From an uncultured Verrucomicrobiota bacterium (lineage in GTDB: Bacteria > Verrucomicrobiota > Verrucomicrobiia > Opitutales > UBA9783), in assembly GCA_902495005.1 (NCBI GenBank), contig CABUVL010000005.1, positions 21,131 to 85,130 of the forward strand: a stretch of 64,000 bases of DNA, given 5' to 3'. Below the pieces are notes generated by a model. The model did not search any database, was not told the origin of the DNA, and worked only from the letters and a program-made list of their open reading frames with translations. Shown piece after piece: positions 1-64,000 of this stretch. The translations under genes and the position numbers were made by a program. How positions within the stretch are numbered: position 1 is the first letter of the stretch; every line of letters starts with the position of its first letter.

Positions 1-811
1 CGATGCACAGACGATTTTGCAGGCGGAATAAGCGTTGGACGCCGGGTTTTAACTTTAGGAAGGTGCCCTCGCTCGATTCCTCTGCGGTACCTGAAATGAT
101 CAGTGGGGTACGAGCTTCATCGATGAGGATGGAGTCCACTTCGTCGACGATGCAGAAATAATGTTCACGTTGAACTTGGTCTTCCACGCGGAAAGCCATG
201 CCATTGTCACGTAGGTAGTCGAAGCCGAATTCGGAGGCGGTGCCATACGTGATATCTTTGCGGTACGCGTCGATACGATCGGATTGTGACATGTCGTGTT
301 GGATGCAACCAACGCTGATATTCAAAAAGTTAAATAAAAATCCCATCCATTGGGAATCTCTCCTGGCGAGGTAATCGTTGACCGTCACCAATTGACAATT
401 TTTGCCCGTTAAAGCATTTAAATAGAGGGGGAGGGTCGCGACCAGAGTTTTACCTTCGCCCGTCGCCATTTCTGCGATATACCCGCGATGCAATGCGATA
501 CCGCCGATTAATTGAACGTCGTAGTGAACCATATTCCAGGTTAGGTTGTGCTCACAGACGACGGATTGGTGGCCCACTAAGCGGCGAGCTGCATTCTTAA
601 CGGTTGCAAAAGCTTCGGGGAGTAATTGATCCAGGCTTTCTCCATTTTTGTAACGATTGCGGAATTGCTCTGTATGGTTTTTGAGATCATCGTCGGACAA
701 TTGTTGATATTGTGACTCGAGCGCATTAATTTTTTGAACGATGGGCTTACACTCTTGCCAGAATTTTTTGTAATGCCTGCCGGCGAAATGCTTTAAAAGT
801 TTCGTAAACAT
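1..811 (-). CDS. secA: Preprotein translocase ATPase SecA, N-terminal part; gene runs off the left edge of the window
   Basis: Own translation of the minus strand from the ATG at 811: [20 protein letters not shown]...[64 protein letters not shown]...[23 protein letters not shown]. The MATGEGKT and [18 protein letters not shown] motifs are diagnostic of SecA. It is absent from the ORF track because it is open-ended. Confidence 0.93.
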
Positions 812-1111
812 ATGTGATCTTTATAAGTAAATGAAGATACAGGTATTTTAGTAAAAATCCATCTTTTTTAAACGTTTTGTGCTTTGGATGTGATATTCTA
901 GAATTTTATTGGGAAATTTTTACACTTTAAGTCTGGAAGAAGTGTTAATCGATCTGTAAAAGTCAAAAGTTTTTTTTAAGTTAAAGAGCCATTTGTCCAA
1001 TTATCCGATGTTTAATTGAACGGCTACGCGTGGGATTCAATTTATCAGAGCTTGTCGACGTGCAAAGGATTTATGGCGTAGAACAATGAAGCTTGTGTTG
1101 AAGGGAAATAA

Positions 1112-1846
1112 CTACAGCTCTTCCTCTAAAAACTGAGGGATTGTTGGGATAAGTAATCGACCGCAATGTTCGCAAAATTCGGGTGTCATGGAGGCCGTAA
1201 CGCGTGCGACGGTATCGTTGGACACCGTCAGGTGGCATCCTGAGCAGCGATTTCCGTTGGTCAGAGGGACGATAAGTGGGAATGCTTTGGTGCATTTTCT
1301 TAAAATGACGTAAGCCTCATAAAAAGGGCCTTTGAGGGCCGATTCAAAGGCGTGAAGCGCTTGTTGTTGCTCTTCGTACTGAGATTGGGCCTGTGCACAC
1401 GCCTGGGTAAGTTGTTGTAGCTGCTGCTTGAGCGCGTTGATGACATTGGCTGAGTCGTCGATGTCACTTTGGTAGAGAGCTCTTTGATGTTCGATTTCGT
1501 CCAAGGCGTTGAGCAATTCTGTTTCAAGTTCCCCAATTTTTTGTTTTAAGTCCGCGATTGATTTTTCCAGCGCTTGGTATTCACCCGATTTTTTTGTGAT
1601 GGCTTGTTGAGTTTTTTGCTTGATGAGAAGCTCTTCCCATGTGTGCAGTTGTAATTCATTGTGTTCGTACTGCACTTCAAGCGCATGAATGGCTTGTTGT
1701 TTTTGATTTAACGTTTGATGGACAGCTTCAATTTTATTTTGAATGCGTGAAATTTCAGAGGCTAACGATTGAACTTGTTTTTGTTGAGCGATAGCGGATT
1801 GGTCAAGAGCCTGCAAATCCAATAATTGTTTCAGGAGTAAGTGCAC
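1112..1846 (-). CDS. Coiled-coil protein with C-terminal C4 zinc ribbon (COG1579/DUF164-like)
   Basis: 244-aa ORF with a GTG start. It has a long Q/E/L-rich heptad region followed by CSGCH...17 aa...CEHCGR, the architecture of the putative zinc-ribbon family. Confidence 0.6.
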   Translation of the reverse strand: MHLLLKQLLDLQALDQSAIAQQKQVQSLASEISRIQNKIEAVHQTLNQKQQAIHALEVQYEHNELQLHTWEELLIKQKTQQAITKKSGEYQALEKSIADLKQKIGELETELLNALDEIEHQRALYQSDIDDSANVINALKQQLQQLTQACAQAQSQYEEQQQALHAFESALKGPFYEAYVILRKCTKAFPLIVPLTNGNRCSGCHLTVSNDTVARVTASMTPEFCEHCGRLLIPTIPQFLEEEL

Positions 1847-1935
1847 AGGGCTTATCTAAGCTGATGAGATGTGTTTTGTAAAAGAAATTTTTTGAAAATG
1901 TTAAGATTTTGTCGGAAATTTTTTAAAAACTTGGC

Positions 1936-2328
1936 GTGAAAATTGCTATTAAGCTAGCCATGGACTTGAGTGAAAATGGTGAAAATCAGGCCGCAGCCTT
2001 GCTTGAAAGGTTAAAGGATATGGACAAGCAATTGAGTGAATTGCAAAAAAAATTAGCTGAGTCCAAGCTAGGAGGCATCAAAAACAGCTTTTTTACGGCG
2101 AATAACATAAAAGAGACCATAGCATTGTTAGAAAAAGTTAATCCAGAAGATAAGAATTTGATCCACACGCTTCGCAGCATGATTCCATTGGCGGAAAAGT
2201 CAGATGACGAATTGGAACGCCTGGCGGATCGAGAGAAAATCAAGTCTGAGCCTTCAAATGAACCCCATGAAGGAACTGCTTTCACCTCAAAAGTTAAATG
2301 TAAAATCCCCTGCAATCGATTGATTTAG
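1936..2328 (+). CDS. Hypothetical small coiled-coil protein
   Basis: 130-aa ORF with a GTG start (alternative ATG at 1960). It ends 2 nt before the next ORF, which suggests translational coupling. I recognise no family. Confidence 0.4.
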   Translation: MKIAIKLAMDLSENGENQAAALLERLKDMDKQLSELQKKLAESKLGGIKNSFFTANNIKETIALLEKVNPEDKNLIHTLRSMIPLAEKSDDELERLADREKIKSEPSNEPHEGTAFTSKVKCKIPCNRLI

Positions 2329-2330
2329 TC

Positions 2331-4193
2331 ATGTCTATATCTACAACCTATTCTTATCCAGTGCCATTGTCGGCGGCGACAAAGGAACCCATTGTTTCAA
2401 GTGGTACCTCGGATATACAGTCGATTAAAGCTGCTTACCAAGCTTTGTTCGGAGACACTGGCGTTCATACGAGGATTTTAAATGGTTTGTTCGAGCAATT
2501 AAAAAATATTTTAGAGAATGGGCGTAATACAGGCCAAGGTCAAGATAAGCTAACAAATATTCAGAATACCTTTAATTCGACGGACGATCTAAATGCCATT
2601 GTAGAAGCCTTAGAAACGAAAATTACCTGGGATTTTAAAAACACTGACAACAATAAGTTATGTAAGGAGGGAATACACGCGTATATTTTTTATTTAAAGG
2701 ATGTCGTCGCGGATTTAAAGCAGATGAGCACTTACGTCAGTGCAGCGCAAGAACTTTTAGAAAAATTGGACAATGCCAACAGCGACAACGCGCACGTTAT
2801 TTTTGATAAATTGAGTACCTACGATCAATTTTGCGAGGAGATTGTACAAGGTTTTACTGAACATTTTGATACTAAAAATGGCGAGTATGTAATCTCAACT
2901 GCCAAATCCACAGAATGCTTAGATACCAAGGGCTTGAAAGCTGCCACTGTGATGGAAATGAGTGATCTTTGGAATAAGTCTAACCTTGATGATTTTCGTA
3001 GCAGTGCCGATGTTCAAGTCTTCAATCAATTGCGTAAGCTGGAAAAATTAAAATACATTCGGATGTACTACAATATCATTTTGGGCAATACAGGTTTGCA
3101 AACGGTATTCCCAGATGATTTAAGTACGGGCTACCCTTGTGTCCCCAATGATAGCAGCTCGGAGAGCGCGACGAGTGAAGTGCAAGAAATGGGTGGCTTG
3201 GAGATGTTTTACATCGGTTATTTAATTAGCCGTGACGGGCCCATCAATGCGTTGTCTTCTTTCTTAGAAGTGAAAACGCAAGCCTTGCGTCAAAATATTG
3301 CTCTTATGATGGAGAAGGTGGGGGCGTGTAATCGTTACCTGAGTTTTATCAATAGAGGCCTAGATTTGCTCAATACAAGTCAATCAGGAGGTAATTCGGC
3401 GATTCCTCCAGGTGCCTACGTGGCTTTAACGTTTTTCTGCGGAGGGACCATGCGTGGTTTGAAAACGATAAAGCACCCGGACGGTGGAGAGGCGCAGTAC
3501 TTTGTCTTTTCAACGGATGAATATGATAGCAATGGTTATAGCTTAAGTGGTTCAAAGAAGAGTGGCAATGGACGTTATTTGTTAATTAAATCGGATGACT
3601 CAACTTTGGATAATTTCTTAGGTGGGTCGACGGGCTACGCCACTGATTGGTGGAGAAAAGATAATAAATATACTTGGGATATTGAAAAGTATAATGAAAC
3701 CTTATCAGATAAAGAGGGAACTTCATTAGGGGTCCAGTTTACAGTTGATGGAATGGATAATGTTAGCTTTTATAAAGGTTTTGCACGCACTTATTTCAAT
3801 AAAGATCCTAAAGACAATACAGTTGATTTAAGGCCCACCGCTTCTTATAACGACACCAAAACTAATGAAAACGGTGAGTATATCGTAGCGGTTCCAAGCA
3901 GCGCTGATGTTGCTAAGTCTTGGCTTCCAAAACAACTGGCGGTTGACAAAGTACTCCCATCGAGTGCCCAAAGATATAATAGTAATTGGTTCGAAAAAAT
4001 AGATGCCACGGTGCTCAATTCTTGGACGACGGCCTTTACCAATAAGTCGCAGTACATCAACACGTACATTGAAACCATCAATAATGACGTGTCGACCATG
4101 CGTACGAAAATCGATACGTTCGATTCCGCATCCTCAACCTTTAGAAACCGCGCGTACGATACCTACTCGAGCATTGTGTCGCGTATCAGTTGA
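2331..4193 (+). CDS. Hypothetical 620-aa protein, candidate secreted (type III) substrate
   Basis: Long uninterrupted ORF with no signal peptide or TM segment. The N-terminus is Ser/Thr/Pro-rich and lacks acidic residues (MSISTTYSYPVPLSAATK). The C-terminal ~55 aa are amphipathic. No recognisable enzymatic motif. Confidence 0.6.
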   Translation: MSISTTYSYPVPLSAATKEPIVSSGTSDIQSIKAAYQALFGDTGVHTRILNGLFEQLKNILENGRNTGQGQDKLTNIQNTFNSTDDLNAIVEALETKITWDFKNTDNNKLCKEGIHAYIFYLKDVVADLKQMSTYVSAAQELLEKLDNANSDNAHVIFDKLSTYDQFCEEIVQGFTEHFDTKNGEYVISTAKSTECLDTKGLKAATVMEMSDLWNKSNLDDFRSSADVQVFNQLRKLEKLKYIRMYYNIILGNTGLQTVFPDDLSTGYPCVPNDSSSESATSEVQEMGGLEMFYIGYLISRDGPINALSSFLEVKTQALRQNIALMMEKVGACNRYLSFINRGLDLLNTSQSGGNSAIPPGAYVALTFFCGGTMRGLKTIKHPDGGEAQYFVFSTDEYDSNGYSLSGSKKSGNGRYLLIKSDDSTLDNFLGGSTGYATDWWRKDNKYTWDIEKYNETLSDKEGTSLGVQFTVDGMDNVSFYKGFARTYFNKDPKDNTVDLRPTASYNDTKTNENGEYIVAVPSSADVAKSWLPKQLAVDKVLPSSAQRYNSNWFEKIDATVLNSWTTAFTNKSQYINTYIETINNDVSTMRTKIDTFDSASSTFRNRAYDTYSSIVSRIS

Positions 4194-4221
4194 TGCTTGT
4201 AAGCTGGTAGAACGTTAACTA

Positions 4222-4255
4222 AGGGACGGAAAACGTGTTCATCGTCCTTATTTAC
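4222..4255 (+). terminator. Possible weak intrinsic terminator after the 620-aa gene
   Basis: Imperfect 7-bp stem (AGGGACG / CGTCCTT, including a G-T pair) with a 14-nt loop, followed by ATTTAC. The tail is poor in T. Confidence 0.25.
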
Positions 4256-4469
4256 AGTTAATTACGTCCTAGCGTGATTATTTTTACAAGCTTGCTTTAT
4301 CGAGGCGTGTGGTGTTTTGCGTTGGAGGAGTGATGTCGTTTACGGAAGTTTGACTAAACGATGAACTCGCTTCGGGGAATTGTCGTCGATTGTTTTGTTA
4401 ATGTCCCGTCTTTCAGAAAGCTCTGATGAGCGCGCTGTCAAAAATGGATGACAACTCGATTGAATCGAG

Positions 4470-5672
4470 CTACTGCTGTGTTGGCCTGAGATACCTGTAC
4501 TGAGTTATGAGACTTATGAAGCACAAGAGGTTGAATCCGCAGAAAATTTGAGCACTTGTCAGATAGCCGCGAAAAGCCAGTAAGCTGTACAAATACGGGC
4601 CGAACGCGCTGCATAAGGTTTGATAAACGGTTAAAATTGCGCACCCGGAAGGTATTTGTTCCTTAGATAACGTCAGTGGTGGTAAGACGTAAATGAGTGT
4701 GCGGCTGAGGCTCATGCTGACTGAGTAGCTGGCAATGATTCCACAAGAGCCGAACTGGGTTGACAAGAACAGTGGGCTCATGCTGAGTGCAATGAGTGTT
4801 ATGGATAATAAGTAAATGGCTAGCCCACGTATTTTTGTAATGAGAAAGGAACACAGGGGAGATAGAATAAGGTAGGCAATGGACATGGGCAAGAACAACT
4901 TGTAAGCCGCACTTACGGGCAGCCCACTCTCGACGACGAAATCGGAAAGGTGAAAGGTCAAGCCTGTTGCTTGTAAGCTGTACAGAGCCACGAGTGCAAG
5001 AGATAATTTAAAGGCACGCGGATATTGCTTAAATCGAAGGTGCGCTTGATCTGCGGTGGAAGTTGTTGTGAGGCTCGGAAATTTTTTGGGTATGAAAAAT
5101 ACAATGAGGCCAATGCATGTAATTTCGAACCACCAAATCTTATCCCATTGATACGTCGCTTGAACTTTTGCAAGCAGGTAGATGAACAGGCTGGCACCTA
5201 CGATCAGAACGCTGGTGTGGAGCGTGGCGATCCATGCACAGACGTATTGCGGGTAGGATAACGCCGTCCACGTTCTTACACATAACGGTAAAATGCCTTG
5301 GCAGCAAAGTCGCATACCCGTAAATGTAAGGCCTAAAATTAGAAATGTTAGACAGGTCGAACTGTGATGAAAGGAGACTTGAATGAGTGCGATTAAGCAC
5401 AACATAAGTAGCCCGTAAGCCCCCGTGAACAACTTTCTAATGGACAATTTTTGGGTAAATATGTGGCCTATGTACATGACGCACAAGCTGGCCAAAAATG
5501 TTCCAATTGTATAGGTGAGAGAGAGTGGCTTGTCACTTATGTTGAGTTGGTCTTGCAGATAGGGTTTGAAGCAAGCAAAGAAGGGTGTACGCCCTAAGGT
5601 AGAGGGGAACACAAGCAGTGTACTTAAGATGGAAAATTTTAGGAGTGATCTTGAGTATTTGATGGCCGCCAT
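4470..5672 (-). CDS. MFS-type membrane transporter
   Basis: About 12 hydrophobic segments. I trimmed the start to the MAAIKYS ATG at 5672 because the longer ORF (5744) would run into the divergent proS leader. Confidence 0.6.
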   Translation of the reverse strand: MAAIKYSRSLLKFSILSTLLVFPSTLGRTPFFACFKPYLQDQLNISDKPLSLTYTIGTFLASLCVMYIGHIFTQKLSIRKLFTGAYGLLMLCLIALIQVSFHHSSTCLTFLILGLTFTGMRLCCQGILPLCVRTWTALSYPQYVCAWIATLHTSVLIVGASLFIYLLAKVQATYQWDKIWWFEITCIGLIVFFIPKKFPSLTTTSTADQAHLRFKQYPRAFKLSLALVALYSLQATGLTFHLSDFVVESGLPVSAAYKLFLPMSIAYLILSPLCSFLITKIRGLAIYLLSITLIALSMSPLFLSTQFGSCGIIASYSVSMSLSRTLIYVLPPLTLSKEQIPSGCAILTVYQTLCSAFGPYLYSLLAFRGYLTSAQIFCGFNLLCFISLITQYRYLRPTQQ

Positions 5673-5818
5673 ACCATCATTAACTTTGCAAACGGCACAC
5701 TTGTCAAGTTTCGATCCGCTTGCGCTGTGAAGGCCTACTTGCATCTGACTGCACGTCTGAGAAATGCTGGAAAAATGTTTGCCAAAAAACCTTAGCCGGT
5801 GCTTTGATATTACTCATT

Positions 5819-7291
5819 ATGAAAAAGACGGGCATCACTCCGACAAGAGCAGAAAATTATGCTGAATGGTACCAAGAGCTCATTCGCGCGGCGGATTTGG
5901 CCGAAAATTCCCCCGTTAGAGGCTGCATGATCATTAAGCCACAAGGTTATAGCCTGTGGGAAAATATACAGCACAAGATGGATCGGCGCTTTAAGGAAAC
6001 GGGCCACCAAAATGCCTATTTCCCTCTGTTCATTCCTTTAAATTATTTGGAACGTGAGGCTAAGCACGTCGAGGGCTTTGCGAAGGAATGCGCGGTGGTT
6101 ACGCATGCAAAGTTGATGTTAAACGATGATCATCAACTTGTTCCGTGTGCACCGTTGGAGGAACCACTCATCGTTAGACCGACTTCTGAAACCATTATCG
6201 GAGAAGCCTTCTCTCGTTGGGTTGAGTCGTACCGCGACCTGCCCGTACTCATCAATCAGTGGGCCAACGTCGTTCGTTGGGAGATGCGGACGAGATTATT
6301 TTTACGTACCTCCGAATTTTTGTGGCAAGAGGGGCACACCGCGCACGCCACTCCCGAAGAGGCTATGGAGGAGACTCTAAAAATGTTGGAAGTCTATCGG
6401 GAAATCGCAGAAAAAGAATTGGCGATTCCTGTGATTGTTGGAGAAAAGACCGCCAGCGAACGTTTCCCGGGTGCCGTGGCAACTTACACTTTGGAGGCGA
6501 TGATGCAGGATAAGAAGGCCTTGCAATTGTGTACATCGCACTTTTTGGGCCAAAATTTTGCACGCGCCATGGGAATTTCTTTTATAGATGAGGACGGACA
6601 AAAGAAGTACGCTTGGACAACTTCGTGGGGTTCGACAACGCGGCTCATCGGTGCGCTCATTATGACACATTCGGACGATGACGGTCTCGTTGTTCCACCG
6701 CATATCGCCAGTGTGCAAGTTGTTATTTTGCCAATTATTCACGCCGACGAAACGCGGGCCGCGATTGAAACTTATTGTGCAGATTTGCAAAAGTCATTGC
6801 AGGCTGCCCACATTCAGGCTCAGGTGGATACGCGCGATATGCGTGGCGGTGAGAAACGTTGGCAGTGGATTAAACGAGGTGCGTGTTGCATCGTGGAAGT
6901 GGGGGCAAAGGAGGTGGAAAATCAAGCCGTTACCTTTGCTATGCGGGATGGTATATCTCAAAGAGAACTCGCCTCTCGTGACAGTTTCGTCCAAAACATA
7001 TCTGCGTACTTGGAAGCCTTTCAAGGGCGTCTGTACGAGAATGCATTGCGTCGACGTGAAGAGGCCAGTGTACGCATTTCTAACGAGGAAGAGCTGTACG
7101 CATTTTTTCAAAATCAGGGCGGGTTTGCTTTAGCTTATTGGTCAGAAGATCCCGCGGCTGAAGCAAAAATTAAGAATGACTTGAAGGTGACGGTACGTTG
7201 CATTCCGCAGCAATATTTGGGAGATACGGGCCCCTGCGTTATGACGGGTAAGCCCGCTTGCCCGCTTGCCGTGTTCGCAAAGTCGTACTAA
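5819..7291 (+). CDS. proS: Prolyl-tRNA synthetase, short archaeal/eukaryote-like class II form
   Basis: Contains MKKTGITPTRAENYAEWYQELIRAADL..., the RPTSETIIGEAF class II motif, and a C-terminal extension ending in a terminal Tyr (AKSY). 490 aa with no bacterial INS domain. Start taken at ATG 5819 rather than the ORF-track 5720. Confidence 0.9.
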   Translation: MKKTGITPTRAENYAEWYQELIRAADLAENSPVRGCMIIKPQGYSLWENIQHKMDRRFKETGHQNAYFPLFIPLNYLEREAKHVEGFAKECAVVTHAKLMLNDDHQLVPCAPLEEPLIVRPTSETIIGEAFSRWVESYRDLPVLINQWANVVRWEMRTRLFLRTSEFLWQEGHTAHATPEEAMEETLKMLEVYREIAEKELAIPVIVGEKTASERFPGAVATYTLEAMMQDKKALQLCTSHFLGQNFARAMGISFIDEDGQKKYAWTTSWGSTTRLIGALIMTHSDDDGLVVPPHIASVQVVILPIIHADETRAAIETYCADLQKSLQAAHIQAQVDTRDMRGGEKRWQWIKRGACCIVEVGAKEVENQAVTFAMRDGISQRELASRDSFVQNISAYLEAFQGRLYENALRRREEASVRISNEEELYAFFQNQGGFALAYWSEDPAAEAKIKNDLKVTVRCIPQQYLGDTGPCVMTGKPACPLAVFAKSY

Positions 7292-7603
7292 GTTAACTTT
7301 GATTGCAGCGTTGCCTCAAAATTTGGTCCAATGATGCGTTCAAAAATGGGCCTTCGTGTGCCATGGTTGACGTGTTGTCTCCGATGTCTTGAGGCATTTT
7401 ATTTGATAAATGCTCCTATAAGGGTTGTTTTTATGTAAATTTATTTATTGACTTAATTTGTTTTTTATTGGATATAAAAGTACTAATTTTTTCAAATTTA
7501 AGAAAATGATGATCGTTTTTGCGATCTTTCGTTTGAATTAGTTTGTTAAAAATTTTGTCTATAATGTAAACCTTGCATTAACACTCTCTAACTTGCATTT
7601 AAT

Positions 7604-7909
7604 ATGATGGATGAACGAACAAGTTATGACTTTTTTGAGTCATTGTTGCCAGATTCTAAGCAGTGGTATACGGCAAAGGAGGCGGCAGCTATCTTTGGCA
7701 AGAGCGATCAGTACATTCGAGATTGTTTTGATAATCAAAAAATTTTGGGACATACTTTTAACGGAAAAGCAAAGAGAGGTGAGGAGAAGCGAAAGTCTTA
7801 TCAAATTTCGCGAAAGGGCTTGGTCCTGTTTTTGATGGAGAAGGCGAACTATGATGCTCAAGATTTTTTGACGCGCGTTCGGAATGCTCAGCAAAAATTA
7901 TCATTGTAA
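7604..7909 (+). CDS. Small helix-turn-helix DNA-binding protein (excisionase/MerR-like HTH)
   Basis: 101 aa. The segment WYTAKEAAAIFGKSDQYIRDCF looks like an HTH_17-type helix-turn-helix. An AT-rich ~180-bp leader precedes it. Confidence 0.45.
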   Translation: MMDERTSYDFFESLLPDSKQWYTAKEAAAIFGKSDQYIRDCFDNQKILGHTFNGKAKRGEEKRKSYQISRKGLVLFLMEKANYDAQDFLTRVRNAQQKLSL

Positions 7910-7945
7910 ACTTGATTTCACTCATCCGATCCGCAGGATAAAAAT

Positions 7946-8563
7946 ATGTCTTACTCATTACATCAATTGCAATACGCATACGATGCATTGGCCCCGTTCA
8001 TTGATGAACAAACGGCCAAAGTCCATCACGATGGACACCACTGGAATTACATAAAAAAATTAAACCTTGTTTTAGAAAAAATACAGTATCCAAGGCAGTC
8101 GTTGGAACATGTTTTACATCATTTGGACGAGATTCCAGCTGACGTGCGCCAGCTTGTGAGAGATAATGCCGGTGGCTTTTTTAATCACAATTTATATTGG
8201 GCTGTGTTGTCGCCACGAAAGCAAACGATGTCGGATGATTTCAAACGCATTTTGTGCCAACGTTTTGGAAGCTTAGAGAACTTGATAAATTTATTTACTG
8301 AGGCGAGTATGAATTGGGTGGGAAGCGGTTGGACGTGGTTGTACGTGGACGAGCAAAAAAACTTGCAGGTGGGTGTTACCTTGAATCACGATAACCCCCT
8401 AATGGCACAATGTCACTTGCACGGTGTACCCCTGTTGACACTTGATTTGTGGGAACATGCGTATTATCTGAAATACAAGAATGATAAAAGGACTTATTTC
8501 GAGGCTTTTTGGGAGCGTGTTGCGTGGGAACATGTTGAAATGTTATTCAAACAAGCCAAGTGA
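7946..8563 (+). CDS. sodA: Fe/Mn superoxide dismutase
   Basis: LHQLQYAYDALAPFID, HHDGHH and the DLWEHAYYLKYKN metal-ligand motifs. 205 aa. Confidence 0.92.
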   Translation: MSYSLHQLQYAYDALAPFIDEQTAKVHHDGHHWNYIKKLNLVLEKIQYPRQSLEHVLHHLDEIPADVRQLVRDNAGGFFNHNLYWAVLSPRKQTMSDDFKRILCQRFGSLENLINLFTEASMNWVGSGWTWLYVDEQKNLQVGVTLNHDNPLMAQCHLHGVPLLTLDLWEHAYYLKYKNDKRTYFEAFWERVAWEHVEMLFKQAK

Positions 8564-8574
8564 TTGCCTTTAAA

Positions 8575-9543
8575 CTACGTTTTGGGACGTAGGCGGGGAT
8601 TGTTGTAATACAGAAGGAGGTCTGCTAGGAAATTGCCCAACATGAGCATGCAACTGCTGATGATTACAGAGCCCATGACGACGTATTGATCTTTTGCCAT
8701 GAACGCTTCGAATAGGAGTTGTCCTAAGCCGGGGTAGTTGAATACATTTTCAACTAACAATGCACCCGACAGTAAGTTGGCTAAAGCAAAACCAAAATGT
8801 GTAATCAGAGGGTTGAGGGTGTTGCGTAAGGCGTGTTGAAAGTACAAGCCAAACGCCGATACGCCCTTGGCCCTTGCAACTTTTAGATAAGGCGTATTTA
8901 TATTGTCCAAAAAGCAATTGCGGGTAATGCGGAAAATATGGGCAAATATATTGAGGCTCAAGACAAAGGCGGGGAGGCAAAGATGTTGCAGGAGGTCTAT
9001 GCATTTTTCGTGCGCCGGGAGAAAATCGTAAGCGATGGAACTGCGTCCTATCATGGGGAATAAGCTGCTGTGGGCGGCGAAGTAAATACCCAACAAGGCC
9101 AGGAAAAACTCTGGCAAGGAAATGAACAAGTAGGAAATAAAGCGCATGAAGTAGTCAAAGCAGCTGTACCTGTAAATCGCGGCGATGATGGCGCAGATAA
9201 TGGCACTTGTCCAACCCAAGGCCAGGGCGCTTGTGGTTAACAATAGGGTGGAGGCAATGCGTTGTTTAAACAATTGAACCACCGGCATGTGGTAAATCCA
9301 AGATTCGCCAAAGTTGAGAGAACATATGCACTTCACCCAATAAAAATATTGTATGTACCACGGCTTGTTGAGGCCGAATTGTTCTTTTAGCGCGTTGATG
9401 TAGGAGGGAGAAATGGAAGGGTTGGCCTCCAATTGGCTGACAAAATCACCTGGACTGCAGTGCATGAGGATAAAAGTAAAAAATGTAATGACGGCCAACA
9501 ATCCTGTTGAGATCAGTAATCTGTAACAAATGTAATGTTTCAT
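8575..9543 (-). CDS. oppB: ABC peptide/nickel transporter permease (OppB/DppB family)
   Basis: Six-TM permease with an N-terminal MKHYICYRLL...TFILMHCSPGD motif typical of OppB. ATGA start/stop overlap with oppA at 9540-9543. I shortened the ORF-track start at 9660. Confidence 0.8.
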   Translation of the reverse strand: MKHYICYRLLISTGLLAVITFFTFILMHCSPGDFVSQLEANPSISPSYINALKEQFGLNKPWYIQYFYWVKCICSLNFGESWIYHMPVVQLFKQRIASTLLLTTSALALGWTSAIICAIIAAIYRYSCFDYFMRFISYLFISLPEFFLALLGIYFAAHSSLFPMIGRSSIAYDFLPAHEKCIDLLQHLCLPAFVLSLNIFAHIFRITRNCFLDNINTPYLKVARAKGVSAFGLYFQHALRNTLNPLITHFGFALANLLSGALLVENVFNYPGLGQLLFEAFMAKDQYVVMGSVIISSCMLMLGNFLADLLLYYNNPRLRPKT

Positions 9544-11360
9544 GGTTGGCACCAGATCTCTTCTATGTTCCAAAGGATGTTCCCTCTGGGCGGAATTCGT
9601 AGGTTCTTCCACTTGTTTTTTATGCCCGTAAAATGATTGGCTGAATAGAGAGGGAGCCAAGGGACCTGCTTATTCATGATTTCTTGGATACGCATCCAGT
9701 AGGATTTGCGTATGCTTTGATCCAAGCACTGGGCCTGAAGATTGAGCAGCTGGTCAATCTCGTTTTCCCAGGGGGTTTGTGGATGCGATTGCTTGGGCCA
9801 CCAATAGTGGAAATTGCCACAACTCCTGAGCGCTTCCATCAAATCATTGGGATCATTTTGACCGAATCGGAAGCCTACAATCGCACTGTCATACGAGTAA
9901 CTGTGATTAATAATTTCTAGCAGTGCTTTAAAATCTAGGGTAATGACGTTAATTTCGATGCCCAATTCGGCCAAGTTGCTTTTGAGGGTTGAAATAAGCG
10001 TGTCGGTGCCGGAGGTGGACCACAAGGTGTTGAAGCGAACGGGTCGTTGCTCCGCATCGATGAGTTGTCCGTTGGCATTCCATGAGAATCCCGCTTGCCG
10101 AAGTAATTGTCTCGCCTTATCTGGCTTGTATTCGTAATGTTCCAGATGATCGTTGTACCAAAGTGAGTCGAGTCGATGAATGAAGCTGTGCCAGACTTCT
10201 CCTTCGCCCAGGTAGCTCGCTTCAACCATGCCTTGCCGGTTTAATCCGTACAAGATGGCTTGCCTAAATTGGGTGTTTTGGAACCACTTCAATTTGTGGG
10301 GTTCAACGAACGCTTGACCGCTTTTACTTTTACCGGGATTTAAATTGAACCAAAAGAACTTAAATGTAATGTCTGGACCGCGATCGTAAACCGTATAATC
10401 GTGCTTGTGCGACATTTTTTTTATCCATTGCAGATCGCTGGGGCCGATGGGGGCCGCGTCGGTTTGTCCTGAGCCAAATAAAATGGTTCTTACAGTCGAA
10501 TTGGAAACGAACTGAGTAATGTACGCATCGATATAGGGCAAACGTTGACCGAGTCGGTCGACCTTCCAATAATACGGGTTGGGCGTTAAAATGAGTCGTT
10601 CGCCTGGATGAAAATGATGAATACAAAATGGGCCCATGCCGACAATTTCCTGCGGTGTATTTATGGCAGTTTTCAAATTCCATTGGTTAAGAATGGTCCC
10701 TTGGGAGACATAGGGGTACAGTTTGTGTTTGGGTAGAATGAATACGTTGGACAAATCCTCCAGAAAAGCTGCCCAAACAATGGGTGTTTCAAATTCAATG
10801 GTCGTATCGTTAATTTTTCTATAAAGGAGCCTTCGGTTTTGATAAATAAATTTGTTGACGGCCGTATTGGGAAATCGCCAATGCTTTTCCCCTTGATCGT
10901 CTGTATATTCTGAAAACAATACGTCGAAGGTAAATAATACATCATCGATGGAAAATAGGTGTCCGTCACTCCATTGTAAATTTTGTCGCAAGTGAAATTG
11001 GTAAATTCGGTTGTCATGAATGGTGTAGCTCTTGCACAAGCCTGGAACTAATTTTTGTTGTTCGTAATTGTACTCCAGAAGACTCGCAAAGAGTAATTTT
11101 TGCGCGTTATTCGATGGGCCGTCTACTTTAACCAACGGATTAAATGTTTTAGGTTCTTGTTCCAAGGAGGTGACGAGAATGCCCCCGTATTGACCGGGTG
11201 CTTGTTGCATCCTGTAATAATCTTGAGGGATATCTTTTAAGGGGGCGTGGGATCGTGTAATAGCTTGTGTCCCGTGCGTACAAGAAAATTGGAAAAGCGT
11301 GGCAAGGGCACAGGCTAAGAAAAATCCTACAAGCAACTTCACGCTTTTTAGAAAAAACAA
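9540..11360 (-). CDS. oppA: ABC transporter substrate-binding protein, family 5 (OppA-like)
   Basis: 606 aa with an N-terminal signal sequence (LLVGFFLACALATLFQFSC) and a length and pattern typical of SBP_bac_5. TTG start as in the ORF track. Confidence 0.8.
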   Translation of the reverse strand: MFFLKSVKLLVGFFLACALATLFQFSCTHGTQAITRSHAPLKDIPQDYYRMQQAPGQYGGILVTSLEQEPKTFNPLVKVDGPSNNAQKLLFASLLEYNYEQQKLVPGLCKSYTIHDNRIYQFHLRQNLQWSDGHLFSIDDVLFTFDVLFSEYTDDQGEKHWRFPNTAVNKFIYQNRRLLYRKINDTTIEFETPIVWAAFLEDLSNVFILPKHKLYPYVSQGTILNQWNLKTAINTPQEIVGMGPFCIHHFHPGERLILTPNPYYWKVDRLGQRLPYIDAYITQFVSNSTVRTILFGSGQTDAAPIGPSDLQWIKKMSHKHDYTVYDRGPDITFKFFWFNLNPGKSKSGQAFVEPHKLKWFQNTQFRQAILYGLNRQGMVEASYLGEGEVWHSFIHRLDSLWYNDHLEHYEYKPDKARQLLRQAGFSWNANGQLIDAEQRPVRFNTLWSTSGTDTLISTLKSNLAELGIEINVITLDFKALLEIINHSYSYDSAIVGFRFGQNDPNDLMEALRSCGNFHYWWPKQSHPQTPWENEIDQLLNLQAQCLDQSIRKSYWMRIQEIMNKQVPWLPLYSANHFTGIKNKWKNLRIPPRGNILWNIEEIWCQP

Positions 11361-11463
11361 AGTTTCTTGATGGGCAAGCTTTTTATTCGAGTAAAAGCGG
11401 CGTGTGAAATTTTATGATTGACCAGCCATACCCGGCTTGCTAAAACCTACTTTTTAATTGTTT

Positions 11464-12714
11464 ATGAGTCGGCTTATGAAAAAAGGTGGAACACATGCGT
11501 ATTTTATTTGGGGTGTTGGCTCACTCTTCTATTTGTATGAATACTTTGTCCGTGTTGTGCCGAGTGTTATGGAGAATGAATTGGAGGGCTTCTTCGGCGC
11601 TACGGCATCTCAAGTGGCCACGGCGGTCGGTATGTATTTGATGGCGTACTCGCCGATGCAATTGATTGTGGGTGTCTTATTTGACATTTTCGGTACGCGT
11701 AAGTTGTTGGTCCCCGCAAGCTTAATCTTAAGCTTGAGCTGCTTGTTGCCATTAATTCCCAGTGATCACTTATTCTTTTTTGGCCTGGGCCGTTTTTTGA
11801 TGGGTTTTGCCTCCGCATTTGGATTTGTGGGCGTGATGTACTTGTGCACTGTTTGGTTCCCGGAAAAACGCCTTGCCTTGTTGTCGGGATTAACGACGGC
11901 GCTTGGAATGATCGGAGCCATCTTGGCCCAAATATGCTTGTCCTCACTTTATGTGCTCTTGGGTTGGCACGGTACGTGGTTGTTCGTTGTGGTGTTCGGT
12001 CTGATTGTAACCTGCCTATTGATGTTTTTTATCCCCAAGCATCCCGATTGGTTGCCTAAGCCCAAAAGTCAACATCTCTGGATGACGTGTAAAACAACCT
12101 TAGTCCAAGTGTTTAAAAGTAGGCAAACGTGGCTCATCGGTTTGTTGGCCAGTGCGTTGTTCATGCCTTTAGCGGTATTCGCAGATTTTTGGGCGATTCC
12201 TTACTTCGTTAATGTTTCTAACTTTACCCGTGGTGAGGCGGTCCAATTGACGGCTTTCCTGTACTTGGGTTGGACCATTGGCGCCCCCATTGTCGGCAAT
12301 TTATCCGATCGGTTTAAAACTCGAAAGTTGACGTTGTTGACAAGTGGACTCTTAAGCAGTCTTGTTTTCTTGTGGATTTTATTATTACCGGAAGCGCGCT
12401 TTTCAAGCATTGCCTGTTCGTTGTTTTTGTTGGGCTTATGTTCTGGGGGACAAGTGGTTGGTTTTATCGCTTGTGTTGAATTTAATTCGCGCCAGGCCAG
12501 TGGAAGCGCAATCGCAGTTATTAACATGATTATCATGTGGTTGTGTGGCATTGTGCAAACTCTGGTCGGTTACTTGATCGATTTGTTTAAGTTGTATTGC
12601 GACGTACAAAAAACTTACCAGGTGGCTTTATTGAGTGTCGTTGGCTTTTTAATGTTGGGGACGGTATTGTACTACTATTGGGGCCGCGAGCCGAAACATG
12701 AGGATGAGGCTTAA
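11464..12714 (+). CDS. MFS transporter
   Basis: About 12 TM segments, with an MFS-like loop FDIFGTRKLLV between TM2 and TM3. ATG at 11464 (the ORF track starts at TTG 11458). Confidence 0.7.
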   Translation: MSRLMKKGGTHAYFIWGVGSLFYLYEYFVRVVPSVMENELEGFFGATASQVATAVGMYLMAYSPMQLIVGVLFDIFGTRKLLVPASLILSLSCLLPLIPSDHLFFFGLGRFLMGFASAFGFVGVMYLCTVWFPEKRLALLSGLTTALGMIGAILAQICLSSLYVLLGWHGTWLFVVVFGLIVTCLLMFFIPKHPDWLPKPKSQHLWMTCKTTLVQVFKSRQTWLIGLLASALFMPLAVFADFWAIPYFVNVSNFTRGEAVQLTAFLYLGWTIGAPIVGNLSDRFKTRKLTLLTSGLLSSLVFLWILLLPEARFSSIACSLFLLGLCSGGQVVGFIACVEFNSRQASGSAIAVINMIIMWLCGIVQTLVGYLIDLFKLYCDVQKTYQVALLSVVGFLMLGTVLYYYWGREPKHEDEA

Positions 12715-13144
12715 GCGGGGCAGTGACGGGTCTCTGTAACTCAGTCGGATGATCGCTGTGGAGGCGTGAGGGCTGGGGCTAGAAGGATCTTTCGTGTGGA
12801 AGGTTTTTCTCAGTCCTCAAAATAGCACCTTCGGCGGATCAATTGACCACAGCGTTTCAAATGGATGCTTACGCATTTTAACCGATCGTTGTTTTAACTA
12901 ATTTGCTAATTGTCGGCCCATCTGATGCGCGACAAGGCAACGTGGGTTGGCAAAAATTTATAGATCCATGGCTCGTTGTTTCCCAGCTTTGAGATCGTAA
13001 CTAAGGAGCAGCTGTCAGTTTCAAGTGCTGGCAAGTGTTTTTGTGTGCGACACGTAGCCCAACGAGGGGAATTAAACGAGCATCCGTATTTAATTAGCCT
13101 AGATGCGCCAATCTCTTTGCAGTCTTTTTGAAAACGCCTGACCC

Positions 13145-13987
13145 TTATACTCGTTGAAAGGCGTGTATAAAGTAGGAAATGCGCGATTTTAATTGGTTCC
13201 GAGGTACAATTTGGTCGATGAGGCCGTGTTCAAGTAAAAATTCTGCCGTTTGAAATCCCTTGGGCAATTCTTGTTGCGTGGTATCCTTAATGACGCGCGG
13301 GCCCGCAAAACCAATGAGAGCGCCGGGTTCCGCGATAATTAAGTCACCCAATGAAGCGAAGCTGGCCATGACGCCGGCCATGGTGGGATTGGTCAATACG
13401 GAAATGAAGGCGAGATGCTTTTGCGCCAATCTTGCCAAGGCTGCGCTTGTCTTTGCCATCTGCATGAGGCTCAAAATGCCTTCGTACATGCGTGCGCCTC
13501 CGGAAGCGGATACGATGATGACGGGACATTTTTTTTCAATGCCTCGTTCGATGCAGCGCGTAATTTTTTCTCCAACGACAGAACCCATGCTGGCGCCCAA
13601 GAAGCGGAAGTCCATAACGGCGATGGAAACCCATTGGCCATCCATTTTGCCCATGCCCGTGATGACGGCATCCACGAGCCCCGTCTTTTTCTGATAAGTT
13701 TCCAGCTTGTGTGGGTAAGATTCCAGGCCTGTGAAATTCAATGGATCTGTGGAAGTGAGCTGTGTGTCGTAGGCTTCAAACGTATTATCGTCGATCAGCA
13801 GGCGAATACGTTCGGGGGCAGATAGTGGGAAATGATACCCGCTTTTGGGAACGACCATCCAGTTTTCCTTCAAAGTCTTGTTGTACACGATTTCACCCGA
13901 GATGGGGCACTTTGTCCAAACATCTTTAGGGATGTCATTTTTTCGAACTGTTACAGTAGAATATTTTGGTTTACTAAACAAAGACAT
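13145..13987 (-). CDS. accD: Acetyl-CoA carboxylase carboxyltransferase beta subunit
   Basis: DVWTKCP...[39 protein letters not shown] and [11 protein letters not shown] motifs. Confidence 0.9.
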
Positions 13988-14004
13988 TGCATTCCTTTTT
14001 TATA

Positions 14005-14721
14005 TTACCCGTGTGCTAACGTAAAAATACTTATCTTACGAGCTCCTTGCTGCCACAGAGCTTCTGCACAGGCGTTGAGCGTTGCACCTGTCGTAAGAAC
14101 ATCGTCTACCAATACGTACTGTTCCGCCGCATTTAAACGTTTTTTCGTAAAGAACACGCCTTTTACATTCACCTTTCTCGCTTCTCGAGTCAAGCTTGTT
14201 TGTGAGCGCGTGTAATGTTTTCTGTGTAAAATTTGATGAACCTGGCCGTGGCAATGCCGGGCAAGCGTGTTGGCAATCCACGTGCTTTGATTAAAGCCGC
14301 GTTGCCAATAACGGAGGTAATGCAGGGGCACTGGAACAAAGGTGCTTTGGTTGAATGTCTGCAGTTGTGTTTTACATTGTTGGAAAATGAGGTCTAGATT
14401 GTGTTGGAGGTACCGGCCGTTATTGTACTTGAGACAGTGGATGAATTTTCTAACGACCTCATTGTAAGGGAACAGGGAAAGCCCAAAATGAAATTTTGGA
14501 GATAAGTCCAGGCAATCTTTACAGGTCAGTAGATCGTGAGATTGTGGAAGCATCGGTCGGCCGCAGTATTGACAGCATGCGGGGTGGTCTAATACAACAA
14601 AATGTTTTAAGCAGTTTGCACAGAAGAAGCCCTTCGTCCCTTTAGGAATTTTTTGATGGCAATACACGCAGAAGCGTGGGAATAGTGTATCCGATATGAG
14701 CCCTAATACTTTTTTTAGCAT
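14005..14721 (-). CDS. comF: ComF-family phosphoribosyltransferase protein
   Basis: N-terminal double CxxC zinc-finger region (CVYCHQ...CANC, CQYCGRP...CKDC) and a C-terminal PRTase motif YVLVDDVLTTGATL. Confidence 0.8.
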   Translation of the reverse strand: MLKKVLGLISDTLFPRFCVYCHQKIPKGTKGFFCANCLKHFVVLDHPACCQYCGRPMLPQSHDLLTCKDCLDLSPKFHFGLSLFPYNEVVRKFIHCLKYNNGRYLQHNLDLIFQQCKTQLQTFNQSTFVPVPLHYLRYWQRGFNQSTWIANTLARHCHGQVHQILHRKHYTRSQTSLTREARKVNVKGVFFTKKRLNAAEQYVLVDDVLTTGATLNACAEALWQQGARKISIFTLAHG

Positions 14722-14724
14722 GTG

Positions 14725-16446
14725 CTAACGCAAATGTAATTGCAGAGGGATCGCGAGTTTTTCAATGCGTTTGTTTTCCGCTTCCATTTGCACATCCCCT
14801 TGCCAACGTCGTAAGTCAATTGCCGTTACGTAAAACATGAGTCCCAAGAATAAGATGACGAAAATCATCTGTACGGAGTTAAGTAATGTGGCGGGTAATG
14901 GTCGACGCATCAATTTCTCGATGCATGCGAATAAGATGTGACCTCCATCTAAGACGGGAATGGGCAGTAGGTTTAAAATGGCGAGATTGACGTTCAATAG
15001 GACGATGAACCACAATAAACGGCGAAAATCATCAATGGAAAACCTGTGTAGGAGTCGCATGATACCGGGGGCGCCCATTAAATGCTGAACCTTAATGTCC
15101 GAGTTTTTATTCAGGAGCCTCGATAGGGTTTCAACGGTAGATTGAAAGGATTGTGCCATGTGTTGCCAGGGGGCCAGGTGAGTGAGCACCATCTTTTGTT
15201 GAAAGAAGATTCCCAGACGGTAGGTGTATTGCATGGGGTGAAGTTCCATTCCATCCACTGTGGGCAAAGAGATAAGCCGTGATTGGCGGTCCTGTTCGAC
15301 TTCGAACATGAGGTTTTTGTCGCGGAAGGAATCCAATGTGGCGTACAAATCTTGTAAGTTATGAACGCTAACGCCGTTGCACGATTTGATGATCGCATCT
15401 TCCGCAAACGGTCCGAAAGAACTGCCGTGCGCCAAGAGAATTTTGACGCTTTTGGACGTTTCGTCAAAATAGAATTCCAAGCTGTCTTTCTTCAGTGTAA
15501 TTTGCAGCCATTCTTTTTGTTGTGGGACTCTTGAAGGCTCACAGCTTAATTGAAGTAGATTGTTGCCGCGTTGAATGCTGAGAGTGACGAGACTGGGCTC
15601 TTTATCGTTTAGGTAACTGCGTAAGCCCAAAAATGAATGGAGCGCTTGCCCGTCGATGGCCTTAAGGATGTCACCGGCCTGCAAGCCAATTTTTTCGGCA
15701 GATGATCCCACTTCGACCTGTTGCACCACCAGTGATTGTTGTGGGGCCATGATGCCACTAAAACGAATGAAATCTTTAGTTAGTGGGTTCGTTTGAATTT
15801 TGAGCGGGTGTAGAATTGCGGTGTGAATTTGCTGATTTCTTTCGAACGTAACTTTTGCTTGCGCCCGTCCTTGTTCATCACGATGTGTGCCAAGGATGAT
15901 GTATTTTTCTATGTCCGAAAAGTTGTTAATTTTTTGATCGTCAATGCTAATAATCTTGTCGCCAATTTGCAAGCCTGCCTGAAGGGCGGGGCTGGGTAAA
16001 GTTTGTCCATTTTCCGTCCATTGGGGGATGATGTAACCAATTTCGTTGCTTTTATCTTGTTCGGGGACAGATAAGCCTACCATCCAAAGAATGGTGGCGA
16101 TAATGAAAGCGAATAAGAGGTTGAACATGGCCCCCATGATGGCCACGAGAAATTTATCCGTAAAGCTGAGCCTTTGAGTCGGAGTCGTTTGGGTTCCTTC
16201 CAGGATGGGCGTTTCTCCCATTTGTGGCAATGCAACGTAGCCCCCCAGAGGAAACAGCGAGATGCAATATTCTGTTTCACCGCGTTTCCAGGAAAAGAGC
16301 TTGGGCCCGAAGCCGATTGAAAATTTTGGCACGTACAGTTTGCGTTTTTTTGCGATAAGGAAGTGGCCGAGCTCGTGGACGAAAATAGATCCGCCAAAAA
16401 ATGCGAGCATCCAAAATATGGCCCATAGGTTTAAGAATATTGACAT
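14725..16446 (-). CDS. rseP: RIP site-2 zinc metalloprotease RseP
   Basis: HELGH motif at the N-terminus (VHELGHFLIAKK), central PDZ-like repeats (GLQIGDKIISIDD, GLQAGDILKAIDG), and a C-terminal NLLPIPVLDGGH motif. Confidence 0.9.
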   Translation of the reverse strand: MSIFLNLWAIFWMLAFFGGSIFVHELGHFLIAKKRKLYVPKFSIGFGPKLFSWKRGETEYCISLFPLGGYVALPQMGETPILEGTQTTPTQRLSFTDKFLVAIMGAMFNLLFAFIIATILWMVGLSVPEQDKSNEIGYIIPQWTENGQTLPSPALQAGLQIGDKIISIDDQKINNFSDIEKYIILGTHRDEQGRAQAKVTFERNQQIHTAILHPLKIQTNPLTKDFIRFSGIMAPQQSLVVQQVEVGSSAEKIGLQAGDILKAIDGQALHSFLGLRSYLNDKEPSLVTLSIQRGNNLLQLSCEPSRVPQQKEWLQITLKKDSLEFYFDETSKSVKILLAHGSSFGPFAEDAIIKSCNGVSVHNLQDLYATLDSFRDKNLMFEVEQDRQSRLISLPTVDGMELHPMQYTYRLGIFFQQKMVLTHLAPWQHMAQSFQSTVETLSRLLNKNSDIKVQHLMGAPGIMRLLHRFSIDDFRRLLWFIVLLNVNLAILNLLPIPVLDGGHILFACIEKLMRRPLPATLLNSVQMIFVILFLGLMFYVTAIDLRRWQGDVQMEAENKRIEKLAIPLQLHLR

Positions 16447-16576
16447 AGCTTACCTTGCAATGGAAGCACGAATAAAAGATTTTGCAATTAAATTATTAGC
16501 ATGAATGTATAAAAATACTTGCAAATAAACGTTGAGTGTTTTTAGTGAGTTTAGTTTCATAATTGTACGAAGACTT

Positions 16577-17692
16577 ATGCAAATTTTTGTTCCAAAAGAA
16601 ATTCAAGAAGAAACGCGTGTTGCGATTACACCTGATACGGTTAAGAAGTTTAATTCATTGGGAATTCAGGTTAATGTTGAGTCTGGAATTGGGCAGTTGA
16701 GCTTGTCTACGGATGAAGCGTACAGAGAGGCCGGTGCGAATATTGTTGCAGGCGATCAATGCACCCGTCAATTGCAGGAGGCGGATTGTGTCCTACACGT
16801 ATTGCCCCTCGCTTGTGAACAATTATTAAACATGAAAGAAGGGGCCTGGCACGTTAGCTTTTTTGATGCTTTTAGGTACCCGCAATTGGTGGAATGTTTT
16901 CAACAACGTAAGTTAAATGTGGTGAGCTTGGAGCGTATTCCTCGGATCTCGTTAGCACAAAAGATGGACGCCTTGAGTTCACAGTCGAGTTTGGCCGGCT
17001 ATGTGGGTGTCCTTCAGGGAATTCAACATCTGGCTTACGTTTTGCCAATGATGGTGACCCCCGCTGGAACTTTGCAATCAGCCCGTGTTTTTGTCATTGG
17101 CGCGGGTGTCGCGGGCTTGCAGGCAATTGCGACCGCCAGACGTTTGGGCGCGCGTGTGGAGGCATTTGACACGCGTCCCGAGGTGGAAGAACAGGTCAAT
17201 TCTTTGGGAGCAAAGTTCGTAAAGATCAACTTGGGGGCAACGGGAAGTACGGCCCAAGGGTACGCAAAGGCTTTGACGGAAGAGCAATTGGCGCTACAAC
17301 GTCAGCTGATGGCCAAGACCTGTGCGAAGTCTGACATCGTTATTACGACAGCCAAGGTGTTCGGCCGTAAGGCGCCTCTTATCATTAATAATGAAATCAT
17401 TCGTCAAATGCGTCCGGGCAGTGTGATAGTCGATTTGGCGGTTGAAGCGGGAGGCAATACGGAAGGCTTGATCCCAGGTAAGAATTTTGTCTCCGATGGT
17501 GGAGTATGGATCTTGGGCGAAGGTTATTGGGAACGTAAGGTGGCACGCTCATCCAGTCAAATGTTGTCGTCGAACCTTTACGCTTTCATTGAGCATTTTT
17601 GGTCAAAAGAATTGAATGCTTTGCAATGTGATTTAGAATCGAGTATCTTGAAAAGTTGTCTGTACGCCCAAGCGGGTACGGTGCGATTTTAA
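16577..17692 (+). CDS. pntA: NAD(P) transhydrogenase alpha part 1 (dI domain, PntAA/alanine dehydrogenase fold)
   Basis: MQIFVPKEIQEETRVAITPDTVKK..., MDALSSQSSLAGY and a Rossmann motif VFVIGAGVAGLQAIATARRLGA. No membrane segments. ATG at 16577. Confidence 0.8.
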   Translation: MQIFVPKEIQEETRVAITPDTVKKFNSLGIQVNVESGIGQLSLSTDEAYREAGANIVAGDQCTRQLQEADCVLHVLPLACEQLLNMKEGAWHVSFFDAFRYPQLVECFQQRKLNVVSLERIPRISLAQKMDALSSQSSLAGYVGVLQGIQHLAYVLPMMVTPAGTLQSARVFVIGAGVAGLQAIATARRLGARVEAFDTRPEVEEQVNSLGAKFVKINLGATGSTAQGYAKALTEEQLALQRQLMAKTCAKSDIVITTAKVFGRKAPLIINNEIIRQMRPGSVIVDLAVEAGGNTEGLIPGKNFVSDGGVWILGEGYWERKVARSSSQMLSSNLYAFIEHFWSKELNALQCDLESSILKSCLYAQAGTVRF

Positions 17693-17697
17693 CTTTC

Positions 17698-19035
17698 ATG
17701 GATGATTGCCAAGCAAATTTGTTTGAGCCCACGTACGAGGGGGTGCGTAAGCCGTTGGCGGAACGAATGCGGCCCAGCTGCTTGCAAGATATCATAGGCC
17801 AGCCTCATTTGACGTCCAACGAAAGCTCATTCAATCGTTGGTTGCTCAATGGGGGACAAGGAAATGTTTTGCTTTACGGGCCTCCTGGCTGTGGGAAAAC
17901 GAGCTTGGCGCAGGTGATGGCACAAAAATTAAATAAGTCATTACTCACCTTAAATGCAGTTTTGTCCAATGTCGGGGAGCTGAGAGAAAATTTAAAGCGC
18001 GTTGAGCGAAGCCATGGAAGTTCCATTCTGTTTATCGATGAAATCCATCGTTTTAACCGTTCCCAACAAGACGCTTTATTGCCGTTTTGTGAGACGGGGC
18101 GCGTGCAATTAATCGGAGCCACCACCCGCAATCCGGCATTTTACCTTATTCCGCCCTTGTTGAGCAGGAGCTACTTGTTCGAATTGAAGGCTCTGACGGC
18201 CGACGATGTCGCGACGGTTTTAATGCTGGCCTTAAAAGACCTCGATAAGGGGTTGGGCGCTTTAAATATTACGGCAGAACAAAGTGCGATTGCGTGCATT
18301 GCGAATGCGACCAATGGCGATTTACGGCGTGCCCTGAATTTATTGGAATACCTGTGCCTAAGTCTACCTGTGGGAAGCTCCATGGGCGTCGATTGGGTAA
18401 AGAACGAATTGGGACATTGGAGGGAATCGTACAATGCCCGCGAGTCGGATCATTACGATTGCATTTCGGCGTTTATTAAGAGTGTACGTGGAAGTGATCC
18501 AGATGCGGCCTTGTATTGGTTGGCCCGTATGATACAGGGCGGCGAGGATCCCCTGTACATTGCGCGGAGACTCATCATCTTGGCGTCGGAGGATGTGGGA
18601 TTGGCGGATTCGCGAGGTCTCAATTTGGCGACGGCGGCTTACGCGGCGTGTGAGCACATTGGCCTCCCAGAATGTGCGTTAAATTTGTCGCACGTGACTG
18701 TGTTTTTGGCCTTGGCTCCTAAAAGTAACAGCACGTATTTGGCTTGGAATGCGGCCCGTGATTTTGTGGATCATGGCAATTTACAGGAGGTACCCGATTA
18801 TTTGAAAGGAAAAGCCTTGCACGCCGAAGAGCCCTATCTTTACGCGCATGATTACAAAGTGAATGTCACGGGGCAGGCGTATTGGGATGAATCCAAGCAG
18901 TTTTATCACTTGAAGCCCATTGGCGCTGAGCAGAATTTTTTATCCTTGTACACGTATCGGCAAAACTTGAAGAAGCATTTAAGAGAACAGAGGCCTTCGA
19001 CGGATGGGGATGAGCACCCTGTGAAGGACGAATGA
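17698..19035 (+). CDS. rarA: Replication-associated recombination protein A (RarA/MgsA AAA+ ATPase)
   Basis: LAERMRP..L.DIIGQ, Walker A GPPGCGKTS, Walker B FIDEIHRFN, and a C-terminal SAFIKSVRGSDPDAALYWLARM motif. Confidence 0.9.
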   Translation: MDDCQANLFEPTYEGVRKPLAERMRPSCLQDIIGQPHLTSNESSFNRWLLNGGQGNVLLYGPPGCGKTSLAQVMAQKLNKSLLTLNAVLSNVGELRENLKRVERSHGSSILFIDEIHRFNRSQQDALLPFCETGRVQLIGATTRNPAFYLIPPLLSRSYLFELKALTADDVATVLMLALKDLDKGLGALNITAEQSAIACIANATNGDLRRALNLLEYLCLSLPVGSSMGVDWVKNELGHWRESYNARESDHYDCISAFIKSVRGSDPDAALYWLARMIQGGEDPLYIARRLIILASEDVGLADSRGLNLATAAYAACEHIGLPECALNLSHVTVFLALAPKSNSTYLAWNAARDFVDHGNLQEVPDYLKGKALHAEEPYLYAHDYKVNVTGQAYWDESKQFYHLKPIGAEQNFLSLYTYRQNLKKHLREQRPSTDGDEHPVKDE

Positions 19036-19122
19036 GGCTTTTTATTGGAGTCGGTGCCTCGTTTGTAACCGTGTGTGCTTTGGAAATAAAGTAAAATTTG
19101 AGGCCCAGCTGAGCCTTTTTTG

Positions 19123-19743
19123 CTAGATCGATGAGGAATCAGTTCGCACCATAAGGTTGTTGGCTTTTTCAACCCCTATGCGTGTGGGCAAGCCGTGTCC
19201 GGGATAGACACGCGTATGATCGGGTAATTTATACAAGGTATGTTGAATGGAGTCCTTGAGTTGATTTATATTAGCTCCGGGGAGATCCGTTCGGCCAATG
19301 GTCTTGTAAAATAAGCTGTCCCCCACAAAAACACATTGCATGGATTCAATGTACAGAGCAATTTGACCGGCGGTATGCCCAGGCGTGTGCAGCGTTTGAA
19401 TGTGCAGTGATCCACAATCGACGAAATCTTTGACGTACGTGTCGGGTGTAAATGTTTCAACAAGAGGAAACAGGCTAACTTGATTGGACCACCACATCGC
19501 ATCCGATGGATGTGCGTAAATGTGAGCATTTAATTCGCGTTGAAACTTGGCGGCATCGCTGATATGATCCCAGTGCCCGTGAGTTAAAAAAAGATGGATG
19601 TCTCGCTTGGCAACTTGATCTTTTAAGCCTTCAAAACTGCCGGGGGCCGCGTCAATGATGACACTTATATTTTCTTCGATGGAAGTTAAAACGTACACGC
19701 ACGTTTTGTAAGGTCCAAACACATGACAATCCAGGGAGAACAT
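19123..19743 (-). CDS. MBL-fold metallo-hydrolase (glyoxalase II-like)
   Basis: HxHxDH motif LTHGHWDHISD and TPGHTAGQ. Start trimmed to MFSLDCHVFG at 19743, directly after the stop of the upstream gene. Confidence 0.8.
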   Translation of the reverse strand: MFSLDCHVFGPYKTCVYVLTSIEENISVIIDAAPGSFEGLKDQVAKRDIHLFLTHGHWDHISDAAKFQRELNAHIYAHPSDAMWWSNQVSLFPLVETFTPDTYVKDFVDCGSLHIQTLHTPGHTAGQIALYIESMQCVFVGDSLFYKTIGRTDLPGANINQLKDSIQHTLYKLPDHTRVYPGHGLPTRIGVEKANNLMVRTDSSSI

Positions 19744-19744
19744 T

Positions 19745-20101
19745 TTACAAGCTCGTTTTAAAATCAAATTGGTATTTTGTAAAATCGTCGAAATCGTCAG
19801 AGTCGTTACGACGTAAAACTTGAAATTCAACGAGATGACGTACAATTTGTCCGACATCTTTGCATTGATAGAGACCCCAGGATTGCAGGACATCGAGGGC
19901 CATGCAACCAAAGGATTCCTGGGCAAAATCTTTAAATCCTTGAAGAAGATCTTTGGCGGAAATGTGTTGCGTCGGACTTACCTGCAAACGTTTTCCGGTA
20001 AAGCCCAGTGCATTGTAAACAAAGAGGTAGGCGCCGCGCTTGTAAGTGGGATATTTACTCCTTATGTTATCAATGACCGAAAGCAATTGAGGATTTTGCA
20101 T
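19745..20101 (-). CDS. Conserved hypothetical protein, resembles the PVC-group Minf_1886-like family
   Basis: 118 aa. The pattern HISAKDLLQGFKDFAQESFGCMALDVLQSWGLYQCKDVGQIVRHLVE matches my recollection of that family. The assignment is from memory only. Confidence 0.4.
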   Translation of the reverse strand: MQNPQLLSVIDNIRSKYPTYKRGAYLFVYNALGFTGKRLQVSPTQHISAKDLLQGFKDFAQESFGCMALDVLQSWGLYQCKDVGQIVRHLVEFQVLRRNDSDDFDDFTKYQFDFKTSL

Positions 20102-20247
20102 ATTACCCTAACTAACTTATTTATAATGCTTAAGGCAAGATTAATTGCATTAAATGGTCACCGGTGTGAAGACGTTAGCGTCTGCCTGTAAGCCGAAGGT
20201 CATAGCGTCGTCCCACTTACCATAATTGACTGCTAATCAAAAGATTT

Positions 20248-21957
20248 ATGAATAAAAAGCTTGCGTTATGCTTGAGGGACGGTATCATAAGTACATGGAC
20301 ATTAACGGCTCAACGGCTCAACGGCTCAACGGCTATAATAAGGCATAATGCCCTTTTAGGCTCTCTTTTATTTTATTTGTTTGGATGGATTTCCAGCTAC
20401 GCTTATACGCCTCCGTTTAAGTATAACACATTTTCCTTACTTAATACAACCTACATTCGTGATGGCACTACGTGGCGAGACTCCTTTTATTCAGCTTTAG
20501 GAAGTTGGGAGAAGTGCTTTCAAAGTTATCGACCCGGTTTTATGCTTGATTCTGATGGCACTTTATATGCCGTGTACTCAGATTGGGCAGGTGGTTTTGG
20601 AGGTAAAACTTATTATGTTATGAAACGAGGAGTCCCTAAGGAAGTCGGTGGTTATAATAGTAGCACTGATGTTTGCTCGGGTTTTTATTTTGATGTCGAT
20701 GAACTGCTAGGTTGTAAGGGTACTTGGACTACTGAAGTGAATTTTCGGAATGACACCGAGAAACAAAATTTTCAAAATTGCGCCTGGTTGACTTTAACGC
20801 CGCAGATTGCTCAACCTAGTGGTTCATCCTCTTATATACACACTATGATTTATATTTTGCCTCGCTGTTATTGGGATGCATCTAGTAGCGAAACCAAGGG
20901 ACGTTTCTTATGGTGCAGAATTAATAAAAGTAATATGACCATTCAATGGTCGGAAAGTTTTACTGAAGAGAAATATGGAAATGCAATGTCTTTCGGTGGC
21001 TTTCCAAAAATTGGGACAGTGAACAGTAGGCCTTCTCATTTAGCTTATTTGAATGGAAATCAACTCGATTGGTATTGGATAAATATGCAAGGCAATTACA
21101 ATATGTTGTGTAGAGGACGGATTAACGTTGCGGCGAGTCAGACAGCCTTTGTTGAAAGTTTTAAGACCTTACATGGTCAGGATGAAAACTGTTCTTTGGA
21201 GAAAGTAATGAAGGTTGATGGCCAAGTTTACCTTCTCGTAATTAGCTTAATTTGGGGTACAGATCGACAGTTGTTTATCTATAAAATAAATTCAGCAGGA
21301 AGTTTTGAATCTTCTTTTGGTAGTGAGTATTTCCTCGACTGTAGCCAAAAAAGAGAATTCGGAAGTGGATGCCCTTTACAGGTAGGTGCATCATCTATTT
21401 ACCATGCGGATATGAATATAGTTGATGGGATTTATTTGGTGATGAAATTCGAATATGGTGATGACATTAATCTTTATCACCTTGGGACTTCTAAGTCTTA
21501 TTGGAATGCCAATTACTTATCATGGAGTATAAATAGATTGGTATTACTTATAAGTTCAAATGATGGTACAAATAGTGACAATTGGTATGTACACCCTGAA
21601 AATATCATTTATGTAACAAATGAAATTGTATGTTCAGACGCATTGTGTAAAAATACACACAAGTTTGTAGTTTACAAAGATTACATTATCTACGCGTACT
21701 GTTATCCCGGTAAATCTAAACAACTTATTTTGGGAGCGGCGAGGTATTATATCGATAAAGATAAGCATCTTCATTTGATGACAAAGACGGAATTTCGAGA
21801 CAAGGATGGCAACAGCTTTGGAACATTGACGAATTGTGATAGACTCGTTTTTATGGATATTAAGAATGGTCACTTGTGGCTTGCGTGGATGGCAAGCTAT
21901 CTGGAAGTGTATTATATGTACGTCAACGCCCAAGATGTTATCGACGCAAGTGTGTAA
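20248..21957 (+). CDS. Cys-rich secreted hypothetical protein, paralogue A of a two-member family in this window
   Basis: 569 aa. A hydrophobic h-region LLGSLLFYLFGWISSYA is followed by YTPPF. It is full-length collinear with the 54095-55735 product, and the last ~100 aa are roughly 70 percent identical by hand alignment. GC content is lower than in neighbouring core genes, by eye. Confidence 0.75.
   Translation: MNKKLALCLRDGIISTWTLTAQRLNGSTAIIRHNALLGSLLFYLFGWISSYAYTPPFKYNTFSLLNTTYIRDGTTWRDSFYSALGSWEKCFQSYRPGFMLDSDGTLYAVYSDWAGGFGGKTYYVMKRGVPKEVGGYNSSTDVCSGFYFDVDELLGCKGTWTTEVNFRNDTEKQNFQNCAWLTLTPQIAQPSGSSSYIHTMIYILPRCYWDASSSETKGRFLWCRINKSNMTIQWSESFTEEKYGNAMSFGGFPKIGTVNSRPSHLAYLNGNQLDWYWINMQGNYNMLCRGRINVAASQTAFVESFKTLHGQDENCSLEKVMKVDGQVYLLVISLIWGTDRQLFIYKINSAGSFESSFGSEYFLDCSQKREFGSGCPLQVGASSIYHADMNIVDGIYLVMKFEYGDDINLYHLGTSKSYWNANYLSWSINRLVLLISSNDGTNSDNWYVHPENIIYVTNEIVCSDALCKNTHKFVVYKDYIIYAYCYPGKSKQLILGAARYYIDKDKHLHLMTKTEFRDKDGNSFGTLTNCDRLVFMDIKNGHLWLAWMASYLEVYYMYVNAQDVIDASV
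20304..20334 (+). repeat. Tandem 8-bp repeat AACGGCTC x3.9 inside the 5' end of paralogue A
   Basis: Read directly: aacggctc aacggctc aacggctc aacggct. The unit length is not a multiple of 3. It lies between the ATG (20248) and the signal-peptide-like segment. Confidence 0.95.
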
Positions 21958-22196
21958 AGGAAATGCCCGGCATTGAAATCTAGGCTGCATATTGGGCATC
22001 TTCTGCAGTAGAGGGAGATGTAAAAGATCATTATATTTTCGGTATATAAGGTGCTGTAAGTGAGTGAATTTAGGTTGTACTCCTAGCGAATCATGATCTG
22101 GTAAAAATTCGGCGGCCCATTTGTTGTGGATTTTCTCAGATGTCATGAACCAAAAATATAATCAAATGCGAAGGCCCATGGATGTAAAACTTTAAA

Positions 22197-22430
22197 TCAT
22201 AATGCAAGATTGGGAAATTGCTCTTGTTGAATATCTTGTTCATCAATTGATTGATGAGCTAATAAGTGGGTATGAGTGGAGCTTGGAAACACAGTCACGC
22301 CTAGTTGGGAGAGGTGATGAAAACGTAGCTCTCTTTTGGTTATCAATGAATCTTTTGCATTTTCTGTTGTTAAGGAATTGAGCAATGTGGAAAATGTTTT
22401 CGCACTTCTGCCTTCATTATTGAAAGACAT
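22197..22430 (-). CDS. Hypothetical small ORF downstream of the lipase-like gene
   Basis: 77-aa ORF on the same strand as the lipase gene, separated from it by a hairpin. No recognisable motif, so coding status is uncertain. Confidence 0.25.
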   Translation of the reverse strand: MSFNNEGRSAKTFSTLLNSLTTENAKDSLITKRELRFHHLSQLGVTVFPSSTHTHLLAHQSIDEQDIQQEQFPNLAL

Positions 22431-22441
22431 GTCAACAATAG

Positions 22442-22477
22442 ACGACGGTATGACCAGGGTCAGGGTTATACCGTCGT
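22442..22477. other. Perfect 10-bp inverted repeat (ACGACGGTAT / ATACCGTCGT) with a 16-nt loop
   Basis: Read directly. It sits 18 nt downstream of the lipase-like stop on the minus strand. On the plus strand it is followed by TTTT. It may be a terminator or attenuator. Confidence 0.4.
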
Positions 22478-22494
22478 TTTAGTGAATAAGAATG

Positions 22495-24348
22495 CTATTG
22501 GTTGATAAAATATTCTTTCTTTGTGTAATAAGTGTCGGCCCGTTCAACACAGGTTTGCAGATCGTAAGATGGGAGATTTACTTGAAAAAATGAGTCCAAC
22601 TCAGCCTTTTCTTTTCCATCTTTACCTAAATAAAGGTTGACTGCATAGCTGCCGAAGTGTTGGGAGGAAACAAATGGAATCAGGCCTCCACTGCTTTTAA
22701 TAGCCTTTATCAAATATTTTGTGGCTTTAAGTGAGTGATAACGCATTTTTGTTTCCTTGAAGAACTTGCTTTGTCGGTGTGCATAAAAATATTCTTCTTG
22801 TGCTTGAGTTAAGAGCTGATTGATACGTCCGGAAAGTTTACTGTCGTTCAGTAATTGTTGAAAAGTGGAACGCTCTCTATTTAATTGCTTAAGGTAGGCC
22901 TCCTTATTCTCCACGACATATTGCCCCTTGTTAACGTCACTGATAAAGTTATCAATCGTGTTTATGTTCAATGCGTAATATTTTCGCAAGAGGTCGACCG
23001 TATCTTCAAAGGCCCAATGGGTTAATGTTTCATAACCGTAATCGCAATTACAAATTAACTTGGCGATGTTGATGTAAGCTTTGTCAAAAAACGTGGCAAC
23101 GCCATTGACGATAATTTTTGCAATCTTCAGAAAGACAATTTTGCTTGGATCTTTTTCAATGTTGTGCCCGAGAGGTAAGTTGGTGACAATGTCCATAACG
23201 CTGCTGTACCCGAGCATATTGTTTACGCCGATGACATTTTCATACACTTCCCGCGTGTACGTATTTCCCCACGCCCGTGTGGGTGAAAAAAAGATACCGT
23301 AGGTCAAGTTGAAGATTTTGTTGTCAAAATTTGGACCGTACAAGTATTCGCCGATTTGAGTCGTTATGTCGGCAATTGTTATTTGGGCTATGCCGCCGCC
23401 TTGGCTGTGTCCCGTGCAATACACTTGAAAGGTACACTTGCGTGCATTATCAACAAAGTCTTTCAATGCTTGGCCGCTTAAAGCTTGCACTCCTTTAGAC
23501 TGCTCGGAAAGAATTTTGAAAGAATCTTGCTTTAATTCTTTGATGAGTAATTTTTGTATTTTTCTGTGGAGAGAGGGGCGAAAAGATAAAAATTTATTAC
23601 AATACCCCTGATGAAAACAAAGCGCTTCCTTGCCTTCAGATAAAAATTTATTGGGGATGCCAAGCTCGCTGGCTTGAATGCTCTTGTGGGCGCCATCAAA
23701 GTTACTGAACCAACTGGCACCGGCATTGCCTTGCAAGGGTTGAAATTTTTCACCTTGTGAACCTCGTAATGTGACAAAAATGTCAATGTGCTTCCAACCA
23801 TTGGCTTCGGGGGTTATTTTATAAGCTAAAAAGCCAGGGTAATCAATTTCAGTGTTTTTCCCTGCCCCTTGTTGTCCTACGAAGGGGGACATTGATATAA
23901 TCCCCGTGTTCTTTAACCATTCTGTTTCCGGAGAAGTCCTTCCGTCGATATCCCCGAGCTCGTTGTACGTGTATTGTCCTGCACTGGTCCGTTTTGTATT
24001 GGCGTAAGCGTTGGCATTTAAATAGGCCAAAACAAAACATTTATCCGCTGTTAATTCAGAATTTACAATGCGTTTTCCCGTTTCTTGACGGATCAGCGGC
24101 TTTGTTGATGTTAACGCCGATTTCTGCAGAATGAATGCAGACGTCCCATCTAGGCTTTCATTAAACGACGCGTTTTCTACTTTGGTGGGCTGATCGGCAA
24201 ATAATTTGTCAGGGGTGTCGTCGAAAAATACGTCTTGAGCGTCCCATGGGGTTTCAGTTGCCAGTATTGTCTCATTTGGGAAGGCAAGGTTTATGAGCAC
24301 AAGGGCGGTACTTAATTTTGTCAGCTTTTTATGAAATACTTTCATCAT
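22495..24348 (-). CDS. Secreted alpha/beta-hydrolase, lipase (class 3-like)
   Basis: 617 aa with an N-terminal signal-like segment (KLTKLSTALVLINLAFPNETILA) and a nucleophile elbow in VYCTGHSQGGGIAQI. The C-terminal ~200 aa have no recognised motif. Confidence 0.6.
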   Translation of the reverse strand: MMKVFHKKLTKLSTALVLINLAFPNETILATETPWDAQDVFFDDTPDKLFADQPTKVENASFNESLDGTSAFILQKSALTSTKPLIRQETGKRIVNSELTADKCFVLAYLNANAYANTKRTSAGQYTYNELGDIDGRTSPETEWLKNTGIISMSPFVGQQGAGKNTEIDYPGFLAYKITPEANGWKHIDIFVTLRGSQGEKFQPLQGNAGASWFSNFDGAHKSIQASELGIPNKFLSEGKEALCFHQGYCNKFLSFRPSLHRKIQKLLIKELKQDSFKILSEQSKGVQALSGQALKDFVDNARKCTFQVYCTGHSQGGGIAQITIADITTQIGEYLYGPNFDNKIFNLTYGIFFSPTRAWGNTYTREVYENVIGVNNMLGYSSVMDIVTNLPLGHNIEKDPSKIVFLKIAKIIVNGVATFFDKAYINIAKLICNCDYGYETLTHWAFEDTVDLLRKYYALNINTIDNFISDVNKGQYVVENKEAYLKQLNRERSTFQQLLNDSKLSGRINQLLTQAQEEYFYAHRQSKFFKETKMRYHSLKATKYLIKAIKSSGGLIPFVSSQHFGSYAVNLYLGKDGKEKAELDSFFQVNLPSYDLQTCVERADTYYTKKEYFINQ

Positions 24349-24450
24349 TGATCACGATCGTTTAAGAATAACAAATATATGAGCATAATTCATGCCAACT
24401 GATGGAAGTGAAAAAATGTTTAAGCTTTACATCGAATCTTGATCCGTGCA

Positions 24451-25365
24451 ATGCTAGCCAAGACGATGCATACGACAGATTATTTGCTTATAGATGGCAC
24501 AAATTTAGCTTTTCGTTGTTTTTATGGCGTCAAGCAATTATCCAGTGACGACGTTCCGATAAACGCAATTTATGGTTTTGTAAATGCGCTGTGGGCCTTG
24601 GAGAAATTAGTAAAATTTAAGGACTGGTGGGTGTTTTTTGACTGCAGCCGGTCGGCTCGTAGAACGCAAATTTTCCCCTTGTACAAGGCCAATCGCGCTG
24701 AAACGCCTGCATTGTTTAAACCGCAGTTACCTTACATTAAGCAGATCGTGAGCTGCTTGGGGGGACATTGTGTGGAAAAAATGGGAGTGGAAGCCGATGA
24801 TTTATTGGGGGCATTGGCGAAAAAAATTGTATCTTGCCAGTCGAACGCAATCATCGTCAGTGCGGACAAGGATCTCATGCAATGTGTGAACGTAAACGTG
24901 AGCCAATTAATCCCAGCACAGCAATCGTGGCAACTGTTGGATGTGAAAGGGGTCCATGCCAAACTGGGCCTTTGGCCGAACCAAGTGGTCGAATATTTGG
25001 CACTTATGGGCGACACGGTTGATAATTTTGAGGGGCTTCACGGGGTTGGGCCTAAAACCGCCGCTCGTTGGTTGCAGACCTATCAGTCCATCGAAGGCAT
25101 ATGGGCCCATCGAGAGGTAATTCAGCCGGTGAGATTTCGGACCATTTTGGAGCAGAATCAGGCGCTTATTTCACGAAATTTACAATTGGCACAATTGGAT
25201 TGTTCTGAAGAACTTGTGGCTGAGTACGATCTTTCTTCGCGTGTTATGACAGATTTTGACGCATTGGCCGACATCTTTCAATCATTACATTTGAATAGCC
25301 TTATAAAGCGAATGCAGGGAAGACAGACGTCTGTGGAGGCACAAGGTGAGTTCTCTTTTGATTAA
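24451..25365 (+). CDS. Stand-alone 5'-3' exonuclease (FEN/PolI N-terminal domain family)
   Basis: YLLIDGTNLAFRCFYG, YKANR, VSADKDLMQ and the H3TH motif HGVGPKTAARWLQTYQSIEGI. No polymerase domain follows. The start is ambiguous (TTG 24439, ATG 24451 or ATG 24466). Confidence 0.85.
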   Translation: MLAKTMHTTDYLLIDGTNLAFRCFYGVKQLSSDDVPINAIYGFVNALWALEKLVKFKDWWVFFDCSRSARRTQIFPLYKANRAETPALFKPQLPYIKQIVSCLGGHCVEKMGVEADDLLGALAKKIVSCQSNAIIVSADKDLMQCVNVNVSQLIPAQQSWQLLDVKGVHAKLGLWPNQVVEYLALMGDTVDNFEGLHGVGPKTAARWLQTYQSIEGIWAHREVIQPVRFRTILEQNQALISRNLQLAQLDCSEELVAEYDLSSRVMTDFDALADIFQSLHLNSLIKRMQGRQTSVEAQGEFSFD

Positions 25366-25737
25366 ATGCGCTCGTTCATTGGAAGTTGATCGATTTTGCG
25401 CCTTGAATTTAGCGGTTTCTGCCCTTTATTTATATGGGGGGTGCAAACGGATCTTTCTGCCCACCTTATGAGGCATGTGTTGTTATCTTGGGCAAAATAG
25501 TTTGTACCCTTAAAAATAATTATTCCGAATATGGAGCGGGTGAGTTACTCGCTGGTTAGATTGTACTTATATGTACAGTCGTGTGCCTCGTGTGTCTGGT
25601 GAAATTAAACGACTGTATATTAAGACATTATATGGTTTTGCAGGAGCCCGAGATTTTCATACCTTGGAAGCACAGAATGGAAGTTCAATTGAGTGAAAAA
25701 ATATCGGTTACGTTGATTTAAATGTATTTTGTCCATT

Positions 25738-27588
25738 CTAAGACTTGGAAATAATGCCTTGATCGATACAAAATTGTAATATTTCGCGGGCGACGGGCCC
25801 ACAAACGTGACTTCCCCAAAAGTTTTCTGTCAGGTCTTTTTGTTCGATCATGATGCAGAAAGCGATTTTGGGTGCTTGTACAGGTGCAAAGCCGATGAGC
25901 CATCCGATGTGAGCGTACGTGTGGGTGCCGGCAATTTTAACCTGTGAGGTCCCCGTTTTTACGGCCGACTTTAAGCCCTGAATGTACGCAAACCTTGAGG
26001 TCCCCGCTTCAACCGAACTTTCCATGCCTTTCAACAGCAATTGCCAATTTTTTTCTGGCATTAACGGCTTCGTCTTTGTTGGAGGGATAGGGGCGTCAAG
26101 GCATACATGCGGTGTTAAATTTTTTTGATTTTTTGCCAACGATGCGGCCACGCAAGCCATTTGTAAGGGTGTGATACGTAAAAATCCTTGTCCGATAGAA
26201 AAATTAGCCGTGTCGCCGTCTGTCCAAGACTCGTAAAGATGATTTTTTTTCCAAGTTTCGGAGGGCACCAGCGTGTTGCTTGTCTCGTAGGGTAAGTCGA
26301 TCTTTGTGGGGCTATTTAAACCAAATTCGCAGGCCTCTTGATAAATACGTGTGGGGCCACAGGCAAGTGCGAAGTGGTAGATAAAAGGGTTACAGCTGGT
26401 TTGAATGGCGCGGGTTACGTCGAGAAGACCGTGGCCTTGCCGGTTGTGACAGTGGAATGTTCTGTTCCCAATGAGGTAAGACCCTTCGCAGGTGAATTGA
26501 CTGTGTTCATTGACAACCCCTGACTTCATTAAAGCGGACAGGGAAATTAATTTGAACGTGGATCCTGGCGGGTAGAGTCCTTGAATGGCTCGGTTTAACC
26601 AAGCACCCTGTTCGGTGATTTCCTGAAAAGTCTTGCGTGAAATACTCGGTGTGAGTTGATTGAGGTCGAAGTCGGGTTTGCTGACGAGCGATAAGACGTC
26701 GCCGCTATTGACGTCCAATACAATGACGGAGCCTTGGCGATCTTTCAGAGCCTGTTCGCAAACTTGTTGTAAGTGAATGTCGAGTGTAAGATGGATGTCA
26801 TCCCCGTCTTTACTGGGGAGGGATATCAAGCAGTCTTGCTCTTGTCCCGAAGGGCTTACGCGCCAGATGTCGCCGCCGTTTAATCCGCTGAGTTGATCGT
26901 CGTAGTAGGCTTCGACGCCTGTTTTGCCCTTTTGCTTGGGTAAAAAGAAGGTCCGTAGGTCTTCTCCGGGCAAGTTGTCGTGCGTTAATTGAGGGGTACG
27001 TGTGACGTAACCGATGACGTGGCAGGCGCTTCGTCCATAGGGATAATGGCGGATTTTTTCAACACCTACTTGGAAAGGGCCGTCCACCGGCAAAGTTTCG
27101 AGTAAGCTGGCGTACGCTTGTTTTGTCAGGTGCTTCGAAATGGCAAGTGGGAGTAATGCATTTTGTTGATAATGTGTATAAATTGTTTTTTTTGAAATGT
27201 TGAATGGTATGGGGCCAACTTTTTTGGAATACGGCAGTAAAGCGTCGTGCACAAGGGCCCAGAGTTGTTCAGCTAGGGCACTGGAATCTTTGTTGGTCTT
27301 ACTAAAATTTGCGAGACGCGTTCGAAAGTAATTGAGGTCTACGTACAGACAGTACGAATCCTTATTATCCGCCAAGACATTCCCGAATCGATCGTAAATA
27401 CGGCCTCGTTGTCCGGGGTATAAAATTCGACGCAGGCACTGCCTTTGATTGAGCTTGTCGTAGAGGTTATAGCAAAAGTATTGTCGCCACAACACGGCCA
27501 ATGCGAGAAGTCCAAAGGCAACAACGACGACAAATCGTAAAAAATTCAAACGACCTATATTGGAACGCGATTTATCAAAGCAGATCAT
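25738..27588 (-). CDS. mrdA: Penicillin-binding protein 2 (elongation transpeptidase)
   Basis: N-terminal TM anchor, SxxK (PGSTFKL), SxN (TSCNPF) and KTG (VKTGTSQV) motifs. ATGA overlap with the folA stop at 27585-27588. Confidence 0.9.
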   Translation of the reverse strand: MICFDKSRSNIGRLNFLRFVVVVAFGLLALAVLWRQYFCYNLYDKLNQRQCLRRILYPGQRGRIYDRFGNVLADNKDSYCLYVDLNYFRTRLANFSKTNKDSSALAEQLWALVHDALLPYSKKVGPIPFNISKKTIYTHYQQNALLPLAISKHLTKQAYASLLETLPVDGPFQVGVEKIRHYPYGRSACHVIGYVTRTPQLTHDNLPGEDLRTFFLPKQKGKTGVEAYYDDQLSGLNGGDIWRVSPSGQEQDCLISLPSKDGDDIHLTLDIHLQQVCEQALKDRQGSVIVLDVNSGDVLSLVSKPDFDLNQLTPSISRKTFQEITEQGAWLNRAIQGLYPPGSTFKLISLSALMKSGVVNEHSQFTCEGSYLIGNRTFHCHNRQGHGLLDVTRAIQTSCNPFIYHFALACGPTRIYQEACEFGLNSPTKIDLPYETSNTLVPSETWKKNHLYESWTDGDTANFSIGQGFLRITPLQMACVAASLAKNQKNLTPHVCLDAPIPPTKTKPLMPEKNWQLLLKGMESSVEAGTSRFAYIQGLKSAVKTGTSQVKIAGTHTYAHIGWLIGFAPVQAPKIAFCIMIEQKDLTENFWGSHVCGPVAREILQFCIDQGIISKS

Positions 27589-28076
27589 TTAGACTGTAAG
27601 CATGTATCTACTTGATTATTAATCCAACGTTGAATTGTAAAGTCGATAGTGTCTTTAATCACTTCGCACATTGTAAAGGAGGACGGTATGTCTGGAAAAA
27701 ATGCATCGCCCTGAATCGTCTGTTTTACAACGGTGAGTAATAATTCTGAACACTTGGGCAATAGTGCCTTGTAAATGCTGGCACCTCCGCAGACCCAAAC
27801 CGTGTCGTTTATTCCTTCCAATGCTGACAGATCGTGGATGACAATGACGTTGTCGGTCACGGCTAATGCTTGATGTGTAAGGACATAATTCGTACGCTTG
27901 GGTAATGCCTTGCATCCCAGTGATTCGAAGGTCTTACGTCCCATGAGAATGGACTGATGAAGGGTTGTTTGCCTAAACCAATTCAATTCTTCCGGCAGAT
28001 GCCATGGAATTTGATTGTTGCAGCCAATGACACGATTGTACGCCATGGCCGCGATTGCTTTAAATGTGACTGGCAT
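27585..28076 (-). CDS. folA: Dihydrofolate reductase
   Basis: IAAMAYNRVIGCNNQIPWHLPEELNWFRQTT...MGRKTFESLG. 163 aa. Confidence 0.9.
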   Translation of the reverse strand: MPVTFKAIAAMAYNRVIGCNNQIPWHLPEELNWFRQTTLHQSILMGRKTFESLGCKALPKRTNYVLTHQALAVTDNVIVIHDLSALEGINDTVWVCGGASIYKALLPKCSELLLTVVKQTIQGDAFFPDIPSSFTMCEVIKDTIDFTIQRWINNQVDTCLQSK

Positions 28077-28079
28077 AAT

Positions 28080-28877
28080 TTAAACCGCGATGGGCGCCTT
28101 AATGCTGGGGTAGGGGTCATAGTTGTTAAGTTGGATGGAGTCGTATGTAAAGTCGTCAATCGATTGAATCTTTGGATCAAGTGTGAGTGTTGGCAAAGTC
28201 TTAGGTGTGCGTGACAATTGCTCTTTCACTTGTTCGACGTGATTGAGGTAAATGTGCGCATCGCCCAAGGTGTGAACAAATTTGCCCGGCTTGAGATGAC
28301 AGACTTGCGCAATCATGTACGTGAGCAAGGCGTAAGATGCGATGTTGAATGGTACCCCGAGAAATAAATCAGCACTGCGTTGGTACAATTGACAACTTAA
28401 TTGACCCGAGGTACTGACGTAAAATTGAAAAAATGCGTGACAGGGCGGTAATGCCATGTGCGGCAGATCGCCGACGTTCCAGGCAGAGACAATGTGCCGT
28501 CGGCCGAATGGATCTTTTTTGATACTTTCGATCACCGACTTGATTTGATCAACGTGCGTACCATTTGAACAAGCCCAATGACGCCATTGGGCTCCATACA
28601 CGGGACCCAAATTGCCTTCTTTATCGGCCCATTCGTTCCAAATTCGAACGCCGTTGTTTTGTAAAAAATGAACATTTGTGTCTCCTCTTAAAAACCACAA
28701 TAGTTCGTAGACGATGGACTTAAAATGTACCGACTTGGTGGTCAATAGCGGAAAACTCTTAGAGATGTCAATGTGCATTTGTGCGCCGAAAAAACTGATG
28801 GTGCCAACGCCTGTCCGATCTTTACGTTGTTCACCGTTATCCAGGACAAATTTTAGGAGGTCTAAGTATTGTTGCAT
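28080..28877 (-). CDS. thyA: Thymidylate synthase (ThyA type)
   Basis: [26 protein letters not shown], the active-site segment [12 protein letters not shown], and DAHIY. 265 aa. Confidence 0.95.
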
Positions 28878-29179
28878 GTATTTTATTTTTGGTAGAAAGC
28901 GTCGATTGACAAGTTTAATTTATGCCCGTTTAGAAAGAGGTTAATAAAAACTGAAAATGATGGGTGTAAATTCCACCCGTAAGGTCGCTGGGTTAATTCT
29001 TAAAATTTCATGAAAATAAAACCGAGATTTGAGAACGAATGGGCATTTTTGGAGATAATGACCATCTCGTAATGCCTAGAATAGCTCTTTAGGCATTACA
29101 TTCTCACGCTTTGTCATCCTTGCCTCTTACCCAACTTTAAGTAACAAGCGTTGTGCCATACGCCGGGCACAATAAGCTC

Positions 29180-29413
29180 TTATTGACTTTGCGTTAGCTG
29201 TTGATTTTTATAAACTTGTGCCTTGCGATCAGCTAATGGTGTGTGTGGAATTTCATGGCTTGTAGATTCCAATGCAATCCCTCTCAAGGAAGCTTGTTCG
29301 GGTAAGGAAAGTTTTTGCCCATCAAAACTCCCTACGGATGAATTGAAATTTACCCCTTGCTGTCCAATGGGATTTTGAATGTTCGTAACAGAAGAATGAA
29401 TGCCTATTGACAT
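29180..29413 (-). CDS. Hypothetical small ORF
   Basis: 77-aa ORF in the AT-rich islet with no recognisable motif. Confidence 0.25.
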   Translation of the reverse strand: MSIGIHSSVTNIQNPIGQQGVNFNSSVGSFDGQKLSLPEQASLRGIALESTSHEIPHTPLADRKAQVYKNQQLTQSQ

Positions 29414-29693
29414 AGTATTATTGAAATGTTAATTCAATAGGGAGTCAATGCAATACTGCTTTGAAAATTGATTGATACCATTAATTTGTCTCTAAAATGA
29501 ATAGATTTTTCGCTTCATTTCAAAATTTACCATTGTAAGTTACGGTTACGTCTACAGAATTGCGCTTTTGTGATATTTAAGTGCTTGGGAGTCAAATTAC
29601 TCACCTTATCCAATCATGGCCTCTGAATCATAAAAACAAAGGCCATTATTTTTCATATTATTTCAATTACTTGTTACCAAGGGACAATTATCT

Positions 29694-30871
29694 TTAATAA
29701 ATTAAGCAACAGGAATTTTCAGATTTTCGAGGACACACATCACTAGCTTCTTCTGTTATTATTCCAGAACTTGTGACTGCAGATATAAGTTCCCGCATTG
29801 CTTTTTCTATGGATTCTTGAGTTAAAATTTCGAATAAATATGCTGAATGTTTGCCCGCACACGCTAATCGATTTATCGTCTCAGACACACATGCCATTTG
29901 TTTTGCTGCATTTGAACTTTTCCCTATTTTTTCTTGAAGCCTTTGATATTCTATTAAGGCAATAACCCTTGTAAGTCCGTAATGGGCGAGATCGTGTACA
30001 AAATTACGTTTTATGTACGCACAAATGTAATTTTCTGTTTTCTTTTGCAGTTCTTCAGAGCGTAAATTTTCTGGGATCCCTTCCATTACACATGCTACTA
30101 AAGAATCTATTGGATTTGATGCTTTTTCTAAAAAAGTATTATTTCCATCTATCAATTGTATGGAAATGTGGAACATCGTTAATTCAAAGTACATTGATTG
30201 TACGTAGCTGGTGACTGCCTGTGCTCTTTCATTTAGAGGAAGATCTGCATTGTTCAATGTGGCATAAAGTGCATCTGTTTCAAAAAAACTAGAGTAAAGT
30301 TCGTCATTATCGCCTTTCGAGAAAATTTCATGTGCGACCCCGTGACCGCTTTCATGCGCCATACCAACCATTAGGTCAGCGAAAGTTGGGCGCACTAAAC
30401 AAAATTTTTGCTCGTTGTAAGAATAATGCCCACCGTGTAAGTCGTCTATTTTCAACTCATCTTTATATTTTTTTTATCTTCCGAATTTTTGGGAGCCAAA
30501 TGTATACTATTTGAATCTAAAGAAGTCTTTACAACTTGAGCCGCAAAATTTCGTATTTTTCCATTTTTCATGATCAGCATTTTTTCTGTCATATTATGCC
30601 AAGCTTGTAATATTTCTTCGTTAGAAATGGCAGCTGTTCCTGTTGAACAGCTTTCTCCAGTCGCTGCGTTTGATAGTGACTCGTATGACTCATATAACCA
30701 TTGTTTCTTTTGACAAATTTGATCAAAATAGGTTTTATAAGGACCGATAATTTCTTTTACCTGGCCTAATTCCAAGTTAAGTTGTCGTGCAGGATCCAAT
30801 TCACGCGATCCATTCAGTACTAACTTTGCTGGTTGTTGTATCAGGGAGAGATTATTTCCTGCCTCTCCCAT
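29694..30871 (-). pseudogene. HExxH (gluzincin-like) protein gene split into two ORFs by a frame change at an A8 tract
   Basis: ORFs 30452-30871 and 29694-30455 overlap by 4 nt. The span of 1178 nt is not a multiple of 3. Adding one A to the A8 run (plus-strand T8 at 30468-30475) fuses them: ...SEDKKKYKDELKIDDLHGGHY.... The zinc motif MAHESGHGVAHE lies in the downstream part. The C-terminus is ...SCCLIY. Confidence 0.7.
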
Positions 30872-30875
30872 TCCC

Positions 30876-31058
30876 TCATTTCGCGAGAGTCAATTGCTTT
30901 ATACGGCAAAGGGTCTGTGCTTCGTTTTCTTGAACCTTTTGCTTAGTTTCTGCAGAAAACCCATAGTTTTTCCCATCCGCCATACTTTCGCAAAAGCTGA
31001 ATAGAAATGCAATACTCCCTGAGAAATACTTTTTAATAATATTTGTTTTAGTAAGCAT
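30876..31058 (-). CDS. Hypothetical 60-aa ORF, possibly a former 5' part of the HExxH gene
   Basis: It ends 4 nt before the next ATG and is in the same frame as the C-terminal HExxH ORF (31058 minus 30455 is divisible by 3). The chance expectation for that is 1 in 3, so this is weak evidence. Confidence 0.2.
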   Translation of the reverse strand: MLTKTNIIKKYFSGSIAFLFSFCESMADGKNYGFSAETKQKVQENEAQTLCRIKQLTLAK

Positions 31059-31269
31059 GAATAGTCATATAAAGAGTTTTTTATCTATGGCAATAAAAAA
31101 TTTTATTTTTGACGATTGCTTTTGATTTTTATTTATCAAATAAATAGGAAATCGTTCCTTGGGGTCTCGTTATTATTTATAATTAATTGGCTAATGTGAT
31201 GGGGTAAAAAGGAAATCGTATATTTTTATTTATAAAAATTCACTTTTTTCTTGTGAATTAAGTGCCTGC

Positions 31270-31294
31270 CCACGCAGGCGTTCGTGGCTTTTTT
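31270..31294 (+). terminator. Orphan intrinsic-terminator-like hairpin (CCACG-N8-CGTGG-C-TTTTTT)
   Basis: Read directly. It overlaps an alternative GCCTGC-CCAC-GCAGGC hairpin (31264-31279) and is preceded by an AATTCAC/GTGAATT hairpin (31237-31259). No plus-strand CDS lies upstream. Confidence 0.35.
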
Positions 31295-31555
31295 ACTTTG
31301 ATGTGCTTGGAATTAGCTTGGGAGATATCAAAAATACATATGTATTTGCTGCATTAAGTATGGTAGAATTTGCGTATAGGTTACTTATTTTGTACCTGTG
31401 ACAAGACAAAGTCAGTTAAAAGTACTGATACATGGCTTACTTATTTTTCTGGAAGTAAAATAAGCAAATTGTTGACGGTTGTTAGGACTACCTGACAGTC
31501 CATAAATTTTTCATTGACAAACCCGAGTGATTTTTATCTTATAAGCACGTTGAGT

Positions 31556-31633
31556 GGTGGTTGTAGCTCAATTGGCTAGAGCACTGGATTGTGGTTCCAG
31601 GGGTTACCGGTTCGAGACCGGTCTACCACCCCA
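31556..31633 (+). tRNA. tRNA-His (anticodon GTG), CCA encoded
   Basis: Hand-folded cloverleaf with the extra G-1 pairing with C73, D stem GCTC/GAGC, anticodon stem CTGGA/TCCAG with loop TTGTGGT, and T arm ACCGG-TTCGAGA-CCGGT. There is one T-T mismatch in the acceptor stem. Confidence 0.9.
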
Positions 31634-31677
31634 ATTTATTCCTCATAATTGTTTAAGCCACTGGCATAGTGGGGAGG

Positions 31678-31803
31678 CCGTAGTTGATTAAAATAAATAG
31701 CGAAATTGCGGGGTGGATGTCGAAGGTTGTAAGGTTCGCTGCTTAGCTTGTCCTATTTTGATGTCTAACGACTTCAAGCTTCAAGGGATCCGTAGTTGAT
31801 TAA
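31678..31803 (+). repeat. Two copies of the 14-bp direct repeat CCGTAGTTGATTAA, 112 bp apart, just 3' of tRNA-His
   Basis: Read directly at 31678-31691 and 31790-31803. Confidence 0.85.
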
Positions 31804-32341
31804 TTGCAAAAGAGCTTAATGCCATTGGATGCGAAGAGAATGTCTGCCTCTATAACGGGTGCCAAAGCGTGGGCAAGTGTAAGATTTTAGACGTTTAATG
31901 ATTTCTTCAATTAAAATGTAAATCCGTTGGCCCGTCATCATGTGGTCCCATGATCTTAGTTGCTGTGTTGGCACTTTTATAAAAATTCAGTTTTGTTGCG
32001 TATGCTTCGCTTAATGGGATATACATTTTGCGATTTGTTCCCCATTTTTTTACTAAGAGCTTACGTGATGATGGAAAATGCCTTGAAGGGCAATTGCTTG
32101 TGCCTATTCACTTGTAGCACGCGCGATTGTTCAATCAGGCCACGACTGCAGGAATGTGTTACGGTAAAATATTTTTGGCCGATCGATAAGGGTGTTTTTA
32201 TTTAGTTTGTTTTTTATCAACAAAATAATGTATTGGTGTTGAGCCGGAGCCATAAAGGATTTGACCATGACGCAGCCAGTAACGAGGTGTTTGGCGTAAT
32301 TAAAATGACGTTTTTACGTGTTCCTAAAATATGAGAGCGCC

Positions 32342-33658
32342 TTAAGCAAATACGTAGATGCCCAAAAGTGCGAAGATGATGAGTGCGATGTTGTAGTGCA
32401 AAAATGTTGGGATGCAGGTGTCGAAAATATGGTCGTGTTGTCCATTTGCATTGAGTCCTGCACTTGGACCGAGTGTTGTGTCCGAAGCTGGAGATCCGGC
32501 GTCGCCTAGCGCTGCCGCTGCCGCGAGAAGAAGCGTTATTTGCCGCGTGTTAAAGCCCATATGAACGCATATGGGAATGAAAAGCACGGCCAGAATGGGG
32601 ATGGTTCCGAAAGAGGTCCCTATCCCGATGGTTATAAATAGCCCAATGAGAAGTATGATGAATGAAATGAGAAAAATATTTGACGGTAAGAGGGGAATGA
32701 GCGTGTTGACGAAGGTTTCAATGGCGCCAGTTTTCTTTAATACGGCTGCAAATCCGGCGGCCACAAGCATGATAAAGGCGATGTATCCCATCAAGTAGAT
32801 CCCTTCGTTCATCATGTGGTCCATTTTGTCTTTTGAAATAACCCCGAATGAAAACATGATGCCCAATCCAAGCAATGCCCCCAAGGGTAAAGATTGGGTA
32901 AGGATTTGAACGATAAAAGTTGATATGATTGCCAAAAGAACGAAGCAGTGTTTGGACGTAAAATTTGAAGATTCGGGGGCGGCGCATGTGATGGCTTTGT
33001 CGTTGTAGGACCTGGGCTTCCGATAGCTGATTAAAACGGCCGTAAGGAGTCCTGCCAACATGCCGAATCCAAGTATGAGCGTCGACTTCCAAATCTGTCC
33101 TTTAGCGATGTCGAGCCCATTTTGAACCATGTTGTCTGTAATCAGATTTTGAAATATAAGGCCAAAGCCGGCTGGAATGACAATGTACGGCATCTTTAGG
33201 CCAAATGCCAGAACGCACGCGACGGCACGTCTGTCGATTTTAAGTGCATTCATCGTGCTCAGTAGGGGTGGAATGAGAATTGGAATAAACGCAATGTGTA
33301 TCGGGATTATGTTTTGAGAGGACATGGCAATGAGCGTTAAGATAAATAGAAGTAGGCCTCTTTTGCCGGCGACACATTTGGTTATTTTGGAAGAAATAAT
33401 CTGGGTAAATCCTGAGTACGACATGGTGGCGGCAAATGTACCAAGAAGGATGTAACTTAATGCGGTTTCAGAATTGTCACCCATCCCGGCGATAAAAACA
33501 TCCATCACGTCCTTTAGGCCCATTCCTGAAAATAAACCTGCGAAAATGGTACAGAATAAGATGGCCAGCAAGACGTTTACCTTTCGTACGCACAAGATGC
33601 ACAATAATAGAATGGAAAGCAGGGCTGGATTGGCCCATAGAGACAGAAAGTGTTGCAT
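32342..33658 (-). CDS. Polytopic membrane transporter, Na+/H+ antiporter (NhaC/YuiF-like) family
   Basis: 438 aa with 11 or more hydrophobic segments. The family call is from overall pattern recollection only. Confidence 0.5.
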   Translation of the reverse strand: MQHFLSLWANPALLSILLLCILCVRKVNVLLAILFCTIFAGLFSGMGLKDVMDVFIAGMGDNSETALSYILLGTFAATMSYSGFTQIISSKITKCVAGKRGLLLFILTLIAMSSQNIIPIHIAFIPILIPPLLSTMNALKIDRRAVACVLAFGLKMPYIVIPAGFGLIFQNLITDNMVQNGLDIAKGQIWKSTLILGFGMLAGLLTAVLISYRKPRSYNDKAITCAAPESSNFTSKHCFVLLAIISTFIVQILTQSLPLGALLGLGIMFSFGVISKDKMDHMMNEGIYLMGYIAFIMLVAAGFAAVLKKTGAIETFVNTLIPLLPSNIFLISFIILLIGLFITIGIGTSFGTIPILAVLFIPICVHMGFNTRQITLLLAAAAALGDAGSPASDTTLGPSAGLNANGQHDHIFDTCIPTFLHYNIALIIFALLGIYVFA

Positions 33659-33663
33659 GAGAT

Positions 33664-34308
33664 TTATTGGGCCAGCTTATCTAGGCAACGTTGGAACCAA
33701 TAGGGCACATCCTCAAAGGTATCCATTGTTTTTAATTCGTTTAAACTTACCCATTTTACCTCGAAGGCTTCTCTTTCCGATAGCTTTATGGTCTGTTGAG
33801 GCAGGGGTGTGGCCATATAAATTAGATCAACGTGGTGTCTGACGCCCTCTTTAACAACGTTGCATTGGGAGCCTATGGGCGTAAGCAGTGAGCTGGCAAA
33901 AGGCGATTTGGACCCCACAAGTTTGACCTGAATGCCGGTCTCTTCGTAGCATTCTCTGACGGCAGCCTCATCGGGAGTTTCATTGTTATCGACTTTTCCT
34001 CCCGGCGGGCACCATTTGTTAAATTTTTTGTGATGGAGTACCAACAACTCGCGCTTGTCGTTGATGACGTAAACGGTTGCGCACAAGAACCGCTGAACTT
34101 TTTCGTCGATGACCCTCTGTATGCGCTCCATAACGAATGAATGTGGCACGTTGTCCTCTCGGTCGATCGCTTCAAGCATCCAACTCCCCTTGTTAATGCG
34201 AGGGTCGTAAAAAATCTTCAACGGTTCAACCTGCTTGATGTGACGTTCTCCGTTGTCATTCAGGTATTCGAATTTCAAGCATTTCATGTTATCTTCTTGT
34301 GGGCGCAC
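33664..34308 (-). CDS. Nudix hydrolase with an N-terminal WYL-like domain
   Basis: Nudix box GGKVDNNETPDEAAVRECYEETGIQV. The N-terminal ~75 aa, HIKQVEPLKIFYDPRINKGSWMLEAIDREDNVPHSFVMERIQRV, resemble the WYL domain pattern (WYL...R.FRLDRI). GTG start at 34308, or ATG at 34287. Confidence 0.75.
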   Translation of the reverse strand: MRPQEDNMKCLKFEYLNDNGERHIKQVEPLKIFYDPRINKGSWMLEAIDREDNVPHSFVMERIQRVIDEKVQRFLCATVYVINDKRELLVLHHKKFNKWCPPGGKVDNNETPDEAAVRECYEETGIQVKLVGSKSPFASSLLTPIGSQCNVVKEGVRHHVDLIYMATPLPQQTIKLSEREAFEVKWVSLNELKTMDTFEDVPYWFQRCLDKLAQ

Positions 34309-34310
34309 GA

Positions 34311-34827
34311 TTAGGCTCGCTGCCCCGCTTCGTAAGCGATTTGCATGGCCGGTGAGGTTTTTACGGCTCCTTTTTCGTGAACGCCCGTACCGTAGATAAG
34401 CGCTTTAACCTTACTGCCCGGTAAACAATCTGTGAAACCTCGAAGGGCGTCCATCGTGCGGACCATGGCACTTTGTCCTGAGGCAGAAGTGGCAATGAAA
34501 TAAAAATCTTTATTGCATATTTCCGTGTAACGAGGCAGTGTTCGATCAAGCATCGTCTTCATTTGCCCACTCATTGAATAAAAATAAACGGGGCTCGCCA
34601 ACACAATGACGTCTGCTTTTACCATTTTGTCGAGCAGGGCTTGCATGTCATCTTTTTGACAGCAGCTGCCTGTACGTTGGCAGGCGTAGCACGCTTGGCA
34701 GATCATTTATGTAAACTTTTTCGACCGTATGGCCGGATGATTCTGCCCCTTTTGCAAATTGATCGCACAGCAGGTCGCTGTTGCCAGCTTTCCTGGGACT
34801 GGCTTCTAATAATAATATTTTTTTCAT
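34311..34827 (-). pseudogene. Flavodoxin-like NAD(P)H-dependent FMN reductase / iron-sulfur flavoprotein gene with a frameshift
   Basis: The N-terminal ORF (MKKILLLEASPRKAGNSDLLCDQFAKGAESSGHTVEKVYINDL) and the C-terminal ORF (ICQACYACQRTGSCCQKDDMQALLDKMVKADVIVLASPVYFYSMSGQ...) are in different frames and overlap at 34648-34706. The 517-nt span is not a multiple of 3. Confidence 0.65.
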
Positions 34828-34876
34828 AATACGTTTGCTGAATGGTCCGTTAATTAAGAGAAGTGTCTCTTTTGTT

Positions 34877-35264
34877 TGGTGGAGGTGGCGGGATTTGAAC
34901 CCGCGTCTTCTGCACATTTAATTAAAGCTTCTACAAGCTTAGTACATTTTGGGTTGTCCACATTAAACCCGTATGCACACGTTTTTAATGTGTAAGTGAT
35001 AGAAAATACGATTGGAAATTACCACACTTTCCAATTATACTCGCTGAGTGAGCTTTTAAAATTAAGCGAGCATCCATTTTAAAAGCAGAATTGCATCTAT
35101 AGGCAATTCATACGATATCCTAAGCAGCCATCGCCAAGGAGGCGCTTGGGAATTTTACTACATTGTTTTCATTTATTTGTAAATGGATTGATAACGAAGC
35201 CAACCATCATCTTCGGCCTGCCACTTTAATTATACATTACAAAATCGAATCCAATAACACCCCC
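34877..35264 (-). ncRNA. ssrA: tmRNA (SsrA)
   Basis: 5' end GGGGGTGTTATTGGATTCGA and 3' end GACGCGGGTTCAAATCCCGCCACCTCCACCA. The acceptor stem carries the G3-U70 alanine identity pair. An internal tag frame ends ...VVKFPSASLAMAA then TAG. Confidence 0.92.
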
Positions 35265-35451
35265 GGAAAACTCTCAAAGAACAGGGGCATTATGTTTTGA
35301 CAAGAAAATTTTGTCAATCTTTAAGTGTGTGTGCAGGGGCGCTTTCGTTAGTTAAGCTGCTTGCTTCCTGAAAATTCGCGATCTGTTAAAAAGGCTGCTG
35401 GGCTTCTTAAAAATTACACTGTTGGAGCTGTTAATAATGCAATTGCGTTTG

Positions 35452-36057
35452 TTAAGAAAATATTTTTGTCAAACTTTCTACGCCAAATGCACTGATCCAG
35501 TAGGCGGCAAAACTGTAGATGGCAATGGCCGTTACGGAACACAATTGCGCCAGGCATAGGAGTAAACCGTCATTTTCCATCAGTCCAATCCCGAACAGCA
35601 AAATAATTGCGGCCGGCAGTGTATTGGTAAGTGGAATGGGAACGGCCATGATGCATGCTAAAATAAGGATGTTGCCCCCAATGACGCGCTTGTTCAATAT
35701 CCATTGCAATTGCGTACAGCGTTCGGAACGCGTAAAAAATTCAATGCATCGCAAGAACTTGACGGCGCCTTGGACCAATTGCTTGGAGATTGAAAATTCT
35801 TTGCCATCCCAGCGTTTCGGATACCACATGCTGTCACGGCCGCAAAGAAGTTGAAGTGCCGCAATCATTAGCAAAATGCCTAATGGGGTACTGTATCCAG
35901 GTGCTGGAATTGGCAAGGCGCTTGGAACGGACACAAGCGTAATAAATGTGCCGAGGCTTTGTTCCTTGAAATGGTACATGAAGTCTTTAACTTTGAGCTT
36001 AATTGCACCTTCTTCGTTACGTAACTCTAATAATTTTTGCGATGCGGTTTCCGCCAT
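35452..36057 (-). CDS. ExoD-family membrane protein
   Basis: LVSVPSALPIPAPGYSTPLGILLMIAALQLLCGRDSMWYPKRW matches the ExoD family pattern, and C-terminal TM segments follow. Start at MAETASQ (36057). Confidence 0.6.
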   Translation of the reverse strand: MAETASQKLLELRNEEGAIKLKVKDFMYHFKEQSLGTFITLVSVPSALPIPAPGYSTPLGILLMIAALQLLCGRDSMWYPKRWDGKEFSISKQLVQGAVKFLRCIEFFTRSERCTQLQWILNKRVIGGNILILACIMAVPIPLTNTLPAAIILLFGIGLMENDGLLLCLAQLCSVTAIAIYSFAAYWISAFGVESLTKIFS

Positions 36058-36615
36058 AATTGACTCAGAACGATGTAAAAAGGTGAGATAAAACACAATT
36101 AAAAAATGTAGAAAACAAATTTTTGTAAGAGACTCAGGTCCTTGGGCTTACGATTTAATAATCAGTGGTGAGTTGGAACTTATTTATCACTCGTATTTAT
36201 AGATCCGTCGTACACATGCCTTGACCGAGCGATTTGTTCTAACGGCCGATTTTCTTGGCTTAAGCTAAAAATGACGTTTTGTGCTATTTTTGAGCATAAT
36301 AAGGGTGCGAATGGTAATGGGTTCACGGCTCACACGTGTTTTAATTACTTGTCTAATGCTAAGTTTGTGAGGGGAAATGAATGCCCCAATGATTTGTTAC
36401 ACGGAGAATGAACTTTGTTCTTTGAAAAAGCATAGGGCAGGGCAATTTTTCTATAATTTATTAGTAAAGAATTAATTATGGGCGACGCTTTTATTAAAAA
36501 TTAGCCGTGTGTTCAATTCACTCGCGTGTGCCTTTTCTTTACGGGAGGCGAGAGGATTGACTGGGCCATCAACAGGCCATTGGGGGTAGGGGCGTTACTT
36601 GCTTATTACAATAGA

Positions 36616-38880
36616 TTAAGAATTGCTTGTCGTCGGGGTACTCGACTGCGTCTTTGTAAGCCCATTGCGCAGGCGTTCTTTGAGGGTCGTGCGTCGAATA
36701 GAACTATCGAGCGTACGAACGGCAATGCTGTAGGCTTTCGGGTCGCCCACAATGAATACGTGCTTACGTCCTCTTGTGACCGCCGTGTACAGTAAGTTTC
36801 GTTTTAACATAACGAAATGTTGCGTGAGGAGCGGAATCACCACAATGGGAAATTCACTGCCTTGCGATTTGTGAATGCTGATCGCGTAAGCCAACTTTAA
36901 GTCCAGGCATTCGAGCCGCTCCAATATGTGTTCCTCATTGTTGAATTGCACCATGAGCTGTTCTTCAGCGGTGTCCACATGCGTGACAATTCCCAGATCT
37001 CCGTTAAAAATATTTTTGTCGTAGTTGTTTTTCAGCTGTATGACCTTGTCGCCCAAGCAAAATGTTTGACCGCCTACCTTTAGTCTTGGCCTATTTTCTC
37101 CGGATTTTTTTTGGAAGAGCGCGTTAATATTTTCAATGCCCGATTCTCCGCGATGCATGGGTACCAGAATTTGTACATCCTTGAGCGGATTTATCTTAAG
37201 CGATTGGGGCAATTGCTCCCAGCAGAGTTTTTCAATGGTTTGAAGCGCCTGTGCGGGGCCATCTATGCCGATAAAATGGAAATCTTCCTCAAAATTTGTC
37301 AATTGATTGGGCGATTGAATGGGGGCTTCCAAGGTGCGTTTGCCACTCAAGATGTTGTAGGCCGTGGTCACAATTGAACTTTTTTGCCCTTGCCTGTAAA
37401 TTTCTTTGAGGGATTCGACCTGAAAGTAATTGCTGTTTAAGAGGTCGTTTAAGACATTGCCGGGTCCAACAGACGGCAATTGATAGATGTCGCCGACAAA
37501 TAGTACGTGTGCCGCATCGGGTAAGGCACGCAGCAAGGCGTGTGTGAGGTGAATGTCGAGCATACTCGCCTCGTCGACAATCAAGTAATCGGCAGGCAAT
37601 AAGTTTTCTTCGTTGTAAGAGAATCCACCGATGGAGGGCTCGTATTTCAAGGTCCGATGGACGGTCCGCGCCTCGTAGCCGGTGGCTTCTTGCATGCGTT
37701 GTGCGGCACGACCCGTTGGAGCGGCCAAGTACAAACGGACGTGTTTTGCCAGTAATACGTGTATGAGTGCTCGAAGCAGGGTTGTTTTACCCGTTCCAGG
37801 ACCCCCGGTCAGGATGGAAAGCTTTGAACTTAGAATGGAGTGCAGTGCCTTTTTTTGCGTTTCAGACCAGGTAATGTGAAGTTGATTTTCTGACCAGATT
37901 AAAGCTTTGTCGATTTGTATGGGGGGTAGGGAGGACGGCGCCTCATGCAGACGACGAATGTGTTTGGCAATAGAGGCTTCTCCAATGGCCATGCTGGGCC
38001 TTTGCACCAATTGAGATGGCGGATATTCGTTCAGTCGATCATCTTCGAGGAGAATGGACAGGCGTTGCTTGATCCGTTCGCTTGAAACATCGAGTAATTC
38101 GGAGGTCTTTTGCGCAAGTGTCGTGATGGGTGCACCTGTGTTGCCGTCAGATTCCGCTTCCATCAGTAGGTAATTTATCCCCGCGTCAATTCGAAAATCT
38201 GCGTCGTTGGCAATTCCTAAATTGAGCGCGATCTTGTCGGCGGACTTAAACCCGATACCGTCGATACTTTGAACGATGACGTAGGGATTATTTTTTACAA
38301 TTTCTTTTGTCTTTGCGCCGTACTTTTGAAATAAACGTAAACATTGTGTGCTGGTGAATCCGTAGGTTTGCAAAAAAATCATCACATCCCGGACCGCCTG
38401 TTGCTCATCCCAGGCTTTTTTTATGCTCTGAGCGCGTTTTATGCCAATCCCGGGTACCTCTTGCAGGCGTGCGCTGGCATTGTTTAAGACGTCAAATGTG
38501 CGTAATCCAAAAAAATCTACAATTTTATTGGCGTACACGGAGCCGATTCCGTGAATGAGCCCACTTTTTAAATATTGGCGAATGCCATGCAAATTCGAAG
38601 GTAGCTCAGAGGTGAATTCGACGCATTGCAATTGTTGCCCGTATTGGGCATGTTTAATCCAAGTGCCTTTGACGGATAAAGTCTCCCCACATTGGACCGT
38701 GGGAAAGTACCCCGTGATGGTGATCGTCTTTTTCTCTTTCGCCAGAGACAACAACCCCACCGTATAACCATTGTCTTGATTGTAATAAAGTACGCTTTTT
38801 AAGACCCCCTTGAGGGATACAAGTTCATCATCAGCATTTGAACTCGCATCCGCTGAAGGTTCTCGTTGTTGGAAGGTCAT
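36616..38880 (-). CDS. recD2: RecD2-like SF1B ATP-dependent DNA helicase
   Basis: Walker A LTGGPGTGKTT, Walker B LIVDEASMLD, LVGDIYQLPSVGPG, and C-terminal AISIHKSQGSEF and YTAVTRGRK. The N-terminus has HhH-like repeats. The start overlaps the greA stop (TAATG). Confidence 0.88.
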   Translation of the reverse strand: MTFQQREPSADASSNADDELVSLKGVLKSVLYYNQDNGYTVGLLSLAKEKKTITITGYFPTVQCGETLSVKGTWIKHAQYGQQLQCVEFTSELPSNLHGIRQYLKSGLIHGIGSVYANKIVDFFGLRTFDVLNNASARLQEVPGIGIKRAQSIKKAWDEQQAVRDVMIFLQTYGFTSTQCLRLFQKYGAKTKEIVKNNPYVIVQSIDGIGFKSADKIALNLGIANDADFRIDAGINYLLMEAESDGNTGAPITTLAQKTSELLDVSSERIKQRLSILLEDDRLNEYPPSQLVQRPSMAIGEASIAKHIRRLHEAPSSLPPIQIDKALIWSENQLHITWSETQKKALHSILSSKLSILTGGPGTGKTTLLRALIHVLLAKHVRLYLAAPTGRAAQRMQEATGYEARTVHRTLKYEPSIGGFSYNEENLLPADYLIVDEASMLDIHLTHALLRALPDAAHVLFVGDIYQLPSVGPGNVLNDLLNSNYFQVESLKEIYRQGQKSSIVTTAYNILSGKRTLEAPIQSPNQLTNFEEDFHFIGIDGPAQALQTIEKLCWEQLPQSLKINPLKDVQILVPMHRGESGIENINALFQKKSGENRPRLKVGGQTFCLGDKVIQLKNNYDKNIFNGDLGIVTHVDTAEEQLMVQFNNEEHILERLECLDLKLAYAISIHKSQGSEFPIVVIPLLTQHFVMLKRNLLYTAVTRGRKHVFIVGDPKAYSIAVRTLDSSIRRTTLKERLRNGLTKTQSSTPTTSNS

Positions 38881-40736
38881 TATTTGGACCAACGTGCAAT
38901 TTGACGAATTTGCAAAACTTGTTCAGAGGGTAATTCTACAGTATCGCCAACAACTTTGCCCAATAATTGAGAGGCCAAAGGAGTTTGGTAGGACAGAATA
39001 TTTTTCTTGGGATCGCTGTCCCATGCCCCGAGAATTGTGTATTGTACCTCTTTACCTTTTTGATCCGCCAATGTGACGACAGAGCCGATGCTAACTTTAT
39101 CCAAAGGCGTCTCTTCAAATTTAATGACTTGAACACGCGCTAAATCTTGCTCAATTTTTGCCTTACGTGCGAGTAAGACGTCTTGATCTTGTCGGGCCAT
39201 TTTGTACTCAGAATTTTCACGCAAGTCGCCCAACTCTCTCGCCGCCGCAATGGCAATCTTGTTGGCCGGAATTTTTTCGGAAATGAGTGATTCATACTCC
39301 TTGCGAATGGCATCCAAGCTCTCTTGAGAAACAAATAGACGTTCTTCAGCCGAGTGCTCTTTTTTCTCCGTGAGCGATTGAAGTTCAGGGAATACCCGAA
39401 TGAAACGTGCCATGATGGAACGTTTTTTGAGCGTATCGAACCCTTGATTCAAGAGAAGACTACGCGCCAAATCTCGTGCCAGATCGAAGCTTGCGTCTTT
39501 CAACAGCACCGCTATGAGATCGTGATCTTCGTTAACGGCATCCACAAGTGGAATGCGTCGTCCTGGATTTGTATTGAGTGCATCGATGTCAATGGCTTGG
39601 AAAATCGCACTCAATAGGCGTGGGTTGAGCAAGCCCGAAATTAAATTTTGATAATGCGGCATTTCACGGTGCTTAATAATCCAAATAAGCACGGGGCTCT
39701 TTAAGGATTGCTCTTGTAACCATTTTTGTAGGGTTTCTTTCAGAAGCGACTCGCAATCCCTTTCGAGCAAGAAATTAATGCATTCTACCGTAAAGCGACC
39801 ATTGCTGTGCTTAAAAAGGTGCAATACGACGTGCTTCCATTCTTCGGGTGTTTGGTAGGTGCGCGTTAAGAGATCCAAGAAGCGAGGATAGTAGACGTGA
39901 GGCAACTGCTCTGCCAACTCGGACAAGTTTTCTGTGCTCAAGATGATCGATTGCGACGTGGGTTGTAATTCTTCGACACGTTCGTGAAGGTAACGGGCCA
40001 AGTTGTTGCGTACCCAGCAACCTTCGAGCCTTTCTGCGGCAGACAACTGCTTTGCATTCTGTATGGCTTTGGTCAAATCTTCCAAAATCTGTGGCAGGTC
40101 GTTGCGAATGACATCGATACTGTCGGCCAGTTGATATAATTTTGTGGCCAACGCAATTTTTTCCAAGGGCCTCCGTGTGAGGTAAAATTCCTCTAAAATT
40201 TCTTGTTCGGGCAAGATGGGCTCGCTGCGCAATTGATACACATCGTGTTGTTTTTTCTTAGGTGTTGCGATGCGTGGGTCTTTTACCATTAATTTTTGAG
40301 CTTGCATCCACCATTTTTTATATTGTTGTTCTGTCAAGATCATGGACAGGACATGCCTTAATAAGGATTCAAGTTCCAAGTAAGTGGCGGAGGTGTTGCG
40401 ACATCCTTGTAAGACTTTTACGATTAAGTCGCAGGGATGTTCTTTACTCATCTTGAGAATTTCTTCTGGATGTTTTCTGGCTTCAACCAAGACGTTGTTT
40501 TCGTCGATGAACGTTAGCTTTTGCACGCAAAAAATGGGATCCATCGTACTTGCTTGATCTTGCGTCTCAAATTTAATAATGACGCGATTGGCGACGTCGT
40601 CATACTTTTCAATGCAACCTACCCCCCAACTATGGTGCCAAAAATAATTGCCTGGTTCCAAGGCTTCAAAAATTTGGCGCTTTGACTTCAATTGGGGATT
40701 TTGTTCCAGAATTAAATCGATTGCTTCCTTATTCAT
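38880..40736 (-). CDS. greA: GreA-family transcript cleavage factor with a ~460-aa N-terminal extension (chlamydial long GreA)
   Basis: The C-terminal ~155 aa, ARELGDLRENSEYKMARQDQDVLLARKAKIEQDLARVQVI...GSVVTL...YTILG, are GreA-like. The long N-terminal extension is a known feature of chlamydial GreA. Confidence 0.8.
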   Translation of the reverse strand: MNKEAIDLILEQNPQLKSKRQIFEALEPGNYFWHHSWGVGCIEKYDDVANRVIIKFETQDQASTMDPIFCVQKLTFIDENNVLVEARKHPEEILKMSKEHPCDLIVKVLQGCRNTSATYLELESLLRHVLSMILTEQQYKKWWMQAQKLMVKDPRIATPKKKQHDVYQLRSEPILPEQEILEEFYLTRRPLEKIALATKLYQLADSIDVIRNDLPQILEDLTKAIQNAKQLSAAERLEGCWVRNNLARYLHERVEELQPTSQSIILSTENLSELAEQLPHVYYPRFLDLLTRTYQTPEEWKHVVLHLFKHSNGRFTVECINFLLERDCESLLKETLQKWLQEQSLKSPVLIWIIKHREMPHYQNLISGLLNPRLLSAIFQAIDIDALNTNPGRRIPLVDAVNEDHDLIAVLLKDASFDLARDLARSLLLNQGFDTLKKRSIMARFIRVFPELQSLTEKKEHSAEERLFVSQESLDAIRKEYESLISEKIPANKIAIAAARELGDLRENSEYKMARQDQDVLLARKAKIEQDLARVQVIKFEETPLDKVSIGSVVTLADQKGKEVQYTILGAWDSDPKKNILSYQTPLASQLLGKVVGDTVELPSEQVLQIRQIARWSK

Positions 40737-41098
40737 GGTAATATTACGAACCTAGGTAATTTGTAAATAAAATGCAAGCATTTAGAAAAAATCTCCACCG
40801 TTACCTGGTAAAATTTTCTCATTACTTGCTTTTGTTAAGCCAATGACATTGTATCTATGCAAAGCATAAGCCATCGGAAATACCGTCTTATCTCATTAAT
40901 TGAGCTTACAGCCAATGGGCTCCGGTCTTATTATATATAGAAGAAAGAACTCGCCCCGTGTTTTTAGTAGCAATAAAGTACGTATATCAATAAAACACAC
41001 ATAGTTTATTACGGTGAGGGACAGCTTACAATTTACGCATGTGCATGCAAGTTGCAATCTCGCACGTACCCTCCATTAAATAGGCCGAATGTCCTGCC

Positions 41099-42190
41099 TT
41101 AGACGTCTAAATTCTCTTCTTTATTGTCTGAGAAGGCGCCTTTGGCCAGAACCATGCCGCCGGAAACGCGAACTTTGTCGATAATCGCCCGCATGGCCTC
41201 TTCCATGACCGAGGGATTTTCTTTTAAGTACGTCTTGGCAGCTTCGCGTCCTTGCCCAATGAGATTGCCTTTGTAAGCCACCCAGGAGCCCTTTTTCTCA
41301 AAAATTTGATGTTCAATACCGAGGTCGATGACGGAGGAGGCTTGAGAAATGCCTTCGTCGTACATAATGTCAAATTCACATTCCGTGAACGGGGGAGCTA
41401 CTTTGTTTTTGACGACCTTAAGCCGGGTTCTGTTGCCGACAATGCGACCGGACGCGTCCTTCAGTTGGCCGATACGTCGAATGTCCATGCGAACCGAGGC
41501 AAAGAATTTCAACGCTCTACCGCCTGTAGTTGTCTCTGGACTGCCGAACATAACGCCGATTTTTTCTCGGATTTGATTGGTAAAAATGCAGATGCATTTC
41601 GACTTATTGATGACGGACGTTAAGCGTCGCATGGCCTGACTCATCATGCGAGCTTGCAAGCCTACGTTCGTATCTCCCATCTGGCCGTTGAGTTCAGCTT
41701 TCGATACGAGTGCGGCTACGGAATCCACAACAATTACTTCAATGGCACCGGAGCGGATCAAGGTTTCTGCAATGTTGAGGGCGTCTTCGCCGCTTTCAGG
41801 TTGAGAGACGATCAAATTGTCGAGATCAACACCCACCACCTTGGCATAACGAGGATCGAGGGCATTTTCCACATCTATAAAAACGGCCCTGCCTCCTTGC
41901 TTTTGCGCCTGCGCTATGATGCTGAGACACAAGGTCGTCTTTCCCGACGATTCGGGACCAAAAATTTCACAAATACGGCCGCGTGGCAATCCGCCGACAC
42001 CCAAGGCAAGATCAATGGCCAGCGAACCGGTTGATATGACAGACACATCCATTTTGGCCGTGTTTCCCATGCGCATGATGGCGCCTTCGCCGAATTGCTT
42101 GTTGATGGCCGCAATTGCTAACTCAAGCGCTTTATCCTCGATGTGAGTTTCGCCCGTCTTCTTTATTGCCTTCGCTTGTGTAGAATCCAT
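41099..42190 (-). CDS. recA: Recombinase RecA
   Basis: [22 protein letters not shown], Walker [11 protein letters not shown], and the [10 protein letters not shown] motif. Confidence 0.97.
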
Positions 42191-42226
42191 ACAAGTACTT
42201 GTTAAATATTTTTTTGATCCAGTCGG

Positions 42227-43366
42227 CTAGTTTTTTTTTACAGTTTTTGGGCTGTCGGAGTTTTCGCCCAAAGCTTGTGAAAATGCTTCCAGGCATTTGC
42301 GTTGCTCCTTCGTGAGCTTTTTAGGAACGCTGATGGATACGGTTACGAGCAAATCGCCCGTCTTTGGAGCGCCACTGGCCCGCCGTTCTATTTGAGGCAT
42401 TCCGTAGCCTTTAAGTTTAAAAATTGTATTCGCCTGGGTGCCTGCCGGAATTTTTAAGTTGGCTTTGCCGTCGAGCGTTGGGATTTCAATATCTCCACCT
42501 AAGGCCGCCAAGGTAAATGAAATTTCTTGATGGTAGAGTAAATTGAGACCATCTCTTTGAAATAATTTATGTTCTTTTAAATAGACAACGACATAGAGAT
42601 CGCCGGGATGTGCGCCAAAAGGGCCCGCTTCTCCTAGGCCTTGAAAGCGCAATTTGGCACCGTTGCCAATACCGGCGGGGATGTTGGCCTTTACCTGCGT
42701 TTTGTTTATTTCAATGCCTTGGCCGTGGCAATAAGGGCAGGGCTTTTCGATAATTTTTCCGCTTCCCTGGCATTGGGGGCAGGTGCGGCTCATGCTGAAA
42801 AATCCTTGAGAGGTGATAACTTGTCCACGACCTTTGCATTGAGGACAAATTTTAGCTTTTGTGCCCTCCTGACAGCCACTTCCTTGACAATGTGAGCAGG
42901 GGGTGTGCCGACGATATTCGATGGTTTTTGTGACCCCTTTCGCGGCTTCTTCTAGTGTGATTTCGAGGTCGTAACGTAAATCGGCTCCTTGAGCTTCGCT
43001 CGAATAACCTTGATGCCCGCCAAAAAAGCTTTCGAAAATTCCACCTCCACGGCTTCCGAACACTTCGCGGAAAACGTCAAATGGATCGCTAAATCCGCCT
43101 GAGCCGCTGTAATGTGAACCGCCGCCGCCAAAACCTCCCTCAAAGGCCGCATGCCCGTATTGGTCATAAGCCGCTTTCTTTTGAGGATCTTTCAGTACTT
43201 CGTAGGCTTCGGAGACTTGTTTAAATTTTTCTTCTGCTTCCTTATCGCCGGGATTTTTATCGGGGTGGTATTGAACTGCCTTCTTCCGATAGGCTTTTTT
43301 AATTTCGTCGGCGGAAGCTTGTCGAGAAATTCCTAATATGTCGTAATAATCTTGTTTTTCCGTCAT
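42227..43366 (-). CDS. dnaJ: Chaperone DnaJ
   Basis: J domain DYYDILGISRQASADEIKKAYRKKAVQYHPDKNP, a G/F region, and four CxxCxGxG repeats. Start at MTEKQDYY (43366), 4 nt after the grpE stop. Confidence 0.95.
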   Translation of the reverse strand: MTEKQDYYDILGISRQASADEIKKAYRKKAVQYHPDKNPGDKEAEEKFKQVSEAYEVLKDPQKKAAYDQYGHAAFEGGFGGGGSHYSGSGGFSDPFDVFREVFGSRGGGIFESFFGGHQGYSSEAQGADLRYDLEITLEEAAKGVTKTIEYRRHTPCSHCQGSGCQEGTKAKICPQCKGRGQVITSQGFFSMSRTCPQCQGSGKIIEKPCPYCHGQGIEINKTQVKANIPAGIGNGAKLRFQGLGEAGPFGAHPGDLYVVVYLKEHKLFQRDGLNLLYHQEISFTLAALGGDIEIPTLDGKANLKIPAGTQANTIFKLKGYGMPQIERRASGAPKTGDLLVTVSISVPKKLTKEQRKCLEAFSQALGENSDSPKTVKKN

Positions 43367-43370
43367 AGTC

Positions 43371-43961
43371 TTAATCGTTTTTTGCTGCCTCGGCTGCCGG
43401 TCCTTCGGAAACAACAACACTGGCCGGCCGTAGTAATTTTCCACCGATGCTGTAGCCACTTCGAATCAAATGTACAATATGCCCTTCAGGTATGGTTTCG
43501 TGATGGCACTTTGACACGGCTTCATGTAGGTGAGGGTTGAACGCTTCGTTGTTGGGCTCAATGGTGGAAATGCCGAACTTGTTCAAACTTGTTTGAAATT
43601 GTTGCAAGAGCAGCGTAAAGCCTTGTAAGGTTTTTTCGGGTACGCCATTTTGTTCGGCATTCGAGAGCACCATCTTTAATGTGTCGAAGATGTTGATAAC
43701 CTCATTCAGAACGGATTGCAGTGTAAAAACACGTACGTCCTCCTTGTCTTTCACAAAACGTTTGCGTGCGTTGTCCAAATCGGCGCGTGCTCGTAAGTAT
43801 TGGTCTTGTAAATTGTTGCACTGTGCTTCTAATTGGGCGATTTTATCGTTGAGGGCCTGCGTAGGATCCTCTTGGGCCGTTTGAGCTTGGTTTGTGTCGG
43901 CCTCGGTGGCTTGCGTGGGCTTATTTTTGTTCGTATTCGCTTGTGTGCTTGATGGTTCCAT
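43371..43961 (-). CDS. grpE: Nucleotide exchange factor GrpE
   Basis: LRARADLDNARKR and a C-terminal FNPHLHEAV...GYSIGGKLLRPASV pattern. Confidence 0.9.
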   Translation of the reverse strand: MEPSSTQANTNKNKPTQATEADTNQAQTAQEDPTQALNDKIAQLEAQCNNLQDQYLRARADLDNARKRFVKDKEDVRVFTLQSVLNEVINIFDTLKMVLSNAEQNGVPEKTLQGFTLLLQQFQTSLNKFGISTIEPNNEAFNPHLHEAVSKCHHETIPEGHIVHLIRSGYSIGGKLLRPASVVVSEGPAAEAAKND

Positions 43962-44013
43962 AATTCAACAGATACAAATTTAAAATGTACAACAAATTTA
44001 TTTTGTGGTTTAA

Positions 44014-46689
<2,676 letters not shown>

Positions 46690-46692
46690 TTT

Positions 46693-49116
46693 ATGTACGC
46701 AGAAAAAGAGTTTTTAATTGATACCAATGTCGATGACATTATGAAGTCGGCTTACATCGATTATTCGATGTCTGTCATTGTGAGCCGCGCCCTTCCAGAC
46801 GTACGTGATGGTTTAAAGCCCGTCCACCGGCGTATTTTGTACGCCATGATGCGGGAAGGTTTGGTACATAACCGTCCTTTCGATAAATGTGCAGGTGTCG
46901 TAGGTGAAGTTTTAAAGAATTACCACCCGCACGGTGACTCTTCTGTGTACGATGCTTTGGTCAGAATGGCGCAGGAATGGGTGATGCGTTACCCCTTGGT
47001 CGATCCACAAGGTAACTTCGGTTCTATCGACGGTGATTCGGCGGCGGCTTACCGTTATACCGAGTGCCGCTTGAAGGAAATTTCGGAAGAATTACTCAAA
47101 GATATCGATGAGGATACGGTTGACTTTACACCCAATTATAAAGAGAGTACCCTGGAACCGGTCGTATTGCCTGCCGCTTTGCCGAACTTATTGATGAATG
47201 GTTCTACGGGTATTGCCGTCGGTATGACCACCAATATCCCTCCTCACAATTTAGGTGAATTGCTCGATGCTCTCTGTATTCTCATTGATCACCAAGATGC
47301 GTCTATCGATGAACTTTTAAAGGTAATTAAAGGGCCAGATTTCCCAACAGGGGGTACGGTTGTCGGCTTAGAAGGCATTGCAAATTATTTAAAAACGGGA
47401 CGTGGTATCATACACGTTAGGGGAGAAGCGCACACCGAGGACCTTGGAAACGGTAAGGAACAAATTATCATTACCGAAATTCCGTACAATGTAAATCGTG
47501 CCAATTTGGTGACGAAGATTGCCGATTTGGTGCGCGAAAAAATTTTAACTGAAATCAGCGACATTCGCGATGAGTCGGATGAAGAGACGCGCATTGTCAT
47601 TGAATTAAAACGCGGGGAAGTTCCGCGGGTGGTGTTGAATAAGTTGTTTAAGATGACGCCACTTGAATCGTCATTTGGAGTCATTTTGTTGGCTTTGGAT
47701 CAACAAAGACCTAAGCAAATGAATATCAAGGAAATGTTGGAGTGCTACCTCGAGCACCGTCGTGAGGTAACCTTACGTCGAACACATTTCCGATTGAATA
47801 AGGCGGAAGCTCGCTTGCACATTTTAGAGGGGTACAAAATTGCACTCGATCATTTGGATGATTTTGTGCGCATCATTCGTGCGTCCAATTCTCGCGATGA
47901 GGCAAAGATCAGCTTGATCGCCAAATATCAATTGACGGACATCCAAGCCGATGCGATTTTAGACCTCCGTTTGTACCAATTGACGGGCTTGGAGCGCGAG
48001 CGCATCGACGCGGAGTACTTGGAGCTTTTAAAATTGGCCGAGCAGTTGCGTTCAATTTTAGAGAGTGACGCTAAGTTGCTCTCCGTTATTAAGGAAGAAT
48101 TGTTGGCCCTTCGTGAAAAATACGTGGAAGCCCGGAAGACGCGTATTATGCCCGCAGAATCAGAATTTAAGTTGGAAGACGTGATTGCCAACGTGGGCTG
48201 CATGATTACGGTTACGCACAATGGCTTTATCAAGCGTACCGATATCAGTTCTTACCGATCCCAAAAGCGGGGCGGCAAGGGCGTCATTGGGGCTGGTCAG
48301 TACGAAGATGACTTCATCGAGCATTCTTTCACGGCAAGTACCCACGATTACATTTTATTTGTCATGCAGAACGGCCGCTTGTACATTAAAAAGGTGTACG
48401 ATATCCCGGAAGGTTCAAGAATCGCCAAGGGACGTGCACTCATTAATGTCTTGGAGCTGCAAGACGGTGAGAAGGTGGCTGCGATGTTGTGCTTTAAGCA
48501 TTTTAGTGACGATCAGTTCTTGGTAATGGCCACGCAACAGGGCATTATTAAAAAGACGGTTTTGTCGGCCTACAGTAACTGCCGCGTGTCCGGCATTATT
48601 GGAATGAACGTGGATGAGAATGACATCATTATTGGCGCAGAACTCACCAATGGTAATAACGATCTCCTTTTAATTACCTATCAAGGTATGTCAATTCGCT
48701 TTAGTGAATCTGATTGCCGTGATCAGGGACGGGCCACGCGTGGTGTTAAAGGAATTCGCTTGCGCAAGGACGATTTCGTCAAGGCTTTGATTGTTGTCGA
48801 TGATCGAAAAACTCTGTTGATCGCTGGCATTAGAGGGCAAGGTAAACGTTCGGAATTTTCAGAGTATCGTTTGCAGCAACGTGGCGGCTTGGGCGTCATC
48901 GCCATTAAGACACACGGAGTTGCGGGAGCTATTACGGTGGATGAATCGGATGAAATGATGTTGTTGACGAAATCCGGTCAAGCGGTACGCAGCCCCGTCA
49001 AGGATGTCCGGGTCATTGGCCGCACGACGATGGGCGTACGTCTGATTAATTTGGAGAAAGACGATAAATTGATAGGAATTTGTAAGGTTATTGAGGTCGA
49101 ACCTGAAGCCTCTTAA
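46693..49116 (+). CDS. gyrA: DNA gyrase subunit A
   Basis: YIDYSMSVIVSRALPDVRDGLKPVHRRILYAM, HPHGDSSVYDALVRMAQ, and the active-site segment AAAYRYTECRL. Confidence 0.97.
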   Translation: MYAEKEFLIDTNVDDIMKSAYIDYSMSVIVSRALPDVRDGLKPVHRRILYAMMREGLVHNRPFDKCAGVVGEVLKNYHPHGDSSVYDALVRMAQEWVMRYPLVDPQGNFGSIDGDSAAAYRYTECRLKEISEELLKDIDEDTVDFTPNYKESTLEPVVLPAALPNLLMNGSTGIAVGMTTNIPPHNLGELLDALCILIDHQDASIDELLKVIKGPDFPTGGTVVGLEGIANYLKTGRGIIHVRGEAHTEDLGNGKEQIIITEIPYNVNRANLVTKIADLVREKILTEISDIRDESDEETRIVIELKRGEVPRVVLNKLFKMTPLESSFGVILLALDQQRPKQMNIKEMLECYLEHRREVTLRRTHFRLNKAEARLHILEGYKIALDHLDDFVRIIRASNSRDEAKISLIAKYQLTDIQADAILDLRLYQLTGLERERIDAEYLELLKLAEQLRSILESDAKLLSVIKEELLALREKYVEARKTRIMPAESEFKLEDVIANVGCMITVTHNGFIKRTDISSYRSQKRGGKGVIGAGQYEDDFIEHSFTASTHDYILFVMQNGRLYIKKVYDIPEGSRIAKGRALINVLELQDGEKVAAMLCFKHFSDDQFLVMATQQGIIKKTVLSAYSNCRVSGIIGMNVDENDIIIGAELTNGNNDLLLITYQGMSIRFSESDCRDQGRATRGVKGIRLRKDDFVKALIVVDDRKTLLIAGIRGQGKRSEFSEYRLQQRGGLGVIAIKTHGVAGAITVDESDEMMLLTKSGQAVRSPVKDVRVIGRTTMGVRLINLEKDDKLIGICKVIEVEPEAS

Positions 49117-49870
49117 AGACCCTCTTGGGACCCTTAAGTGCCTGTGCATTTGTTTCCAAGATGGATGGGAGAAGTCGTCTGAATAGGAGCGATAGGGGCC
49201 CTCTTTCGCCCTTCCGATAAGTGTTGCCGGATTTACTTATATCAATGCTCGAGTTCAACAAATTCGTGATGAACAAACCTATTAAATTTCGCGCCGTACG
49301 CTTGACGGAACATTGAGTGTACCTGAATAAAAAAAGTTGTGCCGCATGTGACGTTTCTCAGGAGAGCAATTGCTTCGGGGGCTAGGTTTATTAAGCCTGT
49401 GTTTGTCCGTTGTTGAAAATGCCCAATCCTTAAGAACCTAGTTGCCTGTCCCACTTGATCCTGGGGAAGTCTTTAAAGTTCATGTGAATGTATTCGCCTG
49501 CTTTTACAAGTTGATGGTTCAGCGGGTTAAGAGGGGAGTATCTATTTTAATATGGAGCTAATTAATTAACTTCTGTTCGATCGTTACACACGGGTTATAA
49601 GTAAGCTATGCTTCCTGTTCTTTATGTGTAATGAATGAGCTTATGAAGCGTTATTTCAAGGCCTGGGCGTATCGCTTGTTCTATGCTTTTTATTAGGCAA
49701 TGAGCAAAGTTGTTTTGCTGCTGGCAGGATTCTTTTAAGGCGTGTGTATAAGGCTTTAATATTGAGTGTTATTTTGAGTGCCGTGACCATGGGAAGCTTC
49801 TGCTTGGAAGTTTTTTCATATTATTCATTTGACATTTACTTAAAAATGAGTGGGAATAAATATGCTGTAT

Positions 49871-49945
49871 GCCCGTGTGGTGTAACGGTCAGCACGGTAG
49901 GTTCTCATCCTACAAATCGCAGTTCGATTCTGCGCATGGGTGCCA
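49871..49945 (+). tRNA. tRNA-Glu (anticodon CTC), CCA encoded
   Basis: Hand-folded: acceptor GCCCGTG/CATGGGT (two G-T pairs), anticodon stem GTAGG/CCTAC with loop TTCTCAT, and T arm CGCAG-TTCGATT-CTGCG. Confidence 0.8.
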
Positions 49946-50193
49946 AGAAGTTTTATACAAATGCAGCGTTGGGTTGAAGCACTGGATGTTTTTACGTGCT
50001 TCCGGCATTTTGATTTCTGTTAGAAGTCCGTTGTGTTTGCAACGAAATGTTCCCTGCCTGACGTGAACTTAAGGTGGATCTGGCAAGTAGGAGGCTTTTT
50101 TAAAGTTTATGGGGTCGAATTAATTCCTGATAACAGACTTACAGGCGTTAACTAAGATGTAACGCACGCCGTTAAAGCTTGTTTGTAGGAATC

Positions 50194-50574
50194 TTAAGCC
50201 TTGCAAGAAAAGCTAGGTTCGATGGAAATCGTTTCGCCTGCTTTCAGCGCATAATTATCGCCATCATTCCACTGTTCGTCGTTGATGAGTAACTTAAATT
50301 CGAGGGCTGCTTTGACGTCAAGTTCTAAGGACCAGTGGTTCGTATCTACGTTTTGCAGTGCAATTCCTTTGTCCCAATTGAGAGGTTCTTCGGAGCCGCG
50401 AATGAAGAGCACGTTGCCGTATCCGACGTCGGCTGTGACTTTTATGCAGGCTTTTTTAGCACGGTTACATTTGGAAGCTTTTGCTGGCTCGCTGCATTTG
50501 CAGGGTGTGGATGCTTTGCACGCTTTGTTCGCAGAGTGTGTTGAACAATCTTTAGCTTTCGATTTTTTGATCAT
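50194..50574 (-). CDS. Small Lys/Cys-rich protein with a CBM20-like starch/glycogen-binding domain
   Basis: 126 aa. The N-terminal 45 aa are KAKDCSTHSANKACKASTPCKCSEPAKASKCNRAKKAC. The C-terminal ~80 aa, VTADVGYGNVLFIRGSEEPLNWDKGIALQNVD..HWSLELDV...EFKLLINDEQWNDGDNYAL, align by eye with the CBM20 consensus (YG.N.Y..GS...LG.W....GIAL...W......EYKF......WE.G.N). Confidence 0.55.
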   Translation of the reverse strand: MIKKSKAKDCSTHSANKACKASTPCKCSEPAKASKCNRAKKACIKVTADVGYGNVLFIRGSEEPLNWDKGIALQNVDTNHWSLELDVKAALEFKLLINDEQWNDGDNYALKAGETISIEPSFSCKA

Positions 50575-50761
50575 AAAAATACCTTTCTTTTAATATTCTA
50601 TTGGTTTTTCTAATTGCATGCAAGTGACAAAATTAATTTTTTGCTTAAAATGGATATATTTAAAAATTGTGCTTGTATAAAACACATAATTTTTTAATAA
50701 CTGAAAATCAGAATGCCTATAAAGTTTATGGGGGTTCTAATTAGAACAGTATTATAATATT

Positions 50762-52288
50762 ATGAGTCAGATAACTACAGAACCAGAATTTTCAAAATTG
50801 AGGCGAATTTTTTTCCCAATTCACCGTTACGAATTGAAGAAAGTGCTCCCCATGGGGATGATCTTTTTCTTCATTTTGTTTAATTACACGTGTTTGAGAA
50901 ATATTAAGGATTCCCTGGTTGTAACGAGTACGGGGGCTGAAGCGCTTTCTTATTTAAAATTATTCTGCGTTACACCATCGGCAATTTTGTTTATGTTATT
51001 GTACGCGAAAGCGAGTAATATCCTGAGTAACGAGAATTTATTTTATGCAACTCTGTCGCCTTTCATTATTTTCTTTGGCTTGTTCGCATTTGTAATTTAC
51101 CCGAATCGCGAATGGTTCCATCCGGCCGCAGAAACGATCGCAACTTGGCAATCACAATGTCCTTCTTTGCACTGGCCAATCGCCTTGTTGGGTGTTTGGA
51201 GTTACGCTTTATTCTACGTGCTGGCGGAATTGTGGGGCAGTGCGTTGTTGTCTTTGTCCTTCTGGCAATTTGCCAACCAAGTTACGCGTGTCTCTGAAGC
51301 AAAGCGCGTTTATGCATTTTTCGGCTTAATGGCGCAAATTTCTTTGCTGTTGGCGGGTGTCTTGGGCGATTATTTCTCAAATATTTCCGATAAAGTAGGC
51401 CCGGGGGTCGATCCTTGGCAAGTTTCTTTAAATTGGTTAATGGGTATTGTGGTTATTTTTGGTATTGCCACGATGGCCATCTACAAGTGGATTTACAAGT
51501 TTGTCTTAACCGACAAGCGCTTCTACGATAAGCCAGAATTGCCGGGTGTAAAGAAGGGAAAGAAAAAGGCGGGCTTGGTTCAAAGCTTAAAGACGATCTT
51601 CACTTCACCTTACTTGGGCTTAATTGCAATGTTGGTTATTTGCTACGGTGTCAGCATTAACATCATTGAAGGTTTGTGGAAGAGTCAATTGAAGTTGCAA
51701 TACCACAATGAAAATGACTATAACACGTTTATGAGCCGTTTCACGATTGTGACAGGTTTTGCATCGATCATCATGTTGATCGTGGGTGGAAACATATTGC
51801 GTATCTGCCGCTGGGTGGTTGCCGCGATGTCGACGCCGGTTGTCATATTCTTGGGCGGTATTGCGTTCTTTTTGTTTGTCCTGTTTAAGGAAGAATTGGC
51901 GGGCACAGTTGCGCAATGGGGAACCAATCCTATCGCCGTGGCGGTTTTGTTGGGAGCCATGATTGTTGTTATGTCTAAAGCCACGAAGTACGCCTTGTTC
52001 GACTTGACGAAGGAGATGGCTTATATTCCATTGGATGAAGAAATGAAGGTTAAAGGTAAGGCCGTTGTCGATGTCGTTGGTGGACGTTTAGGAAAATCGG
52101 GTGGCGCATTCATTCAAGTAGCTTTATTCTCGATTGTAAGTTCGCTGACGGGTGTCAAGGCGACTTATTATAAGATTGCGCCTTACGCGTTTGCTTTATT
52201 TATCCTAACATGCATTGTGTGGATATTATCCGTAAAAGCGTTGAGTAAGCGTGTTGAAGCGGCAAACGTCAAAGCGGGTGAAGCCTAA
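50762..52288 (+). CDS. ntt: Nucleotide transport protein (ATP/ADP translocase, TLC/Ntt family)
   Basis: KLRRIFFPIHRYELKKVLPMGMIFFFILFNYTCLRNIKDSLVVT..., 12-TM topology, and YIPLDEEMKVKGKAVVDVVGGRLGKSGGA. Confidence 0.93.
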   Translation: MSQITTEPEFSKLRRIFFPIHRYELKKVLPMGMIFFFILFNYTCLRNIKDSLVVTSTGAEALSYLKLFCVTPSAILFMLLYAKASNILSNENLFYATLSPFIIFFGLFAFVIYPNREWFHPAAETIATWQSQCPSLHWPIALLGVWSYALFYVLAELWGSALLSLSFWQFANQVTRVSEAKRVYAFFGLMAQISLLLAGVLGDYFSNISDKVGPGVDPWQVSLNWLMGIVVIFGIATMAIYKWIYKFVLTDKRFYDKPELPGVKKGKKKAGLVQSLKTIFTSPYLGLIAMLVICYGVSINIIEGLWKSQLKLQYHNENDYNTFMSRFTIVTGFASIIMLIVGGNILRICRWVVAAMSTPVVIFLGGIAFFLFVLFKEELAGTVAQWGTNPIAVAVLLGAMIVVMSKATKYALFDLTKEMAYIPLDEEMKVKGKAVVDVVGGRLGKSGGAFIQVALFSIVSSLTGVKATYYKIAPYAFALFILTCIVWILSVKALSKRVEAANVKAGEA

Positions 52289-52313
52289 TAAGGCCTTACA
52301 AGTTTACAAAAAA

Positions 52314-52341
52314 GGAGAAATTTCAAATTTCTCCTTTTTTT
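52314..52341 (+). terminator. Rho-independent terminator of ntt
   Basis: Perfect 9-bp stem GGAGAAATT / AATTTCTCC with loop TCA, followed by T7, 26 nt after the stop codon. Confidence 0.85.
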
Positions 52342-52407
52342 ATTTCAGTTTGATTAAATTTTTATTTTTACATTGAGGAATTATCGGAGGGGAGTTTAAT
52401 TAAGACC

Positions 52408-52947
52408 ATGAGTATAGTGGGATTAGCTTATGTGGTAGGCGCATTGTTGGTGCTGTGTGGGCTTGCGATTTTGTTGTGTGCACAATCGCTGAGTTCAATG
52501 ATTTATCGCTGCTTGCGCAATGAAATTTTTGGGCTTGTGGTGTTTTGCTTGGGCGGCTTGTGGTTTTTATACGAGATTAGCTGCCTTTCGGAAGCCGACT
52601 TTGGTCAATATCGGGGCCTTTTGATCTTATTATTTGGTTCGGTGCTTGTGGCTTGTTGCATTTACTGGAGAGATTGGTTGAGTGTGCGAGGCTTATCGTT
52701 GATTTCGTTGTTGCTTATGAATCAATGTCTTGCGGTCGGCTACATGAAGGCAGATGTGCTTTGTCCGTGGGTTGCGTTATTTTGTTACATTATTATTATT
52801 GGCGCGTTGTTTTTTGGCACGTATCCCTATCGAGTAGGAGATTTTTTAAGGTGGTCGGAGCGTGTGGGGGCGTGGCCCATGAAGTTGTTGGGTGCTTTGA
52901 GCGTAACTTACGGCACGTTCATTTTATACTTGTCTGTAGTGAGGTAG
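52408..52947 (+). CDS. Hypothetical integral membrane protein (about 6 TM)
   Basis: 179 aa with six hydrophobic stretches. No family recognised. Confidence 0.55.
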   Translation: MSIVGLAYVVGALLVLCGLAILLCAQSLSSMIYRCLRNEIFGLVVFCLGGLWFLYEISCLSEADFGQYRGLLILLFGSVLVACCIYWRDWLSVRGLSLISLLLMNQCLAVGYMKADVLCPWVALFCYIIIIGALFFGTYPYRVGDFLRWSERVGAWPMKLLGALSVTYGTFILYLSVVR

Positions 52948-52953
52948 TGAAAA

Positions 52954-53541
52954 ATGAGGCAGAAGGACTTATTGATGGTGCTGACGGGGCCGTCGGGAAG
53001 TGGCAAGACGACGCTTAGTTTACGTTTATTGAATGAAATTGAGGGTGTACGCAAGGTGATTACGACGACGACGCGTGCACCTCGGATGGGAGAAGTGGAT
53101 GGCATTGATTATCATTTTCAGACGCCGGAAAAATTTGCCGATGGTTTGGAAAAAAATGCCTATGTTGAGCATGCGAAAGTCTATGATCACTACTATGGGG
53201 TGGCTAAAGAGGATCTTGAGCGGCCGTGTGATGAAGGGAAGGATTTGGTCCTGTGCGTTGATGTGCAGGGGGCTCTGACGTTGAAGCGGCAGTGGCAGTC
53301 CGCTGCGAGTGGGCGTCGTTTGTTGTGTATTTTTGTGAGCCCCAGCGATCTCGGTGAATTAGAACGTCGTCTGCTTAGACGCGGAACCGACGATGCACAG
53401 ACGATCCGAAGACGCCTTCAAATGGCTGAAAAGGAGTTGGAAATTTTGTCTCAATTTGATTATTATCTGTGTAGTCGAGACAAAGCGTCCGATTGGCAGT
53501 CTTTGCAGCACATTTATTTTGCAGAGAAAATGCGTATTTAA
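52954..53541 (+). CDS. gmk: Guanylate kinase
   Basis: GPSGSGKTT P-loop, TTTRAPRMGEVDGIDYHF, and YVEHAKVYDHYYG. Confidence 0.92.
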   Translation: MRQKDLLMVLTGPSGSGKTTLSLRLLNEIEGVRKVITTTTRAPRMGEVDGIDYHFQTPEKFADGLEKNAYVEHAKVYDHYYGVAKEDLERPCDEGKDLVLCVDVQGALTLKRQWQSAASGRRLLCIFVSPSDLGELERRLLRRGTDDAQTIRRRLQMAEKELEILSQFDYYLCSRDKASDWQSLQHIYFAEKMRI

Positions 53542-54086
53542 GCAATGTTTTCAAGGTATACCTCCTTAAGTTGTTGATTGGATGGAATGGATAATTGAGC
53601 GACGTTGAAGTAAGCGATGCCCATTTTTCCCAGGTTTGAATCGCGGGAGCAGGTCAACATGAGCTTGCCGTTTTCTTTAAAAGAGCAACGTCCTTGTGGG
53701 TCGATAGAGATGGCGATGGCTGCATTCGGGTCTTTGAAAAATTCGTTAAATAGGGGATTTGAACGAATGCCTTCGAGCAGGTCGGCTTTCATTCGATTGC
53801 AGGTTTCGACGGCACAACCTTTTTTGGAGAGACGTTGAAGAATGGCATGAAAATTGATAGTGCCAGCTTCAATGTTGCGAATTTTGTTTAATGTTTGATC
53901 AAGCAGAGAAGTTCCGATGCTTGACAGACCGCTGATAATTAAAGGATGCATACTTAATAGTGTAGCAAAAAGCGTGCCAAGTTTTTGAATGATTGATGTG
54001 CGATGAGATAGAAAAAGTTTACCAGGTTTATAATATTGATGTGGAATGATCTTACTGATGAAAGATTTGCAATAAAACGCTTGCAT
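53538..54086 (-). CDS. Hypothetical protein
   Basis: 182-aa ORF. Its stop overlaps the gmk stop (TTAA). No motif recognised, and the start is uncertain (alternative Met at about 53951). Confidence 0.4.
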   Translation of the reverse strand: MQAFYCKSFISKIIPHQYYKPGKLFLSHRTSIIQKLGTLFATLLSMHPLIISGLSSIGTSLLDQTLNKIRNIEAGTINFHAILQRLSKKGCAVETCNRMKADLLEGIRSNPLFNEFFKDPNAAIAISIDPQGRCSFKENGKLMLTCSRDSNLGKMGIAYFNVAQLSIPSNQQLKEVYLENIA

Positions 54087-54094
54087 TGTGGTAA

Positions 54095-55735
54095 TTGGTT
54101 GATTATTCTAACTTGGTGGGCGTGAGTCTTAAATATAACTTTTTTTTGGCTATTCTCTTGATTTGTTGCGGTACCGCCGTTTGGGCTTACACACCTCCAT
54201 TTTACAGTAAGTGTAAGTTTTCTAATTATTGTTGGCCTATTTATTGGTCCATTAATTCTGGAGATAAGACTGCGATTAATCCAAGTTTTATGGTAGATCA
54301 CAATGGAGATTTATTTTACGTGGGTCCGGATCCCGGAAGTGGCTTTGGTAGTGTATTTTTTTTAGTGAAAGTTACAAAAGAAGGAACTTATAATCATAAA
54401 GCTGTATACCCTTATCAATGTGCAGGTTATGCTGTAAGTTTAGATACAACAAAGCTTTCTAGTTCAGATAAACAACGGCTTTGGGTTAATTTTACCCCGT
54501 CAGTTGCATACGAGTCGGTTGAAACAGATTATGTTTATGTTGTCTTTTACGTTTTACCAAATAGGTTCAGTGCTTCTGGGACAACCAATGAAGGCTTTGT
54601 GTTTATGAAATTTAGAAAATCGGATTTGGATCTGGCTGGAGATCACTCTATGAGTTCAGTTGCAAGCAAGTTTGTAAATTTCAGTGATTCTTCTTTACTT
54701 AAATTTTCTTCTTCAACGTGTGGATATGTGACTGAATTTTGTTACTCAGGTTTGCCACCCTTTAATAACTGTACTATTAATCAATGTTGTTTCCTCGCTT
54801 GTGTTAATAATGATGCGGTATCCGTGTATTACACTAATGATTACAATTCAAGTTCTGCGAACACAAATAGTTTTGGATTAAGAGAGGTGGCATGCTCAAC
54901 AGATCTTAGTGCCGTAAAGTCTATGAGAAGTGATACCGGTGGGTGGGAGACCAGTACTCCGCGAGCTTTGAAACGAATATTAACTTATGAAGGTAGTACT
55001 TATTTATTAATAGTAAATGCGGGGTGGTTTTTAAGATTTTTTAAGATAGTGCCTTCCGTATCAATGAGTTTTTGCAGAAGTTGTTATTATTACGGTGCTT
55101 ATATGCATACGATAAGTTGGACCACGAGTGATTGTAGTTACGATGGTGATATGGGAATAGTAAAGGCTAACGATGGAACTATAATAGATCTTGGTTTGCA
55201 GTTATCTTGTTCATATCATATTAAAAATTCGACTTGGTCAACGGATAAAATATCTTCGGATACAATGAATAATAAAATTGTTTTGTTTTTACAATCTGGA
55301 AGTTCTTCAGTGCCTGATTGGTCTGGCTATTGGTACGGTGGCCCTGAGAATATTATTTATGTATCTGGTGTAAATAAGTATGGAGGAAGTATAAATTCGA
55401 GTACTTGCTCAGAGGCAACCTTGTATAGAAATACATACAAGTTTGTGGCTTACAATAATTACATTATCTATGCGTATTGTTATCCGGGGAGAACAAAGCA
55501 ACTTATTTTGGGGGCTGCAAGGTATTATATTGACTCACAATATCAAGTTCATTTATTGACGAAGACAGAATTCAGAGATAAAGATAACAACAGCTTTGGT
55601 ACGCTGACAAATTGCGATCACCTCATGTTTATGGATGTTAGAAATGGGCACTTGTGGTTGGCTTGGATGGATACCAACAATTATATTCGCCACATGTACG
55701 TTAAAGCTCAAGACATTATCGATGCGTGCTACTGA
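54095..55735 (+). CDS. Cys-rich secreted hypothetical protein, paralogue B
   Basis: The likely true start is GTG 54122, giving the signal peptide MSLKYNFFLAILLICCGTAVWA followed by YTPPF. About 20 Cys. The C-terminal block YKFVAYNNYIIYAYCYPGRTKQLILGAARYYID...TKTEFRDKDNNSFGTLTNCD...NGHLWLAWM is shared with paralogue A. Confidence 0.75.
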   Translation: MVDYSNLVGVSLKYNFFLAILLICCGTAVWAYTPPFYSKCKFSNYCWPIYWSINSGDKTAINPSFMVDHNGDLFYVGPDPGSGFGSVFFLVKVTKEGTYNHKAVYPYQCAGYAVSLDTTKLSSSDKQRLWVNFTPSVAYESVETDYVYVVFYVLPNRFSASGTTNEGFVFMKFRKSDLDLAGDHSMSSVASKFVNFSDSSLLKFSSSTCGYVTEFCYSGLPPFNNCTINQCCFLACVNNDAVSVYYTNDYNSSSANTNSFGLREVACSTDLSAVKSMRSDTGGWETSTPRALKRILTYEGSTYLLIVNAGWFLRFFKIVPSVSMSFCRSCYYYGAYMHTISWTTSDCSYDGDMGIVKANDGTIIDLGLQLSCSYHIKNSTWSTDKISSDTMNNKIVLFLQSGSSSVPDWSGYWYGGPENIIYVSGVNKYGGSINSSTCSEATLYRNTYKFVAYNNYIIYAYCYPGRTKQLILGAARYYIDSQYQVHLLTKTEFRDKDNNSFGTLTNCDHLMFMDVRNGHLWLAWMDTNNYIRHMYVKAQDIIDACY

Positions 55736-55942
55736 ATTGTAATAACTGTGCTTAAAATTTAACAGGGGGGCGAAACCTTTGAATTTTGTATTGAGTTTTG
55801 AAAGCTTATTCATGGCATATATACTCAATAATTCTTTATTACAATGTTGTTAGAATTTGTGTGAATACAGTTAATTAATTATAAACGTTTTTTGAAACGT
55901 AGTTAACGAAATTTTAAGTGCGTAATTTCCCGTAAGTAAAAA

Positions 55943-57289
55943 TTGACAATAGCGTCGATCCGGCGAGATACTGGCCAAGTGATTTATCTGAGCTTGGGGT
56001 CGAATACGGGGGATCGGTTGGAGAATTTGAGGCGCGCCTTGCGTTGTGTGGAACAACGTTGCCTCACGCACGTTAAAACTTCAATCGTGCTGGAAACCAA
56101 GGCAATTTTGCCGCCGGATGCCCCGCAAGAGTGGGATCGGCCTTACTTGAATATGATTGTGTGTGGAGAAAGCAGCCTGTCTCCGAAGCAATTATTGGCG
56201 AGCCTACAGCAGATTGAACTTGAAATGGGCCGCGAAAAGGATCATTTGCACTGGAGCCCACGCACGATTGATATTGATATTTTGCTGTACAACGACCTGT
56301 GCCTTGCGACGGATAGCCTGCAAGTGCCGCACCTGGAGTTGCTAAATCGCCCATTCTTTCTGCATTTATTGGCCTTACTCAATCCGTTGTTGAAACATCC
56401 GGGCAATCATCTGCCGTTTGAATTATTGGCCCAGCAGGCGGCCGATACGGACGTCTTTATAAGGTCATTGTGCCTGGCGCCCAAGTTTGTCGGCGTTGTC
56501 AACGTGACGCCGGATTCTTTTTCAGATGGAGGTGAGCATGATTCCACGCAGGCCGCTTTGACGCACGCAGAGCGCTTGCTCGATGAGGGGGCCAGTGTGA
56601 TCGAATTTGGGGCGCAGTCGACGCGACCCGGTTCACAACAGATGGGCGCGGCGTATGAATTACAGCGGCTTGAGCCCATTTTGGACCTTTGGTACGCTCA
56701 TCCAAAACTGAAAAGTATTCCGGTAAGTATCGACACGTATTGGCCGAAAGTCATGATAAAACTCGTTGAAAATTACCCAATTGCGTGGATCAATGACGTT
56801 AAGTGTCAATTGGATAAGGGCACGCTGAAGATCATTGCTAATGCGGGCTGCTCTATCTGCGTCATGCATTCGTTGTCGGTGCCACCGCAGAGAGATTTGC
56901 ACCTGCCTCTCGAAGACTTGCCCATGGCTCACATCGAGCAATGGTTCGCTCCGTTATTGGAAAAGTTGCAAGCCTGTGGATTTGAGCGCTCATCGATTAT
57001 CTTTGACCCCGGTTTGGGCTTCGGAAAGACAATGTTTCAAAATTGGGCATTGTTGCGCCAAATCGAACGCATGAAACAGTGGGGCTGCCCCATCCTCATC
57101 GGCCACTCCCGGAAGTCATTCTACAACGCCGTTTGTAAGGAAAATTTTGCACAGCGAGATGTGGAAACCTTGGCCGTTTCAAGCTGCTTGCAGCCCTTCA
57201 ACGTCGATTACCTGCGTGTGCACAACGTTCAGATGCATCAGAGATTTTTTTCAACACAACATTGCTTGAATTCTTATTATGCAAATTGA
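55943..57289 (+). CDS. folKP: Bifunctional HPPK / dihydropteroate synthase (FolK-FolP fusion)
   Basis: The N-terminal half has the HPPK pattern (VIYLSLGSNTGDRLENL, RTIDIDILLY, PHLELLNRPF). The C-terminal half has the DHPS pattern (VGVVNVTPDSFSDGG, DPGLGFGK, GHSRKSF). Confidence 0.9.
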   Translation: MTIASIRRDTGQVIYLSLGSNTGDRLENLRRALRCVEQRCLTHVKTSIVLETKAILPPDAPQEWDRPYLNMIVCGESSLSPKQLLASLQQIELEMGREKDHLHWSPRTIDIDILLYNDLCLATDSLQVPHLELLNRPFFLHLLALLNPLLKHPGNHLPFELLAQQAADTDVFIRSLCLAPKFVGVVNVTPDSFSDGGEHDSTQAALTHAERLLDEGASVIEFGAQSTRPGSQQMGAAYELQRLEPILDLWYAHPKLKSIPVSIDTYWPKVMIKLVENYPIAWINDVKCQLDKGTLKIIANAGCSICVMHSLSVPPQRDLHLPLEDLPMAHIEQWFAPLLEKLQACGFERSSIIFDPGLGFGKTMFQNWALLRQIERMKQWGCPILIGHSRKSFYNAVCKENFAQRDVETLAVSSCLQPFNVDYLRVHNVQMHQRFFSTQHCLNSYYAN

Positions 57290-57995
57290 AGCCATTCGTA
57301 CATCACTCGTGTGTCACAAACAACCTTTGACGGAGTTTGTCGGCGCGCATTTGCAAAACATTTCGGACAATGACATCTTGGTCATCACTTCGAAGGTTGT
57401 CAGCATTTGTGAGGGGCGTACTGTATCAAAAGAGGCCGTCACAAAAGATGAATTGGTTCGTCGGGAAGCCGATAAAATTGTTCCAAACCCACATGCGGTT
57501 GACAAGCGCGTCGTTTTAACTTTGAAGGATAACATGTTGCTTCCGTCGGCGGGCATTGATGAGTCCAACGCAAATAACACCTACGTCATGTACCCAACAG
57601 ACAGCTTTGCGTCGGCACGATCCTTGTGGTCCTTCCTCAGAGAAAAATATCATCTAAAGCGCGTGGGCGTACTCATCACGGATAGCCGCACGACTCCATT
57701 GCGCAGAGGTGTAACGGGGATCGCTCTGGCCTGGTGGGGTTTTTCCCCCCTGTGGAGTTACGTCGGACAGCGAGATTTGTTCGATCGCGTCCTGTCAATG
57801 ACGTGTATTAACGTGGTCGATGCGCTGGCCACAAGTGCCGTTTTCGAAATGGGCGAGGGGAATGAATGCACGCCCTTGGCCATTATCAAAAATGCCCGAC
57901 GCGTCAACTTCGATGAATGTTCTCACGATGCCCAAGAAGTAAAGATTTCTATGGAAGAGGACCTTTACAGACCTCTGTTGGAACCTTTACTTTAA
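57279..57995 (+). CDS. folC2: CofE-like gamma-glutamyl ligase (FolC2-type folylpolyglutamate synthase)
   Basis: ILVITSKVVSICEGR, PSAGIDESNA, VLITDSRTTPLRRGVTGIALAWWGF. It overlaps the folKP stop by 11 nt, the same context as the chlamydial folate cluster. Confidence 0.75.
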   Translation: MQIEAIRTSLVCHKQPLTEFVGAHLQNISDNDILVITSKVVSICEGRTVSKEAVTKDELVRREADKIVPNPHAVDKRVVLTLKDNMLLPSAGIDESNANNTYVMYPTDSFASARSLWSFLREKYHLKRVGVLITDSRTTPLRRGVTGIALAWWGFSPLWSYVGQRDLFDRVLSMTCINVVDALATSAVFEMGEGNECTPLAIIKNARRVNFDECSHDAQEVKISMEEDLYRPLLEPLL

Positions 57996-58008
57996 AACAG
58001 TGAGATGC

Positions 58009-58464
58009 TTACAAACTTTGATGGATGGCGACAAATTGACCGGTCGTTTTACGCAGCTGTAAACTCAGATAGCGTGCAAGCCCCTTTAGGAGAATTACAC
58101 CAATGCGCGGATATTTTTCAATGATGGTGTAAAAGTCGTCTTTGCTTAAGACAAGCAGACGGCTTGCTTCCGCGGCTTGTAGGGTGCCGGATCGAATCGA
58201 ATTGTCTAATACAGCTTGCTCCCCAAAGAATTGATGTGGTACAACACGCGCGATTTCCAACGGAATCGCATCGTCGTTTGCCTTGTAAATGATGAGCTCC
58301 CCATCCAACACATAGTACAAAGCATCGGCAACATCCCCTTCCGAAAATAAAATTTCAGAAGCGGGAATTTCTAAATAATGCCAGTAAGGCTCAACGACCT
58401 TTAATTCTTCCGCATTTAATTCCTCTAAAATGGGTACATTTATCAATTCATCCAAGACATTCAT
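58009..58464 (-). CDS. Stand-alone cyclic-nucleotide-binding domain protein
   Basis: LFSEGDVADALYYVLDGELIIYK...FFGEQAVLDNSIRSGTLQAAEASRLLVL matches the cNMP-binding beta-barrel pattern. At 151 aa, no output domain is present. Confidence 0.75.
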   Translation of the reverse strand: MNVLDELINVPILEELNAEELKVVEPYWHYLEIPASEILFSEGDVADALYYVLDGELIIYKANDDAIPLEIARVVPHQFFGEQAVLDNSIRSGTLQAAEASRLLVLSKDDFYTIIEKYPRIGVILLKGLARYLSLQLRKTTGQFVAIHQSL

Positions 58465-58588
58465 AAAATTATTGTAAGACCATTTTATTAATTAGGCAAT
58501 GAAATAAATTCAATCTACCGTGCCGATTTTTTACAGCAGGTACTTTAAATGTAAAAACGGCTTGCAAATCTTGTAATTTAATTATTGG

Positions 58589-58921
58589 ATGTTCCCCTAC
58601 AAAGCAATGAAAAATATATTTTTGGCAGATCAAACCGTTACCCCTGCCGCTTCAGGTGGGTCTTCGCTCATGATTATGGGCTTGTTTTTGTTGGCCTTTT
58701 GGTTCTTATTGATTGCTCCGCAACGCAGAAAGCAAAAGGAACAAGAAAAGATGATTGCTCAGTTGAAGTCCGGTGATGAAATTATGACGACCAGTGGCAT
58801 TATCGGTGTGATTGTGCAGGTCAAGAGTAATTGCCTGTTGGTAAAATCGGGGGATTCAAAATTTGAAATACACAAGAGTTTTGTGCAAAGTAAACTTGTT
58901 GTCGAAAAAACTAAAAAATAA
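58589..58921 (+). CDS. yajC: Preprotein translocase subunit YajC
   Basis: A single TM segment followed by APQRRKQKEQEKMIAQLKSGDEIMTTSGIIGVIVQV. The start is ATG 58589 or 58607. Confidence 0.85.
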   Translation: MFPYKAMKNIFLADQTVTPAASGGSSLMIMGLFLLAFWFLLIAPQRRKQKEQEKMIAQLKSGDEIMTTSGIIGVIVQVKSNCLLVKSGDSKFEIHKSFVQSKLVVEKTKK

Positions 58922-58991
58922 ATTTGATTGCCGACCAGTTAGCTGTGCGGCCGTTGTGATTTTTGGATACATTACTTGAGGTTCTTGAATT

Positions 58992-61490
58992 ATGGTGCGT
59001 AGTACGAAGTGGAGATTAATTTTAAGTTGTATAGTGGCGATTTGGGGCTTATCACAAGCATTCCCTTACAAAGATTGCCCTTTTGATCGTTATTTGGTCG
59101 ATAAGGCGAGTGCACATACGGAGGAATTTAAGACCCTTGTAACGCGTGCACAGGCCCTTGTGACGGATAAGAAAGAAGGAAACCTGCTGTTGGCCTTGTC
59201 GCATGTTTGCAGTGCCGAAAAAATCGACTTGTGCAAATTTTTCCCAAAGTTGAACGTTGAGGATATCAAGAACCTGGACAAGCGGAATCGCATTGTCTTG
59301 CAGTATTTGTTCCAATCATCCAAGAGCGTGTTTAAGCAAGGCCTCGATTTGAAAGGCGGCGTGGCGTTTGTATTGGAGATCAACCCGCGTGTTTTGTTGG
59401 GCAAGGAGAATTGGGAACGACAACAGCTGATACAAAAGGCAATTGAGGTCATTATGGGCCGCATTGACTCTTTGGGCGTGGCCGAACCCATCGTACGTCC
59501 ACGGGGCGACAATGCCGTCGAAGTTCAATTGCCGGGTATTTCGTTGGAAAGCAACCCGGATGTCGTCCAAGCTCTCAAGAAGCCGGCAAAATTAGAATTC
59601 CGTTTGGTCAATGATGACGTGGATGCCAAGGGCGATGTGCCCCACGGATATGAACGCTTGTGGCTCGCTCAGGAAGATGCGAATGGACAGGAGATTCAAC
59701 TGCCAGTTTTGGTTAAGCGTGTGCCGGAATTGACGGGACAGGCGGTCAAGGCAGCTCGGCCCGTGGTGGATTCTTACGGACGTTACGAAATCAGCTTGCA
59801 GATGACCGATGTGGGCACCGAACGTTTCGGCAAGGTTACGCAGGCGAATTTACACAAGCGCTTGGCCATCGTCTTGGATGGAAAGCTGTATTCTGCACCG
59901 GTCATTCAATCGGCAATTATGAATGGACAGGCCAGCATTTCTGGCAATTTTACTCAAAGAGAGGCGATCGAGCTGTCCAATGTGCTGAATAATCCGTTAG
60001 GTTTTGAGTTGGATTTGGTTGAAGTTTACGAAGTGGGCCCCTCGTTGGCGGCCAATGCAAAGAGTTTAGCCATTGAAGCGGCGTTTCTGGGAACACTGAT
60101 TGTGATCGCCTTGTTGGTTTACTGCTACCGTACATTGGGTGTTATCAGCGCGTTGGCGTTGTTCTTTAATGGAGCCCTCGTAATTGGTGCGTGGGCGGCC
60201 ATTGGTGCGACGATTACTTTGCCCAGCATTACCGCATTGGCATTGACGTTTGGCATGGCGGTTGATTCAAATATTTTGATATTAGAGCGTGTTAGAGAAG
60301 AAATTAAGGCTGGCAAAGATAGTGTGGTAGCCATGCACTTGGGGCATCAAAAGGCGTTTTTAACCATTTTAGATGCCAATTTAACGACGCTTTTAACGGC
60401 GTTCTTGCTGATTTGGCTTGGAACGGGGTCTGTCAAAGGCTTTGGAATAACCTTGGCAATTGGTATCTTAACAACGTTGTTCTCCGTTTTGGTATTCAGT
60501 CGTGCGCTTATGGAAATTTACGTAAGGCGCTTTCATGGCGTACTTGCGATTAAGAGCTACTTAAATGCGTGCTCTGTTGATTTTCTGAAGTACAAACGCG
60601 TTGCGTTGACAATTTCTTTGACGGCACTACTTGTGGGTTGGATTGCTTTGGGCTGCCGTGGCAAGAAAATTTTAGGGATTGATTTTGTCGGGGGAGATGA
60701 ATTGCTCGTTAAGTACGAGCAGGTCGTCGATTGCCAAGCGATTCGTTCGCTTGTCGCACAGGCAGGGCTTGGCGAAGTTAACGCCGTTTACCAACGTTAC
60801 TTGGGTAAGAGTAATACGGTGTTGAAAATTCAAGCGGAGAGAGATAAGGGACCAAGTGTTTTAAAGTTATTGGATGAGAAATTCCCAGATGCCCATTTAA
60901 AGTTGCTTGCGAAAAATACGATGGGTGGCTCGGTCAGCGCGGATCTCCAACGCAGCGCATTGTGGTCTGTATTGGCGGCTTTGTGTGGCATTTTGTTGTA
61001 TGTGGCCTTGCGTTTTGAATTTGGTTATGGCGTAGGGGCCATTGTTGCTTTGTCGCACGATATTTTGATTACCATTGGATTGTATGTCCTTTGCGGGCGT
61101 CAGTTCTCTGGTCCTATGGTGGCCGCCATCCTGACAGTTATTGGTTATTCTATCAATGATACGATCATTATTTTCGATCGTATTCGAGAGGAATTGCCAC
61201 GAAATGCCCACTTAAGCCTTGTTCAAGTTATTAACCTGGCGATTAATAAGACCTTGTCCAGGACGCTGATGACAAGTATAACAACGTTTATTCCTGCGTT
61301 TACGTTATTTTTGTTATGTCCGGGCATTGTGAGTGACTATGCTTTGGTATTTTTAATTGGCATTGTTGTGGGTACATTTTCTTCCATATTTATTGCTTCT
61401 CCTATTTTTTATGCTTGGCATCATGGAGACAGGAAGCACGTTGAAGCTAGGCGCGATGTTTTACCTACATACGCTTGGAAACAAGAATAA
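58992..61490 (+). CDS. secDF: Fused protein-export membrane protein SecDF
   Basis: 832 aa. The SecD periplasmic domain (LGLDLKGGV-like GLDLKGGVAFVLEI) and its 6 TM segments are followed by the SecF TM block (YSINDTIIIFDRIRE). Confidence 0.9.
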   Translation: MVRSTKWRLILSCIVAIWGLSQAFPYKDCPFDRYLVDKASAHTEEFKTLVTRAQALVTDKKEGNLLLALSHVCSAEKIDLCKFFPKLNVEDIKNLDKRNRIVLQYLFQSSKSVFKQGLDLKGGVAFVLEINPRVLLGKENWERQQLIQKAIEVIMGRIDSLGVAEPIVRPRGDNAVEVQLPGISLESNPDVVQALKKPAKLEFRLVNDDVDAKGDVPHGYERLWLAQEDANGQEIQLPVLVKRVPELTGQAVKAARPVVDSYGRYEISLQMTDVGTERFGKVTQANLHKRLAIVLDGKLYSAPVIQSAIMNGQASISGNFTQREAIELSNVLNNPLGFELDLVEVYEVGPSLAANAKSLAIEAAFLGTLIVIALLVYCYRTLGVISALALFFNGALVIGAWAAIGATITLPSITALALTFGMAVDSNILILERVREEIKAGKDSVVAMHLGHQKAFLTILDANLTTLLTAFLLIWLGTGSVKGFGITLAIGILTTLFSVLVFSRALMEIYVRRFHGVLAIKSYLNACSVDFLKYKRVALTISLTALLVGWIALGCRGKKILGIDFVGGDELLVKYEQVVDCQAIRSLVAQAGLGEVNAVYQRYLGKSNTVLKIQAERDKGPSVLKLLDEKFPDAHLKLLAKNTMGGSVSADLQRSALWSVLAALCGILLYVALRFEFGYGVGAIVALSHDILITIGLYVLCGRQFSGPMVAAILTVIGYSINDTIIIFDRIREELPRNAHLSLVQVINLAINKTLSRTLMTSITTFIPAFTLFLLCPGIVSDYALVFLIGIVVGTFSSIFIASPIFYAWHHGDRKHVEARRDVLPTYAWKQE

Positions 61491-61496
61491 CATCCG

Positions 61497-63209
61497 ATGC
61501 GTTGGACAGATAAATATAATGGGCTCGCTTGTGAAGAGCAGATTGATATTTACTGTAAGCAGTTGGGGGTATCAAAATTTTTGGCGCGCTTGCTGTTGCC
61601 CTTAAATTTTGAGCGAGTGGACCAAGCGTTTAGGTTTTTGAATCCGAGCTTGCAGCATTTTGAAGATCCTTCTAACATTAAAAATCTGAATCAGCTTGTC
61701 GACGTTTTAGATCACGCATTACGGTCTGGACAGGCCGTAGGGGTCATTAGCGACTACGATGTGGACGGAATTACGAGCATCGCGTTGTTGCAGCGTTGCT
61801 GCCGTGCGTTGAATTATCAATTTAAGCCGTTTTTCCCAGAGCGAGAGACAGAAGGCTACGGCCTCAGTATGGATATTGTCAAACGGGTATTGTCCAACGG
61901 GCACTTTGACGTTATTATCGCCTTGGATTGTGGTACAAATTCAGTAGAGGCGGTCGATTTCCTCAATCAACAGGGTGTTTCCGTACTTATCATTGATCAC
62001 CACCAAAAAAATTGCCAAACGCTGCCCAAAGCCATTATCGTTAATCCGCATTTAGACGGACAAACTCATTCGATTTCCTCGAAACAATTGTGCACGGTCG
62101 GCCTTGTTTTTAAATTAATTCACGCTTGGTTGAAACGCTTAAAGGCAGAGCAATACCCGCCCGCGCAATCGATCCGTTTAAGGCCATTTTTAGATTTGGT
62201 TGCCTTGGGGACGGTGGCTGATATGGTTCCTTTAACCGAAGAAAACCGTTTGTTTGTTCATTTCGGGCTTAAAGAACTGCAGCAGTCGGGCTTAGTTGGT
62301 TTAAAAAGTTTGTTGAAGTATGCTGGGATTGAAGAAGATAATGCGTTGACGACAGACGATGTTTCTTTTCGTTTGGCCCCTCGTATTAATGTGAGCGGGC
62401 GCTTGGGGTCCGCCTATTTGCCATTTCGTTTGTTGACGAGTCAGGATGTGAACTTGTGCAACAAATTGGCGAAACAGTTGAATCAGCTGAATAGTCAGCG
62501 GCAAGAAATTGAAAAGGAGATTTTAGAAGAGGCCCAGCGTATGATTGCCCAGCGCAGCCACCGCGCGTTGACTTACGTGCTTTACAATGAAAATTGGCAT
62601 ATTGGTGTTGTCGGCATTGTGGCGGGGAAATTGACCCATCAGTACGGCAAGCCTATTTTTGTTTTAGGTAAAAAGGGCGATTTTGCAAAGGGATCGGGGC
62701 GCAGCATCCCAGAAGTCGATTTGGTCCATTTATTTCAGAAAGCCGGGATCGATGCGAAACAATGGGGAGGGCACCCCGCCGCCGTCGGATTAATGGTGGA
62801 GCCTCATCACGTGGCCTTGTTGGAAGAAAAGCTCAATCAAGCTCTTTATAAAATGTTTCAACATGGCTTCCCTGAGCCGACTTTGTCGATATCTGCCTCG
62901 TTGGATTTGGAGGATTTGACGGATCATTTGTTGGAAGAAGTCGAGCGTGTAGCTCCATTCGGGCAAGGCAATGAGTCTCCCACCTTCGTGTTGCGTAACA
63001 TTTCCCTTACTAAAAAGCCGGAACGTTTTGGGAGTGAAGGCGCACACATGCGCTTGAGCCTGAATGGAATTACTACAATAGGGTGGGGTATGGGCTCTGT
63101 GCGTTTCCCCTCCGATGCAGTTGACCTAGCTGTAAAAATTACATGGAATTACTGGCGAGGTAAGAAAGTATTTCAACTGCAATTGGTGGATTGGAAACGT
63201 ACGTCTTGA
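61497..63209 (+). CDS. recJ: Single-stranded-DNA-specific exonuclease RecJ
   Basis: DHH-family motifs VISDYDVDGITS, ALDCGT, IIDHHQ, GTVADMVPL, and GGHPAAVG. Confidence 0.9.
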   Translation: MRWTDKYNGLACEEQIDIYCKQLGVSKFLARLLLPLNFERVDQAFRFLNPSLQHFEDPSNIKNLNQLVDVLDHALRSGQAVGVISDYDVDGITSIALLQRCCRALNYQFKPFFPERETEGYGLSMDIVKRVLSNGHFDVIIALDCGTNSVEAVDFLNQQGVSVLIIDHHQKNCQTLPKAIIVNPHLDGQTHSISSKQLCTVGLVFKLIHAWLKRLKAEQYPPAQSIRLRPFLDLVALGTVADMVPLTEENRLFVHFGLKELQQSGLVGLKSLLKYAGIEEDNALTTDDVSFRLAPRINVSGRLGSAYLPFRLLTSQDVNLCNKLAKQLNQLNSQRQEIEKEILEEAQRMIAQRSHRALTYVLYNENWHIGVVGIVAGKLTHQYGKPIFVLGKKGDFAKGSGRSIPEVDLVHLFQKAGIDAKQWGGHPAAVGLMVEPHHVALLEEKLNQALYKMFQHGFPEPTLSISASLDLEDLTDHLLEEVERVAPFGQGNESPTFVLRNISLTKKPERFGSEGAHMRLSLNGITTIGWGMGSVRFPSDAVDLAVKITWNYWRGKKVFQLQLVDWKRTS

Positions 63210-63218
63210 GTTAACTTG

Positions 63219-64000
63219 TTATGGAACAAATCCGATGATGTCTTTGGCTGACAGAGGATGGCCGATATCCAGTTTATTCTTTGCGTATTGACCTAGAACG
63301 GATTCCCAATATTTTGGAGCTAAGCCGAATGATGGACGGATGATTTTAAGATTGTCTTTTGTAAATTGTTCTCCGCATTCAATCGGCTTACTGACGTAAA
63401 TAGAGCATCGATACCTGTGCCCTTCATAATTTTCTATTTCTTCTTCCCCCAAGCCCTTGTAAAGTTCTTTGCCTGTATTGACCATCAAGCGAAACTCGTT
63501 AGGTTCTAGGGATAAGATGTTTTCGACGGCATCGCCTTGTCGATTGAGAATAAAATGCTTTTCTATGAGGCTGGCGCCCAGAGAAATGCTACCCAGTGCA
63601 ATGTTAATGGAGGGCGTGTGGTCCGAAATGCCCACCGAGCATTTAAACTGTTTTTGTAAGTATGTAATGGTTCGCAAGTTACGTACGGGCAACTCAACGT
63701 GCTTTAGCAGCATCCAATGTTTACATCCGTTGTCTTGCAGGGTTGTAATGGCCTCCTTTATTTCATTGAGATTGGCCCATCCAGTGCTGAGGATGACGGG
63801 CTTGGCCGTAGAAGCTACTTTTTTGAGCAATGGCAAATGCGTAATTTCTAGCGATGGAATTTTGTAAGCGGGTGGATTGACGTGCGTTTCCAGAAAATCA
63901 ACGGCCGTTTCATCAAAAGGAGTGCACAAAAATGTTATATTTTGCATTTTTGCGTATTCGGCCAATTCTTCATGCCATTCCCAGGGCGTGTAACTTATTT
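63219..64000 (-). CDS. neuB: Sialic-acid-type nonulosonate synthase (NeuB/PseI/LegI family), C-terminal part; gene runs off the right edge
   Basis: YKIPSLEITHLPLLKKVASTAKPVILSTG, GISDHT, and a C-terminal SAF-like domain. The frame stays open upstream of the ORF-track start to position 64000 (...ISYTPWEWHEELAEYAK). Confidence 0.8.
   Translation of the reverse strand, partial: ISYTPWEWHEELAEYAKMQNITFLCTPFDETAVDFLETHVNPPAYKIPSLEITHLPLLKKVASTAKPVILSTGWANLNEIKEAITTLQDNGCKHWMLLKHVELPVRNLRTITYLQKQFKCSVGISDHTPSINIALGSISLGASLIEKHFILNRQGDAVENILSLEPNEFRLMVNTGKELYKGLGEEEIENYEGHRYRCSIYVSKPIECGEQFTKDNLKIIRPSFGLAPKYWESVLGQYAKNKLDIGHPLSAKDIIGFVP

Follow-up and report, generated by a model that had tools for sequence, protein, structure and literature searches.

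Repeat-driven phase variation of surface proteins is a hallmark of bacteria whose contact with a host or phages is close and antagonistic, and is known mostly from Proteobacteria, Campylobacterota, and Mollicutes. In Helicobacter pylori, the Hop/Sab/Bab adhesins carry CT repeats in the signal-sequence region, possess conserved C-terminal segments and undergo gene conversion between paralogs; the conserved C-terminus of the Hop proteins is a membrane beta-barrel. The chlamydial Pmp proteins belong to the autotransporters: they contain GGA(I/L/V) and FxxN repeats and have a barrel at the C-terminus.

In the opa genes of Neisseria, a CTCTT repeat is located within the leader-peptide coding sequence, where the number of copies decides whether the reading frame is restored or disrupted (PMC3745409). 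Furthermore, the NanH3 sialidase of Gardnerella is phase-variable via a poly-C tract (bioRxiv 10.1101/2020.09.16.300947).

Here we describe two paralogous genes, copies A and B (Table 1), in a 64,000-nucleotide stretch of DNA from an uncultured verrucomicrobium (hereafter the window, i.e., the entire stretch that was analyzed); a third paralog, C, lies outside the window, elsewhere in the same species. We propose, with a probability of about 0.65, that these genes belong to an Opa-like contingency family of Sec-exported propellers with approximately seven blades, in which A would be phase-variable via the (AACGGCTC)n repeat and the paralogs would exchange their ends.

Like Opa, the A/B/C family comprises dispersed paralogs with a non-triplet leader repeat, conserved and variable segments, and mosaic exchange. 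However, the Opa proteins are eight-stranded outer-membrane beta-barrels, whereas the proteins described here are predicted soluble seven-bladed propellers without a membrane anchor; the repeat units are 7–11 nt long, compared to 5 in opa; and locus A, unlike opa, has start codons in two frames and comes from a different phylum, Verrucomicrobiota. The common features of NanH3 and this family are a predicted exported beta-propeller and a length-variable, frame-shifting 5' coding repeat, but NanH3 is recognizable as a GH33 sialidase, has a homopolymer tract and is equipped with a cell-wall anchor, whereas the proteins of our family show no sialidase sequence signature and are associated with octa-, hepta-, deca- or undecanucleotide repeats. 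The Hop-like traits are the paralogous organization, the 5' coding repeats, the proposed gene conversion among paralogs and the conserved C-terminus, which in this case is a predicted part of the propeller. By analogy with Pmp, these are lineage-specific paralogous, putatively exported proteins of a PVC bacterium that has a TLC transporter and type III secretion genes; however, they have no match to the Pmp repeats or barrel in Pfam, and their host is not a chlamydia.

Table 1. Positions of copies A and B and of their constituent parts in the window.
Feature	Position	Strand	Comment
Copy A ORF	20248..21957	+	569 aa; n = 4 in the window, ATG 20248 in frame
Start-codon region of A	20248..20303	+	ATG 20248 (MNKKLALC...), ATG 20268 (MLEGRYHKYMDI...)
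Repeat (AACGGCTC)x3.9, proposed slipped-strand phase-variation switch	20304..20334	+	TRF score 62
Remainder of A leader	20335..20403	+	IIRHN, hydrophobic core ALLGSLLFYLFGWISSYA, predicted signal peptidase I site after A52
Mature N-terminus YTPPF and variable body of A (approximately blades 1–5)	20404..21639	+	DSSP strand pattern
Conserved C-terminal block of A	21640..21954	+	residues 465–569, YIIYAYCYPG motif, predicted blades 6–7
Copy B ORF	54095..55735	+	546 aa, from the ORF list
Leader of B	54095..54187	+	...KYNFFLAILLICCGTAVWA followed by YTPPF, from the sequence
T8 run in the leader-coding region of B	54140..54147	+	possible second switch, unproven
Conserved C-terminal block of B	55418..55732	+	residues 442–546, from alignments

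A Lineage-Restricted Protein Family

Both open reading frames reported in the first-pass annotation are present at the positions and with the lengths given there, and most of what it said of their relationship stands. The two proteins are collinear homologs over their full length (BLASTP E=3e-68, 32% identity); the 105 C-terminal codons are 70% identical at the protein level and 73% identical at the DNA level, in line with the original estimate of about 70% for the last ~100 residues, and the bodies are indeed highly diverged (25% protein and 43% DNA identity). The counts of 15 (A) and 20 (B) cysteines are exact and correspond to a mild, 1.4- to 2-fold enrichment (2.6 and 3.7%, respectively, vs. 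1.9% in the other ORFs of the window). Likewise, the GC content of both genes (0.35–0.40) is lower than that of the flanks (about 0.44–0.50). A scan for promoters and terminators around copy A yielded nothing exceeding the shuffled expectation.

The A and B loci are each found again in dozens of independent assemblies, with the copy A protein identical in some of these (P0038, P0039), and in the C-terminal block common to A and B the synonymous sites have reached saturation (pS 0.67). The similarity is therefore not an artifact of assembly duplication, an eventuality that the first-pass annotation had named as fatal to its claim. Recent gene conversion was considered as the source of the C-terminal likeness of A and B and rejected because the synonymous sites of this block are as saturated as those of the body. 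In the comparison of A with B, pN is 0.54 for the body vs. 0.17 for the C-terminal block whereas pS is equal, i.e., the body is much less constrained than the C-terminal block. The dN/dS estimates for the body (0.3–0.5, with saturated dS) are below 1, so that the diversifying selection invoked for it finds no support in these values.

Scans of the A and B proteins against Pfam and NCBIfam produced no match, and a profile search of the PDB sequences returned only a chance match to a T-cell receptor (E=0.075), which upholds the original view that these paralogs belong to no known family and are not Pmp, OmcB, MOMP or Inc. The family is represented by approximately 116 cluster representatives among 1.84 billion proteins, and its genome matches are limited to metagenome-assembled genomes (MAGs) of Puniceicoccales/Opitutales and to Verrucomicrobia bacterium UBA1183 (unclassified Verrucomicrobiota), with 4–6 copies per termite-gut MAG. 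Flanking genes place the window in the same lineage, the GyrA protein is 84% identical to that of Verrucomicrobia bacterium UBA1183, and the copy B locus is syntenic with Puniceicoccales MAGs. These observations replace the chlamydial context assumed at first with a gut verrucomicrobium of the Opitutales/Puniceicoccales. Judging from homology and phyletic distribution, A, B and C are members of a lineage-restricted multigene family of gut-associated Opitutales/Puniceicoccales (Verrucomicrobiota). A literature search retrieved no paper on this family and, for Verrucomicrobia, none that deals with phase variation or with the gut lineage concerned.

Leader and Predicted Export

As noted originally, both leaders end in alanine and are followed by YTPPF. 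By inspection, they have the n-h-c organization with small residues at positions −3 and −1, the junction lying between SYA and YTPPF in A (serine at −3, alanine at −1) and between VWA and YTPPF in B. The site is kept across the family: the other members with an N-terminus present have alanine or glycine at −1, a hydrophobic core preceding YTPPF, and the YTPPF motif itself. With these features, the leader is of the Sec type and a predicted substrate of signal peptidase I. There is no lipobox and no conserved cysteine at the cleavage site, the mature protein starting with tyrosine, as would not be expected of a bacterial lipoprotein; nor do the family proteins contain an anchor or a recognized secretion tag. 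Export would proceed through Sec, to a putative location at the cell surface. The n-region, of 30–40 residues, is unusually long, which counts against the reading proposed here.

A Frame-Shifting Repeat Ahead of the Export Signal

The (AACGGCTC) repeat of copy A is the best-scoring tandem repeat found by TRF in the window, and the only perfect repeat there with a period of 4–12 and a length of at least 24 nt. It is located between the two start codons, ATG 20248 and ATG 20268, and the hydrophobic core of the signal peptide. The first of these ATGs is in frame with the protein if n = 1 mod 3, and the second one if n = 2 mod 3; the remaining frame is closed by a TAA directly 5' of the repeat. 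Between the repeat and the hydrophobic core there is no start codon, the sole exception being a TTG inside the core itself.

The number of units varies among independent assemblies of the same gene (>99% identical): as read from consensus assemblies, n is 3, 4, 7, 8, 9, 10 or 27 at locus A. The effect on the frame can be followed in these assemblies. Alleles with n = 1 and n = 2 mod 3 retain a start codon; for the n = 8 allele, as for P0001/L042, the putative start is the second ATG, and the window allele, with n = 4, is formally ON. All three alleles with n = 0 mod 3, in contrast, lack a leader frame and, as predicted, the leaderless 471-aa gene calls with intact flanks all have n = 0 mod 3 (3/3). 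In one scaffold, a run of N spans the repeat; this gap and the contig breaks at such repeats are hints of switching within a population.

Copy A accordingly has three attributes of a simple-sequence contingency locus, namely, a non-triplet unit that precedes the functional part of the gene, a variable n, and a reading frame that toggles with it. As to the mechanism, slipped-strand mispairing would change n and, the repeat unit being 8 nt long, each such change therefore shifts the reading frame. Alleles with n = 1 mod 3 would join ATG 20248 to the protein and those with n = 2 mod 3 would join ATG 20268, whereas with n = 0 mod 3 the frame is closed by the stop just 5' of the repeat, and therefore no exported protein should be made (OFF). 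Because start codons are available in two of the three frames at A, the OFF condition would occur in only one third of the states, a point against a switch. Copy A nonetheless appears to be switched on and off by an 8-base repeat preceding its export signal, and protein expression would alternate with the length of the repeat.

The first-pass annotation had assigned a simple-sequence repeat to the 5' coding region of both genes. This is correct for A but not for B, which has only the T8 run that is not exceptional (see below). That annotation flagged the 5' repeat but not its significance as a frame-shifting switch.

Paralog C and Mosaicism

Paralog C carries the same (AACGGCTC) repeat, with n = 3, 6, 11 or 12. 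Its C-terminal block is 84% identical to that of A at the amino acid level, and its body is closer to that of B (41% identity) than to that of A (27%). The dS between A and C amounts to 1.92 in the body, compared with 0.35 at the 5' end and 0.59 at the 3' end. On the strength of these divergences, C is a mosaic in which ends of the A type enclose a body of the B type, and conversion or mosaicism is supported between A and C only. We hypothesize that the paralogs exchange ends by recombination.

Predicted Fold and the Conserved C-Terminal Block

The AlphaFold2 (AF2) models of A (pLDDT 73, pTM 0.78) and B (pTM 0.82) both consist of one all-beta domain with seven groups of four strands. In Foldseek searches with both models, all significant matches are propellers, with TM-scores of 0.33–0.55 and 7–10% identity. 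In addition, there are weak profile matches to multi-repeat BNR-like propeller proteins, with a common VDxxGxxY hairpin motif. Although these models are of moderate confidence (pLDDT 73; TM-scores 0.55 or less), they bear out the original guess of a beta-propeller, and we predict that the family proteins are single domains of approximately seven four-stranded propeller blades.

Given this fold, the family could consist of phase-variable secreted enzymes, i.e., glycan-active propellers of the sialidase or polysaccharide lyase type that would modify glycans of the host or of the bacterium's own surface, with the conserved residues forming an active site and the variable blades tuning the substrate specificity. 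We consider this interpretation unlikely, albeit the most viable of the alternatives. The top Foldseek matches of both models are indeed the NanA, NanB and RgNanH sialidases and the PL24 and PL42 lyases; several polar residues of the body are invariant or nearly so (E190, R207, E218, K227, R319, Y385, D388, R532); NanH3 of Gardnerella sets the precedent of a phase-variable propeller sialidase; and the window also encodes a nonulosonic-acid synthase of the NeuB family. However, the TM-scores given above are low, and propellers cross-match promiscuously. The commonality with propeller glycan enzymes (GH33 such as NanA; PL24; PL42) is that of the predicted fold class; there is no sequence relationship, and catalytic motifs were not identified in our family. 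A Pfam scan of 20 members with E-values up to 10 gave scattered chance matches only, none of them to BNR/sialidase models, whereas a GH33 enzyme would be expected to match these models and to have Asp-box (SxDxGxTW) repeats and a FRIP motif; the PDB sequence search was likewise negative. A GH33 enzyme would also have an Arg triad, a Tyr/Glu nucleophile pair and an Asp acid/base grouped at the top of its central channel; conserved R207, R319, R532, E218 and Y385 are present in the family alignment. D101, G104, D388 and D537 are probably structural because they are part of the repeated strand-turn-strand blade motif.

The C-terminal block bears on another interpretation, the one offered by the first-pass annotation, in which a variable body is attached to a separate C-terminal anchoring or secretion module and the cysteine-rich proteins form an envelope component that is cross-linked by disulfides, as in the outer membrane complex of chlamydiae. 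The 105 C-terminal residues are by far the most conserved part of the protein, and the majority of the invariant positions in the family alignment fall within them; the block is found again in P0140, P0150, P0157 and P0158, proteins that diverge elsewhere, the contexts of P0140 and P0150 being too short to inform; and the cysteine content exceeds the local average. Nevertheless, the strands of the block (residues 471–560 in A and 448–537 in B), which ends in a short helix, are predicted to form two ordinary blades, 6 and 7, of the same propeller, and the block shares a motif with blade 1 (FMLDSDGTLYAV vs. VFMDIKNGHLWLAW). Furthermore, the Pfam and NCBIfam scans gave no match to a C-terminal sorting or anchoring domain (T9SS CTD, PEP-CTERM, autotransporter barrel, LPXTG) or to any other model, only two cysteines, C485 and C530, are invariant across the family, which weakens the case for cross-linking given the modest enrichment, and the organism is not a chlamydia. 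Hence a separate module is improbable.

Returning to the reading that we favor, a family of exported contingency propellers, we propose that the variable blades 1–5 most likely offer a ligand-binding or catalytic face that differs between paralogs, whereas the strongly conserved blades 6–7, together with the N-terminal YTPPF motif, most likely serve to close the propeller and/or to bind a partner that is itself conserved.

Repeats in Related Genomes

Related MAG loci totaling 420 kb contain 13 perfect repeats (period 4–12, at least 24 nt), and 12 of these immediately precede a gene of this family on its 5' side. The units of the family-associated repeats are 7, 8, 10 or 11 nt long, never a multiple of three, and in L017, L030 and L032 the repeat is likewise located between the start codon and the hydrophobic core. 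This is an unusually clean signature, with almost every perfect non-triplet repeat in the examined loci preceding one family. Several of these repeats sit at contig ends.

We consider it very unlikely that the differences in repeat length are neutral strain polymorphism or assembly noise in a constitutive or decaying family with no selected switch: even though n is known from consensus assemblies and the differences could be fixed between strains, short-read assemblers handle repeats poorly (contig breaks and the run of N occur at the repeats), and pseudogenes accumulate in reduced genomes, the repeats are perfect and non-triplet, across distant genomes that have different units they occur at the 5' ends of genes of this one family only, the gene bodies are intact in all assemblies including those with OFF alleles, the C-terminal block evolves under constraint (pN 0.12–0.17 vs. 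pS 0.41–0.76), and the frame predictions hold in all three OFF alleles.

Possible Biological Role

An exported contingency family would flag the proteins that the bacterium exposes and varies, and we infer a role at the cell surface or in interactions with a host, prey or phages. If this is the case, the known range of phase variation would grow by a new protein family and by an uncultured gut lineage of Verrucomicrobiota. An ATP/ADP translocase and components of type III secretion are also encoded in this genome and, together with this family, point to a host-cell-associated lifestyle of this human gut bacterium.

A bolder scenario, which we put forward only tentatively, is that this is the first contingency family described in Verrucomicrobiota, with an ancient 5' switch that predates the split between the termite-gut and human-gut lineages and has changed its units since, and with a combinatorial ON/OFF display of new propeller adhesins or invasins; the carrier might be an energy parasite of gut protists or of host cells. 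Should that be true, these proteins would mark the surface by which a novel type of intracellular symbiont of the human gut touches its host.

The Copy B Locus and Gene Annotation

Copy B adjoins folKP, and this arrangement, which is ancestral, is syntenic with loci of termite-gut MAGs (L012, L013, L019, L020 and L031). The start codon may be TTG 54095 or the GTG chosen in other gene calls.

The T8 run in the leader-coding region of B was considered as a second switch and rejected: the run is T8 in 10 of the 12 sequences compared (11 assemblies and the window) and T7 in the other two, both of them Logan assemblies, and T8 runs are common in this AT-rich genome. Because the window contains 11 homopolymers of at least 8 bases, the run in B is not exceptional. 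The short forms of B (481, 529 and 471 aa) mostly reflect start choices of gene callers on identical DNA. More generally, gene callers wrongly annotate genes of this family as truncations of 471, 481 or 529 aa, and assemblies break at the family repeats.

Paralogous pair and its conservation

Both open reading frames of the first-pass annotation (copies A and B; see table) are present in the window, and the encoded proteins are indeed collinear homologs that align from end to end in BLASTP (E = 3e-68, 32% identity). A codon-level comparison puts the identity of the last 105 codons at 70% for the protein and 73% for the DNA, whereas the bodies have diverged to 25% and 43% identity, respectively, in line with the described pattern of a conserved C-terminus following a variable body. 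The synonymous divergence is as saturated in the C-terminal block (pS 0.67) as in the body (0.68), but at non-synonymous sites the block has diverged about one third as much (pN 0.17 vs 0.54), which implies that the conservation of the block between A and B reflects purifying selection rather than recent gene conversion.

The reported cysteine counts (15 in A and 20 in B) are exact, and the enrichment is mild yet real, at 2.6% and 3.7%, respectively, compared with 1.9% across the other ORFs of the window. The GC content is low, as stated (0.35–0.40 across A and B vs about 0.44–0.50 in the surroundings), and in both proteins, YTPPF directly follows a small residue at the end of the leader, a junction that is kept across the family. 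The simple repeat attributed to the 5' region of both genes is a true tandem repeat in A, while B has just a T8 run, and the window contains 11 homopolymers of that kind. Copy B lacks an ATG start (54095–54130; loci L001, L007 and L043), and gene callers variously choose TTG 54095, a GTG, the TTG that follows the T8 run or internal Met codons as its start, so that identical DNA yields annotations of 546, 539, 529, 481 and 471 aa. Altogether, the observation is confirmed and its interpretation partly supported.

Phyletic distribution and genomic context

At the sequence level, the family matches none already recognized, as the first-pass annotation held: Pfam and NCBIfam contain no match to A or B, 20 family members searched against Pfam at E up to 10 gave no consistent match, and the family profile matched none of the PDB sequences. 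When 1.84 billion cluster representatives were searched exhaustively with the family profile, only 116 proteins were retrieved at E <= 1e-3, the weakest matches being long BNR-like repeat proteins with the shared strand-turn-strand motif VDxxGxxY. No paper on the family or the lineage was found in the literature.

The chlamydial frame originally adopted is contradicted by the homologs and the flanking genes, which point to Puniceicoccales/Opitutales/UBA1183. All named homologs are hypothetical proteins from 'Puniceicoccales bacterium' MAGs; the 29 family loci detected when one genome from each species was scanned all belong to Puniceicoccales/Opitutales MAGs or to Verrucomicrobia bacterium UBA1183, whose GyrA shares 84% identity with the GyrA of the window, and each of five termite-gut MAGs carries 4–6 copies. 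Downstream of copy B, folKP, an F420-ligase-like gene and the genes for a cNMP-binding protein, SecDF and RecJ are collinear with five termite-gut MAG loci (59–80% identity), and a family member occupies the equivalent position in all five, so the locus of copy B is ancestral. The sample labels of the assemblies with the window's own alleles resemble human-gut cohort codes, which suggests a human-gut origin for these alleles; one related genome comes from a Hadza gut metagenome.

The window also encodes a full-length TLC ATP/ADP translocase (Pfam E = 1e-184) with homologs of 47–52% identity in termite-gut Puniceicoccales MAG loci (L029, L017, L014), suggestive of energy parasitism or an intracellular lifestyle of the lineage.

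Predicted fold and possible functions

AlphaFold2 models built from a 20-sequence alignment (A: pLDDT 73, pTM 0.78; B: pLDDT 73, pTM 0.82) are all-beta past the leader and consist of seven consecutive four-strand groups. Propellers are usually closed by a 'velcro' arrangement, and in the model of B, where the last group has three strands, an N-terminal strand (residues 41–46) could supply the fourth and would provide such a closure. Foldseek searches of the PDB with both models returned propellers only, namely the NanA, NanB and RgNanH sialidases, PL24 and PL42 lyases, and semaphorins, at E ~1e-9 but with TM-scores of only 0.33–0.55 and 7–10% identity, which supports the fold class, and with it the earlier guess of a beta-propeller body, without a close structural relative. 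The C-terminal block (residues 465–569 of A) maps to strand groups 6 and 7 of the model, and its motif matches that of blade 1 (FMLDSDGTLYAV vs VFMDIKNGHLWLAW); it is predicted to form part of the propeller rather than a separate module.

We favor the interpretation that the propellers are variable ligand-binding proteins exposed to host, prey or phages, with blades 6 and 7 serving to close the propeller and perhaps to dock with a conserved partner. The leading rival reading sees the propeller as a glycan-active enzyme, a role compatible with the sialidases and lyases among the structural neighbors and with several conserved polar residues within the body but not backed by any sequence signature. 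Should the propellers prove sialidase-like, the presence at the edge of the window of a gene for a NeuB-family synthase (of sialic or nonulosonic acid) may matter.

Repeat of copy A as a candidate frame switch

The tandem repeat of copy A lies 3' of two ATGs in different frames (20248 and 20268) and 5' of the hydrophobic core of the leader, with no start codon between the tract and the core. With n, the number of units, counted to include the terminal partial unit, ATG 20248 is in frame at n = 4, 7 and 10 (window, P0038/P0039, P0036, P0041) and ATG 20268 at n = 8 (L042/P0001), whereas at n = 3, 9 and 27 (L048, L047 and L046, respectively), the frame is closed by a TAA that immediately precedes the tract, and the sole remaining start is a TTG within the hydrophobic core. 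That n is a multiple of three in leaderless alleles was predicted before the DNA was inspected, and holds for all three with intact flanks; in scaffold L004, a run of N spans the tract. The gene body is intact in all alleles, and repeat number and frame account for the different lengths of the copy A cluster members (471, 569, 573, 577 and 585 aa).

This anatomy fits translational phase variation, in which slipped-strand mispairing would alter n. The polymorphism of the sequence and what it does to the frame are shown, whereas switching within a population and an effect on the protein level are inferred. A classic case of such phase variation is that of the ~11 opa genes of Neisseria, whose leader peptides are encoded in part by CTCTT repeats (PMC3745409). 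In the propeller sialidase NanH3 of Gardnerella, a homopolymer acts in the same way. We consider the proteins a new family working by a known kind of mechanism, of which no earlier report for the phylum or lineage was found in the literature.

Repeats across the family

Among perfect repeats (period 4–12, at least three copies, at least 24 nt), that of copy A is the sole one within the 64-kb window, and 12 of the 13 detected in 420 kb of related MAG loci are located just upstream of a family gene and on its strand, so the 5' repeat is characteristic of the family. The units at the related loci are of 7 nt (AGACCCA or AAGACCC), 8 nt (AAGACCTC or CCTCAAGA), 10 nt (TCGCCGTTCT) and 11 nt (GTCTTACAAGG), no unit length being divisible by three. 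Of the 13 repeats, eight are located exactly at a contig end, and at three loci (L017, L030, L032), the repeat is again found between the start codon and the hydrophobic core.

At five loci (L013, L014, L018, L019, L020), the frame is open for 130–300 codons upstream of the signal peptide. These stretches, most without an in-frame ATG, pass through degenerate 8-nt repeat copies encoding peptides such as LEPEQRLKSNRELxP..., and may be translated, may be a decayed repeat array or may form a long phase-variable leader.

Mosaicism with a third paralog

A third member from the same species (paralog C; P0002, locus L041), located outside the window, has a variable repeat as well (n = 3, 6, 11 and 12). 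C and A are 84% identical over about 190 nt of the 5' end, a segment with the second ATG and the repeat, and over some 325 nt of the 3' end, whereas the body of C is closer to B (41% aa identity) than to A (27%). At synonymous sites, A and C have diverged by 0.35 at the 5' end and 0.59 at the 3' end vs 1.92 in the body, indicating that ends have been exchanged between paralogs. In a 7.4-kb hybrid contig from the ZEEV15 sample (L005), the upstream flank of C (nt 1–1377, 98% identity to L041) continues into the body of A (nt 1198–3371, 99.7% identity to the window) through the common 180-nt 5' segment. This contig is either a true recombinant of paralogs or an assembly chimera; in both cases, the A and C loci coexist within one sample. 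Directly upstream of C and divergent from it is a YscX-like type III secretion gene (L041 1897–2295; L005 404–754), so a secretion system of this type is apparently present in the same species.

Other features of the window

Copy A adjoins, in a common low-GC patch (0.38), a gene whose 617-aa product starts with a hydrophobic leader and contains the serine-hydrolase motif GHSQGG. The only match of this protein, to Lipase_3, is below threshold (E = 4e-4); it is possibly a secreted lipase or phospholipase.

Coordinates of features in the window
Feature	Position	Strand	Remarks
ORF	2331-4193	+	620 aa; low-GC stretch (0.39); no Pfam match
Copy A	20248-21957		569 aa
Tandem repeat in copy A	20304-20334		(AACGGCTC)x3.9
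GHSQGG protein	22495-24348	-	
Low-GC region	29000-32000		3 kb; GC 0.36; GC skew locally reversed; few ORFs; tRNA inside
tRNA	31557-31630		
tmRNA	34877-35264	-	complete; Rfam 149 bits
GreA-like transcription elongation factor	38880-40736	-	618 aa; GreA/GreB domains confined to residues 469-604, after a long uncharacterised N-terminal extension
tRNA	49871-49942		
TLC translocase	50762-52288	+	
Copy B	54095-55735		546 aa
NeuB-family gene	63219-63965	-

Follow-up and report, generated by a model that had tools for sequence, protein, structure and literature searches.

A hypervariable octanucleotide tract as a putative translational phase switch for a predicted secreted beta-propeller protein in an uncultured bacterium

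Gene A carries a tandem array of the octanucleotide AACGGCTC between its candidate start codons and its predicted signal peptide. The copy number of this array is hypervariable on near-identical genomic backgrounds, and all three reading phases are present on one haplotype. The array is interpreted as a slipped-strand contingency tract that would switch the translation of a predicted secreted beta-propeller protein by reading phase, and a probability of about 80% is given to this reading of the sequence. An initial annotation of the same DNA had described the architecture of a contingency (phase-variable) locus at this site, a description that is supported by the copy-number variation among metagenome assemblies.

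The window is the whole stretch of DNA that was analysed (64,000 nucleotides). The gene, the array and the segment that follows it are:

20248..21957, + strand: gene A, the gene under the putative switch, encoding a 569-aa predicted secreted beta-propeller protein of an unannotated family (ORF with ATG start, family scans, AlphaFold, Foldseek)
20304..20334, + strand: octanucleotide simple sequence repeat, a hypermutable tract (direct reading, Tandem Repeats Finder, shuffle test, copy number)
20335..20403, + strand: signal-peptide-like segment IIRHNALLGSLLFYLFGWISSYA, beginning at the first codon after the array (hydropathy, family conservation, AlphaFold model)

Read directly, the array at 20304-20334 is AACGGCTC AACGGCTC AACGGCTC AACGGCT. 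This perfect, non-triplet repeat occupies the 5' coding region of the ORF at 20248-21957. Tandem Repeats Finder describes it as period 8, 3.9 copies, 100% matches and score 62, and ranks it as the top-scoring tandem array of the 64-kb window. The sequence and the program thus agree with the initial annotation, which had placed an 8-bp unit, repeated 3.9 times, within codons 19-29 and 5' of the signal peptide. In a shuffle test, 3 two-unit matches were observed against 0.17 expected, and all of them lie inside the array. Every sense frame of the array is free of stop and start codons, and the encoded residues are permutations of NGSTAQRL.

The segment 3' of the array consists of a hydrophobic core, followed by S-Y-A ahead of the family-invariant AYTPPF boundary. 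Hydropathy peaks at residues 34-41, and inspection finds the boundary between A and YTPPF conserved in the family; the signal peptide would probably be cleaved at this point. The predicted signal peptide needs an unusually long n-region of at least 33 aa, which counts against the switch reading. The gene A product is predicted to be a secreted beta-propeller protein. Its AlphaFold model, built from 31 sequences, has a helix at residues 18-50 and then the propeller (pLDDT 77, pTM 0.82); it replaced a poor first model that was built from 5 sequences (pLDDT 55). Foldseek returned matches (E about 1e-8, identity 7-10%), with target-normalised TM-scores mostly of 0.4-0.6 for the best PL24, PL42, GH145 and sialidase matches. 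Pfam and NCBIfam scans of gene A and of its paralogue B gave no family match.

The same locus was found in at least ten independent assemblies, with 3, 3, 4, 4, 6, 7, 8, 9, 10 and 27 units. Copy numbers from short-read assemblies are error-prone for long arrays, and the 27-unit allele is the least certain. Across 3.8 kb of flanking sequence, 0-6 SNPs separate the alleles. The 7-, 8- and 27-unit alleles have 0 SNPs over 3,800 flanking nt, and the 4- and 10-unit alleles differ by 1 SNP. Because copy number varies on flanks that are nearly invariant, the mutation rate of the tract is far above that of ordinary sites. The observation named at the outset as speaking against a switch was a repeat number that does not vary across strains; the locus instead carries 3-27 units on near-identical flanks. 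Slippage would be the mutational mechanism, and the changes are presumed to be reversible within a clone.

The frame logic depends on the following start and stop codons:

20248..20250, + strand: ATG start, frame 0 (569-, 577- and 585-aa proteins called from it; frame simulation)
20272..20274, + strand: TTG, frame 0, a possible alternative start (homology to termite-type homologues)
20268..20270, + strand: ATG start, frame 2, reading MLEGRYHKYMDI... (P0001 and the paralogue C protein P0002 called from it; simulation)
20295..20297, + strand: second frame-2 ATG, reading ATG GAC ATT and then AACGGCTC, with six bases between it and the array
20303..20305, + strand: TAA closing frame 1 at the array edge (sequence and simulation)
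20336..20348, + strand: two out-of-frame stops just 3' of the array, TAA 20336-20338 and TAA 20346-20348 (sequence and simulation)

All usable starts would lie 5' of the array, with ATG 20248 sharing one frame with TTG 20272 and ATG 20268 sharing a second with ATG 20295, and the signal peptide and protein body lie 3' of it. Gain or loss of an 8-bp unit during replication would therefore move the body among three phases. In a simulation of 1-12 units, copy number decided whether the ORF was in frame with its start codons, and the wrong frames ran into early stops. ATG 20248 is in frame with the body at 1, 4, 7 and 10 units, which includes the present 4-unit allele, and ATG 20268 and ATG 20295 are in frame at 2, 5, 8 and 11 units. 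No start codon is in frame at 3, 6, 9 or 12 units, nor at 27. In this last phase, short peptides would end at the TAAs 3' of the array and no exported protein would be made. The TAA at 20303-20305 prevents frame-1 starts from reaching the body, and this creates the OFF class at 3, 6, 9 and further multiples of three units. The gene calls follow the same phases. Proteins of 569, 577 and 585 aa are called from ATG 20248 at 4, 7 and 10 units, and P0001, a protein of 573 aa, is called from ATG 20268 at 8 units. Both ON phases would yield an identical mature protein, because the variable leader precedes the signal-peptidase site, and the level of expression may differ between them.

The initial annotation had treated both neighbours of the present copy number as OFF. 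With one unit fewer, the ATG-20248 frame does stop early, at TAA 20346-20348 after 30 aa, and with one unit more it stops at TAA 20336-20338 after 32 aa. The OFF state holds for unit loss. Unit gain is not necessarily OFF, since ATG 20268 and ATG 20295, which had been overlooked, share a second frame that is open through the array; the added unit shuts the ATG-20248 frame yet brings these two codons into frame. With start codons in two of the three frames, the arrangement would be a licA-type switch with up to three states and not a plain ON/OFF switch. As the initial annotation stated, the interval from the array to the hydrophobic core is free of in-frame ATG and GTG codons. The sole start-like codon is an in-frame TTG within the core, 6 nt 5' of GGATGGATT, although a non-canonical codon might still initiate translation there.

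Homology bears on two of the candidate starts. TTG 20272 corresponds to a conserved TGC-TTG-AAG directly 5' of the signal peptide in termite-type homologues, which suggests that it may be used as a start. ATG 20295 is homologous to the ATG GAT ATG AAC start ahead of an 11-nt repeat in the homologue L018. Shine-Dalgarno motifs are rare in this genome, so that their analysis is uninformative for choosing a start codon; ATG 20248 has the A/T-rich upstream context typical of the genome's genes. Between 19900 and 20450, a scan for sigma-70 promoters and terminators gave no + strand hit above chance, and an Rfam search at the locus returned no match.

An additional role, which could coexist with switching, is possible though rather doubtful. 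Steps of three units (4, 7, 10) each add 8 aa to the leader and could tune export or translation, giving a graded output. Alleles with 4, 7 and 10 units, all in frame, are each observed, and starts in two frames would be expected to differ in strength, as in licA. The model, however, predicts a disordered leader, which would be lost together with the signal peptide.

Two paralogues of gene A provide a comparison within the family. The relevant features are:

54116..55735, + strand: paralogue B, 32% identity, with a GTG start directly 5' of a short signal peptide and no repeat
20251..20303, + strand: leader AATAAAAAGCTTGCGTTATGCTTGAGGGACGGTATCATAAGTACATGGAcATt, common to gene A and paralogue C (A/C comparison)

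The repeat is carried by two of the three paralogues seen, A and C. Paralogue C has both the leader and the repeat of A, again with a variable copy number, namely 3 units in L012 (ON from an ATG-20268-type start) and 5 units in L037 (ON from ATG-20248). Upstream of the leader at 20251-20303 the A and C loci are unrelated in sequence, and the paralogue-C upstream region has no counterpart of ATG 20248. Similarity between A and C is confined to two segments, 193 nt on the 5' side and 327 nt on the 3' side (84% identity). Mixed upstream/body combinations of A and C exist, and all four have been seen; they could reflect an inversion, gene conversion or chimeric assemblies. Direct reading of the leaders finds two SNPs between A and C (GAC to GAT, ATT to ATC), both synonymous in the ATG-20295 frame. 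The P0003 contig ends 340 nt upstream and has only a duplicated 60-nt leader there. Paralogue B lacks the repeat and thus serves as a stable internal control. Its start codon sits where A has ATA ATA, at the end of A's array. The paralogue B protein P0005 is identical on at least 24 contigs and has index entries in 46 blocks of the collection, and the T8 tract and sequence of B are invariant in the six B loci examined in Logan assemblies.

Relatives of gene A were found only in Puniceicoccales/Opitutales MAGs in a genome-contig search. Distant homologues in Puniceicoccales MAGs have non-triplet 5'-end repeats of other kinds (7 nt x 8.3, 8 nt x 11.8, and 8 nt with at least 14 units), and in the L018 homologue an 11-nt x 3.4 repeat follows directly after the homologous ATG, ahead of the signal peptide. 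The neighbouring gene belongs to TIGR04138 (Plancto_Ver_chp), a marker family of Planctomycetes/Verrucomicrobia. The organism is probably a Verrucomicrobiota (Opitutae-like) bacterium and, judging by sample names, probably comes from the human gut. The initial annotation had framed the locus by reference to Chlamydia pmp genes. A Chlamydia/Pmp identity was rejected for the genome and the protein alike, given the lack of Pfam or NCBIfam matches, the lack of a Pmp or autotransporter domain, the TIGR04138 neighbour and the Puniceicoccales/Opitutales relatives. A search of metagenomes for the octamer array recovered 119 contigs; all but one (L037) lie outside the gene A family, and those contigs added no alleles.

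The repeat could be hypervariable without gating translation, with a non-canonical start 3' of the array or the array in a 5' UTR, so that copy number would be neutral or would tune the mRNA. This is quite unlikely. The stretch from the array to the hydrophobic core has neither ATG nor GTG, the only TTG falls within the core, and both wrong frames meet stops just 3' of the array. The order of ATG, repeat and signal peptide is conserved in L018, neither A/C leader SNP alters the protein in the ATG-20295 frame, and both C alleles are in frame with an ATG from their own upstream region. Favouring the absence of gating, paralogue B starts exactly at the position of A's array end, and start sites cannot be assigned by sequence because Shine-Dalgarno motifs are so rare in the genome. 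The phase distribution is a further point on this side. Among the ten sequence-verified samples, four are in the ATG 20248 phase, one is in the ATG 20268/20295 phase and five have no start in frame; this is compatible with neutrality (p=0.27), and the test for selection on phase is not significant in these samples. Counting unverified "similar places", which are possibly non-independent, gives phases of 14, 1 and 3 (p=0.0003), and enrichment of the ATG-20248 phase appears only when these places are included.

Alternatively, the array could be a strain-marker VNTR with stable, lineage-specific lengths, and the out-of-frame alleles could be dead genes in pseudogene decay. A single consensus allele is seen per sample and OFF alleles are common (5 of the 10 verified samples), as such decay would allow. 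At 3, 6, 9 and 27 units, gene callers give only a 471-aa product without a signal peptide. One 90%-identity protein cluster contains the 569-, 573-, 577- and 585-aa variants, which differ only in NGSTAQRL repeats and in the start used, together with three variants of 471 aa whose called start is Met99 and two shorter, partial members (181 and 249 aa). The bodies of the OFF alleles are nevertheless intact: their open 471 aa match those of the ON alleles exactly. The array itself has not decayed and is perfect in every allele, the 7-, 8- and 27-unit alleles lie on 3.8 kb of zero-SNP flanks, and both a second paralogue and, with different units, other species retain the module. Stable markers with gene decay are therefore very unlikely.

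N-gaps or contig ends fall exactly at the array in L002, L006, L147, L148 and L155. The variable octamer tract explains why assemblies of the organism break there, and as a sign of switching these breaks are only suggestive. That the copy-number differences are metagenome-assembler errors in a tandem repeat is extremely unlikely. Several scaffolds do have gaps or contig ends at the array, and long arrays exceed k-mer sizes. Most arrays, however, measure 23-79 nt, which is below read length and in most contigs does not exceed the assembly k-mer that the contig name states. Flanks are identical across pipelines (k119/k141 contig names, scaffolds, "contig_" records), 4 contigs share the 7-unit protein, several samples have the 4-unit protein, and the six paralogue B loci examined in Logan assemblies do not vary.

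The contingency-tract reading has close parallels among known systems. In Haemophilus influenzae licA (lic1), (CAAT)n lies at the 5' end of the ORF, several start codons occur in only two of three frames, and copy number decides which start codon, if any, is in frame (PMC2212159). Gene A likewise has a non-triplet repeat 3' of several starts in two frames, and its frame logic in simulation is the same. The licA repeat has a 4-nt unit, belongs to a cytoplasmic choline kinase of H. influenzae and has phenotypic proof, whereas gene A has an 8-nt unit placed before the signal peptide of a predicted secreted beta-propeller protein and is known from the sequence of an uncultured gut PVC bacterium. 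The opa genes of Neisseria, in work attributed to Stern et al. in 1986, reportedly carry (CTCTT)n in the signal-peptide-coding region. Both systems place a repeat in the leader-coding part of an exported (for gene A, predicted exported) paralogue family with conserved ends, variable middles and mutual recombination. The opa unit is 5 nt and not 8 nt, its array encodes the hydrophobic core whereas that of gene A precedes the core, and opa proteins are outer-membrane beta-barrels and not beta-propellers; two start frames and a repeat on two of the three paralogues seen are features of the locus described here. Octanucleotide GCATCATC repeats occur upstream of hmw1A/hmw2A in H. influenzae biogroup aegyptius, and their copy number varies between strains (PMC3309571). 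They resemble the gene A array in unit length, strain-variable copy number and association with a surface protein (a putative one for gene A), but they lie in a putative promoter and act on transcription, whereas the gene A array lies in a coding leader and shifts the frame. Chlamydia pmp genes likewise belong to PVC-group bacteria and undergo slipped-strand frame variation within a family of surface-protein paralogues, as is proposed for the gene A family; they differ in having poly-G homopolymers and in encoding autotransporters, whereas gene A has no Pmp or autotransporter domain and a non-chlamydial genome.

A broader joint reading is offered tentatively, with the odds somewhat against it. 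It would describe a wider and as yet undescribed PVC habit in three parts. The Opitutae beta-propeller family would keep a non-triplet repeat (7, 8 or 11 nt, re-invented) between start and signal peptide. The shared leader would also be a recombination site that swaps bodies between two promoter regions. The same AACGGCTC array would occur at the 5' ends of lipoprotein and prepilin-type genes on many unrelated environmental metagenome contigs, with some allelic pairs differing in array length.

Most known repeat-driven contingency loci come from a small set of host-adapted pathogens such as Haemophilus, Neisseria, Campylobacter and Helicobacter. Phase variation in gut commensals is usually ascribed to DNA inversions. 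A literature search found no report of a repeat-driven contingency locus for Verrucomicrobiota. The mechanism is already known; the lineage, the gene family and the unit length are new. Gene callers annotate OFF alleles as 471-aa proteins without a signal peptide, and such annotations call for caution. Public metagenomes alone reveal all three phases of a putative octanucleotide switch on one haplotype of an uncultured bacterium, and the locus could be used to track within-host bacterial bet-hedging through read-level analysis. The presence of all three phases hints at fluctuating selection in the gut on a family of predicted secreted proteins, and the selective agent may be, for example, phage, host immunity or a glycan niche.

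The array at 20304-20334 is composed of three AACGGCTC units followed by AACGGCT, as read directly from the sequence. It is the top array of the window in Tandem Repeats Finder (period 8, 3.9 copies, 100% matches, score 62). In shuffles, 0.17 occurrences of two consecutive AACGGCTC units are expected; the window has them at the array only. The array occupies codons 19-29 of gene A, a 569-aa open reading frame (20248-21957, + strand), confirming the 3.9-copy, 8-bp repeat that the initial annotation had placed in these codons. On its 3' side lies the segment IIRHNALLGSLLFYLFGWISSYA, followed by YTPPF; this segment has a hydropathy peak (residues 34-41), and a small-residue motif precedes a family-invariant boundary. 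An RNA-family search of the window gave no RNA-like match at the repeat locus.

The initial annotation was also right that, in the frame of ATG 20248, a change of one unit in either direction leads to an early stop. With one unit fewer, the ATG-20248 frame ends at TAA 20346-20348, and with one unit more it ends at TAA 20336-20338. As it had stated, no in-frame ATG or GTG lies 3' of the array, where the sole start-like codon is a TTG within the hydrophobic core. It had overlooked three start-like codons that lie 5' of the array in addition to ATG 20248. The codons that set the frames are as follows:

20272, + strand: TTG, in the same frame as ATG 20248
20268 and 20295, + strand: two ATG codons in a common second frame, likewise open across the array
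20303-20305, + strand: TAA, which closes the third frame

The proposed phase switch is supported but has to be refined, since a second start frame sits 5' of the array. Simulation of 1-12 units gave three classes of phase, meaning which upstream start codon, if any, reads in frame into the gene body.

Start codons in frame with the gene body, by simulated unit number
1, 4, 7, 10 units: ATG 20248 and TTG 20272
2, 5, 8, 11 units: ATG 20268 and ATG 20295
3, 6, 9, 12 units: no start codon

Start regions among the ~40 long ORFs of the window are A/T-rich, and Shine-Dalgarno-like motifs lie upstream of very few of them, so start codons in the window are not assignable by ribosome-binding site.

The gene A protein sits in a 90%-identity cluster of ten members. 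Variants of 569, 577 and 585 aa begin MNKKLALCLR and carry one, two and three NGSTAQRL blocks, respectively, and a 573-aa variant begins MLEGRYHKYMDI. Three 471-aa variants are called from the internal Met99, and the two shorter partial members (181 and 249 aa) are also called from internal Mets. Units were counted on the DNA of gene A loci from other assemblies.

Unit number and phase at gene A loci
3 units: L004, L007; no start in frame
4 units: the window, L001/L149, L153; ATG 20248
6 units: L011/L152; no start in frame
7 units: L008/L150; ATG 20248
8 units: L010/L151; ATG 20268/20295
9 units: L154; no start in frame
10 units: L009/L146; ATG 20248
27 units: L005; no start in frame

The cross-strain and metagenome-assembled genome (MAG) comparison that the initial annotation had proposed thus reveals a unit number that varies from 3 to 27 on almost invariant flanks. 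The 7-, 8- and 27-unit alleles are identical in the 1,000 nt before and the 2,800 nt after the array, and the 4- and 10-unit alleles show a single SNP difference over these 3,800 nt. One haplotype thus carries all three phases, which means that mutation of the tract is far faster than at ordinary sites. Gene bodies are intact in the out-of-phase alleles. Together, the sequences support the array as a putative slipped-strand translational switch, with unusually direct population evidence. The sample names (ZEEV15, CHAT13, NIEL14, HILD21, ASCI21 and "203B_60months") suggest that the data sets are from the human gut.

Several independent assemblies break at the array. N-gaps span it in L002/L147, L006 and L148, and contig ends fall exactly on it in L004 and L155, the latter with at least 7 units. 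This fits long or heterogeneous arrays breaking short-read assembly. At broken arrays, gene callers give the 471-aa protein from Met99, which lacks the signal peptide. Among ten sequence-verified samples, four were in the ATG-20248 phase, one in the ATG-20268/20295 phase and five in none, with no departure from a uniform distribution found (p=0.27). Adding similar places by called-protein length, which are not sequence-checked and perhaps non-independent, gives 14, 1 and 3 (p=0.0003), which only hints at a preference for the ATG-20248 phase.

Paralogue C (protein P0002, locus L012) adjoins a type III secretion yscX gene. Its DNA is similar to that of A only in the 5' 193 nt and 3' 327 nt, at 84%. 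The leader from AATAAAAAGC to the array is common to A and C except for two SNPs; further upstream the two are unrelated, and C has no ATG-20248 equivalent. The C array also varies, with 3 units in L012, in frame with an ATG-20268-type start, and 5 units in L037, in frame with ATG 20248 because an A-type upstream region is joined there to a C-type body. L003 and L006 have the reverse, a C-type upstream region and an A body, so all four combinations of upstream region (lactamase-side, yscX-side) and body (A, C) exist. The four junctions could be assembly chimeras, but the array of L003, at 31 nt, is presumably below the k-mer length used in its assembly, which favors a real event. The combinations suggest that the 50-nt leader and repeat common to both genes mediate recombination, gene conversion or an inversion. 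The comparison covered L003, L006, L012, L037 and L148 against window 20100-20420, and in it C-type leader SNPs are also present at the A locus.

Paralogue B (54116-55735, + strand) has no repeat and is a useful stable control. It is 32% identical to A, with an alignment that starts only at residue 31 of A, and its GTG start lies immediately 5' of a short signal peptide, where A has ATA ATA. One B protein sequence (P0005) is the same on 24 contigs, and the assembly collection indexes it in 46 blocks; the T8 tract of B is invariant across six loci. A B-type orthologue from another species (L156) shares the HPPK/pterin-binding neighbor of B; 340 nt separate the gene from the upstream end of its 165-kb contig, and a ~60-nt leader/signal-peptide segment is tandemly duplicated (126-186 and 246-306) 5' of the called start.

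An exhaustive profile search for the gene A family yielded only 68 cluster representatives, most matching just the conserved C-terminal 100-150 residues. Perfect 5' repeats of 7, 8 and 11 nt occur in homologues from termite-type Puniceicoccales MAGs, and three contigs end exactly in the repeat.

Repeats at the 5' ends of distant homologues
L013, 1-58: AGACCCA x8.3; at contig edge, frame open into the gene
L015, 1-94: CCTCAAGA x11.8; at contig edge, frame open into the gene
L016, contig start: CCTCAAGA, at least 14 copies; at contig edge, frame open into the gene
L018, ~2480-2516: TCTTACAAGGG x3.4; directly after ATG GAT ATG AAC and before the signal peptide

The L018 start is homologous to ATG 20295 of gene A, and both leader SNPs between A-type and C-type (GAC>GAT, ATT>ATC) are synonymous in the ATG-20295 frame, which argues for translation beginning upstream of the array. 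In L014, L015 and L016 the upstream sequence is also open over a long stretch, and with its degenerate 8-aa periodicity (xLEPxxRL) it resembles an octanucleotide array in decay.

An AlphaFold model of the gene A protein, built from 31 aligned sequences (pLDDT 77, pTM 0.82), has residues 1-25 disordered, a helix at 18-50 and an all-beta propeller for the remainder. Foldseek matches are polysaccharide lyases (PL24, PL42), GH145 and sialidases (E about 1e-8); the best reach target-normalized TM-scores of only about 0.4-0.6 at 7-10% identity. The product is predicted to be a secreted beta-propeller and is possibly glycan-directed. A Pmp identity was rejected, as the protein-family scan gave no such family.

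Divergent from gene A is a 118-aa protein (19745-20101, - strand) that matches TIGR04138 (Plancto_Ver_chp / Minf_1886; 107 bits, cut-off 60), a taxonomic marker for Planctomycetes/Verrucomicrobia. From this neighbor, the host is probably an Opitutae-like member of the Verrucomicrobiota. The same neighbor, and relatives found only in Puniceicoccales/Opitutales MAGs among species-representative genomes, led us to reject a Chlamydia host. The assembly collection indexes the exact 118-aa protein in 157 blocks, which marks the organism as a common one in public data. G+C is lower at both paralogue regions (0.385 at 20-22 kb, 0.356 at 54-56 kb) than elsewhere (about 0.45), and GC skew in 2-kb bins of 1-64000 is positive throughout, regardless of gene strand, save at 40001-42000 (-0.029). 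Other features of the window are:

22202-22381: 59-aa ORF between gene A and the 617-aa gene, kept in all assemblies
22495-24348, - strand: gene for 617 aa, next after gene A; its class-3 lipase match is weak and under the cut-off (E 4e-4), and no NCBIfam family matched
31557-31630 and 49871-49942, both + strand: two tRNAs
34877-35264, - strand: full-length tmRNA (149 bits)
38880-40736, - strand: 618-aa protein with a GreA domain at its C-terminus, preceded by a long N-terminal extension; its matches to the long "GreA/unknown domain fusion" models fall below their cut-offs

The proposed mechanism, a slipped-strand translational switch, is a classic one. Neisseria opa genes are a recombining paralogue family with the repeat in the leader-peptide region, and in this they are the closest match to the gene A locus. 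For start codons in two frames the closest match is Haemophilus licA, where three initiation codons occupy only two of the three frames (PMC2212159). The initial annotation considered an octanucleotide switch unusual; units of 8 nt are indeed rare, yet precedents exist: H. influenzae biogroup aegyptius has GCATCATC arrays 5' of hmwA (PMC3309571), and surveys accept tracts of octanucleotides as phase-variable candidates (PMC7383803). We found no report in the literature of repeat-based phase variation in Verrucomicrobiota.

At least three units of (AACGGCTC) are present in 119 environmental JGI metagenome contigs (L021-L139, among them L092 (2749), L063/L043, L127/L079/L053 and L085; GC 0.33-0.74), all but L037 unrelated to the gene A family. 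Judged by a crude test of ORF geometry, some 30 of these contigs carry the array where a long ORF begins. One reads ATG-ACGGCTC-(AACGGCTC)5 followed by a lipoprotein-like signal peptide, and others lie directly 5' of prepilin-type N-terminal motifs (GFSLLEMIV, GITLIELLI). Several contig pairs look like one gene with arrays of unequal length (L063/L043, 37 and 29 nt; L107/L115, 45 and 61; L105/L036, 60 and 76). Non-triplet 5' repeats may form a wider pattern that extends beyond gene A.

Follow-up and report, generated by a model that had tools for sequence, protein, structure and literature searches.

The T8 run in the signal-peptide codons of copy B is best understood, with a probability of about 0.6, as an ordinary homopolymer: a site prone to mutation in an accessory gene that the cell can do without, and not a dedicated high-frequency switch. 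Base composition seems to account for most of it, and as an off-switch it would be weak and occasional at best. The family to which copy B belongs is the larger subject. It appears to be a new, unannotated and lineage-restricted family of Sec-exported, Cys-rich proteins in gut-associated Puniceicoccales/Opitutales, and many of its members carry a different and longer kind of repeat in the leader. The window, the whole 64 kb stretch of DNA analysed, comes from an uncultured species that is seen in human-gut-type samples. Its genes include an ATP/ADP translocase, a folate ligase (TIGR04132) and the type III secretion component YscX, a set in the style of intracellular bacteria.

Copy B and its leader

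54095..55735, plus strand: copy B, maximal stop-to-stop ORF, from TTG 54095 to TGA
54116-54118 and 54122-54124, plus strand: candidate GTG starts of copy B, equally good
54122..54187, plus strand: predicted Sec signal peptide MSLKYNFFLAILLICCGTAVWA, read from the sequence, with a Lys-bearing n-region, then a hydrophobic core, and V-W-A at -3 to -1
54140..54147, plus strand: T8 run, part of the Asn-Phe-Phe-Leu codons (AAC TTT TTT TTG) at the n/h boundary of the leader; T8 in 28 of 30 assemblies
54146..54148, plus strand: TTG made of the last two T residues of the T8 run plus G, an alternative or restart codon giving MAILLICCGTAVWA followed by YTPPF
54188..54202, plus strand: YTPPF, directly after the predicted cleavage site; the family-wide motif is Ala, cleavage, then Y-(T/S)-P-P-F, with Y-x-P in more distant members

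The likely product of copy B has 537-539 residues, counted from GTG 54122 or 54116, with 20 Cys residues in the 537, and has no Pfam or NCBIfam match. The sequence-only reading had described the ORF, the GTG at 54122 leading into the signal peptide and YTPPF, and the T8 run correctly. Its Sec leader also stands on inspection. GTG 54116, the TTG at 54146-54148 and a second T8 run had been missed. The leader can be divided by inspection into MSLK, YNFFLAILLICCGTA and V-W-A followed by the Tyr of the mature protein, and has the basic n-region, the hydrophobic h-region and the small residues at -3 and -1 of a Sec/SPase I substrate. It aligns with the IRHN.../IRLN... leaders of copies A and C; its cleavage context is conserved across the family alignment and a basic n-region is present in all family members. 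Processing as an SPase II lipoprotein, which calls for a lipobox of the form [LVI][ASTVI][GAS]C, was considered and rejected by inspection, as L-L-I-C-C has Ile at -1 and the Cys is unconserved in the family. On these features copy B appears to be a real and intact family member, with a leader that predicts export.

Shine–Dalgarno motifs are mostly absent from the genome and, because it uses them so rarely, they do not fix the start of copy B. Gene callers chose GTG 54116 for the 539-residue products and TTG 54146 for a 529-residue product (P0014), the latter on T8 and T7 DNA alike; this TTG is kept at T6-T10, that is, at any tract length. Product lengths of 539, 529, 481 and 471 residues were rejected as evidence of frameshifting, since the underlying DNA is identical and the differences are start choices of the gene callers.

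The family, its leader repeats and its predicted fold

20248..21957, plus strand: copy A, paralogue in the window, whose two start codons, ATG1 (20248) and ATG2 (20268), are out of frame with each other and both upstream of the repeat
20304..20334, plus strand: 8 bp tandem repeat AACGGCTC of copy A, four units in the window
55460..55489, plus strand: invariant motif YIIYAYCYPG in the C-terminal block of copy B (alignment A1, invariant columns Y449-G458)

At 50% identity the family falls into about 100 clusters, and the close clusters number 11; none is annotated, and no protein of the window's species has a protein name attached to it. Copy B matches the family profile with an E value of 1.9e-182 and has the family's defining features: the signal peptide, Ala at the cleavage site followed by Y-x-P(-P-F), and the invariant C-terminal series YIIYAYCYPG...LLTK...NSF...C...MD...LW (A1). 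The paralogy of copies A and B, for which the sequence-only reading had named the C-terminal block as the conserved part, proves to extend over the full protein (32% identity, E value of 3e-68), with the block itself (about 55349-55735) reaching 68-78% amino-acid and 75-78% nucleotide identity. Gene conversion of this block between copies A and B, which had been suggested as something to check by alignment, was rejected: identity at third codon positions is no higher there than in the rest of the gene. The conservation of the block therefore reflects purifying selection and not A/B conversion. Third-codon-position identity is elevated between copies A and C. The ORF at 21634-22146 was discarded as a gene, its tblastn matches being the antisense shadow of the conserved C-terminal block.

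Leader repeats in the family are perfect, have a period of 7, 8, 10 or 11 bp and follow the start codon but precede the signal peptide, in the termite-gut relatives as well. They are present in copy A and in nine further loci (L013, L015, L019, L020, L022, L023, L026, L027 and L029) and absent from L030-L032, so that the repeat appears to be frequent in the family, not universal. In copy A the number of units differs among strains (3, 4, 7, 8, 10, 27 and more than 8 units), and a frame model reproduces the observed product lengths of 569, 573, 577 and 585 residues. According to this model, the two ATGs in different frames and the repeat of 3-27 units would form a three-state switch. At the 5' end of copy B, TRF finds no tandem repeat. 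The sequence-only reading had seen repeat-bearing accessory genes as a recurring theme of the window; this holds strongly for the family, through copy A and the 7, 8, 10 and 11 bp repeats of its termite-gut members, but not for copy B.

The AF2 model (pTM of 0.79) is nearly all β, and the family fold is predicted to be a β-propeller. The best structural matches in the PDB are sialidase/BNR and PL24 propellers (NanA/NanB/NanC, PL24 ulvan lyase and BACOVA_03493; Foldseek E values of 1e-8 to 1e-6), but with TM scores of just 0.3-0.45 and identities of 6-11% the likeness is at the level of the fold only. GH33 sialidases and BNR propellers are marked by Asp-box repeats (S-x-D-x-G-x-T-W), an F/YRIP motif and a conserved Arg triad. 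Identity as a GH33 sialidase or BNR protein was rejected: there is no BNR/Asp-box Pfam match even at E<1, the family's invariant columns include no invariant Arg that could belong to the conserved Arg triad, and a profile search of PDB chains returned no sequence match.

Genomic neighbourhood

53538..54086, minus strand: divergent orphan ORF of 182 residues, its ATG 29 bp from GTG 54116
55943-57289, plus strand: folKP (HPPK and pterin-binding), downstream synteny anchor common to the termite-gut orthologues
57279-57995, plus strand: putative folate γ-glutamate ligase (TIGR04132), downstream synteny anchor common to the termite-gut orthologues

Copy B lies, as had been noted, beside the folate cluster, with folKP and the ligase gene downstream, and is divergent from the orphan ORF. 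A family member is found directly upstream of folKP in five termite-gut MAGs, and copy B is the positional orthologue of these repeat-bearing genes of termite-gut Puniceicoccales. The orphan ORF is conserved in about 87 contigs of the same species; it has no family match and no homologue beside the termite-gut orthologues. A promoter scan gave no convincing plus-strand promoter in the 29 bp gap between the two genes, and on the minus strand a promoter-like site (54132..54105) lies across the region where copy B starts.

Composition background of the T8 run

54356..54363, plus strand: second T8 run of copy B, GTA TTT TTT TTA GTG (V-F-F-L-V), used as an internal control; invariant in 30 of 30 assemblies

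The T8 run is no more than chance would give. It reads TTT TTT TTG because it encodes Phe-Phe-Leu in a T-rich gene with a GC content of 35.6% that prefers TTT (27 of its 31 Phe codons, against four TTC). The second run, 216 bp downstream of the first, also encodes Phe-Phe-Leu. For a gene of this composition the probability of at least one T8 is 0.26-0.33 and that of at least two is 0.03-0.06, which is mildly unusual. Over the 64 kb of the window there are 11 runs of at least eight, fewer than the Markov expectation, and ten T runs of at least eight compared with 14.7 expected. Housekeeping genes hold six of these 11 runs (in an oppA-like SBP gene, accD, PBP2 twice, recD2 and dnaJ), and runs of at least eight in the window show no enrichment in accessory or surface genes over core genes. 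Runs of eight are just as common in the window's core genes.

Variation of the tract among assemblies

54113..54129, plus strand: polymorphic stretch at and just upstream of the start, with two haplotypes told apart by SNPs at 54120 (G>A) and at 54129 (T>G, Leu>Arg)

Among 30 assemblies of the same species at 97.8-100% identity, 28 carry T8 and two carry T7 (L007 and L010), a count that is biased toward T8, 13 of the 30 loci having been fetched through full-length 539-residue products. The census is of consensus assemblies, which mask heterogeneity within a sample, and it remains compatible with a moderate switching rate. The two T7 alleles lie on two different haplotypes, and outside the tract neither T7 contig departs from its haplotype. 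The T7 consensus comes from SRR32041304 and SRR31022626, whereas ERR12540802, ERR13994929, SRR10423935 and the ERZ286xxxxx samples are among those with T8. Among the control tracts, the second T8 varies in 0 of 30 assemblies, the T8 runs of PBP2 in 0 of 6 and 0 of 7, the A7 run in gmk in 1 of 23 and the T8 at 30468 in 1 of 5; tracts suited as controls lie at 26243-26250, 27186-27193 and 53150-53156 as well as at 54356-54363. Tract-length polymorphism is not well above background, the two T7 alleles in 30 being statistically inseparable from these controls, and a scan of JGI metagenomes for T-tract alleles found none. The sequence-only reading had itself named what would speak against its proposal: an invariant tract together with homopolymers that are equally common in core genes, or a true start downstream of the tract. 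The first is largely what is seen; the second would leave tract length without effect on the frame, and TTG 54146 is a candidate start of this kind.

When translation is taken from the GTG, T7 gives MSLKYNFFWLFS followed by a stop, a peptide of 12-14 residues, and T9 gives one of 29-31 residues (29 from GTG 54122). The proposal that a one-base slip switches copy B off is borne out to this extent: both lengths destroy the GTG-initiated frame, but they matter only if translation starts there and not at TTG 54146. The effect of T7 on the expression of copy B would follow from this frame.

Four indels were seen across 125 kb of alignment, three of them in the 35 bp leader of copy B, and one assembly (L039) has a 1 bp deletion at 54113. 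Further independent lesions of copy B are a nonsense change, C54962T, in L065 and a replaced segment in L066. With lesions in L065, L039 and L066, the gene is therefore dispensable.

Alternative explanations of the tract

The tract could instead be a genuine contingency tract, in which slipped-strand mispairing toggles T8 (ON) to T7 or T9 (OFF) at an elevated rate and gives copy B the same stochastic ON/OFF control as its paralogues with longer repeats. We consider this unlikely. The loss of the GTG frame with either T7 or T9, the clustering of indels in the copy B leader and the two T7 alleles, which arose on separate haplotypes with no other difference from them, are all consistent with it, as are the position of the tract, in the same signal-peptide leader as the family repeats, and the demonstrable variability of copy A in the same genome. 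Yet the consensus is T8 in all but two assemblies, the variation is statistically like that of the controls (1/23, 0/30 and 0/13), core genes often contain T8 runs, for which Phe-Phe-Leu codons and composition account, and the OFF state would be blunted by a restart at the TTG. High-rate switching poly(A/T) tracts in phase-variable loci usually have at least nine bases. Taken together, these data argue only weakly for the T8 run as a phase switch. It is also unlikely that both T7 calls reflect homopolymer errors of sequencing or assembly and that the tract is effectively invariant in nature. Both contigs are unpolished Logan assemblies, and the 1 bp deletion in the A7 run of gmk in one assembly (L012), in an essential gene, is most easily read as an error. 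Such an error would, however, be needed twice at one site while the second T8 is clean in all 30 assemblies, and homopolymers of eight bases are within the normal accuracy of an Illumina consensus; that each contig otherwise matches its haplotype also argues for real alleles.

A start at TTG 54146 would turn the T run into an A/U-rich 5' untranslated leader, the length of which would be neutral or would tune initiation. This would explain the persistence of the T7 alleles and the two SNPs and an indel in the upstream 35 bp, as in unconstrained sequence; the codon survives from T6 to T10, gene callers chose it in some assemblies (P0014), and in a genome mostly lacking Shine–Dalgarno motifs A/U-rich leaders are plausible initiation sites. 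We nevertheless regard such a start as quite improbable. The leader MAILLICCGTAVWA has just 14 residues and lacks a basic n-region, whereas all other members of the family carry Arg or Lys in that region, and the n-region gains charge through the Leu>Arg SNP. Moreover, L-K-Y-N-F-F-L-A-I-L-L aligns residue by residue with I-R-L-N-A-F-I-T-A-L-L of copy C and IRHNALLGSLL of copy A, and these counterparts are necessarily translated from ATGs further upstream.

The reading of the tract as an ordinary homopolymer would fit a simple scheme. The family's usual control device would be a perfect tandem repeat of non-triplet period (7, 8, 10 or 11 bp), placed after the start codon and ahead of the hydrophobic core of the signal peptide; because the unit is non-triplet and inside the leader, slipped-strand changes in copy number would shift the frame in and out. 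Copy B lacks such a repeat, its T8 being the result of Phe-Phe-Leu codons. An occasional loss of a base in the run would truncate the GTG-initiated frame after 12-14 codons, leaving only the TTG restart with its short, uncharged leader.

Comparison with known phase-variable systems

In Neisseria opa genes, CTCTT pentamer repeats lie in the leader-peptide coding region. By analogy, copy A and the termite-gut members resemble opa in forming an exported multi-copy family with a non-triplet repeat in the signal-peptide codons, the copy number of which would set the frame. They differ in phylum (Verrucomicrobiota), in the predicted β-propeller as opposed to the Opa β-barrel, in repeat units that vary by subfamily (7, 8, 10 or 11 bp) and in the two start codons of copy A in two frames; copy B differs further in having only a T8 homopolymer with almost no variation. 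Homopolymers or short repeats control outer-membrane or surface genes in Helicobacter pylori (hop/sabA CT and poly-T), Campylobacter (poly-G) and Chlamydia pneumoniae (pmp poly-G). Copy B is like these in that a homopolymer lies close to the 5' end of the gene, the product has paralogues and is predicted to be exported and presumably host-facing, and a one-base slip would truncate the product made from the GTG. The tracts of those systems are typically longer, favour contingency genes over core genes and differ markedly in length from strain to strain and within a strain. In the window, core genes carry T8 runs just as often, and the tract of copy B is T8 in 28 of the 30 assemblies.

Significance

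The T8 run alone matters little, as homopolymers of this kind are present in many core genes of this T-rich genome. Copy B itself may be a surface or secreted factor that faces the host or phage. For the family as a whole, an unannotated, multi-copy and exported set of proteins with four non-triplet repeat periods and strain variation of 3-27 units suggests that an uncultured gut symbiont stochastically switches a protein facing its host, protists or phage. A literature search turned up no account of phase variation by repeats in Verrucomicrobiota. It is a tentative proposal, at slightly less than even odds, that the family constitutes a phase-variable system of surface or secreted antigens in gut Puniceicoccales that has not been described before, built on a repeat-in-leader module that sometimes has two starts in two frames and would then give one OFF state and two ON states that differ in their N-terminus; the T8 of copy B would be a minimal, low-rate version of it. 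The repeat system may thus provide a handle on the interaction of this lineage with its host, with proteins to express and tracts to follow in longitudinal metagenomes.

The copy B locus and its start codon

Copy B encodes a Cys-rich, probably exported protein (20 Cys in 537 residues) and lies beside an orphan gene and a folate cluster, with coordinates that agree with an earlier, sequence-only reading of this DNA.

Features of the copy B locus
53538-54086: orphan ORF, 182 aa, divergent from copy B
54095-55735, + strand: copy B, maximal ORF
54140-54147: T8 tract in the copy B leader
54356-54363: second T8 in copy B
55943-57289: folKP, downstream of copy B
57279-57995: folate gamma-glutamate ligase gene, TIGR04132-type, downstream of copy B

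The leader also reads as that account described it: translation from GTG 54122 gives MSLKYNFFLAILLICCGTAVWA and then YTPPF at 54188, and the tract lies within the codons AAC TTT TTT TTG. Absent from it were a further GTG candidate start at 54116, a TTG at 54146-54148 formed by the final two T's in the tract plus G, and the second T8, which likewise codes for Phe-Phe-Leu. Only 29 bp separate the orphan ORF from copy B; a promoter-like site for the orphan ORF (TTAAGA-16-TAGAAT, 54105-54132, minus strand) overlaps the copy B start region, and on this strand the tract is an A8 just upstream of the -35 element. The proposed C-terminal conservation with copy A, a paralogue at 20248-21957 (+), was recovered: the proteins align over their full length (32% identity, E 3e-68) and are 68-78% identical over the final ~110 residues.

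The sequence-only reading held that slippage by one base switches copy B off. This is correct for the GTG frames, which stop after 12-14 codons with T7 (MSLKYNFFWLFS and then a stop) and after 29-31 codons with T9. It fails if translation starts at TTG 54146, which is kept at any tract length and would yield MAILLICCGTAVWA followed by YTPPF, making tract length irrelevant for the frame. Shine-Dalgarno motifs are rare in this genome, so the start cannot be selected by them. The copy B leader L-K-Y-N-F-F-L-A-I-L-L, however, matches I-R-L-N-A-F-I-T-A-L-L of copy C (a third paralogue, P0002, 548 aa) and IRHNALLGSLL of copy A position by position. Both of these are necessarily translated from ATGs further upstream, and a basic n-region is present in every family member. 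This argues against the TTG start, which we consider improbable; the GTG start is favoured roughly two to one, in which case T7 would be an OFF or strongly reduced state.

Sequence background of the tract

The window contains 11 homopolymers of at least 8 nt (nine T8, one T9 and one A8), and its ten T runs of this length compare with 14.7 expected under a first-order Markov model. Six of the 11 sit in housekeeping genes (an oppA-like solute-binding protein gene, accD, PBP2 twice, recD2 and dnaJ); such tracts are not special to accessory genes. No stretch of the window is more AT-rich than copy B (35.6% GC), which spells Phe as TTT in 27 of 31 codons. When sequences were simulated with its composition or its codons preserved, 26-33% of them contained one T8 or more and 3-6% contained two or more. 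The T8 of copy B is not exceptional; both of its runs are simply F-F-L spelled TTT TTT TT[G/A].

Elsewhere on the minus strand, a 139-aa ORF (30452-30871) lies upstream of an HExxH ORF (29694-30455, 'AHESGHGVAHE'); the two are out of frame and meet at an A8 (coding strand, 30468-30475), which is one base shorter in one of five strains (L058); a G is inserted at 30848 in three of five. This junction is probably the 'HExxH gene with A8' of the sequence-only reading.

Variation of the tract among strains

Thirty same-species loci (97.8-100% identical) were compared from ENA, Logan and NCBI assemblies, whose sample names look like those of human-gut cohorts. The tract is T8 in 28 and T7 in two, a census biased toward T8 in that 13 of the 30 loci were retrieved via full-length products. 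The T7 loci, L007 (SRR32041304) and L010 (SRR31022626), are on different haplotypes, set by SNPs at 54120, 54129 and 54408.

Length variants at control tracts
Second T8 of copy B (54356-54363): 0/30
PBP2 T8 at 26243: 0/6
PBP2 T8 at 27186: 0/7
A7 in gmk (53150-53156): 1/23 (L012)
T8 at 30468, upstream of an accessory ORF: 1/5

Given these control rates, T7 at 2/30 is indistinguishable from background, and the strain comparison does not bear out a switching tract. Members of the copy B 90% cluster fall into length classes of 539, 529, 481 and 471 aa; frameshifting was rejected as their origin, as the same DNA underlies all classes, which are thus gene-caller choices. One same-species locus (L065) carries a nonsense change, C54962T (CGA>TGA), with T8 intact, an independent route to gene loss, and a replaced segment occurs in the low-coverage contig L066. 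Copy B is evidently dispensable in some hosts.

The T8 of copy B is a composition-driven F-F-L run, fixed in nearly all sampled strains, and we read it as an ordinary homopolymer that now and then gives rise to loss-of-function alleles, in an accessory gene that is dispensable (probability about 0.6). The alternatives overlap with this reading and are not exclusive of it. A true low-rate contingency tract is unlikely, the T7 frequency being indistinguishable from the variant rate at the control tracts; the 35-bp leader nevertheless holds three of the four indels found across 125 kb of aligned sequence, a clustering that counts against a purely neutral reading. It is also rather unlikely that the T7 calls are assembly errors. 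The gmk A7 is A6 in L012 (ERZ27304329), splitting the essential guanylate kinase gene; an error of assembly or sequencing is the most likely cause, and the tract is a useful gauge of background homopolymer noise.

The protein family and its hosts

Searches of Pfam, NCBIfam and PDB sequences with copy B gave no match. Word-indexed searching across 5.8 billion proteins gave 11 clusters; profile searching across 1.84 billion representatives gave about 100, with no Pfam domain among those tested. Every full-length member carries a signal peptide leading into A|Y-x-P (AYTPPF in close relatives) and an invariant C-terminal block with YIIYAYCYPG. An AlphaFold2 model from the family alignment (pTM 0.79, mean pLDDT 68) is nearly all beta, and the PDB entries that match it best are beta-propellers of the sialidase type and of PL24 (TM 0.3-0.45, 6-11% identity). 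Asp-boxes and a conserved Arg triad are absent from the family, and we call the predicted fold beta-propeller-like, nothing more specific. The literature searches found no description of such a family or its switching.

Among the genome contigs searched, family members are confined to three Opitutales MAGs and to termite-gut Puniceicoccales MAGs; each of the latter has several copies, which frequently lie at the end of a contig. In five termite MAGs folKP and the folate ligase gene directly follow a family member; these members are the positional orthologues of copy B. A search of the GTDB representative genomes did not find the window species, yet it is present in dozens of human-gut-type assemblies. 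Its GyrA is 85-86% identical to that of termite-gut 'Puniceicoccales bacterium' MAGs, and the window encodes an ATP/ADP translocase (TLC, PF03219; 50762-52288) and the TIGR04132 'intracellular' folate ligase. In other strains, a gene for the type III secretion component YscX lies beside copy C. Together, the translocase, folate ligase, YscX and GyrA kinship hint at a host-cell- or protist-associated lifestyle. The window also contains a tmRNA gene (34877-35264, -) and tRNA genes at 31557-31630 (+) and 49871-49942 (+).

Repeats in the family leaders

The copy A leader contains four copies of the 8-bp unit AACGGCTC (20304-20334), with two ATGs upstream that differ in frame (20248 and 20268). Other strains have 3, 4, 7, 8, 10, 27 and >8 units. 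With n units, the frame model places ATG1 in frame for n = 1 mod 3 and ATG2 for n = 2 mod 3, and is OFF for n = 0 mod 3. The observed product lengths follow from it exactly (ATG1: 569, 577 and 585 aa; ATG2: 573 aa), and alleles with 3 or 27 units, which gene callers truncated to 471 aa, are predicted to be OFF. Copy C (locus L055, 2768-4414; also L050 and L053) shares the copy A leader cassette and repeat; its mature N-terminus is copy-B-like and its C-terminus copy-A-like. In some assemblies the YscX-side upstream region is fused to the copy A body, by either recombination or mis-assembly via the shared leader. Opposite the conserved C-terminal block, on the antisense strand of copy A, lies a 170-aa ORF (21634-22146, -) that was rejected as a gene, its homologues in all family loci being shadow hits.

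In nearly all termite-gut members whose contig includes the 5' end, AYxPPF comes just after a perfect tandem repeat, which has a period of 7 bp (L013), 8 bp (L015, L019, L020), 10 bp (L023, L027, L029) or 11 bp (L022, L026), never a multiple of three; contig breaks are frequent inside these repeats. In L022, L026 and L029 the start codons are directly upstream of the repeat, which codes for the n/h region, and no in-frame restart precedes the cleavage site. Between repeat and signal peptide, L014, L019 and L020 also carry a long, basic leader of degenerate repeats (LKPxxRLEPEQ-like). The mechanism resembles the leader repeats of Neisseria opa and the homopolymer switches of Helicobacter and Campylobacter; the proteins are unrelated. 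The simple-repeat theme proposed from the sequence is right for copy A and the family, and more striking than was suggested, with the repeats in the leaders; copy B is the family exception, without the repeat module.
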